This document shows, in pieces, positions 1 through 64,000 of a stretch of DNA of 64,000 nucleotides. Every line of letters starts with the position of its first letter. Positions within the stretch are counted from its first letter, which is position 1. The notes under the pieces were generated by a model, which had not been told where the DNA came from, ran no database searches, and saw only the letters and a list, made by a program, of their open reading frames with translations. Origin of the DNA: Octopus vulgaris (taxonomy: Eukaryota); assembly GCA_951406725.2 (NCBI GenBank), contig OX597817.1, positions 58,466,001-58,530,000 of the forward strand, written 5' to 3'. Made by a program: the position numbers and the translations under genes.

Positions 1-43
<43 letters not shown>

Positions 44-61
44 TATATACATATATATATA

Positions 62-95
<34 letters not shown>

Positions 96-114
96 TATAT
101 ACACATATATATAT

Positions 115-179
<65 letters not shown>

Positions 180-382
180 TACATATATATATACATATAT
201 ACATATATATATATATATACATACATATATATATACATATATATATACATATATATACATATACATATATATACATATACATATATATACATATACATAT
301 ATATACATATATATATACATATATATATATACATATATATATATACATATATATACATATATATATATACATATATATATAC

Positions 383-413
<31 letters not shown>

Positions 414-420
414 CATATAA
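1..420. repeat. (TA)n/(TACA)n compound microsatellite
   Basis: Pure TA/TACA repeats. Similar tracts at 632-866, 3447-4682 and dozens of other sites produce the IY/TH/CV junk ORFs. Confidence 0.99.
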
Positions 421-631
421 TATAATATTATTAGAGACAAAACCACTATTTTGCAAAACAAACAAGGACTTTTTATTAAAATTTTATGTATTGATTAAGT
501 CTTTCCTTGCTTGTTTTGCAAAATAGTGGTTTTGTCTCTAATAATATTATATAATATTTTACTATAAAATTGGATTTAATCCTAAATCTGATTTTTTCCC
601 TGTAAATTTGGATTTATTCCCTAATATTTAT
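421..631. mobile_element. Fold-back remnant between (TA)n tracts, probably the end of a Penelope-like element
   Basis: 48-bp inverted arms 421-468 / 504-551 (1 mismatch) followed by a unique tail; same layout as the ribozyme-bearing elements at 4682 and 6496. Confidence 0.55.
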
Positions 632-652
632 TATATATACATATATATATAC

Positions 653-687
<35 letters not shown>

Positions 688-736
688 CATATATATATAC
701 ATATATATATATACATATATATACATATATATATAC

Positions 737-767
<31 letters not shown>

Positions 768-805
768 CATATATATATACATATATATATATACATATAT
801 ATACA

Positions 806-841
<36 letters not shown>

Positions 842-864
842 CATATATATACATATATATATAT

Positions 865-3022
865 ATAAATCCTTAAATCCTTAAAAATGTTTTAGCCCGA
901 AGGCCGCGGCCATGCTGGGGCACCACCGCTGATTGAGCTACACTAGTTTGTGAATCCACCTCTGATACGTGGCACTTGATCAACAAGGGAGTTCGATGCT
1001 GCTTCCCGCATCCGTGTCTCCTGTCGTGAGGTAGGTTCATCTGGGACTCCCAACAAGAAGAGATCCAGTTTAGTTTTAAAGAAACCCACATCCACACCAT
1101 GTAAGTCTCTCAGGCATTTAGGGAGGATGTTAAAGAGCTGTGGTCCTCTGAAACCCAAGCTGTTGCAGTATCTGGACCTGTATTTTGATGGTGATGTTGG
1201 AATCCTTGGCACCACGCAGCGGCGCCCCGTTCTGCGGTTGGAGTAACTTTGAATGCCAAAGTTTGGGACAAGACCCTCCAGGATTTTCCAGATGTATATC
1301 ACTGCATATCTCTCCCGCCTCCGCTCCAGGGAGAAGAGGTTTAATACCTTCAGTCTTTCCCAGTAGCTGACATTTTGCATTGAGACGATTTTCTTTGTGT
1401 AGCTTCTCTGTGTTGCTTCGAGTTCTGCTGTTTGTTTTATATTGTGTGGTGACCAAAGTTGGGAGCAGTAGTCCAAGCGGCTGAGGACAAATGTTTTCCA
1501 TAGGACCATCAGTGTCTCCTTCTCTCTTGTTCTGAAAGTTCGGAGAATCCATCCAGCTAGCCGTCTGCATTTTATCACCAGATTAGCAATATGCATTTGG
1601 AAAGATGCATCATTGCTCATGTCAATGCCCAGGTCACGCACTGATTTTGACTCAGGGATTGCAATTCTTCCTGGGCCAGTGTATCCAGTCTTCACGTCAT
1701 TTACCTTTGTGTGCCAGTAGCGCAGGGCCTGGAATTTACCTGCATTAAACTGCATGTTGTTGTCCTCAGCCCACCTGTATATTGTGTCCAGCTCATGTTG
1801 CAGATGCGCAATATTTTCAGGGTTTTGTATTGCGTGGGAGACTTTTGTGTCATCTGCATAGCTAGCAAGGGTGGTCATCGTAGCAACTGAAGGCATGTCT
1901 GAAAGGGCCACTATGAACATCAGTGGCCCCAAGACAGTGCCCTGTGGGACACCGCTTGTTATTTGCGTTTCCCTGGAGGTGGCTCCATTGCTCACAACTG
2001 CCTGTTTTCTGTCTTTTAGGAAGTTGTGCAGCCACTCTCCAAGTTTCCCGCCTATGCCGAGACCACGCAGTTTGTGACAGATCATACCATGGTCGACTTT
2101 ATCAAAGGCTTTTGCAAAGTCAAGATATATTACATCCACATTTGAGCCATTTAGTAGCTGTTTCAACACCCAGTCATAGTGTTGCAGGAGCTGTGTTAGG
2201 CAGCCTCTACCTGGTCGAAATCCATGCTGGGTGTCAGACAGTAAGTCATTTTCTTCAAGGAACATGATTAGTTTCTTACGGACTATTCGTTCCATGACTT
2301 TGCTGATGTGTGAGGTCAGAGAGATAGGCCTATAATTTTTAGCATCTGCTCTGCTACCTCCCTTATGGATAGGGCATATTATCCCCTCTTTCAGTTTGAC
2401 TGGGAGCTTACCACTTGCAAGAAAGCTCTGAAAAAGAAGCTGTAGCGGTTTTGCAAGGGCTCGTTTGCACGATTTGAGAAGGATCGCTGGGAATCCATCA
2501 GGTCCAGCAGCTGAGTTTGTGTCAATCTCATCAATGGCTAGTGTGATATCATCTTCTTCGATGTTGATGTACTCAATTTTTGTCTCTTTGGCCGCTGGTA
2601 AAGTGGCAAAGAATTCTTCTGGGTTGTTTACTTGCCTGTGTCCTAGAGGTGTAGTGAACACACTTTGGAACTGTTCGTTCAGTATTTCACTTATCCTCGT
2701 GGGATTTCCTGTGAGAGAGCCATCTTTTTGGAAGAGAGGTCCTATTCTCTGGTGCACTGTGGCTGTCTCTTTGGCAAACTTAAAGAAAGCTTTAGGGTTT
2801 GATTTTATATTTTCTATTACCCAAGCTTCTTTATCTGCTCTCTCCTTTTCATGGGACTCATGTAGACTTTTCTCAGTTTCCATTAGCATTCTTTCGAGCC
2901 GAGACTTCTCACCACTTTTGGTGTGCTTGCTCAGGCGGTTTGCAATCCTTGTCCGTCGTCTCATAAGAATCCTCCTTTCTCTAGGGATCCTGTTTTTGTT
3001 CTTGTGTGTGCTGGCCCTGCAC
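865..3022 (-). mobile_element. 5'-truncated CR1-group (CR1/L2-like) LINE with intact 3' end
   Basis: Uninterrupted RT ORF, short 3' UTR with GGTGCCCCAGCATGGCC plus hairpin, and a (TTTAAGGA)2 terminal repeat abutting (TA)n. No endonuclease domain present. Confidence 0.93.
943..2964 (-). CDS. LINE ORF2 reverse transcriptase and C-terminal region (frame stays open up to the truncation at 3022)
   Basis: Motifs AGPDG, NYRPISL, QHGFR, YLDFAKAFDKV, GVPQGTVLGP, YADD, RDLG; 673 aa with no stop. Confidence 0.95.
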   Translation of the reverse strand: MRRRTRIANRLSKHTKSGEKSRLERMLMETEKSLHESHEKERADKEAWVIENIKSNPKAFFKFAKETATVHQRIGPLFQKDGSLTGNPTRISEILNEQFQSVFTTPLGHRQVNNPEEFFATLPAAKETKIEYINIEEDDITLAIDEIDTNSAAGPDGFPAILLKSCKRALAKPLQLLFQSFLASGKLPVKLKEGIICPIHKGGSRADAKNYRPISLTSHISKVMERIVRKKLIMFLEENDLLSDTQHGFRPGRGCLTQLLQHYDWVLKQLLNGSNVDVIYLDFAKAFDKVDHGMICHKLRGLGIGGKLGEWLHNFLKDRKQAVVSNGATSRETQITSGVPQGTVLGPLMFIVALSDMPSVATMTTLASYADDTKVSHAIQNPENIAHLQHELDTIYRWAEDNNMQFNAGKFQALRYWHTKVNDVKTGYTGPGRIAIPESKSVRDLGIDMSNDASFQMHIANLVIKCRRLAGWILRTFRTREKETLMVLWKTFVLSRLDYCSQLWSPHNIKQTAELEATQRSYTKKIVSMQNVSYWERLKVLNLFSLERRRERYAVIYIWKILEGLVPNFGIQSYSNRRTGRRCVVPRIPTSPSKYRSRYCNSLGFRGPQLFNILPKCLRDLHGVDVGFFKTKLDLFLLGVPDEPTSRQETRMREAASNSLVDQVPRIRGGFTN

Positions 3023-3446
3023 TTTTTTTTTTTTTTTTTTTTATCTTAGCCAATATAACTTTATTACACTCTCCAAGCAATGAATCTATCTGTAACCATA
3101 ACCTTTGATTACTTTCTCATAACTTCGAATCTTTTTGCTCACAGTCTCTTTAGCTTTTCTTTTCAAGGCTGCATCAGATCTTGCTTTTCCAACAAAGATA
3201 CTAGATTTCGCCTTTCTTTTAGCTTCTAAACTGGCAATGACAGGTTGGTATTTCCAGCCAACTTCATGGGCCAATCGATTCAAATCGCAGTACTTTCGGC
3301 CAGGTTTTAAACGAATAATTCGGTGAGCTGCTGGAACAATCATTCGCTTCGTTTTGTTGTACTGAGGAGGGATTCCCTCAAATGCCTTCAGTCGGCCAAG
3401 AGCATCTTTTCCACGCTTAATTTTATGAGGAAGCATACCTCTGACT
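3023..3446 (-). pseudogene. RPL13A: Processed pseudogene of 60S ribosomal protein L13a, 5'-truncated
   Basis: [44 protein letters not shown] to TAG at 3086-3088; intronless; AATAAA at 3060-3065; 20-nt poly(A) at 3023-3042. Confidence 0.95.
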
Positions 3447-3551
3447 ATATATATATGTATATATATATGTATATATATGTATATATATGTATATATGTAT
3501 ATATATGTATATATGTATATATATGTATATATGTATATATATGTATATATG

Positions 3552-3646
<95 letters not shown>

Positions 3647-3659
3647 GTATATATATATG

Positions 3660-3690
<31 letters not shown>

Positions 3691-4124
3691 GTATATATAC
3701 ATATATGTATATATATACATATATACATATATATACATATATATACATATATACATATATATACATATATATATACATATATATATACATATACATACAT
3801 ATATATATATATACATATACATACATATATATACATATACATACATATATATACATATACATACATATATATATATATATATACATATACATACATACAT
3901 ATATATATATATACATATACATACATATACATACATATATATATATATATACATATATATATACATATACATACATATATATATACATACTTATATATAT
4001 ATACATATATATATACATACATATATACATATATATATACATACATATATATATATATACATATATATATACATACATATATACATATATATATACATAC
4101 ATATATATATACATACATATATAT

Positions 4125-4165
<41 letters not shown>

Positions 4166-4423
4166 CATATATATATATACATATATATACATACATATAT
4201 ATATATATACATATATATATACATACATATATATATATATACATATATATATACATACATATATATATATATATATATACATATATATATACATACATAT
4301 ATATATATATACATATATATATACATACATATATATATATACATATATATATACATACATATATATATACATATGCATACATATATATATACATACATAT
4401 ATATATATATACATATACATACA

Positions 4424-4455
<32 letters not shown>

Positions 4456-4609
4456 CATATATACATACATACATATATATATACACATACATATATATAT
4501 ATACATACATATATATACATATACATACATATATATATATACATACATATATATACATATACATACATATATATACATATACATACATATATATACATAT
4601 ACATACATA

Positions 4610-4681
<72 letters not shown>

Positions 4682-4688
<7 letters not shown>

Positions 4689-5309
4689 ATGGAGTCGAAC
4701 GAGGATTTTAACACAATTCCTTTAATTTCAACACATGTTTCGAAGACTGCATATTCTTAATTCTGAAGGAATAAGGTGCATTATGCCGTCTTCTCATCAG
4801 GAAAGTCAAGGAAAATCAATCAGCCTCAAGACGGACAAAAAACATTTCTATGGCTTGCTACATATTGACCACAGTGGTAATGAGTGATTTTAAAAATCCG
4901 TTAAAAGCAATGACATCAAAAATGTTTGGAAGAGGAATTTATGAAAATATGAAAATCAGTCATTATCACTGTGGTCAATATGTAGCAAGCCATAGAAAAG
5001 TTTTTTGTCCGGCTGGAGGCTGATTGATTTTCCTTGACTTTCCTGATGAGAAGACGGCATAATGCACCTTATTCCTTCAGAATTAAGAATATGCAGTCTT
5101 CGAAACATGTGTTGAAATTAAAGGAATTGTGTTAAAATCCTCGTTCGACTCCATTCTTTTACTCATTTTAAATATTACACAAATTACCACACAAGAACAC
5201 GGAGTTTCTACCTTTGGCATGTAGCTTCAACCGTATTTTCTGACGTGAATTTGCTACCCAGGTATCGGTTAACCGAAGTATCAATACTAGGATAATTCAT
5301 TCACCTACT

Positions 5310-5312
<3 letters not shown>
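4682..5312 (+). mobile_element. Penelope-like pLTR remnant with inverted duplication
   Basis: ~210-bp inverted arms 4682-4891 / 4952-5161 with a 60-bp spacer, each carrying a hammerhead motif; flanked by (TA)n. Same family as 53480-53620. Confidence 0.75.
5039..5117 (+). ncRNA. Type I minimal hammerhead ribozyme (inverted copy on - at about 4726-4804)
   Basis: tttc-CTGATGA-gaagac...gtcttc-GAAA-catgtg-TT-gaaa; predicted cleavage after 5113. Confidence 0.75.
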
Positions 5313-5358
<46 letters not shown>

Positions 5359-6495
5359 CAAATTTGCAAAAAAAAAAGGATGAAGACAGGTGTAGGAACA
5401 ATAAGCAAGTGAATTAGTTTGACGCTCTGGAAAAATGGAAAAGTCTTTTACGCTTCGAGCCTACACTCTACGACTGAAAGGAATAAAAGGAAACAAAGAG
5501 AGAGGGGGGAGAAAGAGAGAGAGAGAGAGAATGGGGTGAAAAAACTCGGAGAGAGAATAACTGTGTAGAGTTCAGCGGTCCAATATGGCGATTGACAGGA
5601 AAAATAGAAGATGAGAATGCAATTAGAATAGTTAAAATATTTTCTATTGTTATATTTAAAGATTTTCTTTCTTTGTTTATTCACTGAACATTGGTAGAGT
5701 GGGAAGACCTGGAATTTGTTCAGCGAATAGCACAGATGAAACACCGATAAACAAAGAAAATACTTTGATACAAAAGTAGAAACCAAGACTTACCAAACGT
5801 TAACAAACCAGACACAACTATTCAAACTCAAAACTCATTCTGTCACTTACGGTGAGGAACCTACACAGCTATCAACCTAAACATTAACCACTGGACCACA
5901 TACAAACGACACCTGTCCACTCTCTCACCTGGCCGATTAAATTTAGAGTGACTTGATTGTAAATAAATATTTTCACTCAACCGTGTCGGCCTTCATTTTA
6001 GGCGCAAAATATACTGTCACTTGACACTAACGCACGGACTTCGTTCTCTACAAACACTTGAAAGGAAATATTCGGACCATTGTTTGTTTGGACATGTTCA
6101 GTCAACCGTGTCAACCTTAGCTCACGACACCAAACATTGTTACTAGATACTAACACACGGACGTAGCGGAGGACGTGCAAAACAATTTTAACCACTCATG
6201 TGACTATGCGCTACTGATCATATCCTATTCAAAACATATATTAATCTGAGTCATGAACACCCTACAAAAATAGGGCAAACTTCAAACACTAGTCAGAAGC
6301 AAGTCAGCTACGAGAAAAAAACATGTCTTTCTACTGAACTTTTTGAAAATCAGTGTAAACTGTGAAACCAGTTAAAGCTTTAAATGTTTTAATAAAAAAT
6401 ATTTTAACTATTTTCATTGCATTTTCAACTTCTATTTTTTCTATTTCTACCCCTGTGGAATAAAATGACTTTGCTATATATATATATATATATAT

Positions 6496-7020
6496 ATTAT
6501 ATAATTAGGGCTTAGTAAAATAAATTACTTTGCCTCATACTGAACTTAGTAGAAATAGCAGCCAAAAAAATTTTTTCTTAGCATTCTACGACACTGTTAG
6601 TTGGAGTGGTTCATCTGAAGCGACAAGTTCGATGATAGGTAAAGTTCCTGCTTTTTAGTGTTTCCAAATCCAAATTAAGAAATTTTGAGCTGACGAAAGA
6701 AATGCTGATTTTATTTGGCTAATCTTGAAACGTTGACGTACTCAAACGATCTACGTACTTGTGATATTTTTCTGTATTTACCCCCAAACCTTCGTGAGCT
6801 GTCAGGAGTAAACATTATCTGAGAGAAATTTTCTTTAAGTAGTAGAATGCTAAGAAAAAATTTTTTTGGCTGCTATTTCTACTAAGTTCAGTATGTGGCA
6901 AAGTAATTTATTTTACTAAGCCCTAATTATATAATGTAATATTTTGAATTCGCCTTAAATGGTCCTTTTACATACTGAACACTTGGTGAAATTGATTAAT
7001 TAATTAATTTTACCCTCAAT
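6496..7020 (+). mobile_element. Penelope-like fold-back element with an internal hammerhead
   Basis: 94-bp inverted arms 6496-6589 / 6842-6935; arms and tail homologous to 41633-41967 (opposite orientation). Confidence 0.7.
6684..6746 (+). ncRNA. Type I hammerhead ribozyme, canonical core
   Basis: Stem I tttgag/ctcaaa, CTGACGA, stem II aaga/tctt, GAAA, stem III ACGT-tg-ACGT, GUA triplet (cleavage after 6740). Confidence 0.85.
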
Positions 7021-7389
7021 TGTTGGTATGTATGTATGTATGTATGTATGTATGTATGTATGTATGTATGTATGTATGTATGTATGTATGTATAGATGTT
7101 AAATAGAATGAGACGACAAAACCAAGGCTGTGTGGAATTTTCAGGACATTTATAAAGAGAAAGTTAGTCTTACAGCTCTTTCTGGGATATTAGGAATGTA
7201 GTGGTAGTATTAAGTGGATAGAGGAGGGAGAAGAGATGTGTATGTTAAAATGAGGAGAGAGGTGAAAAGGAAAAGGTGAGAAAAAAAGGAAAGAAAGAGG
7301 AAGAGAAAATGAAAACAAGAAGAGAAAATGAAATGATGCCAGATAATACCGGACTGACTTGGTGCTTTAACTTAAGTACCTAATTCAAC

Positions 7390-7425
7390 TGTCCGACGAA
7401 CGGGAACGTGAAACTCTGAGTAACA
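7390..7425 (+). ncRNA. Minimal hammerhead ribozyme, U4C core
   Basis: tgt-CCGACGA-acg(GGAA)cgt-GAAA-ctc.t.gag-TA-aca; same family at 55630-55712. Confidence 0.65.
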
Positions 7426-7598
7426 ATTTTAGAGATATTTTTGCTGCCTTTTAATAAAGCGTACACACACACACACACACACATATATATCCCCTTTTCC
7501 CTAGCTCTCCTGTGTGACCCTTCTGACCGGCATTCGCCATGGTAGATCGCTAGCCACTAGACATTCTTTATTTTCTCTCCTTGTTTCTTTCTGTGTTC

Positions 7599-7634
7599 CT
7601 TTCTGTAGAAGAGCGTAGGCTCGAAACGTTAAAG
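7599..7634 (+). ncRNA. Minimal hammerhead-like motif, A6U core family
   Basis: cttt-CTGTAGA-a-gagc(gtag)gctc-GAAA-cg-TT-aaag; other copies at 35322-35357(+), 48361-48396(-), 50645-50680(-), degenerate 5445-5480(-). Confidence 0.6.
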
Positions 7635-8088
7635 ACTTTTCACTTCCTGAGCGTTATACTAATACATCAATTTGTTGTCTACACCACCTGTCTTCGTCTT
7701 TTGTTTTTTTTGTGAATTCTCATATATATATATATATATAGGCAGATAGCTACCTAGCTAGCTAGATAGATAGATGTGTGTGTGTGTGTGTGTCTGGAGT
7801 TTGCCTTCATCCCCCCCTCCGCTGTACAACCCGTGTTAGTTTGTTCACGTCCCCGTAACTCAGTGATTCAGCTTAAGAGACTGATAGAGGAGTACCAGGC
7901 TTTAAAAATGTAAGTCCTGGAGGTCGATTTGTTTAAATAAAACTCTTCAAGACGATGCCCCAGCATGGCCACAGTCCAATCACAGAAACAAGTAAAAAAC
8001 AATAAAAGATAAACACAGAATGATAGACTGACAGACACAGATAGATAGATAGACATAAATACATATACTCAGATAGATAGATGGATAA

Positions 8089-8163
<75 letters not shown>

Positions 8164-9119
8164 TACATACGTACGTACATACATACATACATACATACAT
8201 ACATACATACATAGACAGACAGATAGACTGATACATAGATAGATACATATATACAAAGCAGACAGAAAAGACAAGCAGAAAAGCCCGACCGACCGACCAA
8301 CAGACAGACAGATAGATACAAAAAAGAGAGACACAGAGATATAGAGATAGAGAGGAGGAGGGGAAGGAAGAGTGCTCTAACATTGCGGCAGAGAGGCAGG
8401 CAAGCAGCGGCTATCCGCTGTTACCCAGTAACACTATCAGCACCGCCGCCACCACCACCACCACCACCACCACCACCACCACCACCATCATATGAATCAC
8501 TGACCTCATTATACAAATGTTTATTACAACTCTAAAATTTCCCCCTATGAGAAAACTATCGAGGTGAGCTCACTTCTCCGCACTGCCAGCTCCACTCCCA
8601 GCGATGGTTCATCTCCCATCAACTTCAAGCTATTGTTTACCACAGTCCAGAATCGATTTTTATTCACAACTGGAAGTTCTGTATGAAGCAAAGTCGACAA
8701 GTTTGACAATCTCCATCAAAACCATGCCGTAACAAACCCCTGCTTTATCTAATACACAACTATATACGCACAATTATACATATATATATATGAATGTATA
8801 CGCATTATCGGACTGATTCGAAAGTAAGTTGATATATAACTGTTGTTGTTTTGTTGTTGTTTATGCTTCCTTGGTGTAATATTTGGTATAATATTCTGGT
8901 CTTATGATTATCTCGTGCTTGCTTTTTAGCCTTGAGTTAATGCTGATCGAAAACATTCCAGCCGAGACCATCCCTTTTATATACACGCCCGAACAATCCT
9001 GTATACGCATGTGTGTTTATATAAAGTTTGTATATGTATGTATACGCATACAGACACATATATACGTATATATATACACACACATACACACCCGCCCACC
9101 CATTAACGTTCATACGTAC

Positions 9120-9222
<103 letters not shown>

Positions 9223-9385
9223 CATCTATCTATATATCCATCTATCTATATATCCATATATATCTATATATCTATATATCTATATATATATCTATATATC
9301 TATATATATATCTATATATCTATATATCTATATATCTATATATCTATAGATATATATATCTATATATCTATATATCTATATATCC

Positions 9386-9427
<42 letters not shown>

Positions 9428-10424
9428 ATCCATCTATCTATCTATGAACATACATACCTATACACGTATAGCAATAAGCCTGAGGTTTGACTGCTGCTTC
9501 TAGCAGACCGAATGACCTCTATCAAGGACTCCTTTGTTCATGACATCATATTGTTTTTATTTATTTCCAACAGCTGATAGTGATTCGAGTGGGATTTGGC
9601 TGCTATTTCTCGCAGGCCGATAACAGAGCTACCCCCTCCCACCTGTTGCCCGACGTTCCGTTTTCTAGAGTTATTTAGAGAAATATTTCAAATATTTTTT
9701 CTTATAAAATGTGCTTCAATGTTTTTTTAAGGTGCTGGGGCGTGGGGGTAGGGCTTAGGATTCGGTTTTTTTTAGGGGAGAAATTGATAAATATTTATAC
9801 AGAGGAAAACTAAGTTGGTTCGTACGTTCGACGTCGCTGTTGTCTTTGTTGTGGTTTTGTAGCTGTTTAGCCACAGGTTAGCTCGATCCAAGCACATTCC
9901 AGCCGTGACCATCTTGTGTTTTTTTATCTGGGTAATATTGGGACAATATCATGTAATATATCTTTATCTTAAGCATTAAGAATAAGAGTTGAATGCTATT
10001 TGGCTGCTATTTCTAGCGGGGTGACCACCTCTACAGGGTCCCTTAACTTATTCCTCTCTCATTGGGTTTGAAAATTTGTGAAGTAAATGGTGATACTCTC
10101 ACAATCTCCTGGTTTAGATATTATTATATATGACTGTGCGTCGAACAATGCACCCTGCAAATACTAGTTAGGAACGCCCACATACGAGAGATAACGTCAC
10201 CGCCAAAATAGCGCGTAGTTTTAATTTTGTTGCGAAAGAGCCTTAAAGTTCAGGGGCATCATGTAGCGCAGCACGTCCCTTCGCCATTCTGATGGAGTTT
10301 TTTGGGACTAGCAGACCTTCGAAGACCTATTCCACACAAGAAAGGAAAAAACCTTCGTCGCTTTTTTAGTATTTCAGTTTTACATCAAACGGAAAATATG
10401 CTTATCAAATTTTTTTTTAAGCAA

Positions 10425-10763
10425 TTTTTACTTGTTTCAGTCATTGGTCTACGGCCATGCTGGGGCACCATCTTGAAGGGCTTAGACAAACAAATCGACC
10501 CCAGTCTGATATTTATTGTATTGGTCTCATTTGCCGAACTGCTAAGTTACAGAGATGTAAACAAACTAAAACCAATTGTCAAGCAGTGAGGTGGGATGGT
10601 GGGTAGGAAGACAAATACACACACATCTTATCGGGTTTCGATACAGTTTCCATCTACGAAATCCATTCACAAGTCTTTGGTCGGCCCAAAGTGCCACACA
10701 GCGGGACTAAACCCAAAACCATATGGTCGCAAAGCTAGCTTCTAACCACACAGCCGGGCCTGC
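10425..10763 (-). mobile_element. tRNA-derived SINE family B (CORE-like body, CR1-type tail)
   Basis: Matches the family sequence ggctgtgtggt..ggttcagtccc..ggtgc(t/c)ccagcatggccgcagtc..tgactgaaacaag. Confidence 0.8.
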
Positions 10764-10988
10764 TTCAACGAATTCTTTCCCCTAAATTTACTAAAATGTT
10801 TTGCACACATTTTGCATGCTGACACTCAGACTTTCATACCCTTTTCTTTTCCAAAAGGAGGCATGGGACTTCGAAGGACAACTGTCCCAAAATTCCTCCT
10901 TCACCACAAAGTTCTTTAATTCAAGCTGCTACAACACTAACCTGAATACAGTTGTAACTATTCCAAATCTAAACACATAGTCAGGATA

Positions 10989-11145
10989 TGCTGTATATAA
11001 ACAGAGAAAGAGCGGTGTGCTGTATATAAACAGAAAGTATACTGTATATAGACACAGAAAGAGAGGTTTGCTGTATATAAACATAGAACTAAGGGTGTAT
11101 TATATATAAGCATAGAAAGTGGGGTGTGCTGTATATAAACATACA
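10989..11145. repeat. Degenerate ~29-bp minisatellite, about 5 units
   Basis: Recurring tgctgtatataaaca.agaaag..g.gg units. Confidence 0.7.
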
Positions 11146-11306
11146 AATATAATCAAAGTTTTCCAAACGAACTAAATAGTTATTTCTTTACCAAAAACGG
11201 CGGAATTTTGAAGTCTTCAGAATAGTAACGAGGCTGTTTTGGTTATTGTAAATAACAGTCAAAATAACAAAGTTCTGTTAGCATTCCTCAACAAATTAAA
11301 TCGAAC

Positions 11307-12056
11307 AGCTGGCAGAAACGTTAGCACGCCGGGCGAAATGCTTAGCGGTATTTTGTCTGCGTTACGTTGTGAGTTCAAATTCCGCCGTGGTCGACTTTGC
11401 CTTTCATCCTTTCGGGGTCGATTAAATAAGTACCAGTTACGCACTGGAATCGATATAATCGACTTAATCCGTTTGTCTTTTCTTATTCGTCCCCTCTGTG
11501 TTTAGCCCCTTGTGGGTAGTAAAGAAATAGGTATTTCGTCTGTCTTTACGTTCTGTGTTCAAATTCTACCGAGGTCGACTTTCATGCTTTCAGGGTCGAT
11601 AAATTAAGTACCAGCTACGCACTGGGGTCGATATAATCGACTTAATCCGTTTGTCTGTTCTTATTCGTCCCCTCTGTGTTTAGCCCTTGTGGGTAGTAAA
11701 GAAATAGTTATTTTGTCTGTCTTCAAATTCCACCGAGGTCGACTTTCATGCTTTCAGGGTCGATAAATTAAGTACCAGTTGCGTACTGGCGTCGATCTAA
11801 TCGACTGCTCCCCCCCCTCCCCACCAAATTTTGGGGCTTGTGCCTAAAATAGAAAAGAATCGTTAGCACGCCGGTTCCTTAACAAATGCTGTCATCATCG
11901 GCATTTCGTCTGCATTTACATTCTGAGTTCAAATTCCGCCGAGGTCGACTTTGTCCTTCATCCTTTCGGGGTCGGTAAATAAAGTACCAGTTGCGTACTG
12001 GGGTCGATTTATCGGCCACCCCGAAATTGCTGGCTTTGTGTCGGAATTCCAAATTA
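11307..12056 (+). mobile_element. SINE family A multimer plus an adjacent monomer
   Basis: Head agctggcagaaacgttagc, B-box gagttcaaattcc, central domain gcctttcatcctttcggggtcgat..aagtaccag repeated in tandem. Confidence 0.88.
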
Positions 12057-12101
12057 ATATTACTCAACAACTTCAAGAACTACATTTCAAGAACTAACAG
12101 A

Positions 12102-12441
12102 CGCAGGCGTGGCTGTGTGGTAAGAAGCTTGCTTCTCAACCACATGGTTCCGGATTCAGTCCCTCTGTGTGGCACCTTGGGCAAGTGTCTTCTACTATAG
12201 CCTCGGGCCGACCAAAGCCTTTATTCGTCTATTCGTTTCAGTCATTTTGACTGCGGCCATGCTGGAGCACCGCCTTTAGTCGACCAAATCGACCCCAGGA
12301 CTTATTCTTTGTAAGCCTAGTACTTATTCAATCGGTCTCTTGTACCGAACCGCTAGGTTACGGGGACGTAAACACACCAGCATCAATGTCAAGCGATGTT
12401 GGGACACACACACACACATACATATATACATACATAAATAT

Positions 12442-12507
<66 letters not shown>

Positions 12508-12698
12508 ATACACGACGGGCTTCTTCCAGTTTCCGTCTACCAAATCCACTCACAAGGCTTTTCTATCCACGCGGATAGGAAAGCCTTTTTTTCTTTCGAG
12601 GGCTTATATGCCTCTTTCTTAGACTATTTTCCTCGTCATTGCACGGTGGTCGCCATAAGATTTAAGCTTATATAAAAATACCATTATGATATATGTGT

Positions 12699-12749
<51 letters not shown>

Positions 12750-12920
12750 CGTGTGTGACTATTTGTCACCCCGCCATCGTTTGACAACCGATGCTGGCAA
12801 AAGTGCCCGATAAAATACGTACCTAGGCTTTCGAAAAATAAGTCCTGGCGTCCATTTGTTCGACTAAAAGGCGGTGCTCCATCATGGCCGCAGTCATATG
12901 TCTGAAACAAGTAAAAGAAC
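12102..12920 (+). mobile_element. Nested SINE family B copies (+ head, inverted - body, unrelated insert, + tail)
   Basis: Head 12102-12221(+); body and tail 12222-12560(-); insert 12561-12690 homologous to 40210-40340; tail 12755-12920(+). Confidence 0.8.
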
Positions 12921-13206
12921 ATCAACAGTGTTGTCTTACTGTTGTTGTTCTTGGAGTATTAGCAGCATCGTTGATGTTGTTGTTGCTATTGTTGTTGCAA
13001 GTATTTATTGTTGCTACTGCGACTGCTGCTTCTTCTGTTGAAAATTCTGGCGAGTTCTGAATTGCCAGGAATCTTTCGTCTTCACTGCAGCCTCCTTCTT
13101 TCTCTCATTCCATCAAACGCCTTGACCAAAATGTTCTAAAAATAGATCGTGTGTGTGTGTGGGGTGGGGGGCATTCTTTTATTCTTTTACTTGTTTCAGC
13201 CATTCG

Positions 13207-13281
13207 GGAAATTTCGAACCTGGGTTCTCATTCCTAAGGTATTTTTCGATGTTATTATTATTATTATTATTATCATTAATG

Positions 13282-13315
<34 letters not shown>

Positions 13316-13547
13316 CAACAACAACAACAACAACAACAATAATAATAATAATGTGCCTAGTGTACCCTTATCAGATGGGTATACTGGGCTTCGTATATTT
13401 TACCCCAGTGTCACTTTGATGGCATGCACTGCTCTCTCACCCAATAATAATGATAATAATAATAATAACATAGAAAAATACCTTAGGAATGAGAACCCAG
13501 GTTCGAAATTTCCCCAAGACGCCTGATGAAGGCTGGAGGCTATATCC
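13207..13547. mobile_element. Fold-back copy of the (TAA)n/hammerhead element with a secondary insert
   Basis: Inverted arms gggaaatttcgaacctgggttctcattcctaaggtattttt around (TTA)/(TAA)n; partial CTGATGA motif at 13523; same family as 44041-44555. Confidence 0.7.
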
Positions 13548-13718
13548 GTTGAATAGAGGTTATAAGAGTTAGGTATTGGAATCTTATATGTATACCATTC
13601 TGCTTAAATAATGGATCTACAAGTGCAATATCCCTGCATATCTCACATCATTCTTCCACTTCACTCTCTATTTCATATCTTATCTAAATTAACTATTGCT
13701 TAACCATTTTCTCACAGC

Positions 13719-13766
13719 GTCTCCGATGAAGGAATATAATAAATATACTGGAAACATCTGTAAGAC
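13719..13766 (+). ncRNA. Hammerhead-like motif (CCGATGA core) in a Penelope-like 3' end
   Basis: gtct-CCGATGA-stem II-GAAA-ca(t/g)ctg-TA-agac; homologous copy at 42090-42141 and partial copy near 7165(-). Confidence 0.6.
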
Positions 13767-14089
13767 CTATTTATAAATGTTCTAAAATCTTCATAGCCTT
13801 GGTTTTTTATCGCATTCTAAAAAAAAAAAAAGAAAATTATATATATACTTTTATGTGTATGTTTATGGTGGTTGTCTACTCTCTATGCAGAGATAGAACA
13901 CTTCCTGTACCTACACCTTAGAATCATGGCATCTGATGTGACTTTTTAAACCAGAGAATGTTCTGAAAAGACACCCACATATATATTAACCTAATATATA
14001 TATATATGTACACAATGAAAGTAATTGAAATTGAAACCATATAAAGCAGAATTATTATATCACATTACAATAGAGATGTTATTGTTTCA

Positions 14090-14295
14090 CTCTTGACACC
14101 TAATACCGCAACAGCGTAAGAGATTGCTCCGGGATCGCATTAGACAAGAAGTTGAAAATGTTTGGCCCACGACACTCCATTGACCCTAAGTAAGGTATGT
14201 GTAAAATTTGAATGAAATCGCTTGGATTGTTCTCGAGTGTCAGTGATGCACACATACAGACAGACACACACACATTCTCAGTTTTATATATATAG

Positions 14296-14297
<2 letters not shown>
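14090..14297 (-). mobile_element. Non-autonomous Helitron-like 5' end
   Basis: On -, TCTATATATATAAAA terminus followed by (GT)/(GTCT) repeats and cgatttcattcaaattttacac; similar element at 35765-35890(+). Confidence 0.6.
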
Positions 14298-14329
<32 letters not shown>

Positions 14330-14766
14330 CAAAGAAAAGACATGAATAATGAACTTCACATATTGTTAATGCATCCGTGACTTACACCTGTTTCTGGTAT
14401 ACATTATAGGTGCATTAATGGTTCCGTTTAATAAATCTGTCGATTGATCGACTGAAGCAATTGAATGACCTTAACAAATGCTATCATCATCGGAATCTGT
14501 GTACCGAATGGTGCATGAACTTCGATGATGATAATATTTGTTAAGGGACCTATAATGCATATCTCAAACAGTTGTAAGTCAAAGATGTACAAAAAAATTT
14601 GTAAAGTTCATTAGTTATGCCGTTTTGGTGTATATCACTCTGTGAAAAAGGTCAGATTAACGGGAGAGTGCAACCATAGATTTATAAATTCAACAGGCGA
14701 TGGACTTCAACTTCGGGCCCAGTGCTTCGGACCCAAATGGAAACGGCGTGGAAACCTGTCATGTGA

Positions 14767-14809
<43 letters not shown>

Positions 14810-17065
14810 CGCGCGTTTTTGTGTTTGTGTTTGCCTAAGAACTGGGGTTGATTTGTTCACCTAAACACATCAAGGTGGATCCCCAGCAAGGCCGCAGTTC
14901 AATGACTAAAACAAATAGAAGGCTCGTGGCTGTAGAAATACCCCACTGAACTAACACATACGTAAGCTATGCTCACAGGCCACAAATATAGCCATCCACG
15001 GACACCCTAGCCATTATCTCAGATAGTTTCACAGCTACACCCATCCAAGCAGCAGCGCACTCTTCAATTCTGAGGATCTTACCATTTTTCTAACCTCTCC
15101 CTGTCTCCAAGGGACCAATTGTGGTTAGATATGGAGAGCCAAGGCTACACCATCAACTTCGACCCCAAGACTTACCTGTCTCAAATGCTAGGGTTCACAG
15201 GGCCGGTTACCTGGGTTCATAGCGTATAAGTGACCAAGACCCCAACATTGACCCTGAATGGGGCGCTGGTCCATAGCAGCATTAGTCGTTTACAGCAGAG
15301 TGGTGTGGTGCAATGTGAAATGAAGTTTTTGGCTCAAGAACACAACGCACCGCTTGATCTTGTGATCGCCAGTGCAACACCCTAACCACTAGACCAATTG
15401 TTTGCAACAACGATGGGTACTGCAAGGTCTTAAAAATGCCCCCCTCCCATCCAAGACACGCTGCATGTCACGACGGTACCCCCTATGAAACCATCCGGTA
15501 GATGAAGGCCCAATAACTTAATACTCAGACGTGTGAACGGTTAAATGAATATCGGAGATGTATATCGAATCTGCAGGAGTTACTCAGAGGTGTTGTAAGC
15601 TTTTGTTCTAAAACCCGTCCGTATCGTCAGCGGGTACTGCAGGGTCACAAATGTTTCGTCCCTTACCTTGTACGCTTCGCCTTATTAGAGCAGTGAGGAC
15701 CGAATTAACCCTCGCCTGCGAAGGGTTCCACCTACGATCTCTTGACAAGCATCCCCTTTGAGCTGGTTTCAGCTGCCATGCCTATCTCCTTGGTGTCTTT
15801 CTTCAGTTGTTTGCAGTCCAGACTTATCGTCTGCCGGAATGTGTAATCTGACAGTCTCACTTATCTCCCTCTAACCGTCTTATCTTTTTATTCATTTATT
15901 TATTTACTTATTTATTTATTATCCTTTCATATGGGAGTGAACTCCCTTGCCACGTCAATACAAGACTTGTAGTGTCACACAACCACGTGATTTGTGCTGA
16001 GTAATCAGAAGGTCATATTCAGTCCATCATTTTGTTTGTTTAATACCTGTAACCAGAACGTTAGACCCATGATTCAAGTGCGGACCTTTATAAAGACATC
16101 CGCACTTTTTATAAAAAAAGCCTACTTTTTGGTCTAAATTCAACATTGAATCTTTTCCGTTTGATTCACCGCGCCACATTTTTTTTTTTTTTTTGAAATT
16201 TTCCCCAGAGATCTATCTTTGCATCCTAATTAACGAAAATCATTCAGTGAAGAACCATTAGAAGTGAATTTTTTACTAATCTAAGCCGATCAAGAAGCTT
16301 CCATCAACGACATATCGGAATTGGCGTGTGTTTCCCTCTTATTTGCTTCAACAAATAAGCCATAACGAACACTTCTGATTGGCCAGAATTGGCAAAAACT
16401 TTCAGCCTTTAATGGAACGTAACTTTTTCATTTCTAATTTCTCAAATAAATAAATATTAATGTGATTTTCGTAATTAGCGTACAATACTAAGTCATCAGT
16501 TATCGCTTACACCTGTTTCAATTAATAGATTACAGCCATGCTGGAGCACCACCTGTAAAAGTTTCAGTCGAACAAATCGACCCCAGGACTTAAACTTTTT
16601 TTTAAAGTTTGGTACTTATTCTATCGTACACTTTGACTGAAACACTAATTTATGGGGACGTAAACAAACGAATACTGGTCGGCAAGCGGTGGTAGCAGGT
16701 ACGATCCCAGGAATTTTTCGAAAGGAGAGTACAATGTCAGAAGGGAATAACAATGCCAGGAGAAAAGGGTGTAATAACATTATTTAAAAGGGCGCACGTC
16801 TTTTCTTGAGGTGGGGCACGTGCCTTTTAGGACCCTTCCCTTTGGGTCCGCCCCAAGGTGGACAAATACACAGACACACTCACACAAAACAAAAAAAAAA
16901 TGTAACAAGAACGTAAGAGTCAACAAAATATCCGGACAGTTAGACGATACAAAAAAAAAACGACAGGAAAAAACAAGGGCGGGTCATTCGGTGCTTTCTA
17001 TCGTCAGTCGAGTTCCAGATCGTCCCTGCAGTTTCGGCCGAATGTATGTATGTATGTATGTATGA

Positions 17066-17143
<78 letters not shown>

Positions 17144-17214
17144 GTGTGCGTGGGACTGAACCCGGATCCATGTGGTTGGGAAATTAAGGGTATTTTTCTA
17201 CACTGTAAGTGTAT

Positions 17215-17387
17215 GTATGACTGTGGTGGAGAAACTCGTTTTGCAATCGCGTGATTTTAGGTTCAGTCCCACACCGTGGCACCTTGGGCAAGTGACTACT
17301 ACTATATCTTCGGGCCGAATGAAGCCTTGTGAATGGATTTGTTAGACGGAAACTGAAAGAAGCCTGTCATACATACATGTGTATATG

Positions 17388-17434
<47 letters not shown>

Positions 17435-17795
17435 ATACTTTTGTGTCTGTGTTTGTGCTTCCCCTTACAGCATTAACAACTGATGTTGGTATGTTTACGT
17501 CTCCGTATGGATTTGGTAAACGGAAACTGTGTCGAAGCCCGATATATGTGTCTTTGCGTTTGTGCCCCCCACCCCACCCCCACACACACGCTGCTTGACA
17601 ACCGGTGTTGGTGTGTTTATATCTCCGTAACTTTAGCGGTTCGGCAAAACAGACCAATGCAATAAATACTATACCGAAATAAAAAATAAATAAATAAATA
17701 AGCGCCGGGGTCGATTCGTTGGACTAAAACCTCTCCAAGGTGTTGCCCCAGCATGGCCGTAGTCTAATAACTGAAACAAATAAAAAATTAAAGAT
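17215..17795 (+). mobile_element. SINE family B, near full length, internal microsatellite and partial duplication
   Basis: Head, ggaaactgaaagaagcc, (AT)/(GT)n, tail ccccagcatggccgtagtctaataactgaaac. Confidence 0.8.
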
Positions 17796-18277
17796 AAATC
17801 GGTCTCAATGAGTAAAATCAAAAATATTTATATTCCACTCAGCCTTTTGTCTTCTTTCTTTCGTCCTCCTCACCATAATCTTATGAACTCTTAATTCCTC
17901 CTCCCTCTACCTCTCTCTCTCTCTCTCTCCCCCTCTCTCTCACTCCTCATACACTGTCACTGCTCTTCTCTCTCTCTTTCTCTCTAGCTTTTTCTCATTC
18001 TTTGCGGTTTTTCTTCTTCACCCTCTCTCTACGTATCTTCTTCTCACTTTATTACTCTCTCCCTCTCTAATTTTCTCTCCTATCCCTGAAAGGTTTATCT
18101 CTCCCCCTTTCTTGCTATTTCCCTCACACCGTTACTTTCCCCCTCTCTCTATGTTCTCACATACTGTTACTTCCCTTCTCCGTCTCTCTTAAACTCTATT
18201 CTCTTCCCCTCCTCTCTCCATCTTTCACTTATCATTGACTCTACCTACTCCCCTTATCATTCACTCAAATGCTCTTA

Positions 18278-18339
<62 letters not shown>

Positions 18340-18606
18340 CTATCTTATGCACTGTTATTCTTACTCCCCCTCTCTCTCTGCCTCCTCACACACTACCCAT
18401 CGCTCTCAACCTTTCTAACCCCCCCGCCTCCTCATTTAATCTCCCTCACCTACCACCACTGACATACTGACCTAATTACTTAACGACCATATTAATGACG
18501 AACTAATGAGGATCTAATGACATGGTCAATGATCTGTTGGAATTAACAGCTAAATTTTTCTCAGCTCATACTCAACCCCCACCGTCTTAAAAATAAGATA
18601 CAGTGG

Positions 18607-18781
18607 CACTAGCATAGCTAGAGGCGGGTGGCGGGGCTGTTAGGGGCCGTCCGCTCCGGGCAACACTTTTAAAGGGGCACCACTTTTGGGTCTGCTGTAG
18701 GCAATATGTGTCTTTTGTGGGGTCTGGGGGAGGAAAACGGAAGCGCCGCTCCGAGTGGCACACACTCTAGCTACGCCAGTG
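18607..18781. mobile_element. hAT-type MITE
   Basis: TIRs cactagcatagctagag / ctctagctacgccagtg; 8-bp TSD tacagtgg / tgcagtgg (1 mismatch). Confidence 0.7.
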
Positions 18782-19488
18782 TGCAGTGGACACTACATAC
18801 CTGGGTACAATATACCCCCACACCCCAAAAAACAAGCAAACATACAAAAATCGGAGGTGATTATGGCTGAGAGATAAGTTTTTGTGCCTTCATTAGATGA
18901 AACAAGGGTACTGTCTTGTTTACACTGGATTGATCCAGTTATATATAAACACATACGCTTCCCTCCTCATGTGCGTTCCCGTCGCCGATTGCTAGTTTTA
19001 ACTAGACGTGGCAGGAAGCTGTGTCCCTCTCCACCGGCTGAAGAAACAAGTAGACAGAGAATCCACTAGAGGTGAAGATTACCCGCAAGTTTAACATAAC
19101 GTAAATTGACCCGTTTTTTATTTTATATATAAAATGTGAATATTTACGATACATTCTTCTTGTTTATTTTATTTCACATAATCATTGAGCATAGCTCCAA
19201 ATGATTTTCAATTAGTTGTTGAGCACTTTCATTGAATAAATATCTTGATTTGATGAATTAAGATGAACGTTGTGTGGATCATGTATGTCTAGTTACCACT
19301 CGCACGCACACACACACACACACACACACATACACACACGGTTAAGCATAGCGGTACTAATAACTAGTTCGTAGAACACAGTATGTTTATGTTTTGGAGT
19401 AATGCATTAGGCGAGTACGGAGCGTTATACCAAGTTATGAATGACAAAAGAAACAGGAAACATGAAATAAACTTCGTTAGCCGTATGT

Positions 19489-19553
<65 letters not shown>

Positions 19554-19744
19554 TGCAGGTGGATGTGAGCGCGTGGGTGTGTGTGAATCCGTATGGAAAA
19601 GTTCGCCTCTTTCGACATTTCTGAGACCAATTCCAGTCCATGGCGCCTTCGGTGAACGTCTTTTACTATTATTTCGGGTCCAAGACTAGACAGTAAAATT
19701 GGGATGGTGGAAACTATAAAGAAGTCCCTCGAATGGATTATATT

Positions 19745-19860
19745 CTCTGGCATCCGTTATTACCGCCGCACCTCTATCGCTAATATATGTAAACTCTTCA
19801 ACGAAATTTAGTGCCCTATCTAACAACCATGTCGATATAGGCGGATAAAATTCTACACAC
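19745..19860 (-). mobile_element. Penelope-like RT fragment
   Basis: VEFYPPISTWLLDRALNFVEEFTYISDR..ITDAR resembles the PLE RT D.V.FYPSI..LL.KAL.F region (recognised from memory). Confidence 0.5.
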
Positions 19861-19991
19861 GCAAGTACATACACATACACACATTTACATTTATGTTTGC
19901 ATAGAGATAAGCACATACATTCATACATACACACTGGCTGATAGATACATAGATAGATTGATAGATTGATAGATTGATAGATTGATAGATT

Positions 19992-20068
<77 letters not shown>

Positions 20069-20190
20069 AGTATTTGTCTCATTATATCTATTTAGTTATA
20101 TCACTCAGTCAATCTTTCCCTCTAGAATAGTATTCCCCTATGGATTTATATCCGCCTATCTTTTTCTCTGACTCTGTCTTTCTGTCTGTC

Positions 20191-20250
<60 letters not shown>

Positions 20251-20947
20251 TCCTTGTATATATATATATATATATATCAATGCATATACACGACTCTATT
20301 ACTGTTCTACACACCACACAAGCACTCGTAGAGACAAGAAAGAGAAAGAGAGAGAGAGAGAGAGGGAGTGAATGAGTGAGTGAGAGAGAGGGAGAGAGAG
20401 TGAATGAGTGAGGGAGTGCGAGTGAGTGAGAGAGAGAGAGAGTGAGATGCTTGAGCATTTGTATCCTCGTGCTATGATTTTACAAGAGTTCATTAAAAAA
20501 ATGAAGTTAGGAAAAGGTTGAAGTGTTTCCTTCATTTAAATTGGTCAAATATCTGGCTGAGGAGGGTGGAGGGGGAGAAGAGGGAGAAGAGGAGAGTGTG
20601 CGACTGGAGAAAGGAGAGAGTGAGAGAGAGAGCGAAGTTGGTCAAATATCTAGAACTAACAGACAGAAAGAGAGACAGAGGTGGAAGAGGAACGGAGAGA
20701 GTGTGTTATACATGCATTTATACACACACACCCCCCATTCATATGTGCGTGTGTGTGCTTTTATATATGTATGTATCTATATGTGTATATGTGCATGTAT
20801 ATATATATATATATATGTATGAAATTGCGAAGATGATCTGGTTCTTGACTGATGACTGAGAGCTTCGAAAGTCCCGTCTGTGTGTTTTTTTTGCCGTCTT
20901 CAAAATGTTTCACGTTCTTGTCCCAGTTTGTGTTTTTTTAACGTTTA

Positions 20948-20995
<48 letters not shown>

Positions 20996-21189
20996 CATAT
21001 ATTTATAAACACACACATACACACACATATACATGTATATACACAATTACATGCACACGCACATATATAAATGTATATATATTTTTATGTGCTTGGTTGT
21101 ATGTGTGTGTGTATGTCTCTGTGTATGTGTGTGCGTGCGTGTGTGTGTGAGTTTAAAGTAGCCAAATATCGAGAACTGGCAAAATAAAC

Positions 21190-21225
<36 letters not shown>

Positions 21226-21239
21226 GGAGAGACATAATG

Positions 21240-21310
<71 letters not shown>

Positions 21311-21792
21311 GAGACAGAAAGGGCTGTGGATTATCTAACTGTGAGGTTGAGCTAGAATGAGGAGAGGCGATGATAACTGGAAGAAATCAATGACTCAGCC
21401 GTTCCTCTTTTCGTTTTCTTTCCTTATTAAAGCATTTCAGTTTCGTCACACTTCCGTTTATCCCTGTTTTTTTTTGTATGTTTGTTTACGTGACAAACTA
21501 AGTCACGTGAATGGATCTCTGTCGCCGCTACCGAGGCACCCATGGACTGTCAACGTATTCAACAAGCAGAATTAGCCTGACACAATGTAATAAGAGTGGC
21601 CACGAATAGGCATAGCCTGAACAAGTTTAGGAAAAACCCGATCCACACTCTTAACTCTGTAGGGCTTAAGAATGCTCCAGAGACCAGCCTTTCTCAGACG
21701 TCCCGTTCAATTTCGGCACCGGTTCAAGCCCTACCGAAAATTCTAATGAAAGGCCATTGTATATCAACACAGCCTCCTACCACTCTATTATA

Positions 21793-22023
21793 TATTTCTT
21801 TATTGCCCACAAGGGGATAAACATAGAGAGGACAAACAAGGACAGACAAAGGGATTAAGTCGATTACATCGACCCCAGTGCGAAACTGGTACTTTATTTA
21901 TCGACCCCGAAAGGATGAAAGGCAAAGTCGACCTCGGCAGAATTTGAACTCAGAACGTAACGACAGACGAAATACCGCCAAGCATTTCGTCCGGCGCGCT
22001 AACGTGTCTGCCAGCTCGCCGCC
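21793..22023 (-). mobile_element. SINE family A monomer with Tx1-like tail and 13-bp TSD
   Basis: Full head to tail ccccttgtgggcaataaagaaata; direct repeat ccactctattata at 21780-21792 and 22033-22045. Confidence 0.88.
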
Positions 22024-22440
22024 AAGTGTCTGCCACTCTATTATAATGTTTAAAATCTTTAAGCTGCATCAATCATATGCCTAGCCCTAAATCCCATTGG
22101 AGAAAGTAGCGCTGTAAAATCCTTTGGGTTGTTTCACCTTTTTCACTCAACGTGAGAAACTCAACTGGAAACAGTTGAAATGGCTTGGACCACATCTAAA
22201 TGGAAGTAGATGTCGAAAACTTTGCTTGTTCAAGAGGAGAATCATTCTAAATAACGCACAAAGTCCAGGTATTTTCCTGAACTAAAAAACGAATTATTTC
22301 CTTGTTACCCCCATGGACGGTAATTTGTTGTGGCGACAAACATGTTTACATACATATAACTGTCACGCTTCGGCCACAGCTAACATCGATCCATGGAAAG
22401 CAACTCTCCTTTCCCTCCCAGAAAATGTTCGCTATTTATT

Positions 22441-22521
<81 letters not shown>

Positions 22522-22544
22522 ACATACACACATACACACATACA

Positions 22545-22580
<36 letters not shown>

Positions 22581-22842
22581 TATTTATATGCATATATGTA
22601 TGTATATATATATGTATGTATGCATATATGTACACACACATACGCACACACATACAACATACGTTTTCCTTGTACACTCACAAAGCACCAGTCAGCCCGG
22701 GAGGCTATAACAGAAATCGCTAGCAAGAAGGAGGAAAAGAGCGGGTGAGATAGTTAGATAGACAGCTAGATAAACAGATAGTTTTGTATGTGTGTATGTA
22801 TGTATGTATGTATGTATGCATGCATGTATGTATGTATGTATG

Positions 22843-22874
<32 letters not shown>

Positions 22875-23010
22875 CATATATATAAACACACACATATATA
22901 CATATATAGATAGATAGATTGATAGAGAGATAGATAGATAGAAGGATAAGTAGATAGAGATAGATTGATAAGGGAGAGAACGTGATTGAGGGAAAAAGAA
23001 CTGTGTTATG

Positions 23011-23048
<38 letters not shown>

Positions 23049-23717
23049 GAGAGGTGTGTTATGAAGGAGGGAGAGAGAAATGTGTTGTGTGTGAAGTAGA
23101 GAAAGGTTATCCGATGCTAGCAAAACGTTAGTGGAATCGGTGAAGTTGGACACTTGGAGCAAAAAGTTATCTTTTTTTTAAAACGTCAACCTTTGTTAAT
23201 AACTGCTGCCATTTCAGCGAAGCTGTTTCCTCCATTCCATTTCACTATTTCTTCCCCTGTTCCTCCATTTTTAATCTTTATTGCGAGCCGTATTGGTGTC
23301 AGCGGGGTAGTGTCATCACTTGGTCGCTGGTCTCTCAGGAAAGATAACTGTTTACTGGGAAGCTGGAAAACGAATGCAGGAGCATAGTGTAGTGTAGCGC
23401 AGTTTAGTGTATGTATGTATGTATGTATGTATGTATGTATGTATGTATGTATGTATGTGCAAATTTGTATGTTTTATGTATGTATTCTCATGCATATAGT
23501 TGCTATGTATGTATGTATCTCATTATTCAGTTTATTTCAATATTTCTTGCCAGTAGAGAAAGAACCGGTTTCTAACCTAGATCCATGGTTCCTTCATTGG
23601 AATTTCAACATCAACAACATGGTATGTATGTATTTGGGTGAATGAGAATGTAGGCGTTGTGCATCACATTACTAGAAGTGAGTGACCCCTAGTTCTTGTT
23701 AGGAGATCACACTAGGA

Positions 23718-24004
23718 CAGGGATTACCAAACTACGGCCTTTCGAGGTCAGTTCATCCAGCTCGCCGCCGCACTCTACCTTTTTGTGTAAGTTCCTGCAA
23801 TGAGAGTTCATTTGCCCCTGCTATGGCATCAGCGTTTGAAATAACTTGTGTCTGCGAGCAAAAATGAAATATGTGAAGTCAGCCTATCGAACGAAGTTGA
23901 TCGACGAACATTTGAAAGCAATTCTCTTGGTCGGATGCAGCAATTCCAAAGCAAATAACGATAATGTCTTAAAAGCTAAACACCAGTTTCAAAAATCTCA
24001 TTAA
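23718..24004 (+). mobile_element. hAT (Charlie-like) transposon remnant
   Basis: TIR-like cagggattaccaaactacggcc; frameshifted C-terminus FEITCVCEQ/KMKYVKSAYRTKLIDEHLKAIL..QFQKSH*. Confidence 0.75.
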
Positions 24005-24119
24005 CCGTTTTTGCTGTTTAGTTTGTGCGATTCGGATGTGTGCACTGGGTGTGATATAACTATCTTATTGCTGACGTCGCCATCTTTGATAAACATTTTG
24101 GCAAATAAATATGCTAGTG

Positions 24120-24891
24120 TTCAAGTGGTACTTTATTTTATCGATTTATCGACCCCCTAAAGGATGAAAGGCAAAAGTCGACCCCAGCAGCACTTGAACT
24201 CCGAAGGTAAAGTCGGAAAAAATGTCGCTAAGCATGTTTCCAGCGCTGTAACGATTCTGCCAAGTAGCCGCCCCATACTAACTTAATCTTTCTTTTTTTT
24301 TTTCTTTTTTCTTTTCTACTCTAAGCACAAGGCCCGAAATTTTTTTGGGGTAGGGGTCAGTCGATTAGATCAACCCCAGTACGCAACTGGTACTTAATTT
24401 ATCAATCCTGAAAGGACGAAAGACATAGTTGACCTCAGCAGAATTTGAACTCAGAACGTAACGACAGACGAAATACCTATTTCTTTACTACATACAAGGG
24501 GCTAAACACAGAGGAGACAAACAAGGACAGACACACGGATTAAGTCGATTATATCGACCCCAGTGCGTAACTGGTACTTATTTAAGCGCCCTCGAAAGGA
24601 TGAAAGGCAAAGTCGACCTCGTCGGAATTTGAACTCAGAACGTAGCGGCAGACGAAATACCTATTTCTTTATTGCCCACAAAGGGCTAAACATAGAGGGG
24701 ACAAACAAGGGCAGACAAAGGGATTAAGTCGATTACATCGACCCCAGTGCGTAACTGGTACTTATTTAATCGAACCCGAAAGGATGAAAGGCAAAGTCGA
24801 CCTCGGCAGAATTTGAACTCAGAACATAACGGCAGACGAAATACGGCTACGCATTTCGCCCGGCGTGCTAACGATTCTGCCAGCTCGCCGC
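24120..24891 (-). mobile_element. SINE family A trimer (24310-24891) plus a degenerate monomer
   Basis: Same head, core and tail units as 27570-28150, reverse-complemented. Confidence 0.88.
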
Positions 24892-25227
24892 CCCCTACTA
24901 ATTTAAATATTGTGAAGCACATGTTGAGTGTTCCTTTCAGCAATCTCCCAAGTGTGGCACAGACACAACGCAAAGAATATCCGCTTGGTCATTCAAACTT
25001 TTAGCTTCATTGTACAATATCTCTTCTCTTTCTTTTGCGTTGCGGGTTAAAAATCCAGCCGGGGTCAACTTCGCTTTCAACCTTTCGGGGTTTGATAAAA
25101 TTAAGTATTAGTGAAGTATTGGGGCCACTATAATAATTTATCTCCTTCCCCTAGAATATCTGGCCAAGTACTAAAATTTAAAACCATTATTATCATAACT
25201 ATTAAAGCCATTATTATCATTACCAAA

Positions 25228-25272
<45 letters not shown>

Positions 25273-25493
25273 GGCGATAAGGCGGCGATCTGGCAGAATC
25301 GTTAGCACACTGGACGAAATGCTTAGCGATATTTCACTCGGTGCTGCGCTATGTGTTCAAATTCCGCCGAGGTCGACTTTGCCTTTCATTCTTTCGGGGT
25401 CGATAGGGTTAGGGTTAGGAAAAAGGTAAAAATAAAAGTTGGATAAACGTATTTTAGGAATTCTAATTTGGAATTTCATGTTTTGTTTTCAGG

Positions 25494-25662
25494 ATGAAGA
25501 AATCGAATAACTTATCTGGAAAATACCAAGAAATTTCTTCTCCAACCAATGTGCAGAAGGTAAAGGTAGTCACGGTTGGAGACATATCGGTTGGGAAATC
25601 TTCTTTGGCATTAAGGTTTACCAAAGGATACTTCGAAGAACTATACAAACCGACAGTTGGCG
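25494..25662 (+). CDS. Rab5-like small GTPase, coding exon 1 (169 nt)
   Basis: Acceptor ttttcag|g ATG; P-loop GDISVGKSS; switch I PTVG; donor gtaagg, phase 1. Confidence 0.92.
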
Positions 25663-26776
25663 GTAAGGAGAATTCTTCAGATGTTCAATATTGTTTCCCC
25701 CCGAATCCCGATTCTTTCTTTCTTTTCTTCTCTTTTAATGGTTTCATTCACTGGACTGCGGCCGTGCTGGGGCACCGCCTTGAAGGATTCAGCTGAACAA
25801 ATCGGCTCCGGTGCTTATTTATTTTCAAATATGGTACTTATTCTATCGGTTTATTTGACCGAACTGCTAAGTTAAGGAGACGTAAACAAATCAACACCGG
25901 TTATTAAATGATGGCGGGGAACAAACACAACATAAAGATACTCACACATATATGACAGGCTCTGTCACAGTTTTCGTCAACGAAATTTGCTCACAAAGCA
26001 TTGGTCGACCCGGAGCTATAATAGAAATCGATCAAATTGCCGCGCAGTGGGACTGAATCCGAAACCATGTGTTACAAAACAACTTTCTTAACCACATGGC
26101 CATGCTTCTCTTTGTTTTACCACATTACCATGCCCATATAACCTTTTTATATAATCTAAAAATCATCTAATTGTTTAATCTGCAAACGAAGAGCAAAGTT
26201 CACGAGCCATTTCGTGGCCTATGGAACTGGTAGGACGAAGAATGGAAGTTATCCAAATACTGAAGACATAGCACAAATGCTTGTAACAAAGGAAAGACCG
26301 ATAAAGAATCCTAAAGGCTTCTACGTGGCCCTTGGCTATTATTAACGTAAGCATGATGGCAGATTAAGCCTACCTTTGGAAGAAGAGAAAACAGAGAATT
26401 TCGAGAGCGAACACATAACACTGTGTTACATCCTTAGTTGTGTTATGTCTTTATAGTTTTACTTTTCAATATCGTCTTGCTTTTTATGATTCTTTTAGAA
26501 AATGTAATAAGAATGTAATATTTCTCAGAGAGACATAGATTGTATCTCATTATAACATTAATGGGGGGTTCTGTAATGAGCCTCTTGAATAGATATGGTT
26601 AGTAATGCTATCACCTTTTAAACGCCACGTATCTTTGGAGAGTTGTTGCTGTTGTTCTTAGTTCTTGGTTACTTCCAGTCGAGTAGACATAAAATTAAAA
26701 GCACTCCGGCGGTGACCCTCCTGTCTTTTTCTATACACACACATAACTACACACACACGACTACACAAACACACAA

Positions 26777-26807
<31 letters not shown>

Positions 26808-27329
26808 ACCACACACATGCACACACATATGTAAAAAGAAATAGAGATATATGTATATAGATGTGCTTCACCAAATTTTCTTCTCTTCAGACTGTATCAT
26901 TCTAGAACGATGTAAAGCCTCAATCTATCTCCTTTCATGGTCTCCTCCTCCTCCTTTTCTTCCTCTTCTTTATCATTCTAGGACTCTGTACAGTCTCAAT
27001 CTATCTCCTATTATGATCTCCTCCTCCTTCTCCCTCTTCCTCTTCTTCTTATTATTATTATTATTCCTCTTCTTTTTCTTCGCTTCTCCCCTCCTCTTCC
27101 TCCTCCACCAGCTTCTTAAAATTAAACATTATCGACACTAACTCCATCCCACCCCACCTCGCTTTTCCATAAATTAATATCTAAAACGAGAATCAGAAAC
27201 ACCCATTAAAATATATATCATTGAATTGACAATTTTTAAGTAGAAATAACAATCGGCCACCTTTGATTGCCTGCAAACTGTTTTTGCATGTTGCTTGCTT
27301 ATTTATGCGTTTATTCATTTATTTTGCAG

Positions 27330-27481
27330 CTGTGTTTGTCTTCAAAACCATTACAGAGGGCAACAGGAAAATCTTATTTCAGATCTGGGACACAGCTGGA
27401 CAGGAACGTTTCAAAAGTTTGGTGCCGATGTATTTACGTGACGCAAAATTTGCTCTTTTAATCTATGATATTACAGACAGG
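27330..27481 (+). CDS. Rab5-like GTPase, exon 2 (152 nt)
   Basis: ttgcag|; IWDTAGQERFKSLVPMYLRDA..LIYDIT; donor gtaggt. Confidence 0.95.
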
Positions 27482-27569
27482 GTAGGTAACTTATTTCTGC
27501 ATTACAGAACCGTTAAGGACCAAGAGAATGGTCATATAAACCAGACATCAGTTAATATTTAGTCAAATA

Positions 27570-28150
27570 AGGCGGTGAGCAGGCAGAAACGTTAGCACGC
27601 CGGGCGAAATGCATTGCAGTATTTCGTCTGCCGTTACGTTCTGAGTTCAAATTCCGCCGAGGTCGACTTTGCCTTTCATCCTTTCGGGGTGGATAAATAA
27701 ATTACCAGTTACGCACTGGGGTCGATATAATCGACTTAATCCCTTTGTCTGTCCTTGTTTGTCCCCTCTGTGTTTAGCCCCTTGTGGGTAGTAAAGAAAT
27801 AGGTATTTCGTCCGGCGCTACGTTCTGAGTTCAAATTCCGCCGAGGTCGACTTTGCCTTTCATCCTTTCGGGGTGGATAAATAAATTACCAGTTACGCAC
27901 TGGGGTCGATATAAACGACTTAATCCCTTTGTCTGTCCTTGTTTGTCCCCTCTGTGTTTAGCCCCTTGTGGGTAGTAAAGAAATAGGTATTTCGTCCGGC
28001 GCTACGTTCTGAGTTCAAATTCCGCCGAGGTCGACTTTGCCTTTCATCCTTTCGGGGTCGATTAAATAAGTACCAGTGACGCACTGGGGTTGATCTATAC
28101 GACTGGTCCTCACCCCTGAAATTTCGGGCCTTGTGCCTAGAGCAGAAAAA
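27570..28150 (+). mobile_element. SINE family A trimer with a 184-bp internal unit
   Basis: Units start at 27619, 27803 and 27987; the last unit ends in a different tail (ggccttgtgcctagagcagaaaa). Confidence 0.92.
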
Positions 28151-28221
28151 AAAGAAAAAGAAAGAAAAAAATTAAACTTGACTATCATCGTTTTTCATAA
28201 TGCAGTCAGAAGATTAGTAGT

Positions 28222-28289
<68 letters not shown>

Positions 28290-28291
<2 letters not shown>

Positions 28292-28855
28292 TTACAAATA
28301 TCTTGGGTCATACATATCATCATCGGGAAAAGACTTTCTAACTAGAAAGGGTATGGCCTGGTCAGCCTGTAATGACATGCATAAGATCTGGTCATCAAAT
28401 CTAAGTAGAGACTTCAAACTTGAAATCTTCAAAGCCACAGTTGAACCAATTCTACTATATGGCTCAGAAACCTGGACGTTATCAAAGAAGCTTGAGAGGC
28501 GGTTGGATGGAACCTACACTCGCCTCCTTATGAGAGCTCAAAATCTCTCGTGGAAGCGCCATCCAACCAAAATGCAAATATATGGGAAACTACCACTTGT
28601 GTCATCTTTTGTGAAAGGTAAGAGAGTCCAGTTTGCTGGACATTGTTGTAGAGCTGAAAAAAAGGTAATTTCTACCCTTCTCCTCTGGAAGCCATCTACT
28701 CGCAATACCAGAGGGTGCACACTCTCCTACCCTGATGTAATCTCCAGGGATACAGGCATCCAGCAACAGGACCTCCGTAATGCCATGATGGACCGTGAAG
28801 AAAGCGTAGCATGGTAAATTCCATTGTCTTGACCACGGTCAAACAATGATGAATG
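28290..28855 (+). mobile_element. RTE-group LINE 3' fragment inside (TAG)n
   Basis: YKYLGSYI..AWSACN.MHKIWSS..EPILLYGSETW..FAGHC; short (GAT) tail; (GTA)n on both flanks. Confidence 0.85.
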
Positions 28856-30722
28856 AGTAGTAGTAGTAGTAGTAGTTCCCATAATCTCTGTATAATTTTC
28901 TCCCCTCAGCATTGTCGTGAGACTGGTATGGCTGGTCGATCCCTGAATGTGCTAATATTTTGTGCTCCAGTTCACTCAGCTGTAAAATGAGTTGCTACGT
29001 CACTGGTGTGAAGCTCTGTCAGCCAGGATAACATCAGTAGCATGGAGAAAGGAAGCTGGTATGCATGGTAGACTGCTGGTCTTCCATAAACAACCTTGCC
29101 CGGGCTTGTGCCTTGGAGGGAAACATTTTAGGTGCAATCCTATGGTGATTCATGACCGAAGGGGCTCTTTACCCTAAGTTCCCTAATTCGAAACGCACAT
29201 CCTCTCACTCTCTTTTTTCCCTTATGGTCATTAACTTCTATCATTATCTCGGAATTTTAATCCGCACAACGCTTTCGTAACGAGAGGCATGTCTGTAACG
29301 CTTTCGTAGCGGGGAACATCTGTATCTGCATGACTTTGTTTCATGGAAGAAAAAGAAAAGAAAACAAAAGAAAAAACAATAGCGCGAAGGAGAGTGAGGA
29401 TTTGGTGTGAATGCTTGCAACAACATCAACTTTGCTAAAAACACTCAAAGCTCAGAGGGTTGTGTGAAATCGTGCAGCTAGTGATGCGCATCGCCCCAGA
29501 TCTGATTTAAATTTCCATTTGTTATTTAGTAATTCTATGAATGCAAATATTCGATAACCTTCCATTTAGTGATACGTATCTTCATTAATATTGTATCAAT
29601 TATTTATTATAGCAAAGGAATGATTAGAAGACTACAGCCAATACCACTGCATCGTTAACAACACCACTCAATACTACAGCCAGCACGGCACTACAGCTTA
29701 AAACCTGAATATCACAATTTTGTCTGCTTAGGTCTGTTATGAGTCCCAGGATTCTTAAGGCCGGAACTTCACCCAGTTTCCACGGCTTAATAAGTGACTG
29801 AGATTATACTCCCCCCACCACTGGTCTGTCGCAGGGTTAACGTCACAGCTATTGTTGGACCTTGTTCACGGCTGAGTGGACTGGAGCAATTTGAAATGCA
29901 GTATTTTTCTCGGGAACACAACACACCGCCCGGTCCTCGGATCTACACCACAATCTAACGATCGTATGTGCAACTTCTTAATCAGCGGGTCACGCGCCTT
30001 CATCGCTTGTTCAGAGATCGATCAGAGCTGACCTGCGGTCTAAACAACATTAACCTCAATAACAATGACTGTCCCTTAAGAAGAGTATTTTTATAAATAA
30101 CACGGAAGAACAACTAAAATACAAAGTTAATATATTAGTTTCACACTGGAATGAAAAATGTTATAGGAATGTTCTTACGTTTCGGTTTAATTGTCTTTCA
30201 TCAAGAAAAGGAAAATAAGAAGAAATAAAAAAAAAATAAGCTCCGTGGATGAAGTACGCGCGCCCCCTCTTTCTCTCTTTTACACACATGCGCACAAACA
30301 TTCTCTCTCTCCCTTCGTCTCTTACACACCTACACACATATTCTCTATCTCTCACACACCCACTGGCACATTCTGTCTCTCTCTTCTCCCATACACACGA
30401 ACACACATTCTCTCTCATGTCTATCTATTTACACACACTCATACAGACATTTTCTCTGTCAGTTCCCCCCTCTCTCTCTCTCACACATACGTAAACATTT
30501 TTTCTCTCTCTCTTCTATATGCTCACACATTCTCTCTTTCTCTCTCTCACATACACTGACAGACACCTCAACAAAGAATTACCTGAGCTCTATAAACGAG
30601 CCAAGCTATCTATTTCAATGTTTTTCCATCCCATTCATTGAACTCATCGTGCATGTCACAACCGTTTTACCATTTTCTTGTTTTGTTGATTTTCTTGTTT
30701 TGTTGATTTTCTCGTCTTTCAG

Positions 30723-30845
30723 AAAACCTTTGAAGCCATACCCACCTGGCTGAACTATGTCACTCGATACGCTCCTCCTGACATACAAGTTACCCTTGTT
30801 GCCAACAAAATTGACTTACAAGAATACCAGACAATCGACACACGG
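30723..30845 (+). CDS. Rab5-like GTPase, exon 3 (123 nt)
   Basis: tttcag|KTFEAIPTWL..VTLVANKIDL (G4 NKxD)..|gtaagt. Confidence 0.93.
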
Positions 30846-31221
30846 GTAAGTCACGACAATCTTTTGGTACACACGTATAAAAGCTGTTTATACACCCATA
30901 TTAATACACGCACACATACACACACATACATGCACGCATGCACGTGCACTGGTTTCGAATTGTGCCACAAGGCCAGCAATTTTGAGAGAGGAGTTCACAT
31001 CAACCCCAATGTTCAGCAATGTACTAATTCTATAGACCCCAAAAGGATGAAGAGCAAAGTCGATCTTGGCGAAATATTAACCCAGAACGTACAGAGCCGG
31101 AAAAATGCCGTTAAGCATGTTATCCGGCACGGTGATAATTCTGTCTCCTCGCTGCTTTACATACATACACACAACAACTACGAAGACAACAACAATAATA
31201 ATAATAATAATAATAATAATG

Positions 31222-31437
31222 ATGATCCTTTCTACTTTAGGCACAAGGCCTGACATTTTGGGGGAGGGGATGAGTCAATTACGTCGACCCCAGTACTCAA
31301 CCGGTACGTAATTTATCGACCCCGAAGAATGAAAGCAAAGTCGACCTCGGCGGAATTTGAACTCAGAACATAAAGACAGATAAAATGCCGCTAAGCATTT
31401 TTCCCGGCGTGCAAACGATTCTGCCAGCTCGCTGCCT
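31222..31437 (-). mobile_element. SINE family A monomer with tail 2 and (ATT)n
   Basis: Head, core, then ccttgtgcctaaagtagaaagg followed by (ATT)n. Confidence 0.85.
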
Positions 31438-31844
31438 TAATAATAATAAATAACGAAATCATACATTGTCCACAGTACAGAACAGGTCTTTGCTATTTGC
31501 ATCATTTGTATACAGCAAATAAGCTCTATTGAATATGTATTAACAGCCAGTAATAATGGCGGTACGACAAACAGCAGATAATGCTTGGGTGGCAGGCAGA
31601 CGACAAATCCCCATTGTTGTCAATGAATGTTACAGATGTGATTCATATATCTCAGATCTCACATGAGTCGCCATGTGATTGTCAAATGTGGCCTGGATAG
31701 TTAGGGAGGCGAGCTGGGTAGATGGGAGGGTATTTAGAAATAATTACATGCTGTGTCTTCACAAATTATCCCTTTTCATTCGGCAGTGATAATCAGCCGA
31801 GTTGAATTATAATCACCTAAATAGATTTCCAATAATAGTTATTC

Positions 31845-31927
<83 letters not shown>

Positions 31928-31986
31928 GTCCGTTTGTCTGTCTGTCTCAATACACTCACACACATATACATACATACACACACATT

Positions 31987-32027
<41 letters not shown>

Positions 32028-32335
32028 GTATGTATGTGTGTATATATATAAAGGCGCTGGCGTGGGTGGGTGCTAACAAGATTGCTTCCCAATCACACGG
32101 TTCCGAGTTCAGTCCAACTGCGTGGCACATTTGGTCAAGTATTTTCCGTTATAATCTCAGCCCGACCAAATCCTTGTGAGTAGATTTGGTAGATGGAAAC
32201 TGAAAGAAGCTCACTATATTCATACATAAGCATATGTGTATGTGTATATCTTTGTAGTTGTCCCTTACCACGCTTGTATAAATGTTTGTGTGTGTGTGTG
32301 TGTGTGTGACTACATATATATAAATATATATGCAA

Positions 32336-32366
<31 letters not shown>

Positions 32367-32389
32367 TGTATATATATATATGTATATAT

Positions 32390-32432
<43 letters not shown>

Positions 32433-32856
32433 CACACATACACACACAGACATTGACTGTACACAACTAAAAATATTTCAACCTATTTACTATTTATGAC
32501 TGAAACATTCCAGTGAAATATTACAGTCGAGCTAAATAATAATAATAATGATAATAATTATAGAAATATTAATTATAATAATCCATTTCCTGTTGTCCTA
32601 TATTTACTTATTAGCCATACGATCATCATCATCAGCAGCAGCTCATATTTCACTCGAGGCGTCGCTCAGAACAGCTCTCCCAGCCCTTTTTTGTTCATTT
32701 GAATAACTCAACTTCAACAACACGGCCCTTACTTTATCAAACAGTTATAGTTAAACTTTGAAAAATGTAGACGATAGAAATATATGAATTTATTAGTCAA
32801 ATCAAAGTGGTTTTTTTCTAAAATCCTTACATGCAAAACAAAAATAGTGTTAAATA

Positions 32857-34154
32857 CGAGAGGGGAACCCAAAAGAAACCGGAATTTTGCAATGTTGTTT
32901 TATTCACTTAGTTTTATATGATTATATTTTTATCGCCTTCAAAGTGTTCTCCATTTGAAGCAATGCATCGGCCCAGTGTTTGAAGCAGTCCTGGAGCTTT
33001 TACGAAGTGATGCCTTTTAACGCCTCCGTCGTTTTCTTTTTCTTCACACCTTCCACATCTTCAAAATGTTGCCCTTTAAAGACTTTTTTCATTCGGGGAA
33101 ACAAAAAAAAAATGTCACAGGGAACAAGATCGTGTGAATAGGGAGGGTGGGTTAACGGGGCCAATTTTGGTCAAAATCTATCAAACTCAAGGCAGTGTGC
33201 GAAGGTGTATTGTCATGATGAAACCACTCTTTATTTTTGTCACAGGTCGAGGTGTTTATGTCTCGCAAATGCTTCGCAACTGCCAAGTAAAATGTCTGGT
33301 TAACAGTTTGACCAGAAGGAACAAATCCTGTGCGGACATTTCCTTTCGTATCGACGAAAGAAACCAGCATCGTTTTGATATTGGACTTCACTTGATGCAC
33401 TTTTTTTGAGGCGTGGTGATATTTAATGCTTCCATTGTCTTGATTGCTGCCCCATTTCCTGGTCGTAGCCGTAGCACCAGCTTTCGTCACCAGAGATGAC
33501 CTTCGAAAAAAGCTCCGGACCAACTTCTAACTGTTCTTTCAGTTCATGACACTCATTCAATTGTGACTGCTTTTGATCTTCCGTGAGCAAGCGGGGCGCA
33601 AATTTTGCTGCAACTCTTCATTCGCAATTCCTCACCCAAAATTCATTGGCAGGAACTCCAGGACACATCAGTCATATCAACAAGTTCGTCAATTGTTAGG
33701 TGATGGCCTCCCCAAGATCAGTTCATGAATTATCATGATGTTTTCATTCATTCAGAAGGTCCACGGTCACCCTGAACAAGGTTGGTCTTCAAGCAACAAG
33801 TCACCCTTCCTAAAGCGTGAAAACCACTCATAAACTTGTGTTTTGCTCATGGCAGCGTTCCTATAAGCTGTCTGAAATATTACAACTGTTTGGTGCATTG
33901 TTTTCCCCAGCAGAAAACAGAATTTCTCGGAAGCAAGCAGTTCCTTCGTTTCAGCCATCGCAAAAATCGACGAATACTGGGAATAGCACTGCAAAACAAA
34001 GATGCATTACGTAGCAGTACGACTCCACCTGACGACGCCAGTCCGCAAACTGATGCCTGAGGGTCACATCAAGAAACTACTAGTGGCGGAAGCCAGAACT
34101 ATCATGGGCTTGTCCCACAGAGAACATTTCCGGTTACTTCTGGGTACCTCCTCG
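32857..34154 (-). mobile_element. Full-length, defective mariner transposon (~1.3 kb) in Rab intron 3
   Basis: TA TSDs at 32855-56 and 34155-56; ~28-bp imperfect TIRs; frameshifted transposase KFCFLLGK..VYEWFSRF, KSNIKTML..F, HHDNTPSHT. Confidence 0.92.
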
Positions 34155-34199
34155 TACTTATAGAATACAAATTAATAGCTTCAATTCATTGGAGCTACT

Positions 34200-34620
34200 A
34201 GACTTGATGTGTATAGTAAGAGACTGGCTGGAATTGGTCAAGGGATAATTATACCCCTGATGAAACCTCAATGAGTGTCGAAAATCGATTAAGGCAGGCT
34301 GTTCACCATTGTTTTTCAATCTACAAAGTAAATTCGACATTTTTGTATGTCGACTATGTTGGTTGATATGCATACATACATGCATGCATACATACCTGCA
34401 TACATGCATACATACATGCATACATACATACATACATACATACATACATACATACATAATAGCTTAAAAGCCGCCCTGGCAGCTTTTGAGCTAGTATATA
34501 GCTTTTAAACAACTGACCCTGAATGGGAAGATCTGCAAACAGATCTCCGACTTGTTTTGGACAATTTGTTGCAATTGCTTCCTCCAGAGTTATATCCCAA
34601 TGATGATCATACTCGTCGCA
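34200..34620 (-). mobile_element. Helitron Rep/helicase remnant interrupted by a microsatellite
   Basis: DHHWDITLEEAIATNCPKQVGDLFA resembles the Helitron D.HWD.TL.EA....P..LR.LFA motif. Confidence 0.55.
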
Positions 34621-35517
34621 AAAAATCATGTAAAAAAAATATGAATGACGGTAAGAAATTGAAATGTACGCAGGCGACATGGAGTTGACTTTTATGTAAA
34701 TAAACTGAATGTTTCTGTGTTCACACTCCCCATTTTCCTAATGTTATGTTATTCAAATTTTGTTCTCCTATATCGGATAGATGAAAACATGTATAACGAC
34801 CACTGGAGCTCCATCAGTGAAAAGAACTGATGTCGAAGAAGAACCACCAATAAACACCAATACTAACACAAATTAACACATTCCAGGAAAATTAATCGTT
34901 ATGGAACTAAACTGGTGTACGCTTGGAGGAAATGCATCCCCCGTTGAAAGGGCAACCTCTTTATCCCTTAGACCCCACCCTTGCTTCCCCCACTCTCGCC
35001 TCCCCCACACACCACACCACCACACCACACACCACCATACCACACCACACCACCCCGCAGACACTAGCACTGATCATTTCCCAGCACCTACACCATCATC
35101 CACATACCTACACATGCACACACGCACACGTCAAAGTCATCAGCCTCCTTCCACCTGCACATATACGCTCTCATATACACACGCACGCGCATCATTTTGG
35201 AATCACCACTACTTTATTATCTCTCTTTCTTCCTATCTTTCCTGTCTGACTCGGCATTCGCCATGATAGATCGCTAGCAACTAAACCTTTTAAAATTTTC
35301 TCTCTGCTTATTTCTATGTTCCTTTCTGTTGAAGAGCGTAGGCTCGAAATGTAAAAGACTTTCTCACTTCCCGAGCGTTAAACTGATAGCTTATATGATG
35401 TATACTAATGATATACAAACACTAAAATAATCTTGGATATATATATATAGCTACTTCTAAAAAGGATTTAAACTTTATGGAATACATCTCAACCATTTAA
35501 CGTCTTATCTTCAACAG

Positions 35518-35611
35518 TTTGCCAAAACGTTTGCAGAAGAACATAACATTTCATTTGAAGCTGTTTCTGCTAAAACTGGAGAAAACGTAGAGAAACTCTT
35601 CAACAACCTTG
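35518..35611 (+). CDS. Rab5-like GTPase, exon 4 (94 nt)
   Basis: caacag|FAKTFAEEHNISFEAVSAKTGENVEKLF (G5 SAK)|gtaaga, phase 1. Confidence 0.93.
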
Positions 35612-36826
35612 GTAAGAATTCGTTTTTAATTACGGCTGTATTTCTTTCATAAAATATCTTGTATAATGTTTTTATGAATATCCCGAAAACTCCACGCAAC
35701 CTTGGCTTCGTTGTCTCATTTTATTTAACATTCCCTCAATTTGGACTTTTATTTGCATTCATAGCAAATAATATATATAAATCACAGTATGTGTGTATAT
35801 TGACTAGCGCATACATTTCCACAATTCTCAACCGATTTTCACCAAACTTTACACACATATTACTTATGTGCCAATGATGGTCATGTACTATAACATTCTG
35901 CCCAGAACTCCCGCGTAAATGGACAAACCAGGAAAAACGGTGGTTTACACAGGTTTTTCTCTAATTAGTTGTATGTAAATAGTTTTTTTTTCTATGTGGA
36001 GTCTTCCATGCTTTTTCAATCTCTATTGTCTATTGGCATTAAAGAATACTATTTAGTGGTTTTTCACATTATTTTTGATTTATAATTATTTATATGTTGT
36101 AATTGTGTATTATTACTTTCTATATTTTCTATATGTGCATACGAGGGTTTTGGTTAGAGAATATTATAAAAGTTAAAGGATTTTGTCTATTTCGACTGTT
36201 TTCCATACTCTTTTAATCTATATGGTCATATAAAATATACATAATATATATAATATATTAATATATATACATACATACAAATATATATGTATATATGTGT
36301 GTGTGTGTACGCGTGTGATTATAAATATAATTATATTAAAGGGTACTGATAAATAACACCAATATGCTATTGATAAACGCCAAATAGCTCTAGAAGCCAC
36401 ATCTTACACTCCGTTAGCACAGGCTTAAAGCCAGAAAATGAATAAAGAACATTAAAAAACGATTTCTAGCTTATAAAATTCCTTTAACGTCTTCAGTTTA
36501 ATATACCCATAGTACATAAATATCTATACATACCCAAACGAATAATACATATCTACATATATATATATATCTTCACACATATATACGAGTCTAATCTAAT
36601 TTATTCATCTCAACCACGTGCGCTTACATCCCAAATAATACCGCAGTGAATATAAATTGATCAGAGTAAATAATATATATTCATACAGGTTGGTGTTGTT
36701 TATCAACACCCTTTACTATAATTATATTTACAATTATGTATTAGTATTGTTACCTATATGGCTTTTATTACGCGCTGGCCACTTGATAAATTCTTTATAA
36801 TGATTATATCCTCAATTATGTGTATG

Positions 36827-36899
<73 letters not shown>

Positions 36900-37226
36900 T
36901 GTAGATGTGGATGCATGTATGTATGAAAGTACATACATTTCTGTTGATTCGCTGAGGTGTGATAAGCAAGAGAACTCGATACGTATATGTACAGTACTCT
37001 TTAATACATTATAATTAAAAACCTCCAAATTTTCCGTACTCCGAGTTGTACGTTCCCATTCATTCTGCTGGTAATCTAAATCTGTTTTCTCTTAAATTAT
37101 CTGATTATTCGAAAGTTATAAATAAATCATTCCTCTTTATGTTTTTATTTCTTTCCTACAAAAAGGCCTGTTTCAAGCTCACGTTTTCCATTTCATTTCT
37201 GGCTCTCGTAGAAATAGTCTAATCAC

Positions 37227-37609
37227 CAAAGGTGGACACCATTAATCGAAAAGTTGGCTTCGTTAACCGTCAATCCGTTAACCAAAGAGTTAACTGCGAT
37301 AACTGTGAATCAGTTAATTATTTCCTAATGTTACAGAAATTATCAATAAACCATTAACGTTAATTTCTATTATAGAAAAAAATAAAAAATTCCGTTTTTG
37401 CTCTCAAACACCACATAAAAAATACTCCTAAAACGTGCCAAAACTACAAAATCCTTTAACTTCAATTCAATTGAAATTAACTCAAGTTGACTTGAGTAAA
37501 CAGAAGTTAAATGTAACGGAAATTAATTAGTCTGATAATGATTTCCAAAGTTAACTTGAAAGTTAAAGCGTTAACGAATAGCGTATAAACGGTTTGGTAC
37601 CCAGGTTTG
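37227..37609. mobile_element. hAT-type MITE with GTTAAC-rich subterminal repeats
   Basis: Perfect 8-bp TSD ctaatcac (37219-37226 and 37610-37617); imperfect TIRs caaaggtggacacc / ggtacccaggtttg. Confidence 0.8.
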
Positions 37610-37722
37610 CTAATCACTTTAAATCTCTTGAACGTCATACGAAGGGAGGTCACTCTAAAAACTACAATCATGGAATTGTCTTTTTATGGTTTATGGCTTT
37701 GGCAATATTTGTGGAAGTTGTA

Positions 37723-37930
37723 AGGCGGCGAGCTGGCAGAAACGTTAGCACGCCGGGCGAAATGCTTAGCGGTATTTCGTCTGCCGCTACGTTTTGAGTT
37801 CAAATTCCGCCGAGGTCGACTTTGCCTTTTCTCTCTTTCGGGGTCAATAAATTGAGTACCAGTTGCGTACACGGGTCGATCTAATCGACTAGTCCTCTCC
37901 CCTAAAATTTCGGGCCTTGTAGAAAAGTAT
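37723..37930 (+). mobile_element. SINE family A monomer (tail 2)
   Basis: ggcggcgagctggcagaaacg..gagttcaaattcc..aaaatttcgggccttgt. Confidence 0.88.
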
Positions 37931-38132
37931 ATTTGTGGCAGTTGTGGTTATGATTTTGGCGTTTGTCATACTTTGTGATGGTGATGGTGGAGATGGTGGT
38001 GGAGTTTGTAATGAGGGGTTTCGTTGTTGTTAGCCGTGGAGCTAGAAACGATGGTGTTGTTAGTATTGTTGTTGGTGGTAGTGGTGGTGTTACTTTTGCT
38101 TAAATAACATTTCTCTTTCCTCCATTTTGTAG

Positions 38133-38239
38133 CCAAGAAACTTCCACCAGAAGTAATTGTCAATAAGCATTCTGCGAACCATTCCATAAAGTTGACCGAT
38201 GAAAAAAAGTCCTTGACCAAATGCTGTCGTATCAGATGA
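38133..38239 (+). CDS. Rab5-like GTPase, exon 5 (107 nt including stop)
   Basis: ttgtag|AKKLPPE..TKCCRIR*; di-cysteine prenylation motif. The five exons total 645 nt = 214 aa + stop with consistent phases. Confidence 0.88.
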
Positions 38240-38912
38240 CCGTTTCCTCCGTCTCTTCCACTCATTCAAAACATGCTGCTGATATTTAAGATTTATTTAA
38301 ACTCTTTTCATCCGTTTAAAAAAGATAATTCATTCATATTTTCGACAAACATTTCTGTTATTTATGCACTTTGAACGTTTTTACCATTAAAGAATCGTAT
38401 TTGCTTTTTCTTATATTATGTCATGGCATCTTGAACTGTCATGGCGTCTTGCTTCAGCGACATGACACACAAGGGAGATAACTCTGGAAAAGATTCCTGT
38501 TGTAAGCTGTTTAAAACCGAGTGAGTAAATTTATTATTAAATGCATTCCAATAATGACCATCAGGACTTTTTAGAAATTTATAAGACTATATAATGGGTT
38601 CTTTCCTTTCTGAAGATGGTAGGGTGTGATTTAAGGGACGTTTTGTTGTTTTTTGCAGGTTGGTAGAAACAACAGGTAGACGCTTCGTCTAGTTAGGGAC
38701 CACGATACGGGAACATCAGAACTAGGTCAACCAGTTCACATATTTTAACGTCTCGTCATTCATTATGAACTGTCTTCCATCTACAAAGAGTGGTATTTAA
38801 TTAACCAGCTGATGCTGATGTTGTTGTTGGTTAGCCCTAGGCCAGTCTTCATTAACACAAACTATATGATAAAAAAAAGCATTCCAATCTCGACAGTCTG
38901 GTAGCTCTAGAC

Positions 38913-38979
38913 CAGCATTTTTCAAACTGCGGGTCCTGACCCCTCAGTGGGTCGCGACAAAAATGTCTGAAAAACGTTG
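38913..38979. mobile_element. 67-bp hAT (MER5-like) mini-element
   Basis: TIRs cagcatttttcaaac / gtctgaaaaacgttg; perfect 8-bp TSD ctctagac. Confidence 0.8.
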
Positions 38980-39214
38980 CTCTAGACAGAGCTGCATTAA
39001 TTAACTATGTCCAATCCTTTTTAGGATAGAAAAACGTAGTTCAGAGGAGACTTGGCTGCTGTTTCCTGCACAGTTGATAAGTTTATTGGGCTTTCTCATT
39101 CACCTCCTTTGCTCGCTCTCTCGATTCTAGGCTATGCTTTGAAATATTTTCTCATTATTCAAAAGATGCAGGAATAAGAACTTAGTCATTGACCAATAGA
39201 AGTTTCCATGGATT

Positions 39215-40040
39215 TCCAGTTTTATAAACCTCTCTGGTATAAACTGGTCAACTATAATAAAAAAGAGAGGACTGAAAATCGAGTCTTGATGGACACCTAC
39301 CTACAATCTTCCTAAATTCCTTGCTGAACTCATTACTAAATCTCACCATGCCGACAAGATCTTGGTAGATGGTTTGCATGGCGCCCACATTAGTTTCCTT
39401 AGCTGCCATCAGACTACAGAGCACGGTATCTTGATAGACCGGAAGCTTACCGTTGCCCCCAAACAACTTCTCTTGTAGTTGTTTCACTATGAACAGGGCA
39501 GACGCAATATCCCGTTCTAATTTAAACCAAAAATGCATCTCATCCACGCCAATACTTTTCCTAATCGGTTGTGTCATAACAATTCTTTCGGTTACTATCA
39601 TAACTTTGATGCTTCTGTAGACATTTCTTTCCAGACTATCTTACTCGCCCTTGAAATTAATAGGCCAGTCATTAGCTATTAAACCTCATTGAAAAATCTA
39701 TTTAACCATACGAGTAACATCTCGTCCTTCGCCGGATATTTTCGGCATCTCACTGACTATTCCTGACGGTCCAGCAGCTATCTCACCGTCTCCATATCAT
39801 TAATTGCACACTCGAATGGCTGTCAATTTTAATAGCTAACCCGTCTGTTGGGTCTACGTGGGGTAATCCATCTGTCGGCCCCGTACATCCTTATAATCTA
39901 CTAGCCAATCCTGGAAATATGCCCTCTTCCTCTTGTTGCCAGTGATGCCAAATGCACCGTTTTCATCCCGTATAACGCCTCGATTCTCTGTGTTCCATTG
40001 TCTTGCAATCATAAACACTTCACGCCTCTTTCTGCGCGCT
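39215..40040 (-). mobile_element. Degraded RTE LINE RT fragment
   Basis: AAGPSGIVSEM, ALFIVKQLQEK and neighbouring RT motifs with stops and frameshifts. Confidence 0.7.
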
Positions 40041-40094
40041 AAATACGATACATACATACATACATTCATACATACATTCATACATACATACATA

Positions 40095-40189
<95 letters not shown>

Positions 40190-40332
40190 GCGAATGGGAT
40201 GTGGGTTCGAGTCCCACGTGTACGGGAAAGCCTACTTTTTCCGTCGAGGGCTTATATGCCTCATCAGTAGACTATTTCCATTAGTCATTTAAACGGTGAT
40301 CGCTATAAGCTTTAAGCTTATAACAAAATACC

Positions 40333-40409
<77 letters not shown>

Positions 40410-40825
40410 ATATACCCTCTTAAATGTAGATGTTTTTTTAGAAAAACTATTTATCGGTATTTATCATGAAAGAAATTCTCATATTGGATTTTGGGTTGCG
40501 AAATGCGCCGCTCTTGTTTATATCCGCAATCTTGTTTAAATCCCCAGTCTCCCACCGCCAGCGATATAAACACGAGTGCATTTATCTCTAAAAGACAATA
40601 AAAAAGTTTCTCTCATGATATCCGCTACAGTTTAGTTCTAACAGAACATTCATGTTAAGTGGGGATAAATATCACTTCTCGGTATCAATATTGCTTCTGT
40701 CGGTAATATGTGTATATATATATATGTGTATGTGTGCGTGTGTAAATACATACATATATATATACACAATACTTACTTACATATAAACATACCTAATTGT
40801 AAAATGACTTAATTGTAACAATGTG

Positions 40826-40867
<42 letters not shown>

Positions 40868-41215
40868 CAATGTGTCTGTATGGCTTTAAGCAAACTAAAG
40901 GACGATACTCCAATGTTTATACAGCTGGATGTTGAATTATATAATATTGCGATCGGAATTTTTGTGCATACATAAAATAAAATTGTGATTCCTGATGATT
41001 AAAATAATCGCTTTTATCGAAAAACTTTTTGTTGTCATTGTTTCATCTTTATTTTTCTTTGAGTCATCAAACTCCGACTGAGCTGTGAGCCTGACTGCAA
41101 CTGTTTTAACTCATTCCATCGAACTTATAAGGGAGGGAATGTAAAACGAGAATGGGGAGATAACACGAATGCAGCAGATACGTGCATATGCGTGCTTGAA
41201 CGCATACGCACATAT

Positions 41216-41283
<68 letters not shown>

Positions 41284-41394
41284 CATAAACATAATAAATA
41301 ATATTAGGATAATAAGAATTGTAGAAATTTTTACTACCAGTGGCCTAGCGCAAAAAGATTTAGTCAATAGACTGTATATTTAAATCTAAGGCTA

Positions 41395-41460
41395 CCCGCT
41401 GAGGAAGACAGCCTCAGTAAATTTTGTTTTACTGAAATAAGTCAGAAATCATGGTCCGGG
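41395..41460 (+). ncRNA. Type I hammerhead ribozyme, canonical core
   Basis: cccg-CTGAGGA-a gac..gtc a-GAAA-tcatgg-TC-cggg; GUC triplet, cleavage after 41456; element flanked by (TA)n. Confidence 0.78.
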
Positions 41461-41599
41461 AATTAAATTAGATGGTAAATGTTTTTACTATTCATTCCCT
41501 TCGAGAATTTATCCCTAAGTAGTGGCTTGAACTTTAACTGTTCTTTCTAGCGTAAGGCTTTCCTATGATGGAAGCTCTTAATGTGTTTTAATGTACACG

Positions 41600-41632
<33 letters not shown>

Positions 41633-41636
<4 letters not shown>

Positions 41637-41963
41637 GGGTAAAATTAATTAATTAATTAATTAATAATTAATAATTTTACCAAGTAGTTCAGTATGTTAA
41701 AACAACCATTATCGGTAAACTTATACAAAAATTCTATAATTATGAGTATAATTATAATTAGGGTTTAGCAAAAATTTACTTCACCACATACCGAAATTTA
41801 AAAATAGCAGTTAAACTACTATTTTACTACCATAAGAAAATTTCCCAGATTTCTTTTCTTATGGTAGTGAAATAGTTAGTTTTAACTGCTATTTCTAAAT
41901 TTCGGTATGTGGTGAAGCAAAGTTTTGCTGAACCCTAATTATATTTATACTCATAATTATAGA

Positions 41964-41967
<4 letters not shown>
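41633..41967 (-). mobile_element. Fold-back element of the 6496 family
   Basis: ~112-bp inverted arms 41729-41840 / 41854-41967 with a 13-nt spacer. Confidence 0.7.
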
Positions 41968-42021
<54 letters not shown>

Positions 42022-42335
42022 TTCCTCCACCTCACTCTCAATTTGTATCACATCGAAACTAACTATGACTTAATTTTTCCTCTCACACCGTCTCCGATGA
42101 AGGGATATTATTAATTAATATCCTAGGAACAGCTGTAAGACCTTCTATCTATAAATGCTCTAATATCTATACAGCCTCGGTTTTTTATCGTATTACGCAA
42201 AAAATTCATATATACACACGCTGACATAGAACCAACGTTGAACCCGTTATTCGCAATATTACCGAATCTGGTAATATCTGTCTATAGCACTTATTCAGCA
42301 TTACCTGACACCTTTGGGTCTCAATGACACCATTA

Positions 42336-42382
<47 letters not shown>

Positions 42383-43595
42383 GTGTGTGTGTGTGCATAT
42401 ATATGTTCGTACGACTGCCACTCCAGTGTGGGCTTCTACGGCCACTGCACACGCTACACCACCGTCAGCTGCTGACACGATCTCTTTGGACGCAGATCCA
42501 TGGTCATTCGAGACCAACCGATGCCTTCTATATAAATGCATAAATGTATGTGGGGAAAATCTGAAGAAGTTTTTGAGTCTGGAAAGAATTTAGAAATATC
42601 GGCGCAAAGAGACATAAGTTTCAGAGTTCGGCACGAGACGAGCAGTTTGGGAGAAGGTGGGGAGGTCGATTACATCCCCACCCCGGTGCTCGGGTGATGC
42701 TTGTTTTATTGACCTCTCAAAAGAAGAAAAGCAAAGTCAACCTCAGCGGAATTCGAACGTAAAGACTGACGATATGCCGCTCAGCTTTTTGTTCAGCGTG
42801 CTAGCGATTCTGCCAGCACGCCACGTATGTATCACGTGATCAACCAGATTATCGTCTGTTGTTATACATCGCTGGTCACAATGCGATAGTGGAAGATACT
42901 TGCTCGAGTTGCCGTGCAGTGAGACTGAACTTGAAACCACGCGGTTGCATTAATCTTCTTAACTACACAGCCATATCTGCACCAAATAGTGCGAATTTAT
43001 AAAATTATTGGAATGCAAATTCAGGGTTGAGTAAAGTCCTTCTTTAAACCGTAAACTTTTGAGCAAGGCCCTTCATTCAGAGGGTTCTGTGGTATTAATC
43101 ACACAAATTATGTGGTCCTTGATTAATCTTATAATTCAAATGAGATAGATTATGACTATTTGCTAAAAAAGGAAACAAAAAAGAAACAATATCGTTGATT
43201 TTTATATTAAAAACAAAAAGAATTTTACTGATTTATTTTTCGGATATTTGATTATTTGAGCAATAGACTTAAACGTCGTCTGGTTTCTCACCACCAGTTG
43301 GCACTCTGGGTACCTTTAACGGAGTCCTGCATTCAACAAATTGGACCAGGACTTCAGTTCAAGCATAACTTTTTCGTTTACTCCAACCATTCATTGATGC
43401 GCTGAAAAACTTCAGAGGAAACTTCGCAGTTCATGAGAGCCGCAGCTGCCCTTCCTCTTCTGACAGACTCATAAAATTACAGCTAACGAATCTAATGTTT
43501 TATGTTTATGTAATATGAATGTTTATGAAACGATAGACCATCTTGCTGTACTTTAATTATTCAAAGAAACGATCTGTTTTGTTTGATGGAAATGA

Positions 43596-43901
43596 TCATT
43601 GTTCAAGGGGGAATATTTTGTTGCTGGTTTTGTTTAACGGCGAAGTTTTTCTGATCTGTGGTACATTTAATTGTAGAGACGGTGCAGTGATGGAATTATG
43701 TTCTAGAGGTATAGCTAGTTGGGAATCTTTGTGTAAAGGGGAATTTTTCAAAGGAATTTCTTCTTTTCTTTCCACTTGATTTTCTTTGGTATCTTTCACG
43801 GGTGTTTTACAATCTTCTGTTACAACAGGACTGACGTTTCCTTCTTCTGTCTTTTCAGCTGATTTCGTTCTCGAAATCAGCCAGTAACATGTATTTGATG
43901 A
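43596..43901 (-). CDS. PstS-domain receptor guanylyl cyclase-like gene, last exon
   Basis: tttcag|SSNTCYWL (matches the cyclase C-terminal TYWL), then a low-complexity tail to TGA; phase 0 matches the donor at 56718. Confidence 0.8.
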   Translation of the reverse strand, partial: SSNTCYWLISRTKSAEKTEEGNVSPVVTEDCKTPVKDTKENQVERKEEIPLKNSPLHKDSQLAIPLEHNSITAPSLQLNVPQIRKTSPLNKTSNKIFPLEQ

Positions 43902-44040
43902 CTGAAAATATATAAATTGGTTAATTAATTTATTAGTAAAATGAAAACAAGGAATCTTTTAACAATTGTCTATATTTCAATACAACTTTGCTGCAATAAC
44001 TTTTAAGGTACAGTTCTTTATTTAAGAGATGAGGAATTGT

Positions 44041-44173
44041 GTACATTATTTACATTTGATGGATATTTGCCCTCATCTTGTTTGTTGTTAACACAATGTT
44101 TCTGCTGATATACCCTCCAGCACTCATCAGGTGTCTTGGGGAAATTTCAAACTGGCTTCTCATTCCTAAGGTA

Positions 44174-44235
<62 letters not shown>

Positions 44236-44555
44236 TATTCAGGTCACTGCCTGGAATCGAACTTGGAATCTTGGGGTTAGTAGCCCGCGCTCTTAACCAC
44301 TACGCCATATGCCCATGGGCATATGGCGAGTTCGATTCCAGGCAGTGACCTGAATAATAATAATAATAATAATAATGATGATGATGATAACAACAACAAC
44401 AACAACAGCAACATTGAAAAATACCTTAGGAATGAGGACCCAGGTTCGAAATTTCCCCAAGACATTTGATGATGGCTGGAGGATATATCAGCCGAAACGT
44501 GTTAACAACAAACAAGATGAGGACAAATATCCGTCAAATGTGAATAATGTAAATA
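44041..44555. mobile_element. Head-to-head palindromic element: tRNA-like head, (TAA)n, hammerhead motif
   Basis: On -: A-box TGGCGTAGTGG, B-box GTTCGATTCC, (TAA)n, gacac-CTGATGA..GAAA..gtgtt (44090-44135). Inverted copy on +; central hairpin cgccatatgccc-at-gggcatatggcg. Confidence 0.72.
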
Positions 44556-45567
44556 ATGAACTTTTAAGGTGTTTATTCGTTGCCTGTCCTACACAGGACA
44601 CCCCACTTTAGATTCTCTATCACTTATCGATGAAACGAGACAGACCGAGTCATTTGGGAAACTTCATAACTTAATCTTGCACCCTGTACGTAAGTACCAT
44701 AATCAACTCTCAATCAAAATAAAGCACGTCAGCATACAAGCATTTAAAAGAATTCCAACAACATAAAATACTTTCATTTAATAGAAAAATACAAATTGTT
44801 CCCCTCACAATTGTGCCACCAGGCTAAAAGCTCCCAACGTCACGTTGAACTTTTCCAAACACCTCCTTTTCAATACATACAATACATCCCGACAGTAAGA
44901 CAACACAGGTAACACAAGAGCATCGCAGGTAAGATTTGTATACTACTTAAGCAATCCCATCGGTACAGCCACATGTCTTACGCAGCTAGCTAGAACAACT
45001 GTACCGCAGATACCCCTTTCTACCTCACACATCCATCCGCCATTGAACCCTCCTTTGACGGATACCACTTTCTGCTTCACACATCCAGCCACCCTTGAAC
45101 CCTCCTTTGATAATCTACCCATCGTGACCGTAATATACTTACACATCAACGAAGAAAGCAAAAATATTGGTTTCAAATTATTCTAGGAGAGTGAAAAATG
45201 GTTATGTGTGAAAAGAATATCCATGATTTATCTTACGATCAATATTCTACGAACAAGATATCTACGTATGGTTCCATTTCCCTTTGACTAAAGTTTTCCC
45301 ATAAAATACTGAAGATCCATTATCCTGAATATTCTTCCAGTGCTTTATCATTTCCGATTACCCGCTCACCGTCCCACCATCGCCATGTCTTCTGAGATAT
45401 TTCTGACTTTATGGTACTTCACGGAGAGGCAGAGTTGACTCCCAGGTGTACTTTGAACGCAGAACGTAAGGAGCCGCAAAAAATGTAGCAAAGCACTTTG
45501 TCGGATATACTAACGATTCAGCCAGCTCACATTATATGTGTGTGTGTGCCCGCGTGCATCTATCTAG

Positions 45568-46787
<1,220 letters not shown>

Positions 46788-46788
46788 T

Positions 46789-46859
<71 letters not shown>

Positions 46860-47861
46860 CTTATCTATGCGTGTGTGCATCTGCCTGTGTGTGTATGTAC
46901 GTGGGTGTGCATATACTATACAGCAACAACAGCAACAACAACGAATGGTTTTGAGGAAACTCGGCCGATTAATTTCTTATTCACGATATTCAATTAGTAA
47001 CATTTCTGCTACAAGCAATCGATGTGGACGGATTAAATGTATTTATTAATCGTGAATTCATCAAACGTAATCGATGGGAAGGTTTTGAAACGATGGAGAT
47101 ATTAAAGCTGGACCTACATACCGTGGTCGCCAGTGTGACGGCCTGGATTAAGTAGTTACTGCGATCTAACAGCTACGAGTTCTATTCAACCGTACAGCAC
47201 TATACTATAATCTCGAGTTGACCAAGACCTTCAGAGGGAAATTTGTTAAATGGTAGCTGTATCGAAGCCTATATATATATAATCTTATATTCTTTTTCCT
47301 GTTTCAGTCATTTGACTTCAGCCATACTGGAGCACCGCCTTCAGTCGAACAAATCGACCCCAGGATTTATTCTTTGTAAGCTTCGTACTTATATCGGACT
47401 CTTTTGCCGAACTGCTAGTTTACGGGGACGTAAACACACTAACATCGGTTGTCATGCGATAGTGCGGAAACAAACATAGACACACAAATACATACATATG
47501 GTCACTAACAGGGTAGAAAGACTACTACTAACAAGGGGACAGCCTGAAAGACTAAAAAGAACAGTCACGCATAACACTGAGAAGAGAATATATAGGGAAC
47601 GAAACCAACAGGAAAAACGCAAACGCATGTTAGAACATTCCGAGATACAATAAATATTTGTTTCAACACACGATTTCCCATCAGGAGTCTTACAACACAG
47701 AAGATTCATGAACGTAACGACATAAGCCTCAGCCAGGCTAGCAAGACGCTGGAAAACAACACTATAGTCTGCGTAAGAAGATCATTACAACACAACAACT
47801 TCATTTCGTAAAACTGTGTGTCGCCTGCAGAACTTATTCCAAGACGGTCACCAACAAGGTG

Positions 47862-47906
<45 letters not shown>

Positions 47907-47962
47907 ACCGTTGGCGATTTTTTTCCTCCGTCTTCCCTTCTCTGGATCTTTCCTTTTCCTAT

Positions 47963-47996
47963 GTTTCTGACGAAGACCTCCGCTCGAAGCGTAAAA
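47963..47996 (+). ncRNA. Degenerate minimal hammerhead motif
   Basis: gttt-CTGACGA-a ga(c)c tcc gctc-GAAG-cg-TA-aaac. Confidence 0.5.
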
Positions 47997-48081
47997 CCCT
48001 CCATCTTCCCTTCCTTCCTGAGCGTCCAATAATACTATATTTTTTCCACATCCTCGCGTTGTTGTGTTTTCATGTTTGGAT

Positions 48082-48157
<76 letters not shown>

Positions 48158-48242
48158 TAGATAGATAGATAGACAGATATAGATATAAAGAAGACAAAAA
48201 AAAATGGAACAAGGACAGGTCATTCGGAGCTTCCTATCCCCC

Positions 48243-48335
<93 letters not shown>

Positions 48336-48835
48336 TGTATAAATAACAAGGTGAGAGAGTCTTTTGCGTTTCGAGCCTACGCTCTTCAACAGAAAGGAAC
48401 ACGAGGAAATAAACAGAGAGAGGATAAAAAACTTTTGGAGTTAGCAGTCAAAGGCTTCTTTCAGTTTCCGTCTACCAAATCCACTCACAAAGCTTTGGTT
48501 GGCCTGGGGCTGTAGTAGAAAACACCTGTCCACGTAGTGGATCTGTACCCGGAACCATGTGGTTGGAAAGCAAGCTTCTTACCATACAGCCACTCCTGCG
48601 CCGATATAACTCATACATACATACGTAAATATTAGCTTCAAATTTTGGCACAATGCCAGCAATTTCGGTGCAAAGTCTAAGTCGATTACGTCGACCCTCA
48701 ACGCTTGAGTGGTTCTTGTTTAACAACCCCGGAAGGTAACGATGGCAAAGTCGTCATCGGCAGAATTTCATTTCAGGACGCAAAGATGGAAGAAATGCAA
48801 CTATGCATGTCGTCCGGCTTGCTAATGATTTTGCC

Positions 48836-48899
<64 letters not shown>

Positions 48900-48920
48900 G
48901 ACACACATATGTATATGTTA

Positions 48921-49009
<89 letters not shown>

Positions 49010-50510
49010 TATGAACACACATACGGATACGTGTATGTATTTGTAGGCTTGTATTTCTTTATTTAACTGTAGGAGGAAAAACCAGTGCATTCAAACAGAA
49101 ATCTGCTCTGCATATCAGTCCAACACTGGACGAATGGGAAGGTGGTGGGACCGGTGTTTTAGACTGAATTCTTTGAAGCTGGTGTCCGAGAATGATGGCA
49201 ATTGAATCACTGAAACTAGGCCAAACAGAATAAAATAAAATAAAATAAAAAAACAATGGATCGTTTCTATGAGCCAATAACAAAGTCTATACATTGGTTA
49301 GAAACAGCAGCTAATCTCCTTCAACTTTGACGTAAAACTCATTTATATTATTTGCTTGTTTTTTTAATATACTATTAATGTTTTTTTTAAACTTTATTTT
49401 GAATTATCCAATACAATCGAATAATAAATATTACAGCAACGATACGTTACCAACACGATAAAATATGATACCAATAGTCGAACAACAAAGGAAGTATTAC
49501 AAAATATAATTAAATATAGTACAACAACAGTGAGATATATATAGCCAGATTAATAATCTCTATAAAAAATATATTAATTAATATTATAATCAATAACATT
49601 TATACGAGAAAAACTTAAAGTCGGAGGTGGGTAGGGGATACAGTAGAAAGAGCAGTAATAGAATATATTAAGTTTAAAAAAAAAACGATTGATAGCGGCA
49701 AAAAATGAAGACCTTGACTTCACTGGTGAAAACAACGATTAAAGCGCTCATCAAAGAAACTAGTAAGTGTGGAATAGTAACATGACCTAGATTTTTCCCT
49801 TGACCAGTAGGGTCAAAAAGTCAATTTTTTACTATTTTTAAAACAACATCCAACACAGTTAAATAAGAGAACTAAAAGCTTACCATTTAGCCGGAATAAA
49901 TTCTCCATTCGAGAGAAGCATAAAAATAGCTGCCAATATACCCAGAAGAGGCCATTGCTTTATGTATAACTTCATAATGTAAAAGTGCACATATGAACAA
50001 TAACAATTGGCCGAAACGTAACGTAGGCGAAAAAATGTATGAACTTATAAACTGACTGCACTATGATTAAAAAAAACGATATTTCTATGTGTATTACTTG
50101 TTTTCTATAAACTATTAATTATTTCTCCTATATCAGAAAGAATGAAGTCTCTATAGAGACAACTGGACTTTCGGATGCGAAAAGTACTAAAGTGGTAAAA
50201 CAAACCAACCAAAAACATTAGTACATAAACGAGCAAATAATATATAGAATCATCGAAGGATAACAGCGCAAAACTGGTGCCCGCTTAGTTAACATGTCCC
50301 TACAAAAGAAAACTTCTTTCCGTAGAAAAAGTTTTTTTAATAAACGCCTATATATATATATATATATATAAGTTCAGCAAAATTTAGATTCAGTTAAAGG
50401 CACCAGAATTTTGTATGGTATTATCCATATAAATCAAATGGGGGTGATTATAATCAAAATAAGCAACAAGGATATCCAAGGTAGTGTAGTACAATTGTTT
50501 CATGCTACTT

Positions 50511-50546
<36 letters not shown>

Positions 50547-51304
50547 CGGGAAGCTTTATGAAAACAGACAAAAGACGAAGGCAGGTGGGAAACAAACAAA
50601 CAATTGTATTAGTATGGCGCTCAGGAAATATAAATAAAACAAGTCTTTAACGTTTCGAGCCTACGCTCTTCAACAGAAAGATACACAGAGAGAAAAAAAA
50701 CACAGAAAGAAGGAGAGAAAAAAAATGCGTGCAGTAGTGTGTGTGTGCATATATCTATATATATATGTATGTATGCATGTATATGTATGCCACTTCTATT
50801 TTCTAATTATTATAAATCTTCCACTGAGGAGGGAGCCGGTTTCCAAGAAAGATACAAGGCTCCATCTTTGGGATGTTAGCTACATCCCAAAGAAATTCAT
50901 ATTTGAAACTTGAGAAAAGTCTTGCATATTTTTACTGTTCCACACACAGATTACACTTCTAATGTACGAATCAGCCGGTCGATTTCTCTCTCTGAAAATC
51001 CCAGTTAATCCAGATTCTCCTTTAAGCATTTACTAACAAAATCTAGTTCTCCAATTATTATTGGTATGAATATGAATTCTTAGACTGGATATAGAAGCTG
51101 GAGGTTTGGACGCGGTTGTCCATAGATATGTTCTTTTTCTTTGATTTTCAAAGAGATATTTATATCTGCAGGCCAGCTGATCTCTATGATGGCAAATACC
51201 TTTGCCCCCCCCCCCTGTTCCAAACTACAATATCCGGCATATATACATACATACATACATACATACATACATACATACATACATACATACATACATGCAT
51301 ACAT

Positions 51305-51374
<70 letters not shown>

Positions 51375-51478
51375 TGTATTTACATTTGACAATTTTGCTG
51401 GGAATATTCCACCAGTATTCCTTGAGTTGGTATTTATGAATGGATTCCATAAGAGAGGGATTATCTTAGTTTATTTCG

Positions 51479-51751
51479 TACGCATCCTCGCATTTTCTTC
51501 CTTCTTTCCTGCCCGCCCGTCGCCGCCGCCGCTGCCCTTGTCACCTCCAGTCCGTGGCCGCCGCTGTCCTTGCTACCTCACTTCCGTGGTCGCCGCCGCC
51601 GTCGGTCAGCGTTCGCTCCGTGGATCTCGTTGCGAGCGTTCGTGCCGGCCGACGGAGCTGCGACACCAGCAGTTGCCAACTCACGAATATAACACACACA
51701 CATACGCTGCCCTCGACTCGGACGAGACTACCCGCCGAACTTAAGCATATC
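51479..51751 (+). pseudogene. Dispersed rDNA fragment: probable ITS2 3' part plus 28S rRNA 5' end
   Basis: GC-rich island ending cctcgactcggacgagactACCCGCCGAACTTAAGCATATC, the universally conserved LSU 5' sequence (LR0R site with 1 mismatch, start of the ITS4 site). Confidence 0.82.
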
Positions 51752-51925
51752 GCTTGACAACCGATGTTAGTGTGTTTACGTCCCCCGTAACATAGCGGTT
51801 CGGAAAAAGAAACAGATAGAATAAGTACTAGGCTTACAAAGAATAAGTCCTGCGCTCGATTTGTTTGAGTGAAGGCGGTACTCCAGCATAGCAAGTAAAA
51901 GAACAAAATAATAAAAGAATAAAAG
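51749..51925 (+). mobile_element. SINE family B 3' half fused to the rDNA fragment
   Basis: atcgcttgacaaccgatg..ggcggtactccagcat..gtaaaagaa. Confidence 0.85.
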
Positions 51926-52109
51926 AATGCTCTCAATAAGCTTTCTTCTGAGATTATTCTATGAATCCGTCTTTTGTTTGGATGACAGCTTCAACATAGA
52001 GGCGGATTCATTGACATGCCTGCACTAAATGGTCCTGATTAATTTCGGACATCTCCTGGACAATGGTAGCATTCACTGAAACTATGGTATTATGAAGATA
52101 TCGATTAAT

Positions 52110-52780
52110 TTCTTTTTCCCGTAATGTTCTATGATCGTAAATATTGCTTGACGTCCATTAATGGATTACATGAGCGTGTTGAAAAGGTACTGGTTCTTCT
52201 TAAAGTACGTATGGGCTTCCACCGCGTACTTCATCCATCCAGGCCTTAGTAACTGTTTCCAACACCTCACTTTATCCCGCACCAAAATTACTCATCACTC
52301 CTAAAACCATTACAGCTGCTGCAAATTTAATGATGGTTATGTGCAGGAAAATCTGCGCAAACTATCTGGTCTTGGTTGGATTTTCTCTCATCAGGATAGA
52401 ACCAATACATGCCATGTTTGTGTGAGTTTTTAACCTTATTAAGTAACCGCATGACACGGATTAAAGAGTTTTCTTGTGTCTTTTCAAACATGAATCAGCT
52501 TTTCCTCCCTACACACGACTTGTAACGAATATTCTCGAGCACCACATGTTCTTCTCATTCTTCCTGACATCTGAAGCTTTTTGTGATGGACTGCATCAAT
52601 ATTCCGCTGTCATCAACAATAATGTTTCGAACCCATCCTATGAATTACAACAGTGTCCTTACAATGTGCGAATACTTAGAATCTCTTTGTCTCTCCTCTT
52701 TTAATATAGCAAAATTGTGTTTTAAGCATTGTTTTTATGAACGTCTATTTTATAAAAAAGACATATTTTAGACACCACGA
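52110..52780 (-). mobile_element. Degraded Tc1/maT (DD37D-like) transposase
   Basis: KFAAAVMVLGVMSN..EVLETVTKAWMDEVRGGSPYV, with stops. Confidence 0.65.
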
Positions 52781-53526
52781 TGTTAACATCACAAACAGTA
52801 TTTCATCGTTATTTCAAAACATCATTTGTTATTGAATATAACAATCAATTGGGCTGAAAATCGTTGACATAAATATCGAGAAAGAAAGGGATTAATTACT
52901 ATTGCAACAAGTAATTGAGATGATGACTTGTCCGACAACATTGGTTCCCCACCCTTCACAAATGTTTATGGCTCCAAGAATAAACGGTATTCCGCCGCTC
53001 TATATCGATCATCGGGGAAAAGAAATAGTGATTCATTTGTTTTATTATTGCAATATGTCAACAATAAAGCCGTTGGCTGCAGGTTTCTAATGAAGCAGTC
53101 ATTGGTTCATATTTCAGATACGGCGAGAGTGGTAAGGGAGTATTTGTAAGTCGGTGCAAAACAAATATCACAAGAGGCTTCATTTAAAGAGAATCGATTT
53201 TTGTTTTTCTAGCGGAAATATATACATTCGTATGAATTTATTTATGACTGCTCAAAAGATGATTAAGACCTCTTTAAAAAACAAAAAACAAAAAAAAAAA
53301 GCTCATTCTTTTTTCAGAAAGTCGTTCCCGAACACTAGCACCAGTCAACAAAAGAAAAAAAATCTAAAACATATACGCTTTCCATATGCACATACGCACA
53401 CAAACAGATAAATGTATCTGAGTGTGTGTGAGCGCGCTTGCGTAGTGTGAATGTATGTATATATATATATATACATATATAAGTAAATAAATGGAGTTGA
53501 ACGAAGATGTTATTAAAATTCTTTTA

Positions 53527-53609
53527 CTTTCGACATATGTTTCGAAGACAACATTGGTTTTATTCCAAAGGAATAAACGGTGTAAAATGCAATTTTCTCA
53601 TCAGGAAAG
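53527..53609 (-). ncRNA. Type I hammerhead ribozyme (4682 family)
   Basis: ctttc-CTGATGA-gaa..ttc-GAAA-catatg-TC-gaaag; palindromic stem III ACATATGT, GUC triplet. Confidence 0.72.
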
Positions 53610-53951
53610 AAAGAGAGCCTATCTCAACAACAAGACATTATAACAATTACAATGACTGCCTAAATGATAAACAGAACGTTATTAAGTATTTAAAAAAACC
53701 GTTAGTAGATTTGACATCAAAGGCAGATAGTAGGAAGAGAAGGGTTAAAGGAATAATAAGTAGAGAACAAATAGAGAGGGATACGTTGGTTGACAAAATG
53801 TACAAAGGCTTAGAAATAAATTTCTCTATTGAAGTAAAGTGCAAGTTAAACTAACTGTTCAAACTATAAAGACTGGCAAAATCACTTATATGAGCTAAAG
53901 GTATGTTTCTGCCAGTGTGTATATTTGTAAAATCGCTCTATGAGCGTGTGT

Positions 53952-54149
53952 ACAAGGTAATTCTTATAGAAGAGAATATGGAAGAGTTCAGAGTTGCAAA
54001 TGTTACAAAATCTCTAGCCCTTATCGTAAGGAAAATATATGGACAGGATGAATCAATCTAACTTAAAATCTTTATTGTTGTCTTTAAGATGCCAAACCAA
54101 TTTGCAACTCTGAACTCTTCCATATTCTCTTCTCTAAGAATCACCTTGT
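53952..54149. repeat. 50-bp inverted repeat
   Basis: 53952-54001 and 54100-54149 are nearly perfect reverse complements. Confidence 0.85.
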
Positions 54150-54254
54150 GAAAGACAATCGCGCCATATCAGTGTGCAGGATAGTAGACAAGGAAACCAT
54201 TGAAAACTAAGGAGCCAAGAAATCTCAAACAAGTTTAAACATTCATTCATACAT

Positions 54255-54640
54255 TCTCAGAGCTCTGCATTCAATAAAACTGTGGCCCACAATATGTTTT
54301 CAATGCCAGTACTCATACCAACATTGAGGCTGCTTGATTGAACGCTTGATGAGATCCGAGCCATTGATGTGAAAACCCGGAAAATACTAAGAAGCAAACA
54401 TAATTTCCACATAAACAGTGACGTAAACCGCCTCTACCTAAAACGAAAAGAAGGCGGCTGAGGCTTAACATCAATCCAAAATGTCTTTGAATGTCGCATC
54501 ATATTTCTTCGGCAACATCTTTTAACCACCAAGTGTCGAAGTGCATCCCTTGACCAAGTTTGCATACATGAGGCTGATAACATCATAAGACTTAGAAGGC
54601 TGCTCCTTGAGCAACACTCTTTGTCTGATAACCTAGAATA
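54255..54640 (+). mobile_element. R4/Dong-like LINE RT fragment
   Basis: SAFNKTVAHN..PVL..IDVKTRKIL..HINSDVNRLYLKRKEGG*GL, with in-frame stops. Confidence 0.72.
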
Positions 54641-55134
54641 CATGCGCAAAAAACGTCGCACGGCTCTACAGCAACGTATCATCAGATGAAAGGCAAGTGT
54701 CTTCTACTATATCCTCGGGCCGACCAAAGCCTTATGAGTGAATTTGGTAGACGGAAACTGAAAGAAGCCCGTCTCCCCCACATCCCAACACCATCACATC
54801 ACACCACACACCACCACACCGTCGCAATGCCGGAAACCCTTCCGTATCATGAGGAGATATGACAAGGTCACACATTCCTACAAACGCTGACATATCACTG
54901 CAGCCGTCTGGTTGAGGGGCTTTCTTATAAACATATAATCCGAAATGCTACGTATATATATATATATATACACACATACAAACACACGCATGCATGCATG
55001 CATACACACATACATACACGTACACGCATATACATAGATACATATATAGTACAAAAATTGCCGATAAATAAATGTATACATACATGCATTTAAAATACAT
55101 ACGTACATGTATGTGTGTGTGTGTGCGTAGACGT

Positions 55135-55165
<31 letters not shown>

Positions 55166-55226
55166 TTTATTTATTTTTTTATTTTATCTAGTTTCAGCTC
55201 ACGAGCTGTGGCCATGCTGGGGCACC

Positions 55227-55266
<40 letters not shown>

Positions 55267-55329
55267 GTATGTATGTGTGTATGTATGTATGTATGTATGT
55301 ATGTATGTACATATGTATATCTATATCTA

Positions 55330-55383
<54 letters not shown>

Positions 55384-55392
55384 ATCTATCTA

Positions 55393-55453
<61 letters not shown>

Positions 55454-55552
55454 GAGAAAGAAGCAACAAGAATGGATTAGTTTTTAGTACAATTGTTTCA
55501 TACAAAGACAGGCTTTATTACAAGTTGCAAAAATTGCAGCATATATATATAT

Positions 55553-55583
<31 letters not shown>

Positions 55584-55584
55584 C

Positions 55585-55760
55585 TTTATTATGAATGCTG
55601 CAAAAATATCTCAAAAATATCACAAAAGAACTGCTACTCAGAGTTTCGCGTTACCGTTCGTCAGGGTGTTGTGATTCGACGAACGGGAACGTGAAACTCT
55701 GAGTAGCAGTTTTTTGTGATATCTTCAGGATGTTTTTGCAACTTAATAAAAAAGCATATT
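55585..55760. mobile_element. Fold-back element with two opposed hammerhead cores
   Basis: Arms 55599-55664 / 55676-55740; CTGACGA..GAAA-ctctgag-TA on -, TCGACGA copy on +. Confidence 0.7.
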
Positions 55761-55795
55761 ACTCTACCTCCGCAACATTTATGTGCTTATTCCGG

Positions 55796-55881
<86 letters not shown>

Positions 55882-55889
55882 AGATAGAA

Positions 55890-56553
55890 AAAATAACAAA
55901 CGTATTCTGGTAAGTCCGAAATTCGAGTACCAAGTTATCTATTCTAGGTTGTCCTTTTATCCGGCGTTCTTTCTAGAAGTAAGACGAAATTTTTTTTTAT
56001 ATTTGCCACCCGCACACATCTTTGCCTCTATACATTCAATGTAGCTTTACCATAGCGTCGTATGGTTATCGACTGCTATTTCTAGCAAACACTGGTGCCT
56101 TGTTGTTCCACTATTTCCTATTTATAATTCTACCTTTACGGTGCTTTATTTAGCTGGAAAATAATACTATTGTATAGCAATAATATTTATACTTTTTATA
56201 TAAAACTTTTTCACTGATCTCGGTTCTGTTTATGTCTGGGCGTATCTGTCGAATATACAGGCACTGATGTAACGGATATTTTAAATTTCGTCTTCGGTGA
56301 ATCTAGCTGAAGAGGACTAATAAGGTTTGCCATAACAAACGTACTCTGGAAGGTCCGAAACTCGATCCTTAGTTTATCTATTCTAGGTTGTCCATTTATC
56401 CGGTGTTCTTCCTGGCGGTAAGACGAAAAATATTTTGTTCGCCGCCCGCACACATCTTTGCCTCTCTACATTCAGTAAAGCTTTACATAGGGTTGTATGG
56501 TTATCGACTGCTATTTCCAGCAAACATTGGTGCCTTATTGTGCCACTATTTCC
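55890..56553 (+). mobile_element. Tandem direct ~225-bp repeats (pLTR-like) with a hammerhead motif at 56303-56372
   Basis: 55895-56121 aligns with 56333-56553; CTGAAGA-ggac..gtcc-GAAA-ctcga; the other copy keeps ttcgagTA. Confidence 0.65.
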
Positions 56554-56649
56554 TATATGTGTGTGTGTGTGTGTGTGCATGTGAGTATATATATATATGT
56601 GTGTGTGTGTATGCATGCATGTATGTATACATGTATGTATGTGTGTATG

Positions 56650-56686
<37 letters not shown>

Positions 56687-56718
56687 ATACATGTATATAT
56701 ATATATAGTTGAACTTAC

Positions 56719-59296
56719 GGTTACATCTTCATCGATATGGAAAGTTTTATCAGTGGCAAGAATGTCTTGGACTTGTTTAGAAATCCGAATTTTGGAAGGT
56801 TTACTCGAATTTAACAAGTCTTTCGTTTCAAGTAGACCGGTTCCGAAGACATAAACAGCTTTCGGAGACTCTGCTACACCAATATGTAGATTGCCTATAT
56901 GGATCGCAACACGGATCTTCAAGTCTTGTAGGTGAGGGTCACTGTTTTGAAAAATCCCTAACCAGTCTAATGCTAAGTGAGCTATTGTAACCACGCGGGT
57001 AGTTTTGTCGCTTTCATTTTCCATTCCAGTCAGGTAAATCCATGTGCAGGTTTCCGATGCTATTTGACAGACGTTCGTCTTGGAAGTCTTGTCTTCAATT
57101 AGAAAATGAATTCTCTTTAAAACAGCAGCAACGTCATCCATTTGTCTTTTAGCAAGGAATTGTTTAAACTCATGCAGTTCTACTCCCAGAAAACAGTTAT
57201 CGAGATGATTGTTCACCAGAAACGGTTGATCCGATATGAGATTTGGTAAGATGAACTTTGGTACGTAGCGACTGAGCTGTTGCTCCATTCTTTCTTTTGC
57301 TAAATTCAACTCATTTGTTCTTTCTTCGATTCGCATTTCTAAATGTTCCGTATATTCTTCCATAGCTTCCATCATGCTGTCTAAGACACTTTTACGAAAT
57401 GGATTTGCATGTTTAAGCATTTTAAGAATTTGGTCGAAAGTCGGCCGACTATTGGCCATTGAAGACCAAGCTATCTCCATAATCTGGCGGACTTGTACGG
57501 GTGTATCTTCGTTTGTTTGAGGACGAAGATTATTAAAAATAATTGCATTGAAGATTTCATCTATGCTCATAGTATCTGCCAACTCAATGTATGGCTCATC
57601 TCGGCTAAATATCTCTTGAAGAATAATGGCGAAACTATACACATCGCTTGTAGTTGTTGGAAATTTCAAAAAGTTTGAGGATAATATTTCTGGTGCCACC
57701 CAGAAATCGCTGACTATAAAATCCTTGTCTTCTGGAACGCCATTAATTTGTCTTTTCCATGACAGCGGATTCTTCAGCGGATTCATGATGGAATACAGGC
57801 GACAGTATTCCCAATCGGCTATTTTCACTGTCCATCGGCTGTCTATCAGACAACAAGATGAGTGTAGGTTTCCGTGAATTAAACCCATTGCATGTAAGTA
57901 ACTCATGCCACTCACAATATCGACAGATAAAGAAAATTTAAAATCTGTGGTTAGATTGTATTTTCCATCTTGAAGAATTTCGGTAAGAACTCCTTTCGAA
58001 CAATATTCATTAACGGCAAACCTGTCGTTATAATCGATTTCGGTTAAGCCATAAAACCGAAGAACGTTCGAATGTAAAATATGTTCCCGCATCCATATCA
58101 ATTCCCGTTTCGTTTTCTGATCTATGTGAGCAAAGTCTGGCACATTTAGAAGTCTGATTCCAATTTGCTGACCTTTCCATCGACCAGGCCATTGTAAAAT
58201 CTGGGACAGAATCATTTCACCGTCGGGAATATCATTGATTGATTTGAACGATCTTATAGATTTAAAAAACGTCATCTTTGACTTCTTCGTGTAACCTTTG
58301 TCTTCGAAATAAAACAAAATGTTCTCGATAGCAATATTCCATTCATTATTGTTGATCATTTTTCTGAGCTTCAGCTTTTGGTAAATAATGTAACCGAATA
58401 AAGCTAACAATAGCAGACAGAATAAAGGAATAAGAACCGCCACTGGCGTCTTCCATTTCTCTTCCACGTAATTCTCTCTCTTTTTATCTTCTGCCACCAT
58501 ATCCCACAACGAGACTCCATTGCATTGCATATGCAATAATATTTCTCTTTTAATTTTCGCTTTCAGTTCATTCGTTATTGGTACCATATTTTCTCTGGTA
58601 CAAATTGTTCTGGCATAGTCATCAGTTGTAAACCATTGGATAAAGCGAAGAAGCTCTTTAGCAATTTCACATCTTTCAGTGTATTTCAGACGAATAACCA
58701 TATATGTAAATCCTAGAATTGGATAGATTCCTTCAGCTGGAATATCAACAAGTGTTTCTGTGAACGAACGCCCCATTGAACTCTGAAAATACGTGTCTAA
58801 AGCCTTTTGTATCGAAGCTTCATCATCGGGGGAAATAAAATGGCCAGCGCTATTCTCTATTCTTGCAAGCGGCAGGTCGAACTTTTTCGCTTCGTTGACA
58901 ACGACATACCCAATTGAATACTCGAAAGACGCTATTATTCCTGCCATTCCGGAATTTTTCTTCCCGTAATAGTTCACAGCTCGTGGATTCCATTTCACTG
59001 GTGTGTTACCGCCGTCTACAGTTCCGGCAGAAAAGGCGCCATATTGTTGTTTCCAGTTTGCATCAAAGGCACTCAGAGCTGTCGTGAACATATTTGTAGT
59101 TCCTGATTTACTTTGGCGAGCCAGGACGAGTATTTCGGCATCGGGCATTATTACACCGGGGTTGGTTTGTAGGAATGTGCTGTCGTTCCAATGGGTAAAT
59201 GTTCCATTATAAATGCCGACAAGTTGTTCTCTGGACAGATTCAATGGGAAACCGTATGATTTCACTTCCGGTATATTGTATGCAATGGAAATGGCC
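56719..59296 (-). CDS. PstS-like ectodomain / TM / kinase-homology / coiled-coil / degenerate guanylyl-cyclase receptor, 2578-nt internal exon
   Basis: Acceptor ttgcag| at 59297, donor |gtaagt at 56718. PstS motifs YNIP..L.LS...L.GIY.G...WND....NP, RxxxSGTT, IGYV, YPI..FTY; TM 58381-58443; HGNL.SS.CL.DSRW.VKIAD; LD.M...ME.Y..HLE..IEERT; IR.AIH.G..FG. Confidence 0.9.
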
Positions 59297-59615
59297 CTGC
59301 AATAATAAATGTAATAGAATACGTTAAACAAACATTACCAATACTCTGTAACACACATATATATACATCAAACAAAACTGTTGAAATATTGTTTCAAATT
59401 TCGGCTCAAAGCCAGCAATTTCGGGGAAAGAATAAGTCAGTGTTTGACTGGTACTTATTTTATCGACCCTCGAAAGAATGAAACGCAAATTTGACCTCGG
59501 CTGAATTTGAACTCTGAACGTGAAGTCAGACGAAATGTCACTCAGCGTTTTTTCGCCAGCGTGTTAACGATTCTGCCAGCTTGTCGCCTGAGCAAAGCAT
59601 TTGACATATTTAATA

Positions 59616-59791
59616 TTCTCTTATTTGTTTTCAGTCATTTTGACTGCGGCCATGCTGGAGCACCACCTTTAGTCGAACAAATCGAACCCAGGACTTATTC
59701 TTTGTAAGCCTAATACTTATTCTATCGGTCTCCTTTGCCGAACCTCATCGGTTGTCAAGTGATGTTGGGAGGACAAACACGGACACACAAA

Positions 59792-59836
<45 letters not shown>

Positions 59837-59991
59837 CGGGCTTCTTTCAGTTTCCGTCTACTATATTCACTCAGAAGGCTTTGGTCGATCCTATAGTAGG
59901 AGACACTTGCCCAATGTGCCATGCAGTGGGACTGAACCCAGAACCATGTGGTTGGGAAGCAAGCTCCTTACCACACAGCCACTCCTGCCCC
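59616..59991 (-). mobile_element. SINE family B, full length
   Basis: Head, internal (GT)n and CR1-type tail; similar copies at 25730-26105(-) and 63165-63587(-). Confidence 0.88.
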
Positions 59992-60689
59992 TAAGATGAC
60001 ATTATTATATCAATTTTATTAATAACATTATTTCATTGTATGAAGCGGCGAGTTGGCAGAATCGTTAGGATGCCGGGCAAAATGCTTCGCTGCATTTCAT
60101 CCGTCTTTATGTTCTGAGTTCAAATTCCGCCGAGATCAACTTTGCCTTTCATATTTTTGGAGTCGATAAAATAACGAGAATTGGGGTCAACGTAATAGAC
60201 TTACTCCTCCCCCGGTATTGCCTTGTCACACTCTGTCTCGCTGAATATCCCCGTTAAGGACATGCGTGTTTGCGGAGCACTCAGCCACTTGCACGTTAAT
60301 TTCACGAGCAGGCTGTTCCGTTGATCGGATCAACTGGGACCTTCATCGTCGCAACCGACGGAGTGCTACGAATTAATTAATACAGAGGCCTTGTACCGAA
60401 ATTTGAGGCCAGTATTATTCTATTGTATTACTTTTCCATAATTACTGGTATCAAAACTGACAGTTTTTAAAAAATGAATTGTAGAGAAGGAATAATAACA
60501 AACAAATGCAATGAATGCCGACCGGAGTTCGACCTGATTTGATTGGGAAGAAATTTCGACTCTGGTTTCTTTAGTCTGTCTACAGTCAATCAATTTCTGT
60601 GAGATGTTAACATCTCATGTTATAAAGGCGGTGCTCCAGCATGGCCACAGTCAAATGACTGAAACAAATAAAAGAGTAAAAGAGTAGAT

Positions 60690-61088
60690 CTAACCAATTA
60701 ATTTATGGCACTCCGTCGTTTGCGACGACGTAGGTCGCAGTTGATCCGATCAATGGAGCAGCCTGCTCGTGAAATTAACCTGCAAGTGGCTGAGCACTCC
60801 ACAGACACGTGTACCTTTAACGTAGTTCTCGGGGAGATTCAGCGTGACACAGAGTGTGACAAGGCTGGCTCCCTTTGAAATACAGGTACAACAGAAACAG
60901 GAAGAAAGAGTGAGAGAAAGTTGTGGTGAAAGAGTACGGCAGGGTTCGCCACCAACCCCTGCCGGAGCCTCGTGGAGCATTAGGTGTTTTTGCTCAATAA
61001 ACACTCACAACGCCCGTTTTGGGAATCGAAACCGCGATCCCACAACCGCGATTCCGTTGCCCTAACCATTGGGCCATTGCACCCCCAC
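60690..61088 (-). mobile_element. tRNA-derived SINE family C
   Basis: A-box tggcccaatggttagg, B-box ggtttcgattccc; 3' part repeated at 60218-60370(+). Confidence 0.8.
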
Positions 61089-61091
61089 AAC

Positions 61092-61168
<77 letters not shown>

Positions 61169-61179
61169 ATGTATGTATG

Positions 61180-61241
<62 letters not shown>

Positions 61242-61607
61242 CACACACACATAATGATTTGTTAATCAAGCTCTGACCGCAATAAAAAATCTCTCTGTCT
61301 GTCTGTCTCTGTCTGCCTACCTGCCCCCGCCTCCCCCTTGTCTCTCTCTCAAGGTATGTTTGTGTATGTGTATATAGCTGTGTATGTGTGTATAGCTGTG
61401 TGCGTGTGTTATTGACTGACATACATATCATGTGGTGTGTGCTGGCGTCTGCCCACAAGTATAGTTATTAATGTGCACGTCTGTATCTCTTTGCATTGAT
61501 TTAAACCTATGAATGAGTGCGTCTATTTGTCTGTGCGTCTAACTATTAAAACCTCTCCATACTGCAAAAACCCAAATGTAAATCTCCCAGCTTAAAACTA
61601 TTTTATC

Positions 61608-61712
61608 CCACCTGAAGAGTCTTCAATGCATTGTGCGTTGCATGTTGCGTTATTACATCGTTCGTCGCCCACAAGGGAACAGTGCATCTTGAAGATGAAA
61701 CAATTGTGGTGG
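61608..61712 (+). ncRNA. Hammerhead motif with G at the cleavage position (likely inactive)
   Basis: ccac-CTGAAGA-gtcttcaa..ttgaagat-GAAA-caattg-TG-gtgg; palindromic ACAATTGT. Confidence 0.65.
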
Positions 61713-61884
61713 TAATAATCTTTTTTTGTGTTGGTATATTCCGTCTTCTCTATTTATCCTTTAGAGAGACTTAGTAATTTTAATATTTCTATTAATGAAA
61801 ACAAGTGGATGTATTCCACTGTAACTAGGTAAATAAAATCTTCGAACAGACGGTCAGTAGCGACACCTGCTGGGTCTGACTACG

Positions 61885-61925
61885 CTGCATTGATAAAGGG
61901 TAGCAACCCTGAAACATGTCTGCAG
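61885..61925 (+). ncRNA. Minimal hammerhead with U3:A8 core
   Basis: ctgca-TTGATAA-agggt(agca)accct-GAAA-catg-TC-tgcag. Confidence 0.72.
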
Positions 61926-62122
61926 ATGTCTGACTAGCAAGGTGAAGCGGCTGACCTCCCCTGTTCGAAGGTTGTAATGGACGCAGGTTCGTGTGTCATA
62001 TAGCTAGCTAGAGGCGATGGCCTCTTGGAGCTAATCAACGACAGCTTTAGTCTTATATTTATAGACTGCCATATTAATATGGCGATAACTATTAATATAT
62101 ATATATATATATACATATATAT

Positions 62123-62175
<53 letters not shown>

Positions 62176-63706
62176 TATATATACATACATACATACATAC
62201 ATACATACATACATACATACACACATACATTATGACTGCCCCCTCGTTATCGAGTATGGCCATTACACGAAGCTTAACTGTTACTGGTGCTGTGATCGAA
62301 TGTGACTTTTTAGCCCAGCTAAAGATCTACAATGTCTTGTACATACATACATACATACATACATACATACATACATACATACATACATACATACGTACGT
62401 ACATAAACCAGGCGGAGGATCGAAATTTGTTAGATGGGGGACTATGATCGATATGCTAACGATAGTATCAGAAAATATTTTAAATTATGCAGTTTTATAC
62501 ATCTTTTATTGAACAGATCCCAGTTCAGAATTATCACTAACGATTGTTCAGTTGAGTGTCACATGAGAACACCATGCGACATCATATTTAACCACTTTAC
62601 ACGCCTCACTACGCTGGCTAATGAATCAATCAATAACTTTATACATGAATCGATTCATCCGCCGACATTGCCCTTCCCTGTTGAATTTTAGCTTGAATCT
62701 CGCCACACTAAATCAACTCTACACGTTATTATAAGATTAATTCCTTCTAAAAGATTGTATTTGGCGTAGAAAATAAGGAGAAGTACTTTTGTAAACCTTT
62801 TAGCAGCACATCTTCAGGTGTGGACATGTGGGTTGGTCTCCAGCTACTACACAACTCCCACTTATGGCTTGCAGAAGTCGGTAGTGCACATCATTAGTTA
62901 CCCCACAGTGCCTCAAAATGCTTATTTTAAGGTAAGTATTGAAAAAGTACCCCCAGAGTGGTCACGTAAAATATACAACAGAATTTACTTTCCAACCTTG
63001 CATTTTAATCGTAAATTTTGAACAGCGTTTCTCAAAGGGGGATGTATCGGCTCCTTTGGGACCCTGCAACCCACTTCAAAATGATTTACAATGAAAATGC
63101 TTTCTGATTCCATTTCGATAAAGGTTTCGCACGAAATGTCTGTAGACTTCTTTCCTTTTTCCATTATATCTTTTATTTGTTTCAGTCATTAGGTTGTGGC
63201 CATACAGGGGCACCGCCTTGAAGGGACGAATCGACAGCAGTACTTGTCATCATTATGTTTTTTGTAATGCCTGGTACTTATTCTATCGACCTCTGTTGCC
63301 GAACCGCTAAGTAACTGGGACATAGACACATTTGCACCAAACCGTGGTGGTGGTGGTGGTGGTGGTGGTGGACACCCACACCCACACACACACACTCACA
63401 GATACACACACACATGCGTGCCTACAACGAGCTTCCTTCAGTTTCCGTCTCGCAAATCCACTCACACGGCTTGGGTCGGCCCGAAGCTATCGTAGAAAAA
63501 CACTTGCCCAACGTAGCAAGCTGTGGGACTGAACCCAAAACCACGTGGCCGAGAAGTAAACTTCTTACTACATAGCTACGCCTGCACCAACTTTTGCGTG
63601 AATTATTTTTGCGTTAATTAGTTTTGTGTTAATTAGTTTTGCGTTTTCATTTTGTTCTTTAGTCAGGAGAGAATGAGTTACGGCAATCTGTGCAACAAGC
63701 ATGACC

Positions 63707-63741
<35 letters not shown>

Positions 63742-64000
63742 ACATTTTATCCACCATCTTTTGAAAGATTTGTCTACCTGTTGTAACCTTTCACGCCGTC
63801 CAATTGATTAATCTCTTGTTTCTCTCGCTTCATTTGAGGTGTTTTACCTGGAAGATGTATCGAGGCCACGACTCTAACTCTTCGATATGTCATCAGACAT
63901 AAATAATGCCTCTACACACACATACGACGTCCCGTTTTCCTTTCATTAAAGCAATATTTAGGAACTGAGATTTGCGAATGATCTTTTGCTCAAAGCTCAC

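Follow-up and report, generated by a model that had tools for sequence, protein, structure and literature searches.

The window analysed here is a stretch of 64,000 nucleotides of the Octopus vulgaris genome (contig OX597817.1, positions 58,466,001 to 58,530,000), and the insertion described lies on its minus strand. It consists of a 5′-truncated and spliced copy of the ribosomal protein gene RPL13A with its poly(A), followed by a 5′-truncated LINE. The features are listed below in window coordinates, in the order in which they are read on the minus strand.

3447 to 4683, no strand: (TA)n-type tract flanking the insertion 5′ (TRF and sequence)
3439 to 3446, minus strand: last 8 nt of the upstream RPL13A exon, the 5′ truncation point of the retrocopy (comparison with the parent exon)
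3086 to 3438, minus strand: spliced RPL13A/uL13 coding sequence, C-terminal 118 codons (comparison with the parent and PDB match)
3043 to 3085, minus strand: RPL13A 3′ UTR with AATAAA at 3065-3060 (sequence)
3023 to 3042, minus strand: A20, its start being the mRNA polyadenylation site (parent gene and RNA contigs)
943 to 3022, minus strand: 5′-truncated LINE ORF2, open to its stop (open reading frame, RVT_1 match and sister alignment)
867 to 942, minus strand: LINE 3′ tail, two hairpins (about 929-894) and then GGATTT(AA) repeats, without poly(A)
621 to 866, no strand: (TA)n-type tract flanking the insertion 3′ (TRF and sequence)

This order, from the truncated RPL13A coding sequence through 3′ UTR, AATAAA and A20 to a LINE ORF2 without spacer and the LINE's own 3′ end, had been given in a preliminary description of the locus and was read again on the minus strand. 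The placement of both parts in the same orientation and in one TA context was found as described, the tracts 4683-3447 and from 866 flanking the chimera. The parent exon ends with the same 8 nt that open the retrocopy and continues with a GT donor, and the first A of these 8 nt is common to the retrocopy and the TA tract. Within the coding part the exon junctions are at 3293/3292 and 3170/3169, and the stop TAG is at 3088-3086 (minus strand). The LINE part (3022-867) comprises the 3′ 2,156 nt of its family and starts directly after A20 with zero spacer, at a truncation point between the endonuclease and RT domains; its tail before (TA)n at 866 reads TTTTTAAGGATTTAAGGATTT on the minus strand.

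The poly(A) of the retrocopy runs into the LINE and not into a copy of the 5′ flank, so that there is no target-site duplication around the retrocopy itself, and around the whole unit such a duplication is unreadable, since (TA)n makes up both flanks. The LINE start is not repeated 5′ of the retrocopy in the window sequence, therefore there is no L1-type target duplication. The chimera (RPL13A-A20-LINE) as a unit gave one full match only in the genome search, which rules out its amplification as a unit. Long inverted repeats were also seen at the outer edges of the TA tracts (window 406-566 and 4793-5050), with arms of 63 nt (90%) and 99 nt (95%). In the 10 kb before window base 1 (L041), a sister LINE of 75% identity is present twice, each time in a TA tract, and the region is an insertion hot spot.

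The protein of the retrocopy was identified as uL13/RPL13A by its best PDB match (E=9e-70), while the Pfam search recognised no domain in this uL13 fragment of the window. The parent gene was located by genome search on G000:C3, where three exons match at 99-100%, and the first 8 nt of the retrocopy come from the exon preceding these three. The retrocopy thus crosses three parent exon junctions and lacks three introns of about 4.6 kb, 2.7 kb and 89 nt, the position of the last being also visible as a joint in contigs. The comparison with the parental gene, which had been proposed as a check, further gave 3 differing nucleotides in 414 (substitutions at 3351, 3324 and 3269) and only AA in the parent genomic sequence at the start of the tail, so that at least 18 nt of the A20 are without template in the parent gene. 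Contigs X4 and X12, which come from two studies and whose RNA nature was guessed by program, are polyadenylated at the same site as the A20. None of the three substitutions of the retrocopy occurs in the transcript-like contigs, which come from three runs. In the DNA-type run X1, contigs extend across two exon junctions and one of them carries a retrocopy-specific base, which places the spliced copy in genomic DNA; the assembly may itself derive from the X1 sample, and in that case this evidence is not independent of it. The depths in X1 are 37 and 48 for the spliced contigs and 54-77 for the intron-bearing contigs. Spliced contigs of run X14 were considered as the insertion in another animal and rejected, as they carry the parent allele.

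With its introns absent and a non-templated poly(A) at the mRNA cleavage site, the RPL13A part has the characters of a processed pseudogene, and window 3446-3023 (minus strand) is a retrocopy of spliced RPL13A mRNA. This pseudogene has no promoter, is present in one copy, shows no sign of function and is almost certainly inert. Two older RPL13A fragments were found elsewhere by genome search, on C17 (95%; L005, G000:C17:17110514-17110646) and on C24 (83%; L006, G000:C24:23853510-23853618). Both are retro-fragments without poly(A) which break off within the coding region at a (TTA)n or TA-rich stretch, and internal priming is possibly the reason for their truncation.

The LINE is a young, abundant, (TA)n-inserting and CR1-like element. 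Its ORF2 remnant in the window matches RVT_1 (E=5e-30), and the sole named close homolog is from Argonauta (59%). The family searches returned 1,694-2,502 candidates, which are first-look figures and not copy numbers, and the best 40 scored each time were at 99-100%. Longer copies of the family carry a pyrimidine-rich 5′ region of more than 1 kb, an ORF1 and an endonuclease-RT ORF2. The domains Exo_endo_phos_2 and RVT_1 are present in the 75% homolog P0001, and an endonuclease-type frame was read by eye in the sister copy L033; the window, P0001 and L033 combined give an AP-type endonuclease followed by RT in ORF2, which is the arrangement of the CR1 group. A family-wide frameshift in ORF2 was considered and rejected, since 20 of 24 copies read in frame. 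Relative to 63 sister loci, some of them overlapping, 6 substitutions over 2,148 nt are private to the window LINE. An ORF1 at L046:4862-5620 (minus strand) gave a weak CCCH zinc-finger match (E=0.001, below the cut-off), and the term "CCCH" does not occur in a chordate CR1-group survey (bioRxiv 10.64898/2026.01.13.699120). One further copy (L309, G000:C2:81394858-81397029) is 84% like the family in its 5′ part and 97-99% in its 3′ part and is likely a recombinant between subfamilies.

The tail of the family is made of short GGATTT(AA) repeats running into (TA)n without poly(A), and some sister tails are A-rich. The two tail hairpins are common to SINE and sister-LINE tails; in 8 tails picked by hand, pairing is 97.9% and 2 pairs have changed on both sides, under a hairpin model taken from the window's own fold (z=-2.0). 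Short repeats together with a stem-loop common to partner SINEs are the characters of a stringent-type tail. The element had been called a stringent, CR1-type LINE, and its structure and its non-poly(A) hairpin tail fit a CR1-group, stringent-type element, where the CR1 type is taken from structure and not from a tree and the stringency is presumed. The homologs of the window ORF2 carry no clade labels, and its PDB relatives are distant L1 and R2 elements only. By itself, this LINE presumably cannot prime on poly(A).

The junction between A20 and the LINE was compared with the sister loci that cover it, and all of them (29/29) have CCCA(A/G)T ahead of the base with which the LINE of the window begins; therefore the LINE offers no A-run for annealing. 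The A-rich stretch for which the preliminary description wanted the LINE searched is thus absent, and A-rich microhomology at the junction was rejected, there being at most AA, one base away. For the 5′ ends of the sisters, 83 points were collected; 76 copies remain once 4 gaps, 2 internal deletions and 1 second point of a copy already counted are taken out. Their 5′ junctions are with (TA)n in 59, with TA-like sequence in 8, with a local LINE duplication in 5 and with foreign filler in 4, the "other" class having been sorted by eye. Poly(A) stands at the 5′ junction in none of the 76, so that the chimera is unusual and accounts for under about 4% of copies. TA-type sequence is kept at the 5′ end of 67 of the 76 and is missing at the A20/LINE junction, which is evidence against the LINE arriving second. 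The foreign fillers (L266, L071, L035 and L052) separate the TA tract from the LINE by about 40-200 nt, and the one in L052 is an inverted piece of a related LINE.

The private changes of the two parts are 3/414 for the retrocopy and 6/2,148 for the LINE (Fisher p=0.17, a low-power test). Their ages are compatible under this weak test.

These observations bear on an origin by two sequential insertions, in which a poly(A)-recognising LINE, either L1-Tx1 or a poly(A)-tailed CR1-group element, first left the retrocopy in the TA tract, and a later insertion of the TA-targeting LINE hit the exact A20/TA boundary. Elements of the group are found directly behind A-runs (30 SINE-start loci and 33 tail loci, L181 among them), two LINE relatives of 75% within 10 kb mark the region as a hot spot, and the retrocopy is nominally the more diverged part (0.72% vs 0.28%); yet this difference in age is not significant, and the second element would have needed an exact hit with zero TA left. 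L1-Tx1 has been recently active in Octopus (PMC13282606), therefore a separate maker of the retrocopy is available, and Zenon CR1-group elements in molluscs are described with poly(A) tails (bioRxiv 10.64898/2026.01.13.699120). On the other side, no retrocopy ending in poly(A) and then TA was found in the search with RPL13A DNA and those with five Pfam families, 3 of the 30 actin loci being covered. Taken together, two sequential insertions are unlikely. An assembly artefact, with retrocopy and LINE misjoined across the homopolymer, agrees with a region rich in low-complexity sequence and with the contig comparison having left out the repeat 3013-3054, that is, the A20/LINE junction; it is hardly credible, given the spliced contigs with a retrocopy-specific base in X1, the private substitutions of the window LINE and the sisters without an A-run for a misjoin.

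Chimera formation is common in this genome. From 48 scored U6 loci the 30 best-scoring (L087-L116) were sorted by eye, and LINE or SINE sequence is joined to 22 of these 30: in 12 the shared hairpin tail is reached within 101 nt, 10 continue into other SINEs, and the remaining 8 look unfused. In 10 of the fused loci the junction lies 7-12 nt before the shared tail hairpin motif, a cluster which suggests that either the switch or RNA cleavage is favoured at this place. One locus (L092, G000:C1:168128179-168128285) joins U6 to the last 68 nt of the window LINE family at 97%. Chimeras of the U6 type had been invoked as the precedent for template switching; the precedent stands in so far as the same family forms one (L092), but it is imperfect because RtcB ligation can also make such chimeras (PMC6789731).

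An RNA-level fusion of this kind at the RPL13A locus would mean an RtcB-like ligation of the mRNA tail to a 5′-cleaved LINE RNA and then retrotransposition via the LINE tail, and it would agree with the blunt junction and with the abundance of U6 chimeras in the genome. Poly(A), however, normally ends in a 3′-OH unless it is cut by an endonuclease. The ligation demonstrated for human U6/L1 needs a cyclic-phosphate or 3′-phosphate end, RtcB ligates 3′-OH ends poorly, and U6 with a 3′-OH was not overtly ligated in the experiments reported (PMC6789731). Fusion at the RNA level is thus very unlikely, and, poly(A) being a poor RtcB substrate, the locus argues for cDNA template jumping by a non-L1, non-R2 LINE.

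Other mRNA-derived copies were searched for with the RPL13A DNA and with the Pfam families L7Ae, 60S acidic, EF-Tu D3, S3Ae and actin; for actin, 3 of the 30 loci fetched were inspected. The Pfam-family searches returned mostly parent exons, and the fragments that they gave besides RPLP1 are all old or broken and lack a junction of poly(A) with an element. A near full-length RPLP1 retrocopy, 85-91% to its parent, lies on G000:C8 near 54.72 Mb (L117/L222; L222:3348-3910). Its A-rich run is absent from the parent gene and runs into nt 1 of a tRNA-type SINE, which ends in (TA)n and shows a decay similar to that of the retrocopy. It is the only other poly(A)-bearing retrocopy found and is likewise fused to an element, and so it is a possible second mRNA chimera, one old enough for a later SINE insertion. 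The other mRNA fragments (RPL13A on C17 and C24, RPS3A at L229 and a broken actin at L249) have no poly(A)-LINE junction. Two genes seen in these searches are candidate old retrogenes. One is an intronless, intact and divergent actin gene (L232, G000:C8:84622639-84623757), which is about 78% like the closest of the four actins with introns used for comparison; the other is EF-Tu-like and has an open frame of 457 aa (L224, G000:C5:144777030-144777299).

A pattern search for A16 followed by the SINE start gave 30 distinct loci without TA between A-run and element. A poly(A) signal of the form A(A/T)TAAA stands 10-30 nt upstream in 3 of these 30, against a background of 3.5%, therefore no general mRNA route is demonstrated. 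The corresponding search for A14 followed by the shared tail gave 33 loci, most of which are SINEs with an expanded internal A-run; in L181 the tail of the window LINE family comes directly after A17, and L206 is the only plausible mRNA-end candidate among the 33. At L193:2460-2520 and L206:2480-2520 the sequence reads AATAAA, a spacer of 15-25 nt, an A-run, and then the SINE start or a LINE-type tail, and both are possible mRNA-end chimeras within a group at chance level. Towards the scan for other poly(A)-LINE junctions suggested earlier, the Pfam-family searches gave the RPLP1-SINE case, the 76 sister 5′ junctions none, and the A16 pattern search three signals in 30. The proposed route to processed pseudogenes draws on the RPL13A and the older RPLP1-SINE cases, without a clear excess of poly(A) signals (3/30). 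That end-to-end jumping onto mRNA poly(A) is a recurrent, genome-wide source of processed pseudogenes for a tail-specific LINE/SINE system is a tentative and rather doubtful proposal, founded on both poly(A) retrocopies (RPL13A and RPLP1) and most of the top-scoring U6 copies being fused to elements. If it is true, many poly(A) retrocopies in cephalopods and in other genomes with stringent LINEs could be such chimeras.

For the RPL13A locus itself, the chimera was probably formed in one retrotransposition event, with the LINE RT jumping onto the poly(A) end of the RPL13A mRNA. We infer that both parts entered together and that the switch took place at the cDNA stage rather than by RNA ligation. 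The absence of A-rich homology and of a TA spacer, the compatible ages and the U6 chimera of the same family make a single event the best reading. The switch of the RT from LINE RNA to mRNA poly(A), which the preliminary description had put forward, is accordingly retained but unproven, as neither a contig crossing the A20/LINE junction nor an empty allele was seen and elements of the group sometimes sit directly behind genomic A-runs. L1 favours A-rich targets, which clouds the L1 chimera cases; the ambiguity is smaller here because the window LINE family inserts in (TA)n. In the proposed event, the RT of the young CR1-like LINE would have begun target-primed reverse transcription at a (TA)n tract, starting from the tail of its own RNA, copied 2.16 kb of the LINE and halted between the RT and endonuclease regions. 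It would then probably have jumped end-to-end onto the poly(A) 3′ end of the mature, abundant RPL13A mRNA, perhaps via one or a few untemplated T, and copied about 420 nt of it, the 5′ end then being joined with a one-base overlap to the TA tract. Untemplated additions are described at R2 junctions (PMC11331408).

Chimeras of comparable form are known. Doucet et al. 2015 (PMC4476161) describe U6-L2, U6-Mon-1, U6-RTE and U6-CR1-like chimeras in platypus, Anolis and turkey and explain them by template switching; as in the octopus, a 5′-truncated cellular RNA is joined 3′ to a 5′-truncated LINE or SINE of stringent type, and both parts point the same way. Their acceptor is U6, whereas here it is a spliced mRNA entered through its poly(A), in a mollusc; according to that paper only a few snRNAs take part in the mechanism, and genomes with stringent LINEs have few processed pseudogenes. 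Human mRNA/LINE-1 chimeric insertions (Law and Burns, PMC11838501) likewise have unique mRNA sequence 5′ of the LINE in one insertion, mostly in sense. Their sense examples, as presented, are mostly first exons on a near-full-length L1 attributed to trans- or cis-splicing, with a poly(A)-recognising L1, whereas the octopus case joins the 3′ end of an mRNA with its poly(A) to a truncated LINE whose tail is not poly(A); a poly(A)-joined case may be among the 17 mRNA/L1 chimeras tabulated in the supplement of that work. The RtcB-ligated U6/L1 chimeras of Moldovan et al. 2019 (PMC6789731) have the same blunt junction between a cellular RNA 3′ end and a truncated LINE RNA, but they depend on a 2′,3′-cyclic phosphate, which is present on U6 and normally absent from poly(A). 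In the retrocopies made by LTR retrotransposons the RT also moves from element RNA to a cellular mRNA; those switches occur at sequence similarity and leave LTR sequence on both sides (PMC5470649), unlike the present junction. Zebrafish L2 inserts (PMC4760211) resemble the 9 of 76 octopus sisters with extra sequence at the 5′ junction, foreign sequence being frequent there in stringent LINEs, but the additions described in zebrafish come from flanking genomic or LINE DNA and not from spliced mRNA.

In the literature searched, with subscription papers and supplements outside its range, no report was found of a spliced mRNA joined via its poly(A) to a CR1/L2-type LINE. The new part is therefore the poly(A) mRNA as acceptor, such chimeras being otherwise known. 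Retrocopies are held to be scarce where CR1 or L2 dominate, because such LINEs recognise their own tail (PMC5470649, PMC4476161), and the review among these sources (PMC5470649) regards CR1 as limited in what can be retroduplicated. Against this background, the RPL13A locus is a young and clean example of a stringent-type LINE apparently carrying a mature mRNA end, and it offers a genome-wide test, namely the sequence which follows the poly(A) of retrocopies. If the reading is true, LINEs without a poly(A) tail could still make gene copies.

Follow-up and report, generated by a model that had tools for sequence, protein, structure and literature searches.

A PstS-fold ectodomain on a receptor guanylyl cyclase chassis: a candidate phosphate or oxyanion receptor in Octopus vulgaris

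The window analysed here is a 64,000-nucleotide stretch of the Octopus vulgaris genome, and the part in question is the second of three coding exons of a nuclear gene on its minus strand. The gene product is identical to a protein record of O. vulgaris named just "guanylyl cyclase GC-E-like." Exon 2 lies in a minus-strand open frame (59334-56383), the spliced portion of which (59296-56719) is flanked by AG and GT and has its reading frame beginning at 59295. Exon 1 is located 1.9 kb past the window end and encodes a hydrophobic N-terminal stretch; the signal peptide is called solely from hydropathy. The protein has the order signal peptide, ectodomain, one transmembrane helix, kinase-homology domain, coiled coil, and cyclase fold, and the features are as follows.

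43596..43901, minus strand: exon 3 (aa 970-1070 and TGA), which adds the final cyclase strand and a tail modelled at low confidence that is probably disordered
43902..56718, minus strand: intron 2, GT-AG, phase 0
56719..59296, minus strand: exon 2 (aa 110-969), with most of the PstS domain, the transmembrane helix, pseudokinase, signalling helix, and pseudo-cyclase
56719..57213, minus strand: pseudo-cyclase, aa 805-969, a class III cyclase fold in which the catalytic residues are missing; Pfam Guanylate_cyc, 4.7e-10 on exon 2
57274..57387, minus strand: signalling helix or coiled coil, aa 747-784, from alignment and model
57406..58203, minus strand: kinase-homology (pseudokinase) domain, aa 475-740; Pfam PK_Tyr_Ser-Thr, 1.1e-32 on exon 2
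58384..58440, minus strand: single transmembrane helix, aa 396-414, modelled within a single long helix (373-425) running from the ectodomain stalk
58501..59296, minus strand: PstS-fold ectodomain, exon-2 part (aa 111-375), from Pfam, NCBIfam, alignments, model, and structure matches
58522..58671, minus strand: Cys319 to Cys368, a probable disulfide, common to eukaryotic receptor-type PstS domains
58921..58971, minus strand: predicted homodimer surface, aa 219-235, from the dimer prediction; animals conserve G229, S233, and the hydrophobic residues at 230/232, which vary in prokaryotes
59095..59118, minus strand: C-lobe phosphate loop R170-T177 (E. coli R135, D137>S, S139, G140, T141), from alignments
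59297..64000, minus strand: 3' part of intron 1, GT-AG, phase 2, 6.6 kb in total
G000:C4:58532253-58531925 (window-equivalent 66253-65925), minus strand: exon 1 (aa 1-110), with the ATG, signal peptide, and N-terminal PstS part including S40, F41, S72, and E91

Contigs of two studies contain the exon 1-exon 2 join; run X10 has no piece spanning it. Intron 1, which is rich in repeats as judged by read depth, is absent from contigs of runs X1 and X2, while the DNA-like run X17 reads into it. Similarly, RNA-like contigs cease matching exactly at 56719, the exon 2 donor, and the DNA-like run continues. Support for the exon 2-exon 3 junction consists of contigs ending at this donor, and the RNA status of contigs is taken from their spliced joins, no source run being recorded as RNA. 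Rfam gave no matches within the window.

The unusually large exon (2.6 kb) and the decayed cyclase might suggest an artefact, whether bacterial contamination, misassembly, or a pseudogene. However, the gene sits on a 177-Mb contig, has GT-AG introns, yields spliced contigs in two studies, and has orthologs in the argonaut and in further phyla. Both intron positions recur across the family, that of intron 2 close to the end of the cyclase fold, and 11 of the 14 listed nucleotide differences of other runs in exon 2 are synonymous, against 21-27% expected. The artefact reading is thus already refuted. The initial annotation had argued for a real nuclear gene, which the GT-AG introns and the exon 1-exon 2 contigs of two studies bear out. 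Its expectation of a 5' exon was right as to the hydrophobic N-terminus, S40, F41, and S72, but the equivalent of D56 is Glu91.

Characterised animal receptor guanylyl cyclases (NPR-A/B, GC-C, and RetGC) carry a class I ANF-receptor ectodomain. On exon 2 of the octopus gene, Pfam PBP_like_2 matches with an E-value of 1.2e-17 (65 bits against a gathering cut-off of 27), while ANF_receptor (PF01094) has no match on exon 2 at E<=0.1 and none in the precomputed domains of the whole protein. With the exons scored separately, the NCBIfam PstS model TIGR00975, whose equivalog cut-off is 205 bits, gives 150-153 bits for exon 2 (E 7.5e-44) and 30 for exon 1. The AF2 model of the ectodomain has a pLDDT of 95.8, and its best Foldseek matches are PstS (TM 0.82/0.92, rmsd 2.0). 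VIA aligns 317 residues with PstS (Z 40.2, rmsd 1.9) and 235 with sulfate-binding protein (Z 15.7, rmsd 3.5); in the structure comparison, sulfate-, molybdate-, and tungstate-binding folds all score well below PstS. Identity to solved bacterial PstS is 27-29%. The modelled ectodomain thus has two lobes and a class II periplasmic-binding fold that resembles PstS most. The choice of PstS over ANF_receptor made in the initial annotation is upheld by the domain scores and by superposition (TM 0.82, Z ~40), and the motif pairs with E. coli that it listed are present in HMMER alignments to solved PstS.

The contacts of E. coli PstS with phosphate are T10, F11, S38, D56, R135, S139, G140, and T141 (PMC6549937). 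The octopus residues at these eight positions are S, F, S, E, R, S, G, and T, so seven of the eight are retained or conservative (S40, F41, S72, R170, S174, G175, and T176) and the selectivity residue Asp56 is Glu91. The alignments confirm the loop at 59118-59095 as first annotated, with R135, S139, G140, and T141 kept and D137 replaced by Ser (S172), and the N-lobe ligands S40, F41, S72, and E91 are now located in the N-terminal part, on the exon 1 side. Among 26 animal domains with approximately 30-40% identity to the octopus domain, R135 is kept in 25, G140 in 24, S139 in 22, T141 as T or S in 24, and D137 in 21; where the residue is present, S38 is kept in 18/20 and the D56 position is D in 17 and E in 5 of 22. 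The site is equally kept in pseudo-cyclase and intact-cyclase sequences, and is lost in some family members, such as Trichinella P0122. Owenia and Haliotis are examples of members with both D56 and D137.

From these residues we infer that the octopus ectodomain binds phosphate. The octopus copy is, by alignment, among the least typical of the family, with D56 replaced by Glu and D137 also changed. The low-barrier-hydrogen-bond aspartate is described as the source of the high affinity and selectivity of PstS (PMC13614923, PMC5381212), and with D56>E and D137>S the octopus site probably has a lower affinity or selectivity than that of E. coli PstS. In body fluids, a PstS with nanomolar affinity is expected to be saturated.

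The octopus ectodomain may instead have been retuned to a phosphate ester, nucleotide, other oxyanion, or protein surface, with free-phosphate sensing lost even if ancestral. In both cephalopod sequences the site is changed at two positions (E91 together with S172 or G). Divergence has been faster in the ectodomain than in the pseudokinase (63% versus 89% identity to the argonaut), and in the mixture-model ectodomain tree only one animal row has a longer branch than octopus (0.97). However, the arginine and all backbone and hydroxyl contacts are retained, Glu should still be able to accept a proton, and the low scores of the sulfate-, molybdate-, and tungstate-binding folds speak against such a change. 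In addition, PDB titles include D137N/G/T and D56N PstS mutants solved with phosphate. Retuning is therefore considered unlikely, though it is the strongest competitor of phosphate sensing.

Several ectodomain features set the octopus protein apart from bacterial D-type PstS (E. coli 1ixh, Y. pestis 2z22, and B. pseudomallei 5wnn), with which it shares the whole-domain fold and the phosphate contacts: in addition to D56>E and D137>S, these are a cysteine pair, glycosylation sequons, and a predicted dimer surface. Of the two cysteines, C319 is present in 25/26 animal rows and C368 in 26/26; for other eukaryote, virus, or unassigned rows the counts are 20/30 and 21/30, and for prokaryote-like rows 0/18 and 1/18. 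The homodimer prediction has an ipSAE of 0.45 (best of three controls, 0.00), contact agreement between runs of at least 88%, and pLDDT of at least 86. The score mark used was reached by 20/30 solved pairs and 1/23 single chains; by subset, it was reached by 17/29 pairs from eukaryotes, 7/16 from animals, and 1/7 without an older solved relative, and by 0/30 single chains. G229 and S233, examined after the prediction, occur in 21/26 and 22/26 animal rows and in 5/18 and 3/18 prokaryote-like rows. Taken from the model, the octopus receptor is probably dimeric.

Bacterial PstS is a free or lipid-anchored subunit of the Pst ABC transporter, while the octopus domain is fused in frame to transmembrane, kinase-homology, and cyclase parts; the initial annotation had proposed this continuation, including the signalling helix, and it agrees with the domain matches and the model. 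The best match of the cytoplasmic part is GC-A. The octopus protein shares the order signal peptide, transmembrane helix, kinase-homology domain, helix, and cyclase fold with receptor guanylyl cyclases (GC-A/NPR1, GC-C, and GC-E; PDB 9bcv, 9bcs, and 8fx4), and the kinase domain of its family groups with theirs. It differs from them in having a class II PstS rather than a class I ANF_receptor ectodomain, a family-specific DWE motif, a non-catalytic cyclase, and three coding exons. In the pseudokinase, the catalytic Lys is Arg, HRD is HGN, and DFG is DWE, the W being found in 103/107 family rows. The 107-row set contained one non-animal sequence (Pigoraptor), which was taken out of the 121-row set also used.

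At the positions of the two metal Asp, the guanine Glu/Cys, and the Asn/Arg pair, the octopus cyclase fold has E, A, C, a gap, L, and D. Because all of these are replaced, the octopus copy is, judged by its residues, not a working guanylyl cyclase and should be unable to make cGMP itself; a subunit without both half-sites cannot complete an active site. The receptor guanylyl cyclase chassis first proposed therefore holds for domain order and kinase lineage, but not for catalysis. No second PstS-domain gene was found in the octopus genome search, in which the count of one is a lower bound, and on this count the protein has no intact partner of its own family. The genome has many further cyclase loci, including a cluster of intact receptor guanylyl cyclases (57 matches). 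The C12/C18 receptor guanylyl cyclases were considered as paralogs and ruled out, their ectodomain being ANF plus EGF.

These loci bear on a possible ligand-independent role as an accessory or inhibitory subunit, in which the protein would pair through its signalling helix with ordinary receptor guanylyl cyclases to set their level or traffic and use PstS mainly for dimerisation. Both cyclase half-sites are dead, the pseudokinase and helix are best conserved, potential partners are encoded, and in eight family rows the metal aspartates are all that remains of the catalytic set, as in an obligate partner subunit. A purely structural domain, however, would not need the phosphate site that pseudo-cyclase and intact rows keep equally, and this role is judged rather improbable, more so than retuning.

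Named family members are molluscan, annelid, nemertean, priapulid, tardigrade, and Trichinella sequences, and none was found among the matches in cnidarians, sponges, deuterostomes, or arthropods. On the kinase-homology tree, all 34 family rows lie on one side (SH-aLRT 99) and form one clade, and the family domains join those of receptor guanylyl cyclases, against six true-kinase rows, at SH-aLRT 100. The cyclase is intact in 24 of 61 complete family cyclases, including annelid, nemertean, priapulid, tardigrade, and Trichinella ones, while catalytic residues are missing in all 13 named mollusc members. Owenia (CAH1793096) has an intact cyclase, and Lineus has both an active and a pseudo-cyclase paralog. 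The family ancestor had an intact cyclase, and the octopus protein comes from an old paralog of molluscs and nemerteans with a decayed cyclase and retained pseudokinase and helix. The pseudokinase is the most conserved region of the protein: its identity to the argonaut sequence is 89%, against 82% for the helix, 63% for the ectodomain, and 61% for the cyclase. The pseudokinase is 49-59% identical to five clade members shown (P0003, P0006, P0008, P0009, and P0010), and the cyclase 16-22% identical to six other clade sequences, with the argonaut's neighbours excluded.

In bacteria, PstS captures phosphate for a transporter, and together with the decayed cyclase this could point to a tethered capture protein whose signalling parts are vestigial and which supplies a transporter or acts as a phosphate buffer at an epithelial surface. 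The constraint on the pseudokinase is stronger than on the ectodomain, the ancestral cyclase was intact, and the eukaryotic PstS domains found are attached to kinases, cyclases, or class C GPCR-type membrane domains, all of which make phosphate capture very improbable as compared with a receptor.

In the trees, the octopus ectodomain falls together with the PstS domains of receptors from protists, fungi, and giant viruses and not with those of bacteria. All eukaryotic and giant-virus domains lie on one side in a first ML tree without four bacterial rows and one archaeal-like row (100/100), and likewise in a mixture-model tree that included the four bacterial rows and left out 28 long, redundant, or unassigned rows (SH-aLRT 98); the prokaryote rows were few (15-18) and are not a GTDB-wide bacterial sample. 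The sister of the animal domains differs, being Pigoraptor in the ML tree (86/55) and Andalucia in the mixture-model tree (83). The "bacterial-type" label of the initial annotation thus suits the fold, though the domain is most closely related to ectodomains of other eukaryotic receptors. Direct acquisition by animals from a bacterium through horizontal transfer, as opposed to descent from an older domain of eukaryotic receptors, would fit the absence of named members in cnidarians, sponges, deuterostomes, and arthropods among the matches, and an AU test on 46 rows does not reject a grouping of animal with prokaryote rows (p 0.174). It is nevertheless improbable given both trees, the cysteine pair common to animal and other eukaryote or virus rows and nearly absent in prokaryote-like rows, and a filasterean PstS-TM-kinase protein with the full site.

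The favoured reading, with a probability of roughly 0.55, is that the family comprises protostome-wide, single-pass, probably dimeric phosphate or oxyanion receptors, with a eukaryotic PstS-type Venus-flytrap domain on a receptor guanylyl cyclase chassis. Phosphate, or a close phosphate-like anion, would close the two PstS lobes; the paired ectodomains would move, and the long stalk-transmembrane helix would relay this movement to the pseudokinase and signalling helix. In members with an intact cyclase, the movement would alter cGMP output. Because the octopus member is not expected to make cGMP, it would most likely signal via partners at the pseudokinase or helix, or pair with and damp an active cyclase. 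Somewhat more tentatively, at a little less than even odds, dedicated extracellular phosphate receptors may predate the Spiralia/Ecdysozoa split and have divided early into active and half- or non-catalytic partner subunits, with only non-catalytic ones surviving in molluscs, where they would act as phosphate-gated pseudokinase receptors whose output is new.

Animal sensing of extracellular phosphate is still described as incompletely understood (PMC12256581), and in mammals the same review attributes it to PiT-1/2, FGFR1, and CaSR, which are transporters or receptors for other ligands. The input proposed for these, extracellular phosphate, is the same as that proposed for the octopus family. 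To our knowledge, none of them has a PstS domain. Literature searches aimed at an animal PstS receptor guanylyl cyclase gave no prior description among the matches listed, in agreement with the initial annotation, which knew of no characterisation; the family in molluscs, worms, and tardigrades is apparently undescribed, and may have been overlooked since the principal model animals seem to have no members. The candidate uses the best-understood phosphate-binding fold, and natural versions with intact and dead cyclases across several phyla make it testable. If phosphate gating is true, the family would include a ligand-gated receptor guanylyl cyclase responding to a simple anion; it would help in studying how invertebrates forage for phosphate, regulate its level, or form shells, and could serve as the starting point for a phosphate-to-cGMP biosensor. 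In molluscs, the family provides a clear example of a conserved pseudokinase-pseudocyclase receptor.

Other eukaryotic and viral receptors also use related ectodomains. Giant viruses of amoebae (Moumouvirus P0115 and Pandoravirus P0153) and the ancyromonad Fabomonas (P0146) have a PstS-like ectodomain, one transmembrane helix, a kinase, and a cyclase, as in octopus, and their ectodomains fall in the same eukaryotic group as the animal ones. However, they have two PstS repeats (PstS-PstS-kinase-cyclase in Fabomonas), the viral forms add a second kinase to the one kinase-like domain found in octopus, and the viral kinase rows fall outside the receptor guanylyl cyclase side of a kinase tree built without Acanthamoeba sequences; for these reasons they are a separate assembly. 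Acanthamoeba is reported to have 67 receptor kinase-cyclase-kinases (PMC4053784), a class in which a Ser/Thr kinase domain lies on either side of the cyclase, unlike in octopus. Fungal and protist class C GPCRs with PBP_like_2 (SPPG_06488, P0126, P0144, P0169, and P0170) use a related PstS ectodomain as a receptor module but have a 7TM output, and none is from an animal among the matches; SPPG_06488 is described as a fungal class C GPCR with this ectodomain (PMC3251606). The top feature match in the ESM Atlas (0.92) is a kinase and PBP_like_2 cluster of 79 members, in which Discosea is the commonest assignment, with the phylum known for one member.

The open reading frame running from 59334 to 56383 on the minus strand of the window has Pfam matches to PBP_like_2, then a kinase-like and then a cyclase domain, with no Pfam match to ANF_receptor, and the top NCBIfam and PDB matches for its first part are PstS. 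Together with spliced contigs, these matches confirm the receptor frame proposed in the initial annotation, with PstS rather than ANF_receptor as its ectodomain. The interpretation offered there is supported in part. An Octopus vulgaris record of 1,070 amino acids, named "guanylyl cyclase GC-E-like," is 100% identical over the first part of the frame. Mapping this protein to the genome gives three coding exons separated by GT-AG introns, including the anticipated 5' exon:

Exon 1: contig C4 of genome G000, 58532253-58531925, minus strand, 1.9 kb beyond the window end
Exon 2: window 59296-56719, minus strand
Exon 3: window 43901-43596, minus strand

Four sequencing runs, whose status as RNA is a software guess only, were aligned to 10 kb covering exons 1 and 2. 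Run X1 gives one 2,085-base contig that links exons 1 and 2 and extends across the TM helix and kinase domain, and X2, from a separate study, gives a 1,208-base contig with the identical join. Contigs from both runs cease to fit precisely at the donor site of exon 2, which is what splicing to exon 3 would produce. No contig piece from X10 spans the exon 1-exon 2 join, and the sequence of X17, a DNA-like run, continues into the intron. Differences between runs in exon 2 are mostly synonymous (11 of 14 listed, versus 21-27% expected; p < 1e-4); the stretch holds two further differences outside this list. The intron 1 boundary is where the match starts in 52 of 98 family sequences without the N-terminal part, and many genomic calls of family members run on past the position of intron 2, so the exon layout is old. 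The octopus PstS-receptor gene is real, expressed, and constrained. About 300 bases 5' of the ATG (locus L030:9554-9869), under low-depth X10 contigs, are a likely 5' UTR.

The AlphaFold2 model of residues 30-390 (67-row alignment) has a pLDDT of 95.8. Structural comparison of this model, as proposed earlier, gives PstS as the best fit: PstS structures are the top Foldseek matches (TM 0.82 by query and 0.92 by target, rmsd 2.0), and a wide structure search scores Z 40.2 for PstS versus 15.7 for sulfate-binding protein. The octopus ectodomain is PstS-like. The phosphate contacts of E. coli PstS listed in the available part of PMC6549937 (T10, F11, S38, D56, R135, S139, G140, T141) correspond to S40, F41, S72, E91, R170, S174, G175, and T176 in octopus, and D137 corresponds to S172. 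Across 26 animal PstS domains, the predicted phosphate-contact positions are conserved far above the domain average. According to the accessible parts of PMC13614923 and PMC5381212, a short hydrogen bond from D56 underlies the high affinity and selectivity of PstS, and binding persists, more weakly, without D56. PDB titles record the mutants D137N/G/T and D56N as solved with phosphate.

The proposed receptor guanylyl cyclase (rGC) chassis holds in that GC-A is the best solved match to the cytoplasmic part, but the cyclase lacks catalytic residues, having E, A, C, a gap, L, and D at positions that are D, E, D, C, N, and R in active enzymes. From these residues, the octopus cyclase is predicted to be dead. 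The octopus receptor is a non-catalytic, slightly atypical family member. The catalytic motifs of the kinase-like domain read Arg, HGN, and DWE, making it a pseudokinase; the rGC kinase-like domain is described as such in the portion of PMC1435932 available. The 121 family sequences surveyed represent clusters rather than a census of species, and many of them are partial and lack a name; 61 have a complete cyclase: 24 have all six catalytic residues, eight keep only the two metal aspartates, one keeps only Asn/Arg, and 28 keep neither set. Named members with an intact cyclase are from Owenia, Paralvinella (three), Dimorphilus, Lineus, Priapulus, Trichinella, Hypsibius, and Paramacrobiotus, and the cyclase is non-intact in 13 of 13 named mollusc members in which it is complete.

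In a quick tree of the kinase domain (73 rows, LG+G4), 34 of 34 animal PstS rows fall on one side (SH-aLRT 99) and group with other rGC kinase-homology domains (100), while the true kinases of Pigoraptor, Fabomonas, and giant-virus PstS receptors fall outside the rGC grouping. Octopus belongs to a 10-row pseudo-cyclase group (99) whose sequences come from chiton, snail, bivalve, cephalopod, and nemertean species; five of its members have 49-59% identity to octopus in the pseudokinase and 16-22% in the cyclase. Lineus has two paralogs, one pseudo-cyclase and one intact, and one PstS-domain gene was detected in the octopus genome. The family is present in at least six protostome phyla; among the 30 representative matches named in non-exhaustive word-index searches, none belongs to the cnidarians, sponges, deuterostomes, or arthropods. 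Divergent members (P0098, P0106-P0110, P0117-P0119, P0131, P0140, P0149, P0122) have altered phosphate loops, which suggests new ligands, and on the kinase-domain tree three of this set include Trichinella or fall together with it.

The initial annotation called the ectodomain bacterial-type. The fold is PstS-like, but eukaryotic and giant-virus PstS domains group with those of animals, apart from prokaryotes, in ectodomain trees (100/100 in one; 98 in a second including four bacterial rows missing from the first), and a cysteine pair is common to the animal and other eukaryotic or viral receptor domains and not found in prokaryote-like rows. An animal-plus-prokaryote grouping is not rejected by the AU test (p 0.174), and the sister group of the animal domains differs from tree to tree. 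PstS domains also occur on class C GPCR-type proteins of fungi, amoebozoans, and stramenopiles, and both an ancyromonad and giant viruses have them on kinase-cyclase receptors; in unicellular holozoans the rGC chassis bears other ectodomains. The most economical account is that domain shuffling combined two older eukaryotic modules, by the protostome stem at latest. Available text of Krishnan et al. (PMC3251606) describes PBP_like_2 on one chytrid glutamate-type GPCR, and that of Clarke et al. (PMC4053784) describes 67 Acanthamoeba receptor kinase-cyclase-kinases, also found in giant viruses. Among single-celled relatives of animals, Pigoraptor chileana P0130, from a filasterean, is a PstS-TM-kinase protein with a full phosphate site by sequence, and P0034 from the ichthyosporean Chromosphaera perkinsii combines a multi-pass membrane part with ephrin-receptor-like repeats and four copies of the PstS domain. 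Mucoromycota proteins from Calcarisporiella, Endogone, and Jimgerdemannia (P0126, P0144, P0152, P0171; three of the four are recorded as carrying a class C GPCR domain) are candidate fungal phosphate receptors.

The ectodomain is predicted to form a homodimer (score 0.45, best control 0.00; contact agreement at least 88%, pLDDT at least 86). The homodimer mark was attained by 20 of 30 solved pairs and one of 23 single chains, and in animals by seven of 16. In the predicted interface helix, G229, S233, and hydrophobic residues are conserved in animals and not in prokaryotes, and the full-length model has a single helix (373-425) that starts in the stalk and crosses the membrane. Anion binding would close the lobes and shift the ectodomain dimer, and the shift would pass along the stalk-membrane helix to the pseudokinase, altering cGMP in members with an intact cyclase. 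Lacking both half-sites, the octopus receptor would be neither active alone nor able to complete a partner's site, so its output would have to come from binding another protein or from inhibiting a cyclase with which it pairs. This account as a whole is slightly favored (roughly 0.55), and the family ligand is probably phosphate-type.

Databases give domain calls for the family under the gene names of ANF-type receptors. No description of an animal PstS-rGC was found in the literature searched by listing, with most subscription papers beyond reach. PstS is not mentioned in the accessible text of PMC3971589 and PMC5034306, whose supplementary figures may show the architecture, or in the available parts of PMC10463195, PMC1435932, and bioRxiv 112664. 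The family is a new rGC variant whose sensor is of a different class, and it offers a candidate phosphate receptor that is easy to test.

Elsewhere in the genome, a tandem cluster of about 11 rGCs lies at G000:C12:28.43-28.61 Mb, with one dispersed copy at C18:66.71 Mb (together loci L022-L028). Each is encoded by one open frame of roughly 1,700 amino acids, interrupted in some copies, with 500-600 N-terminal residues without a Pfam match followed by ANF_receptor, EGF repeats, TM, kinase-homology domain, and a mostly intact cyclase. The C12 copies have a short C-terminal motif identical to that ending Pigoraptor and Chromosphaera rGCs. In the window, an open frame of 130 amino acids at 39248-39640 (minus strand), with non-repetitive composition and no Pfam match, is possibly an exon of another gene. 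An exon at 3086-3445 (minus strand) resembles ribosomal protein L13a, with no Pfam match at E<=0.001. Retroelement- and transposase-like fragments without Pfam matches lie at 28290-28817 and 33152-33526, and a LINE-like open frame of 700 amino acids at 943-3045 (minus strand) encodes a reverse transcriptase domain. A small GTPase gene of the Ras/Rab family has exons at 25467-31253 (plus strand), downstream of the receptor gene and on the other strand.
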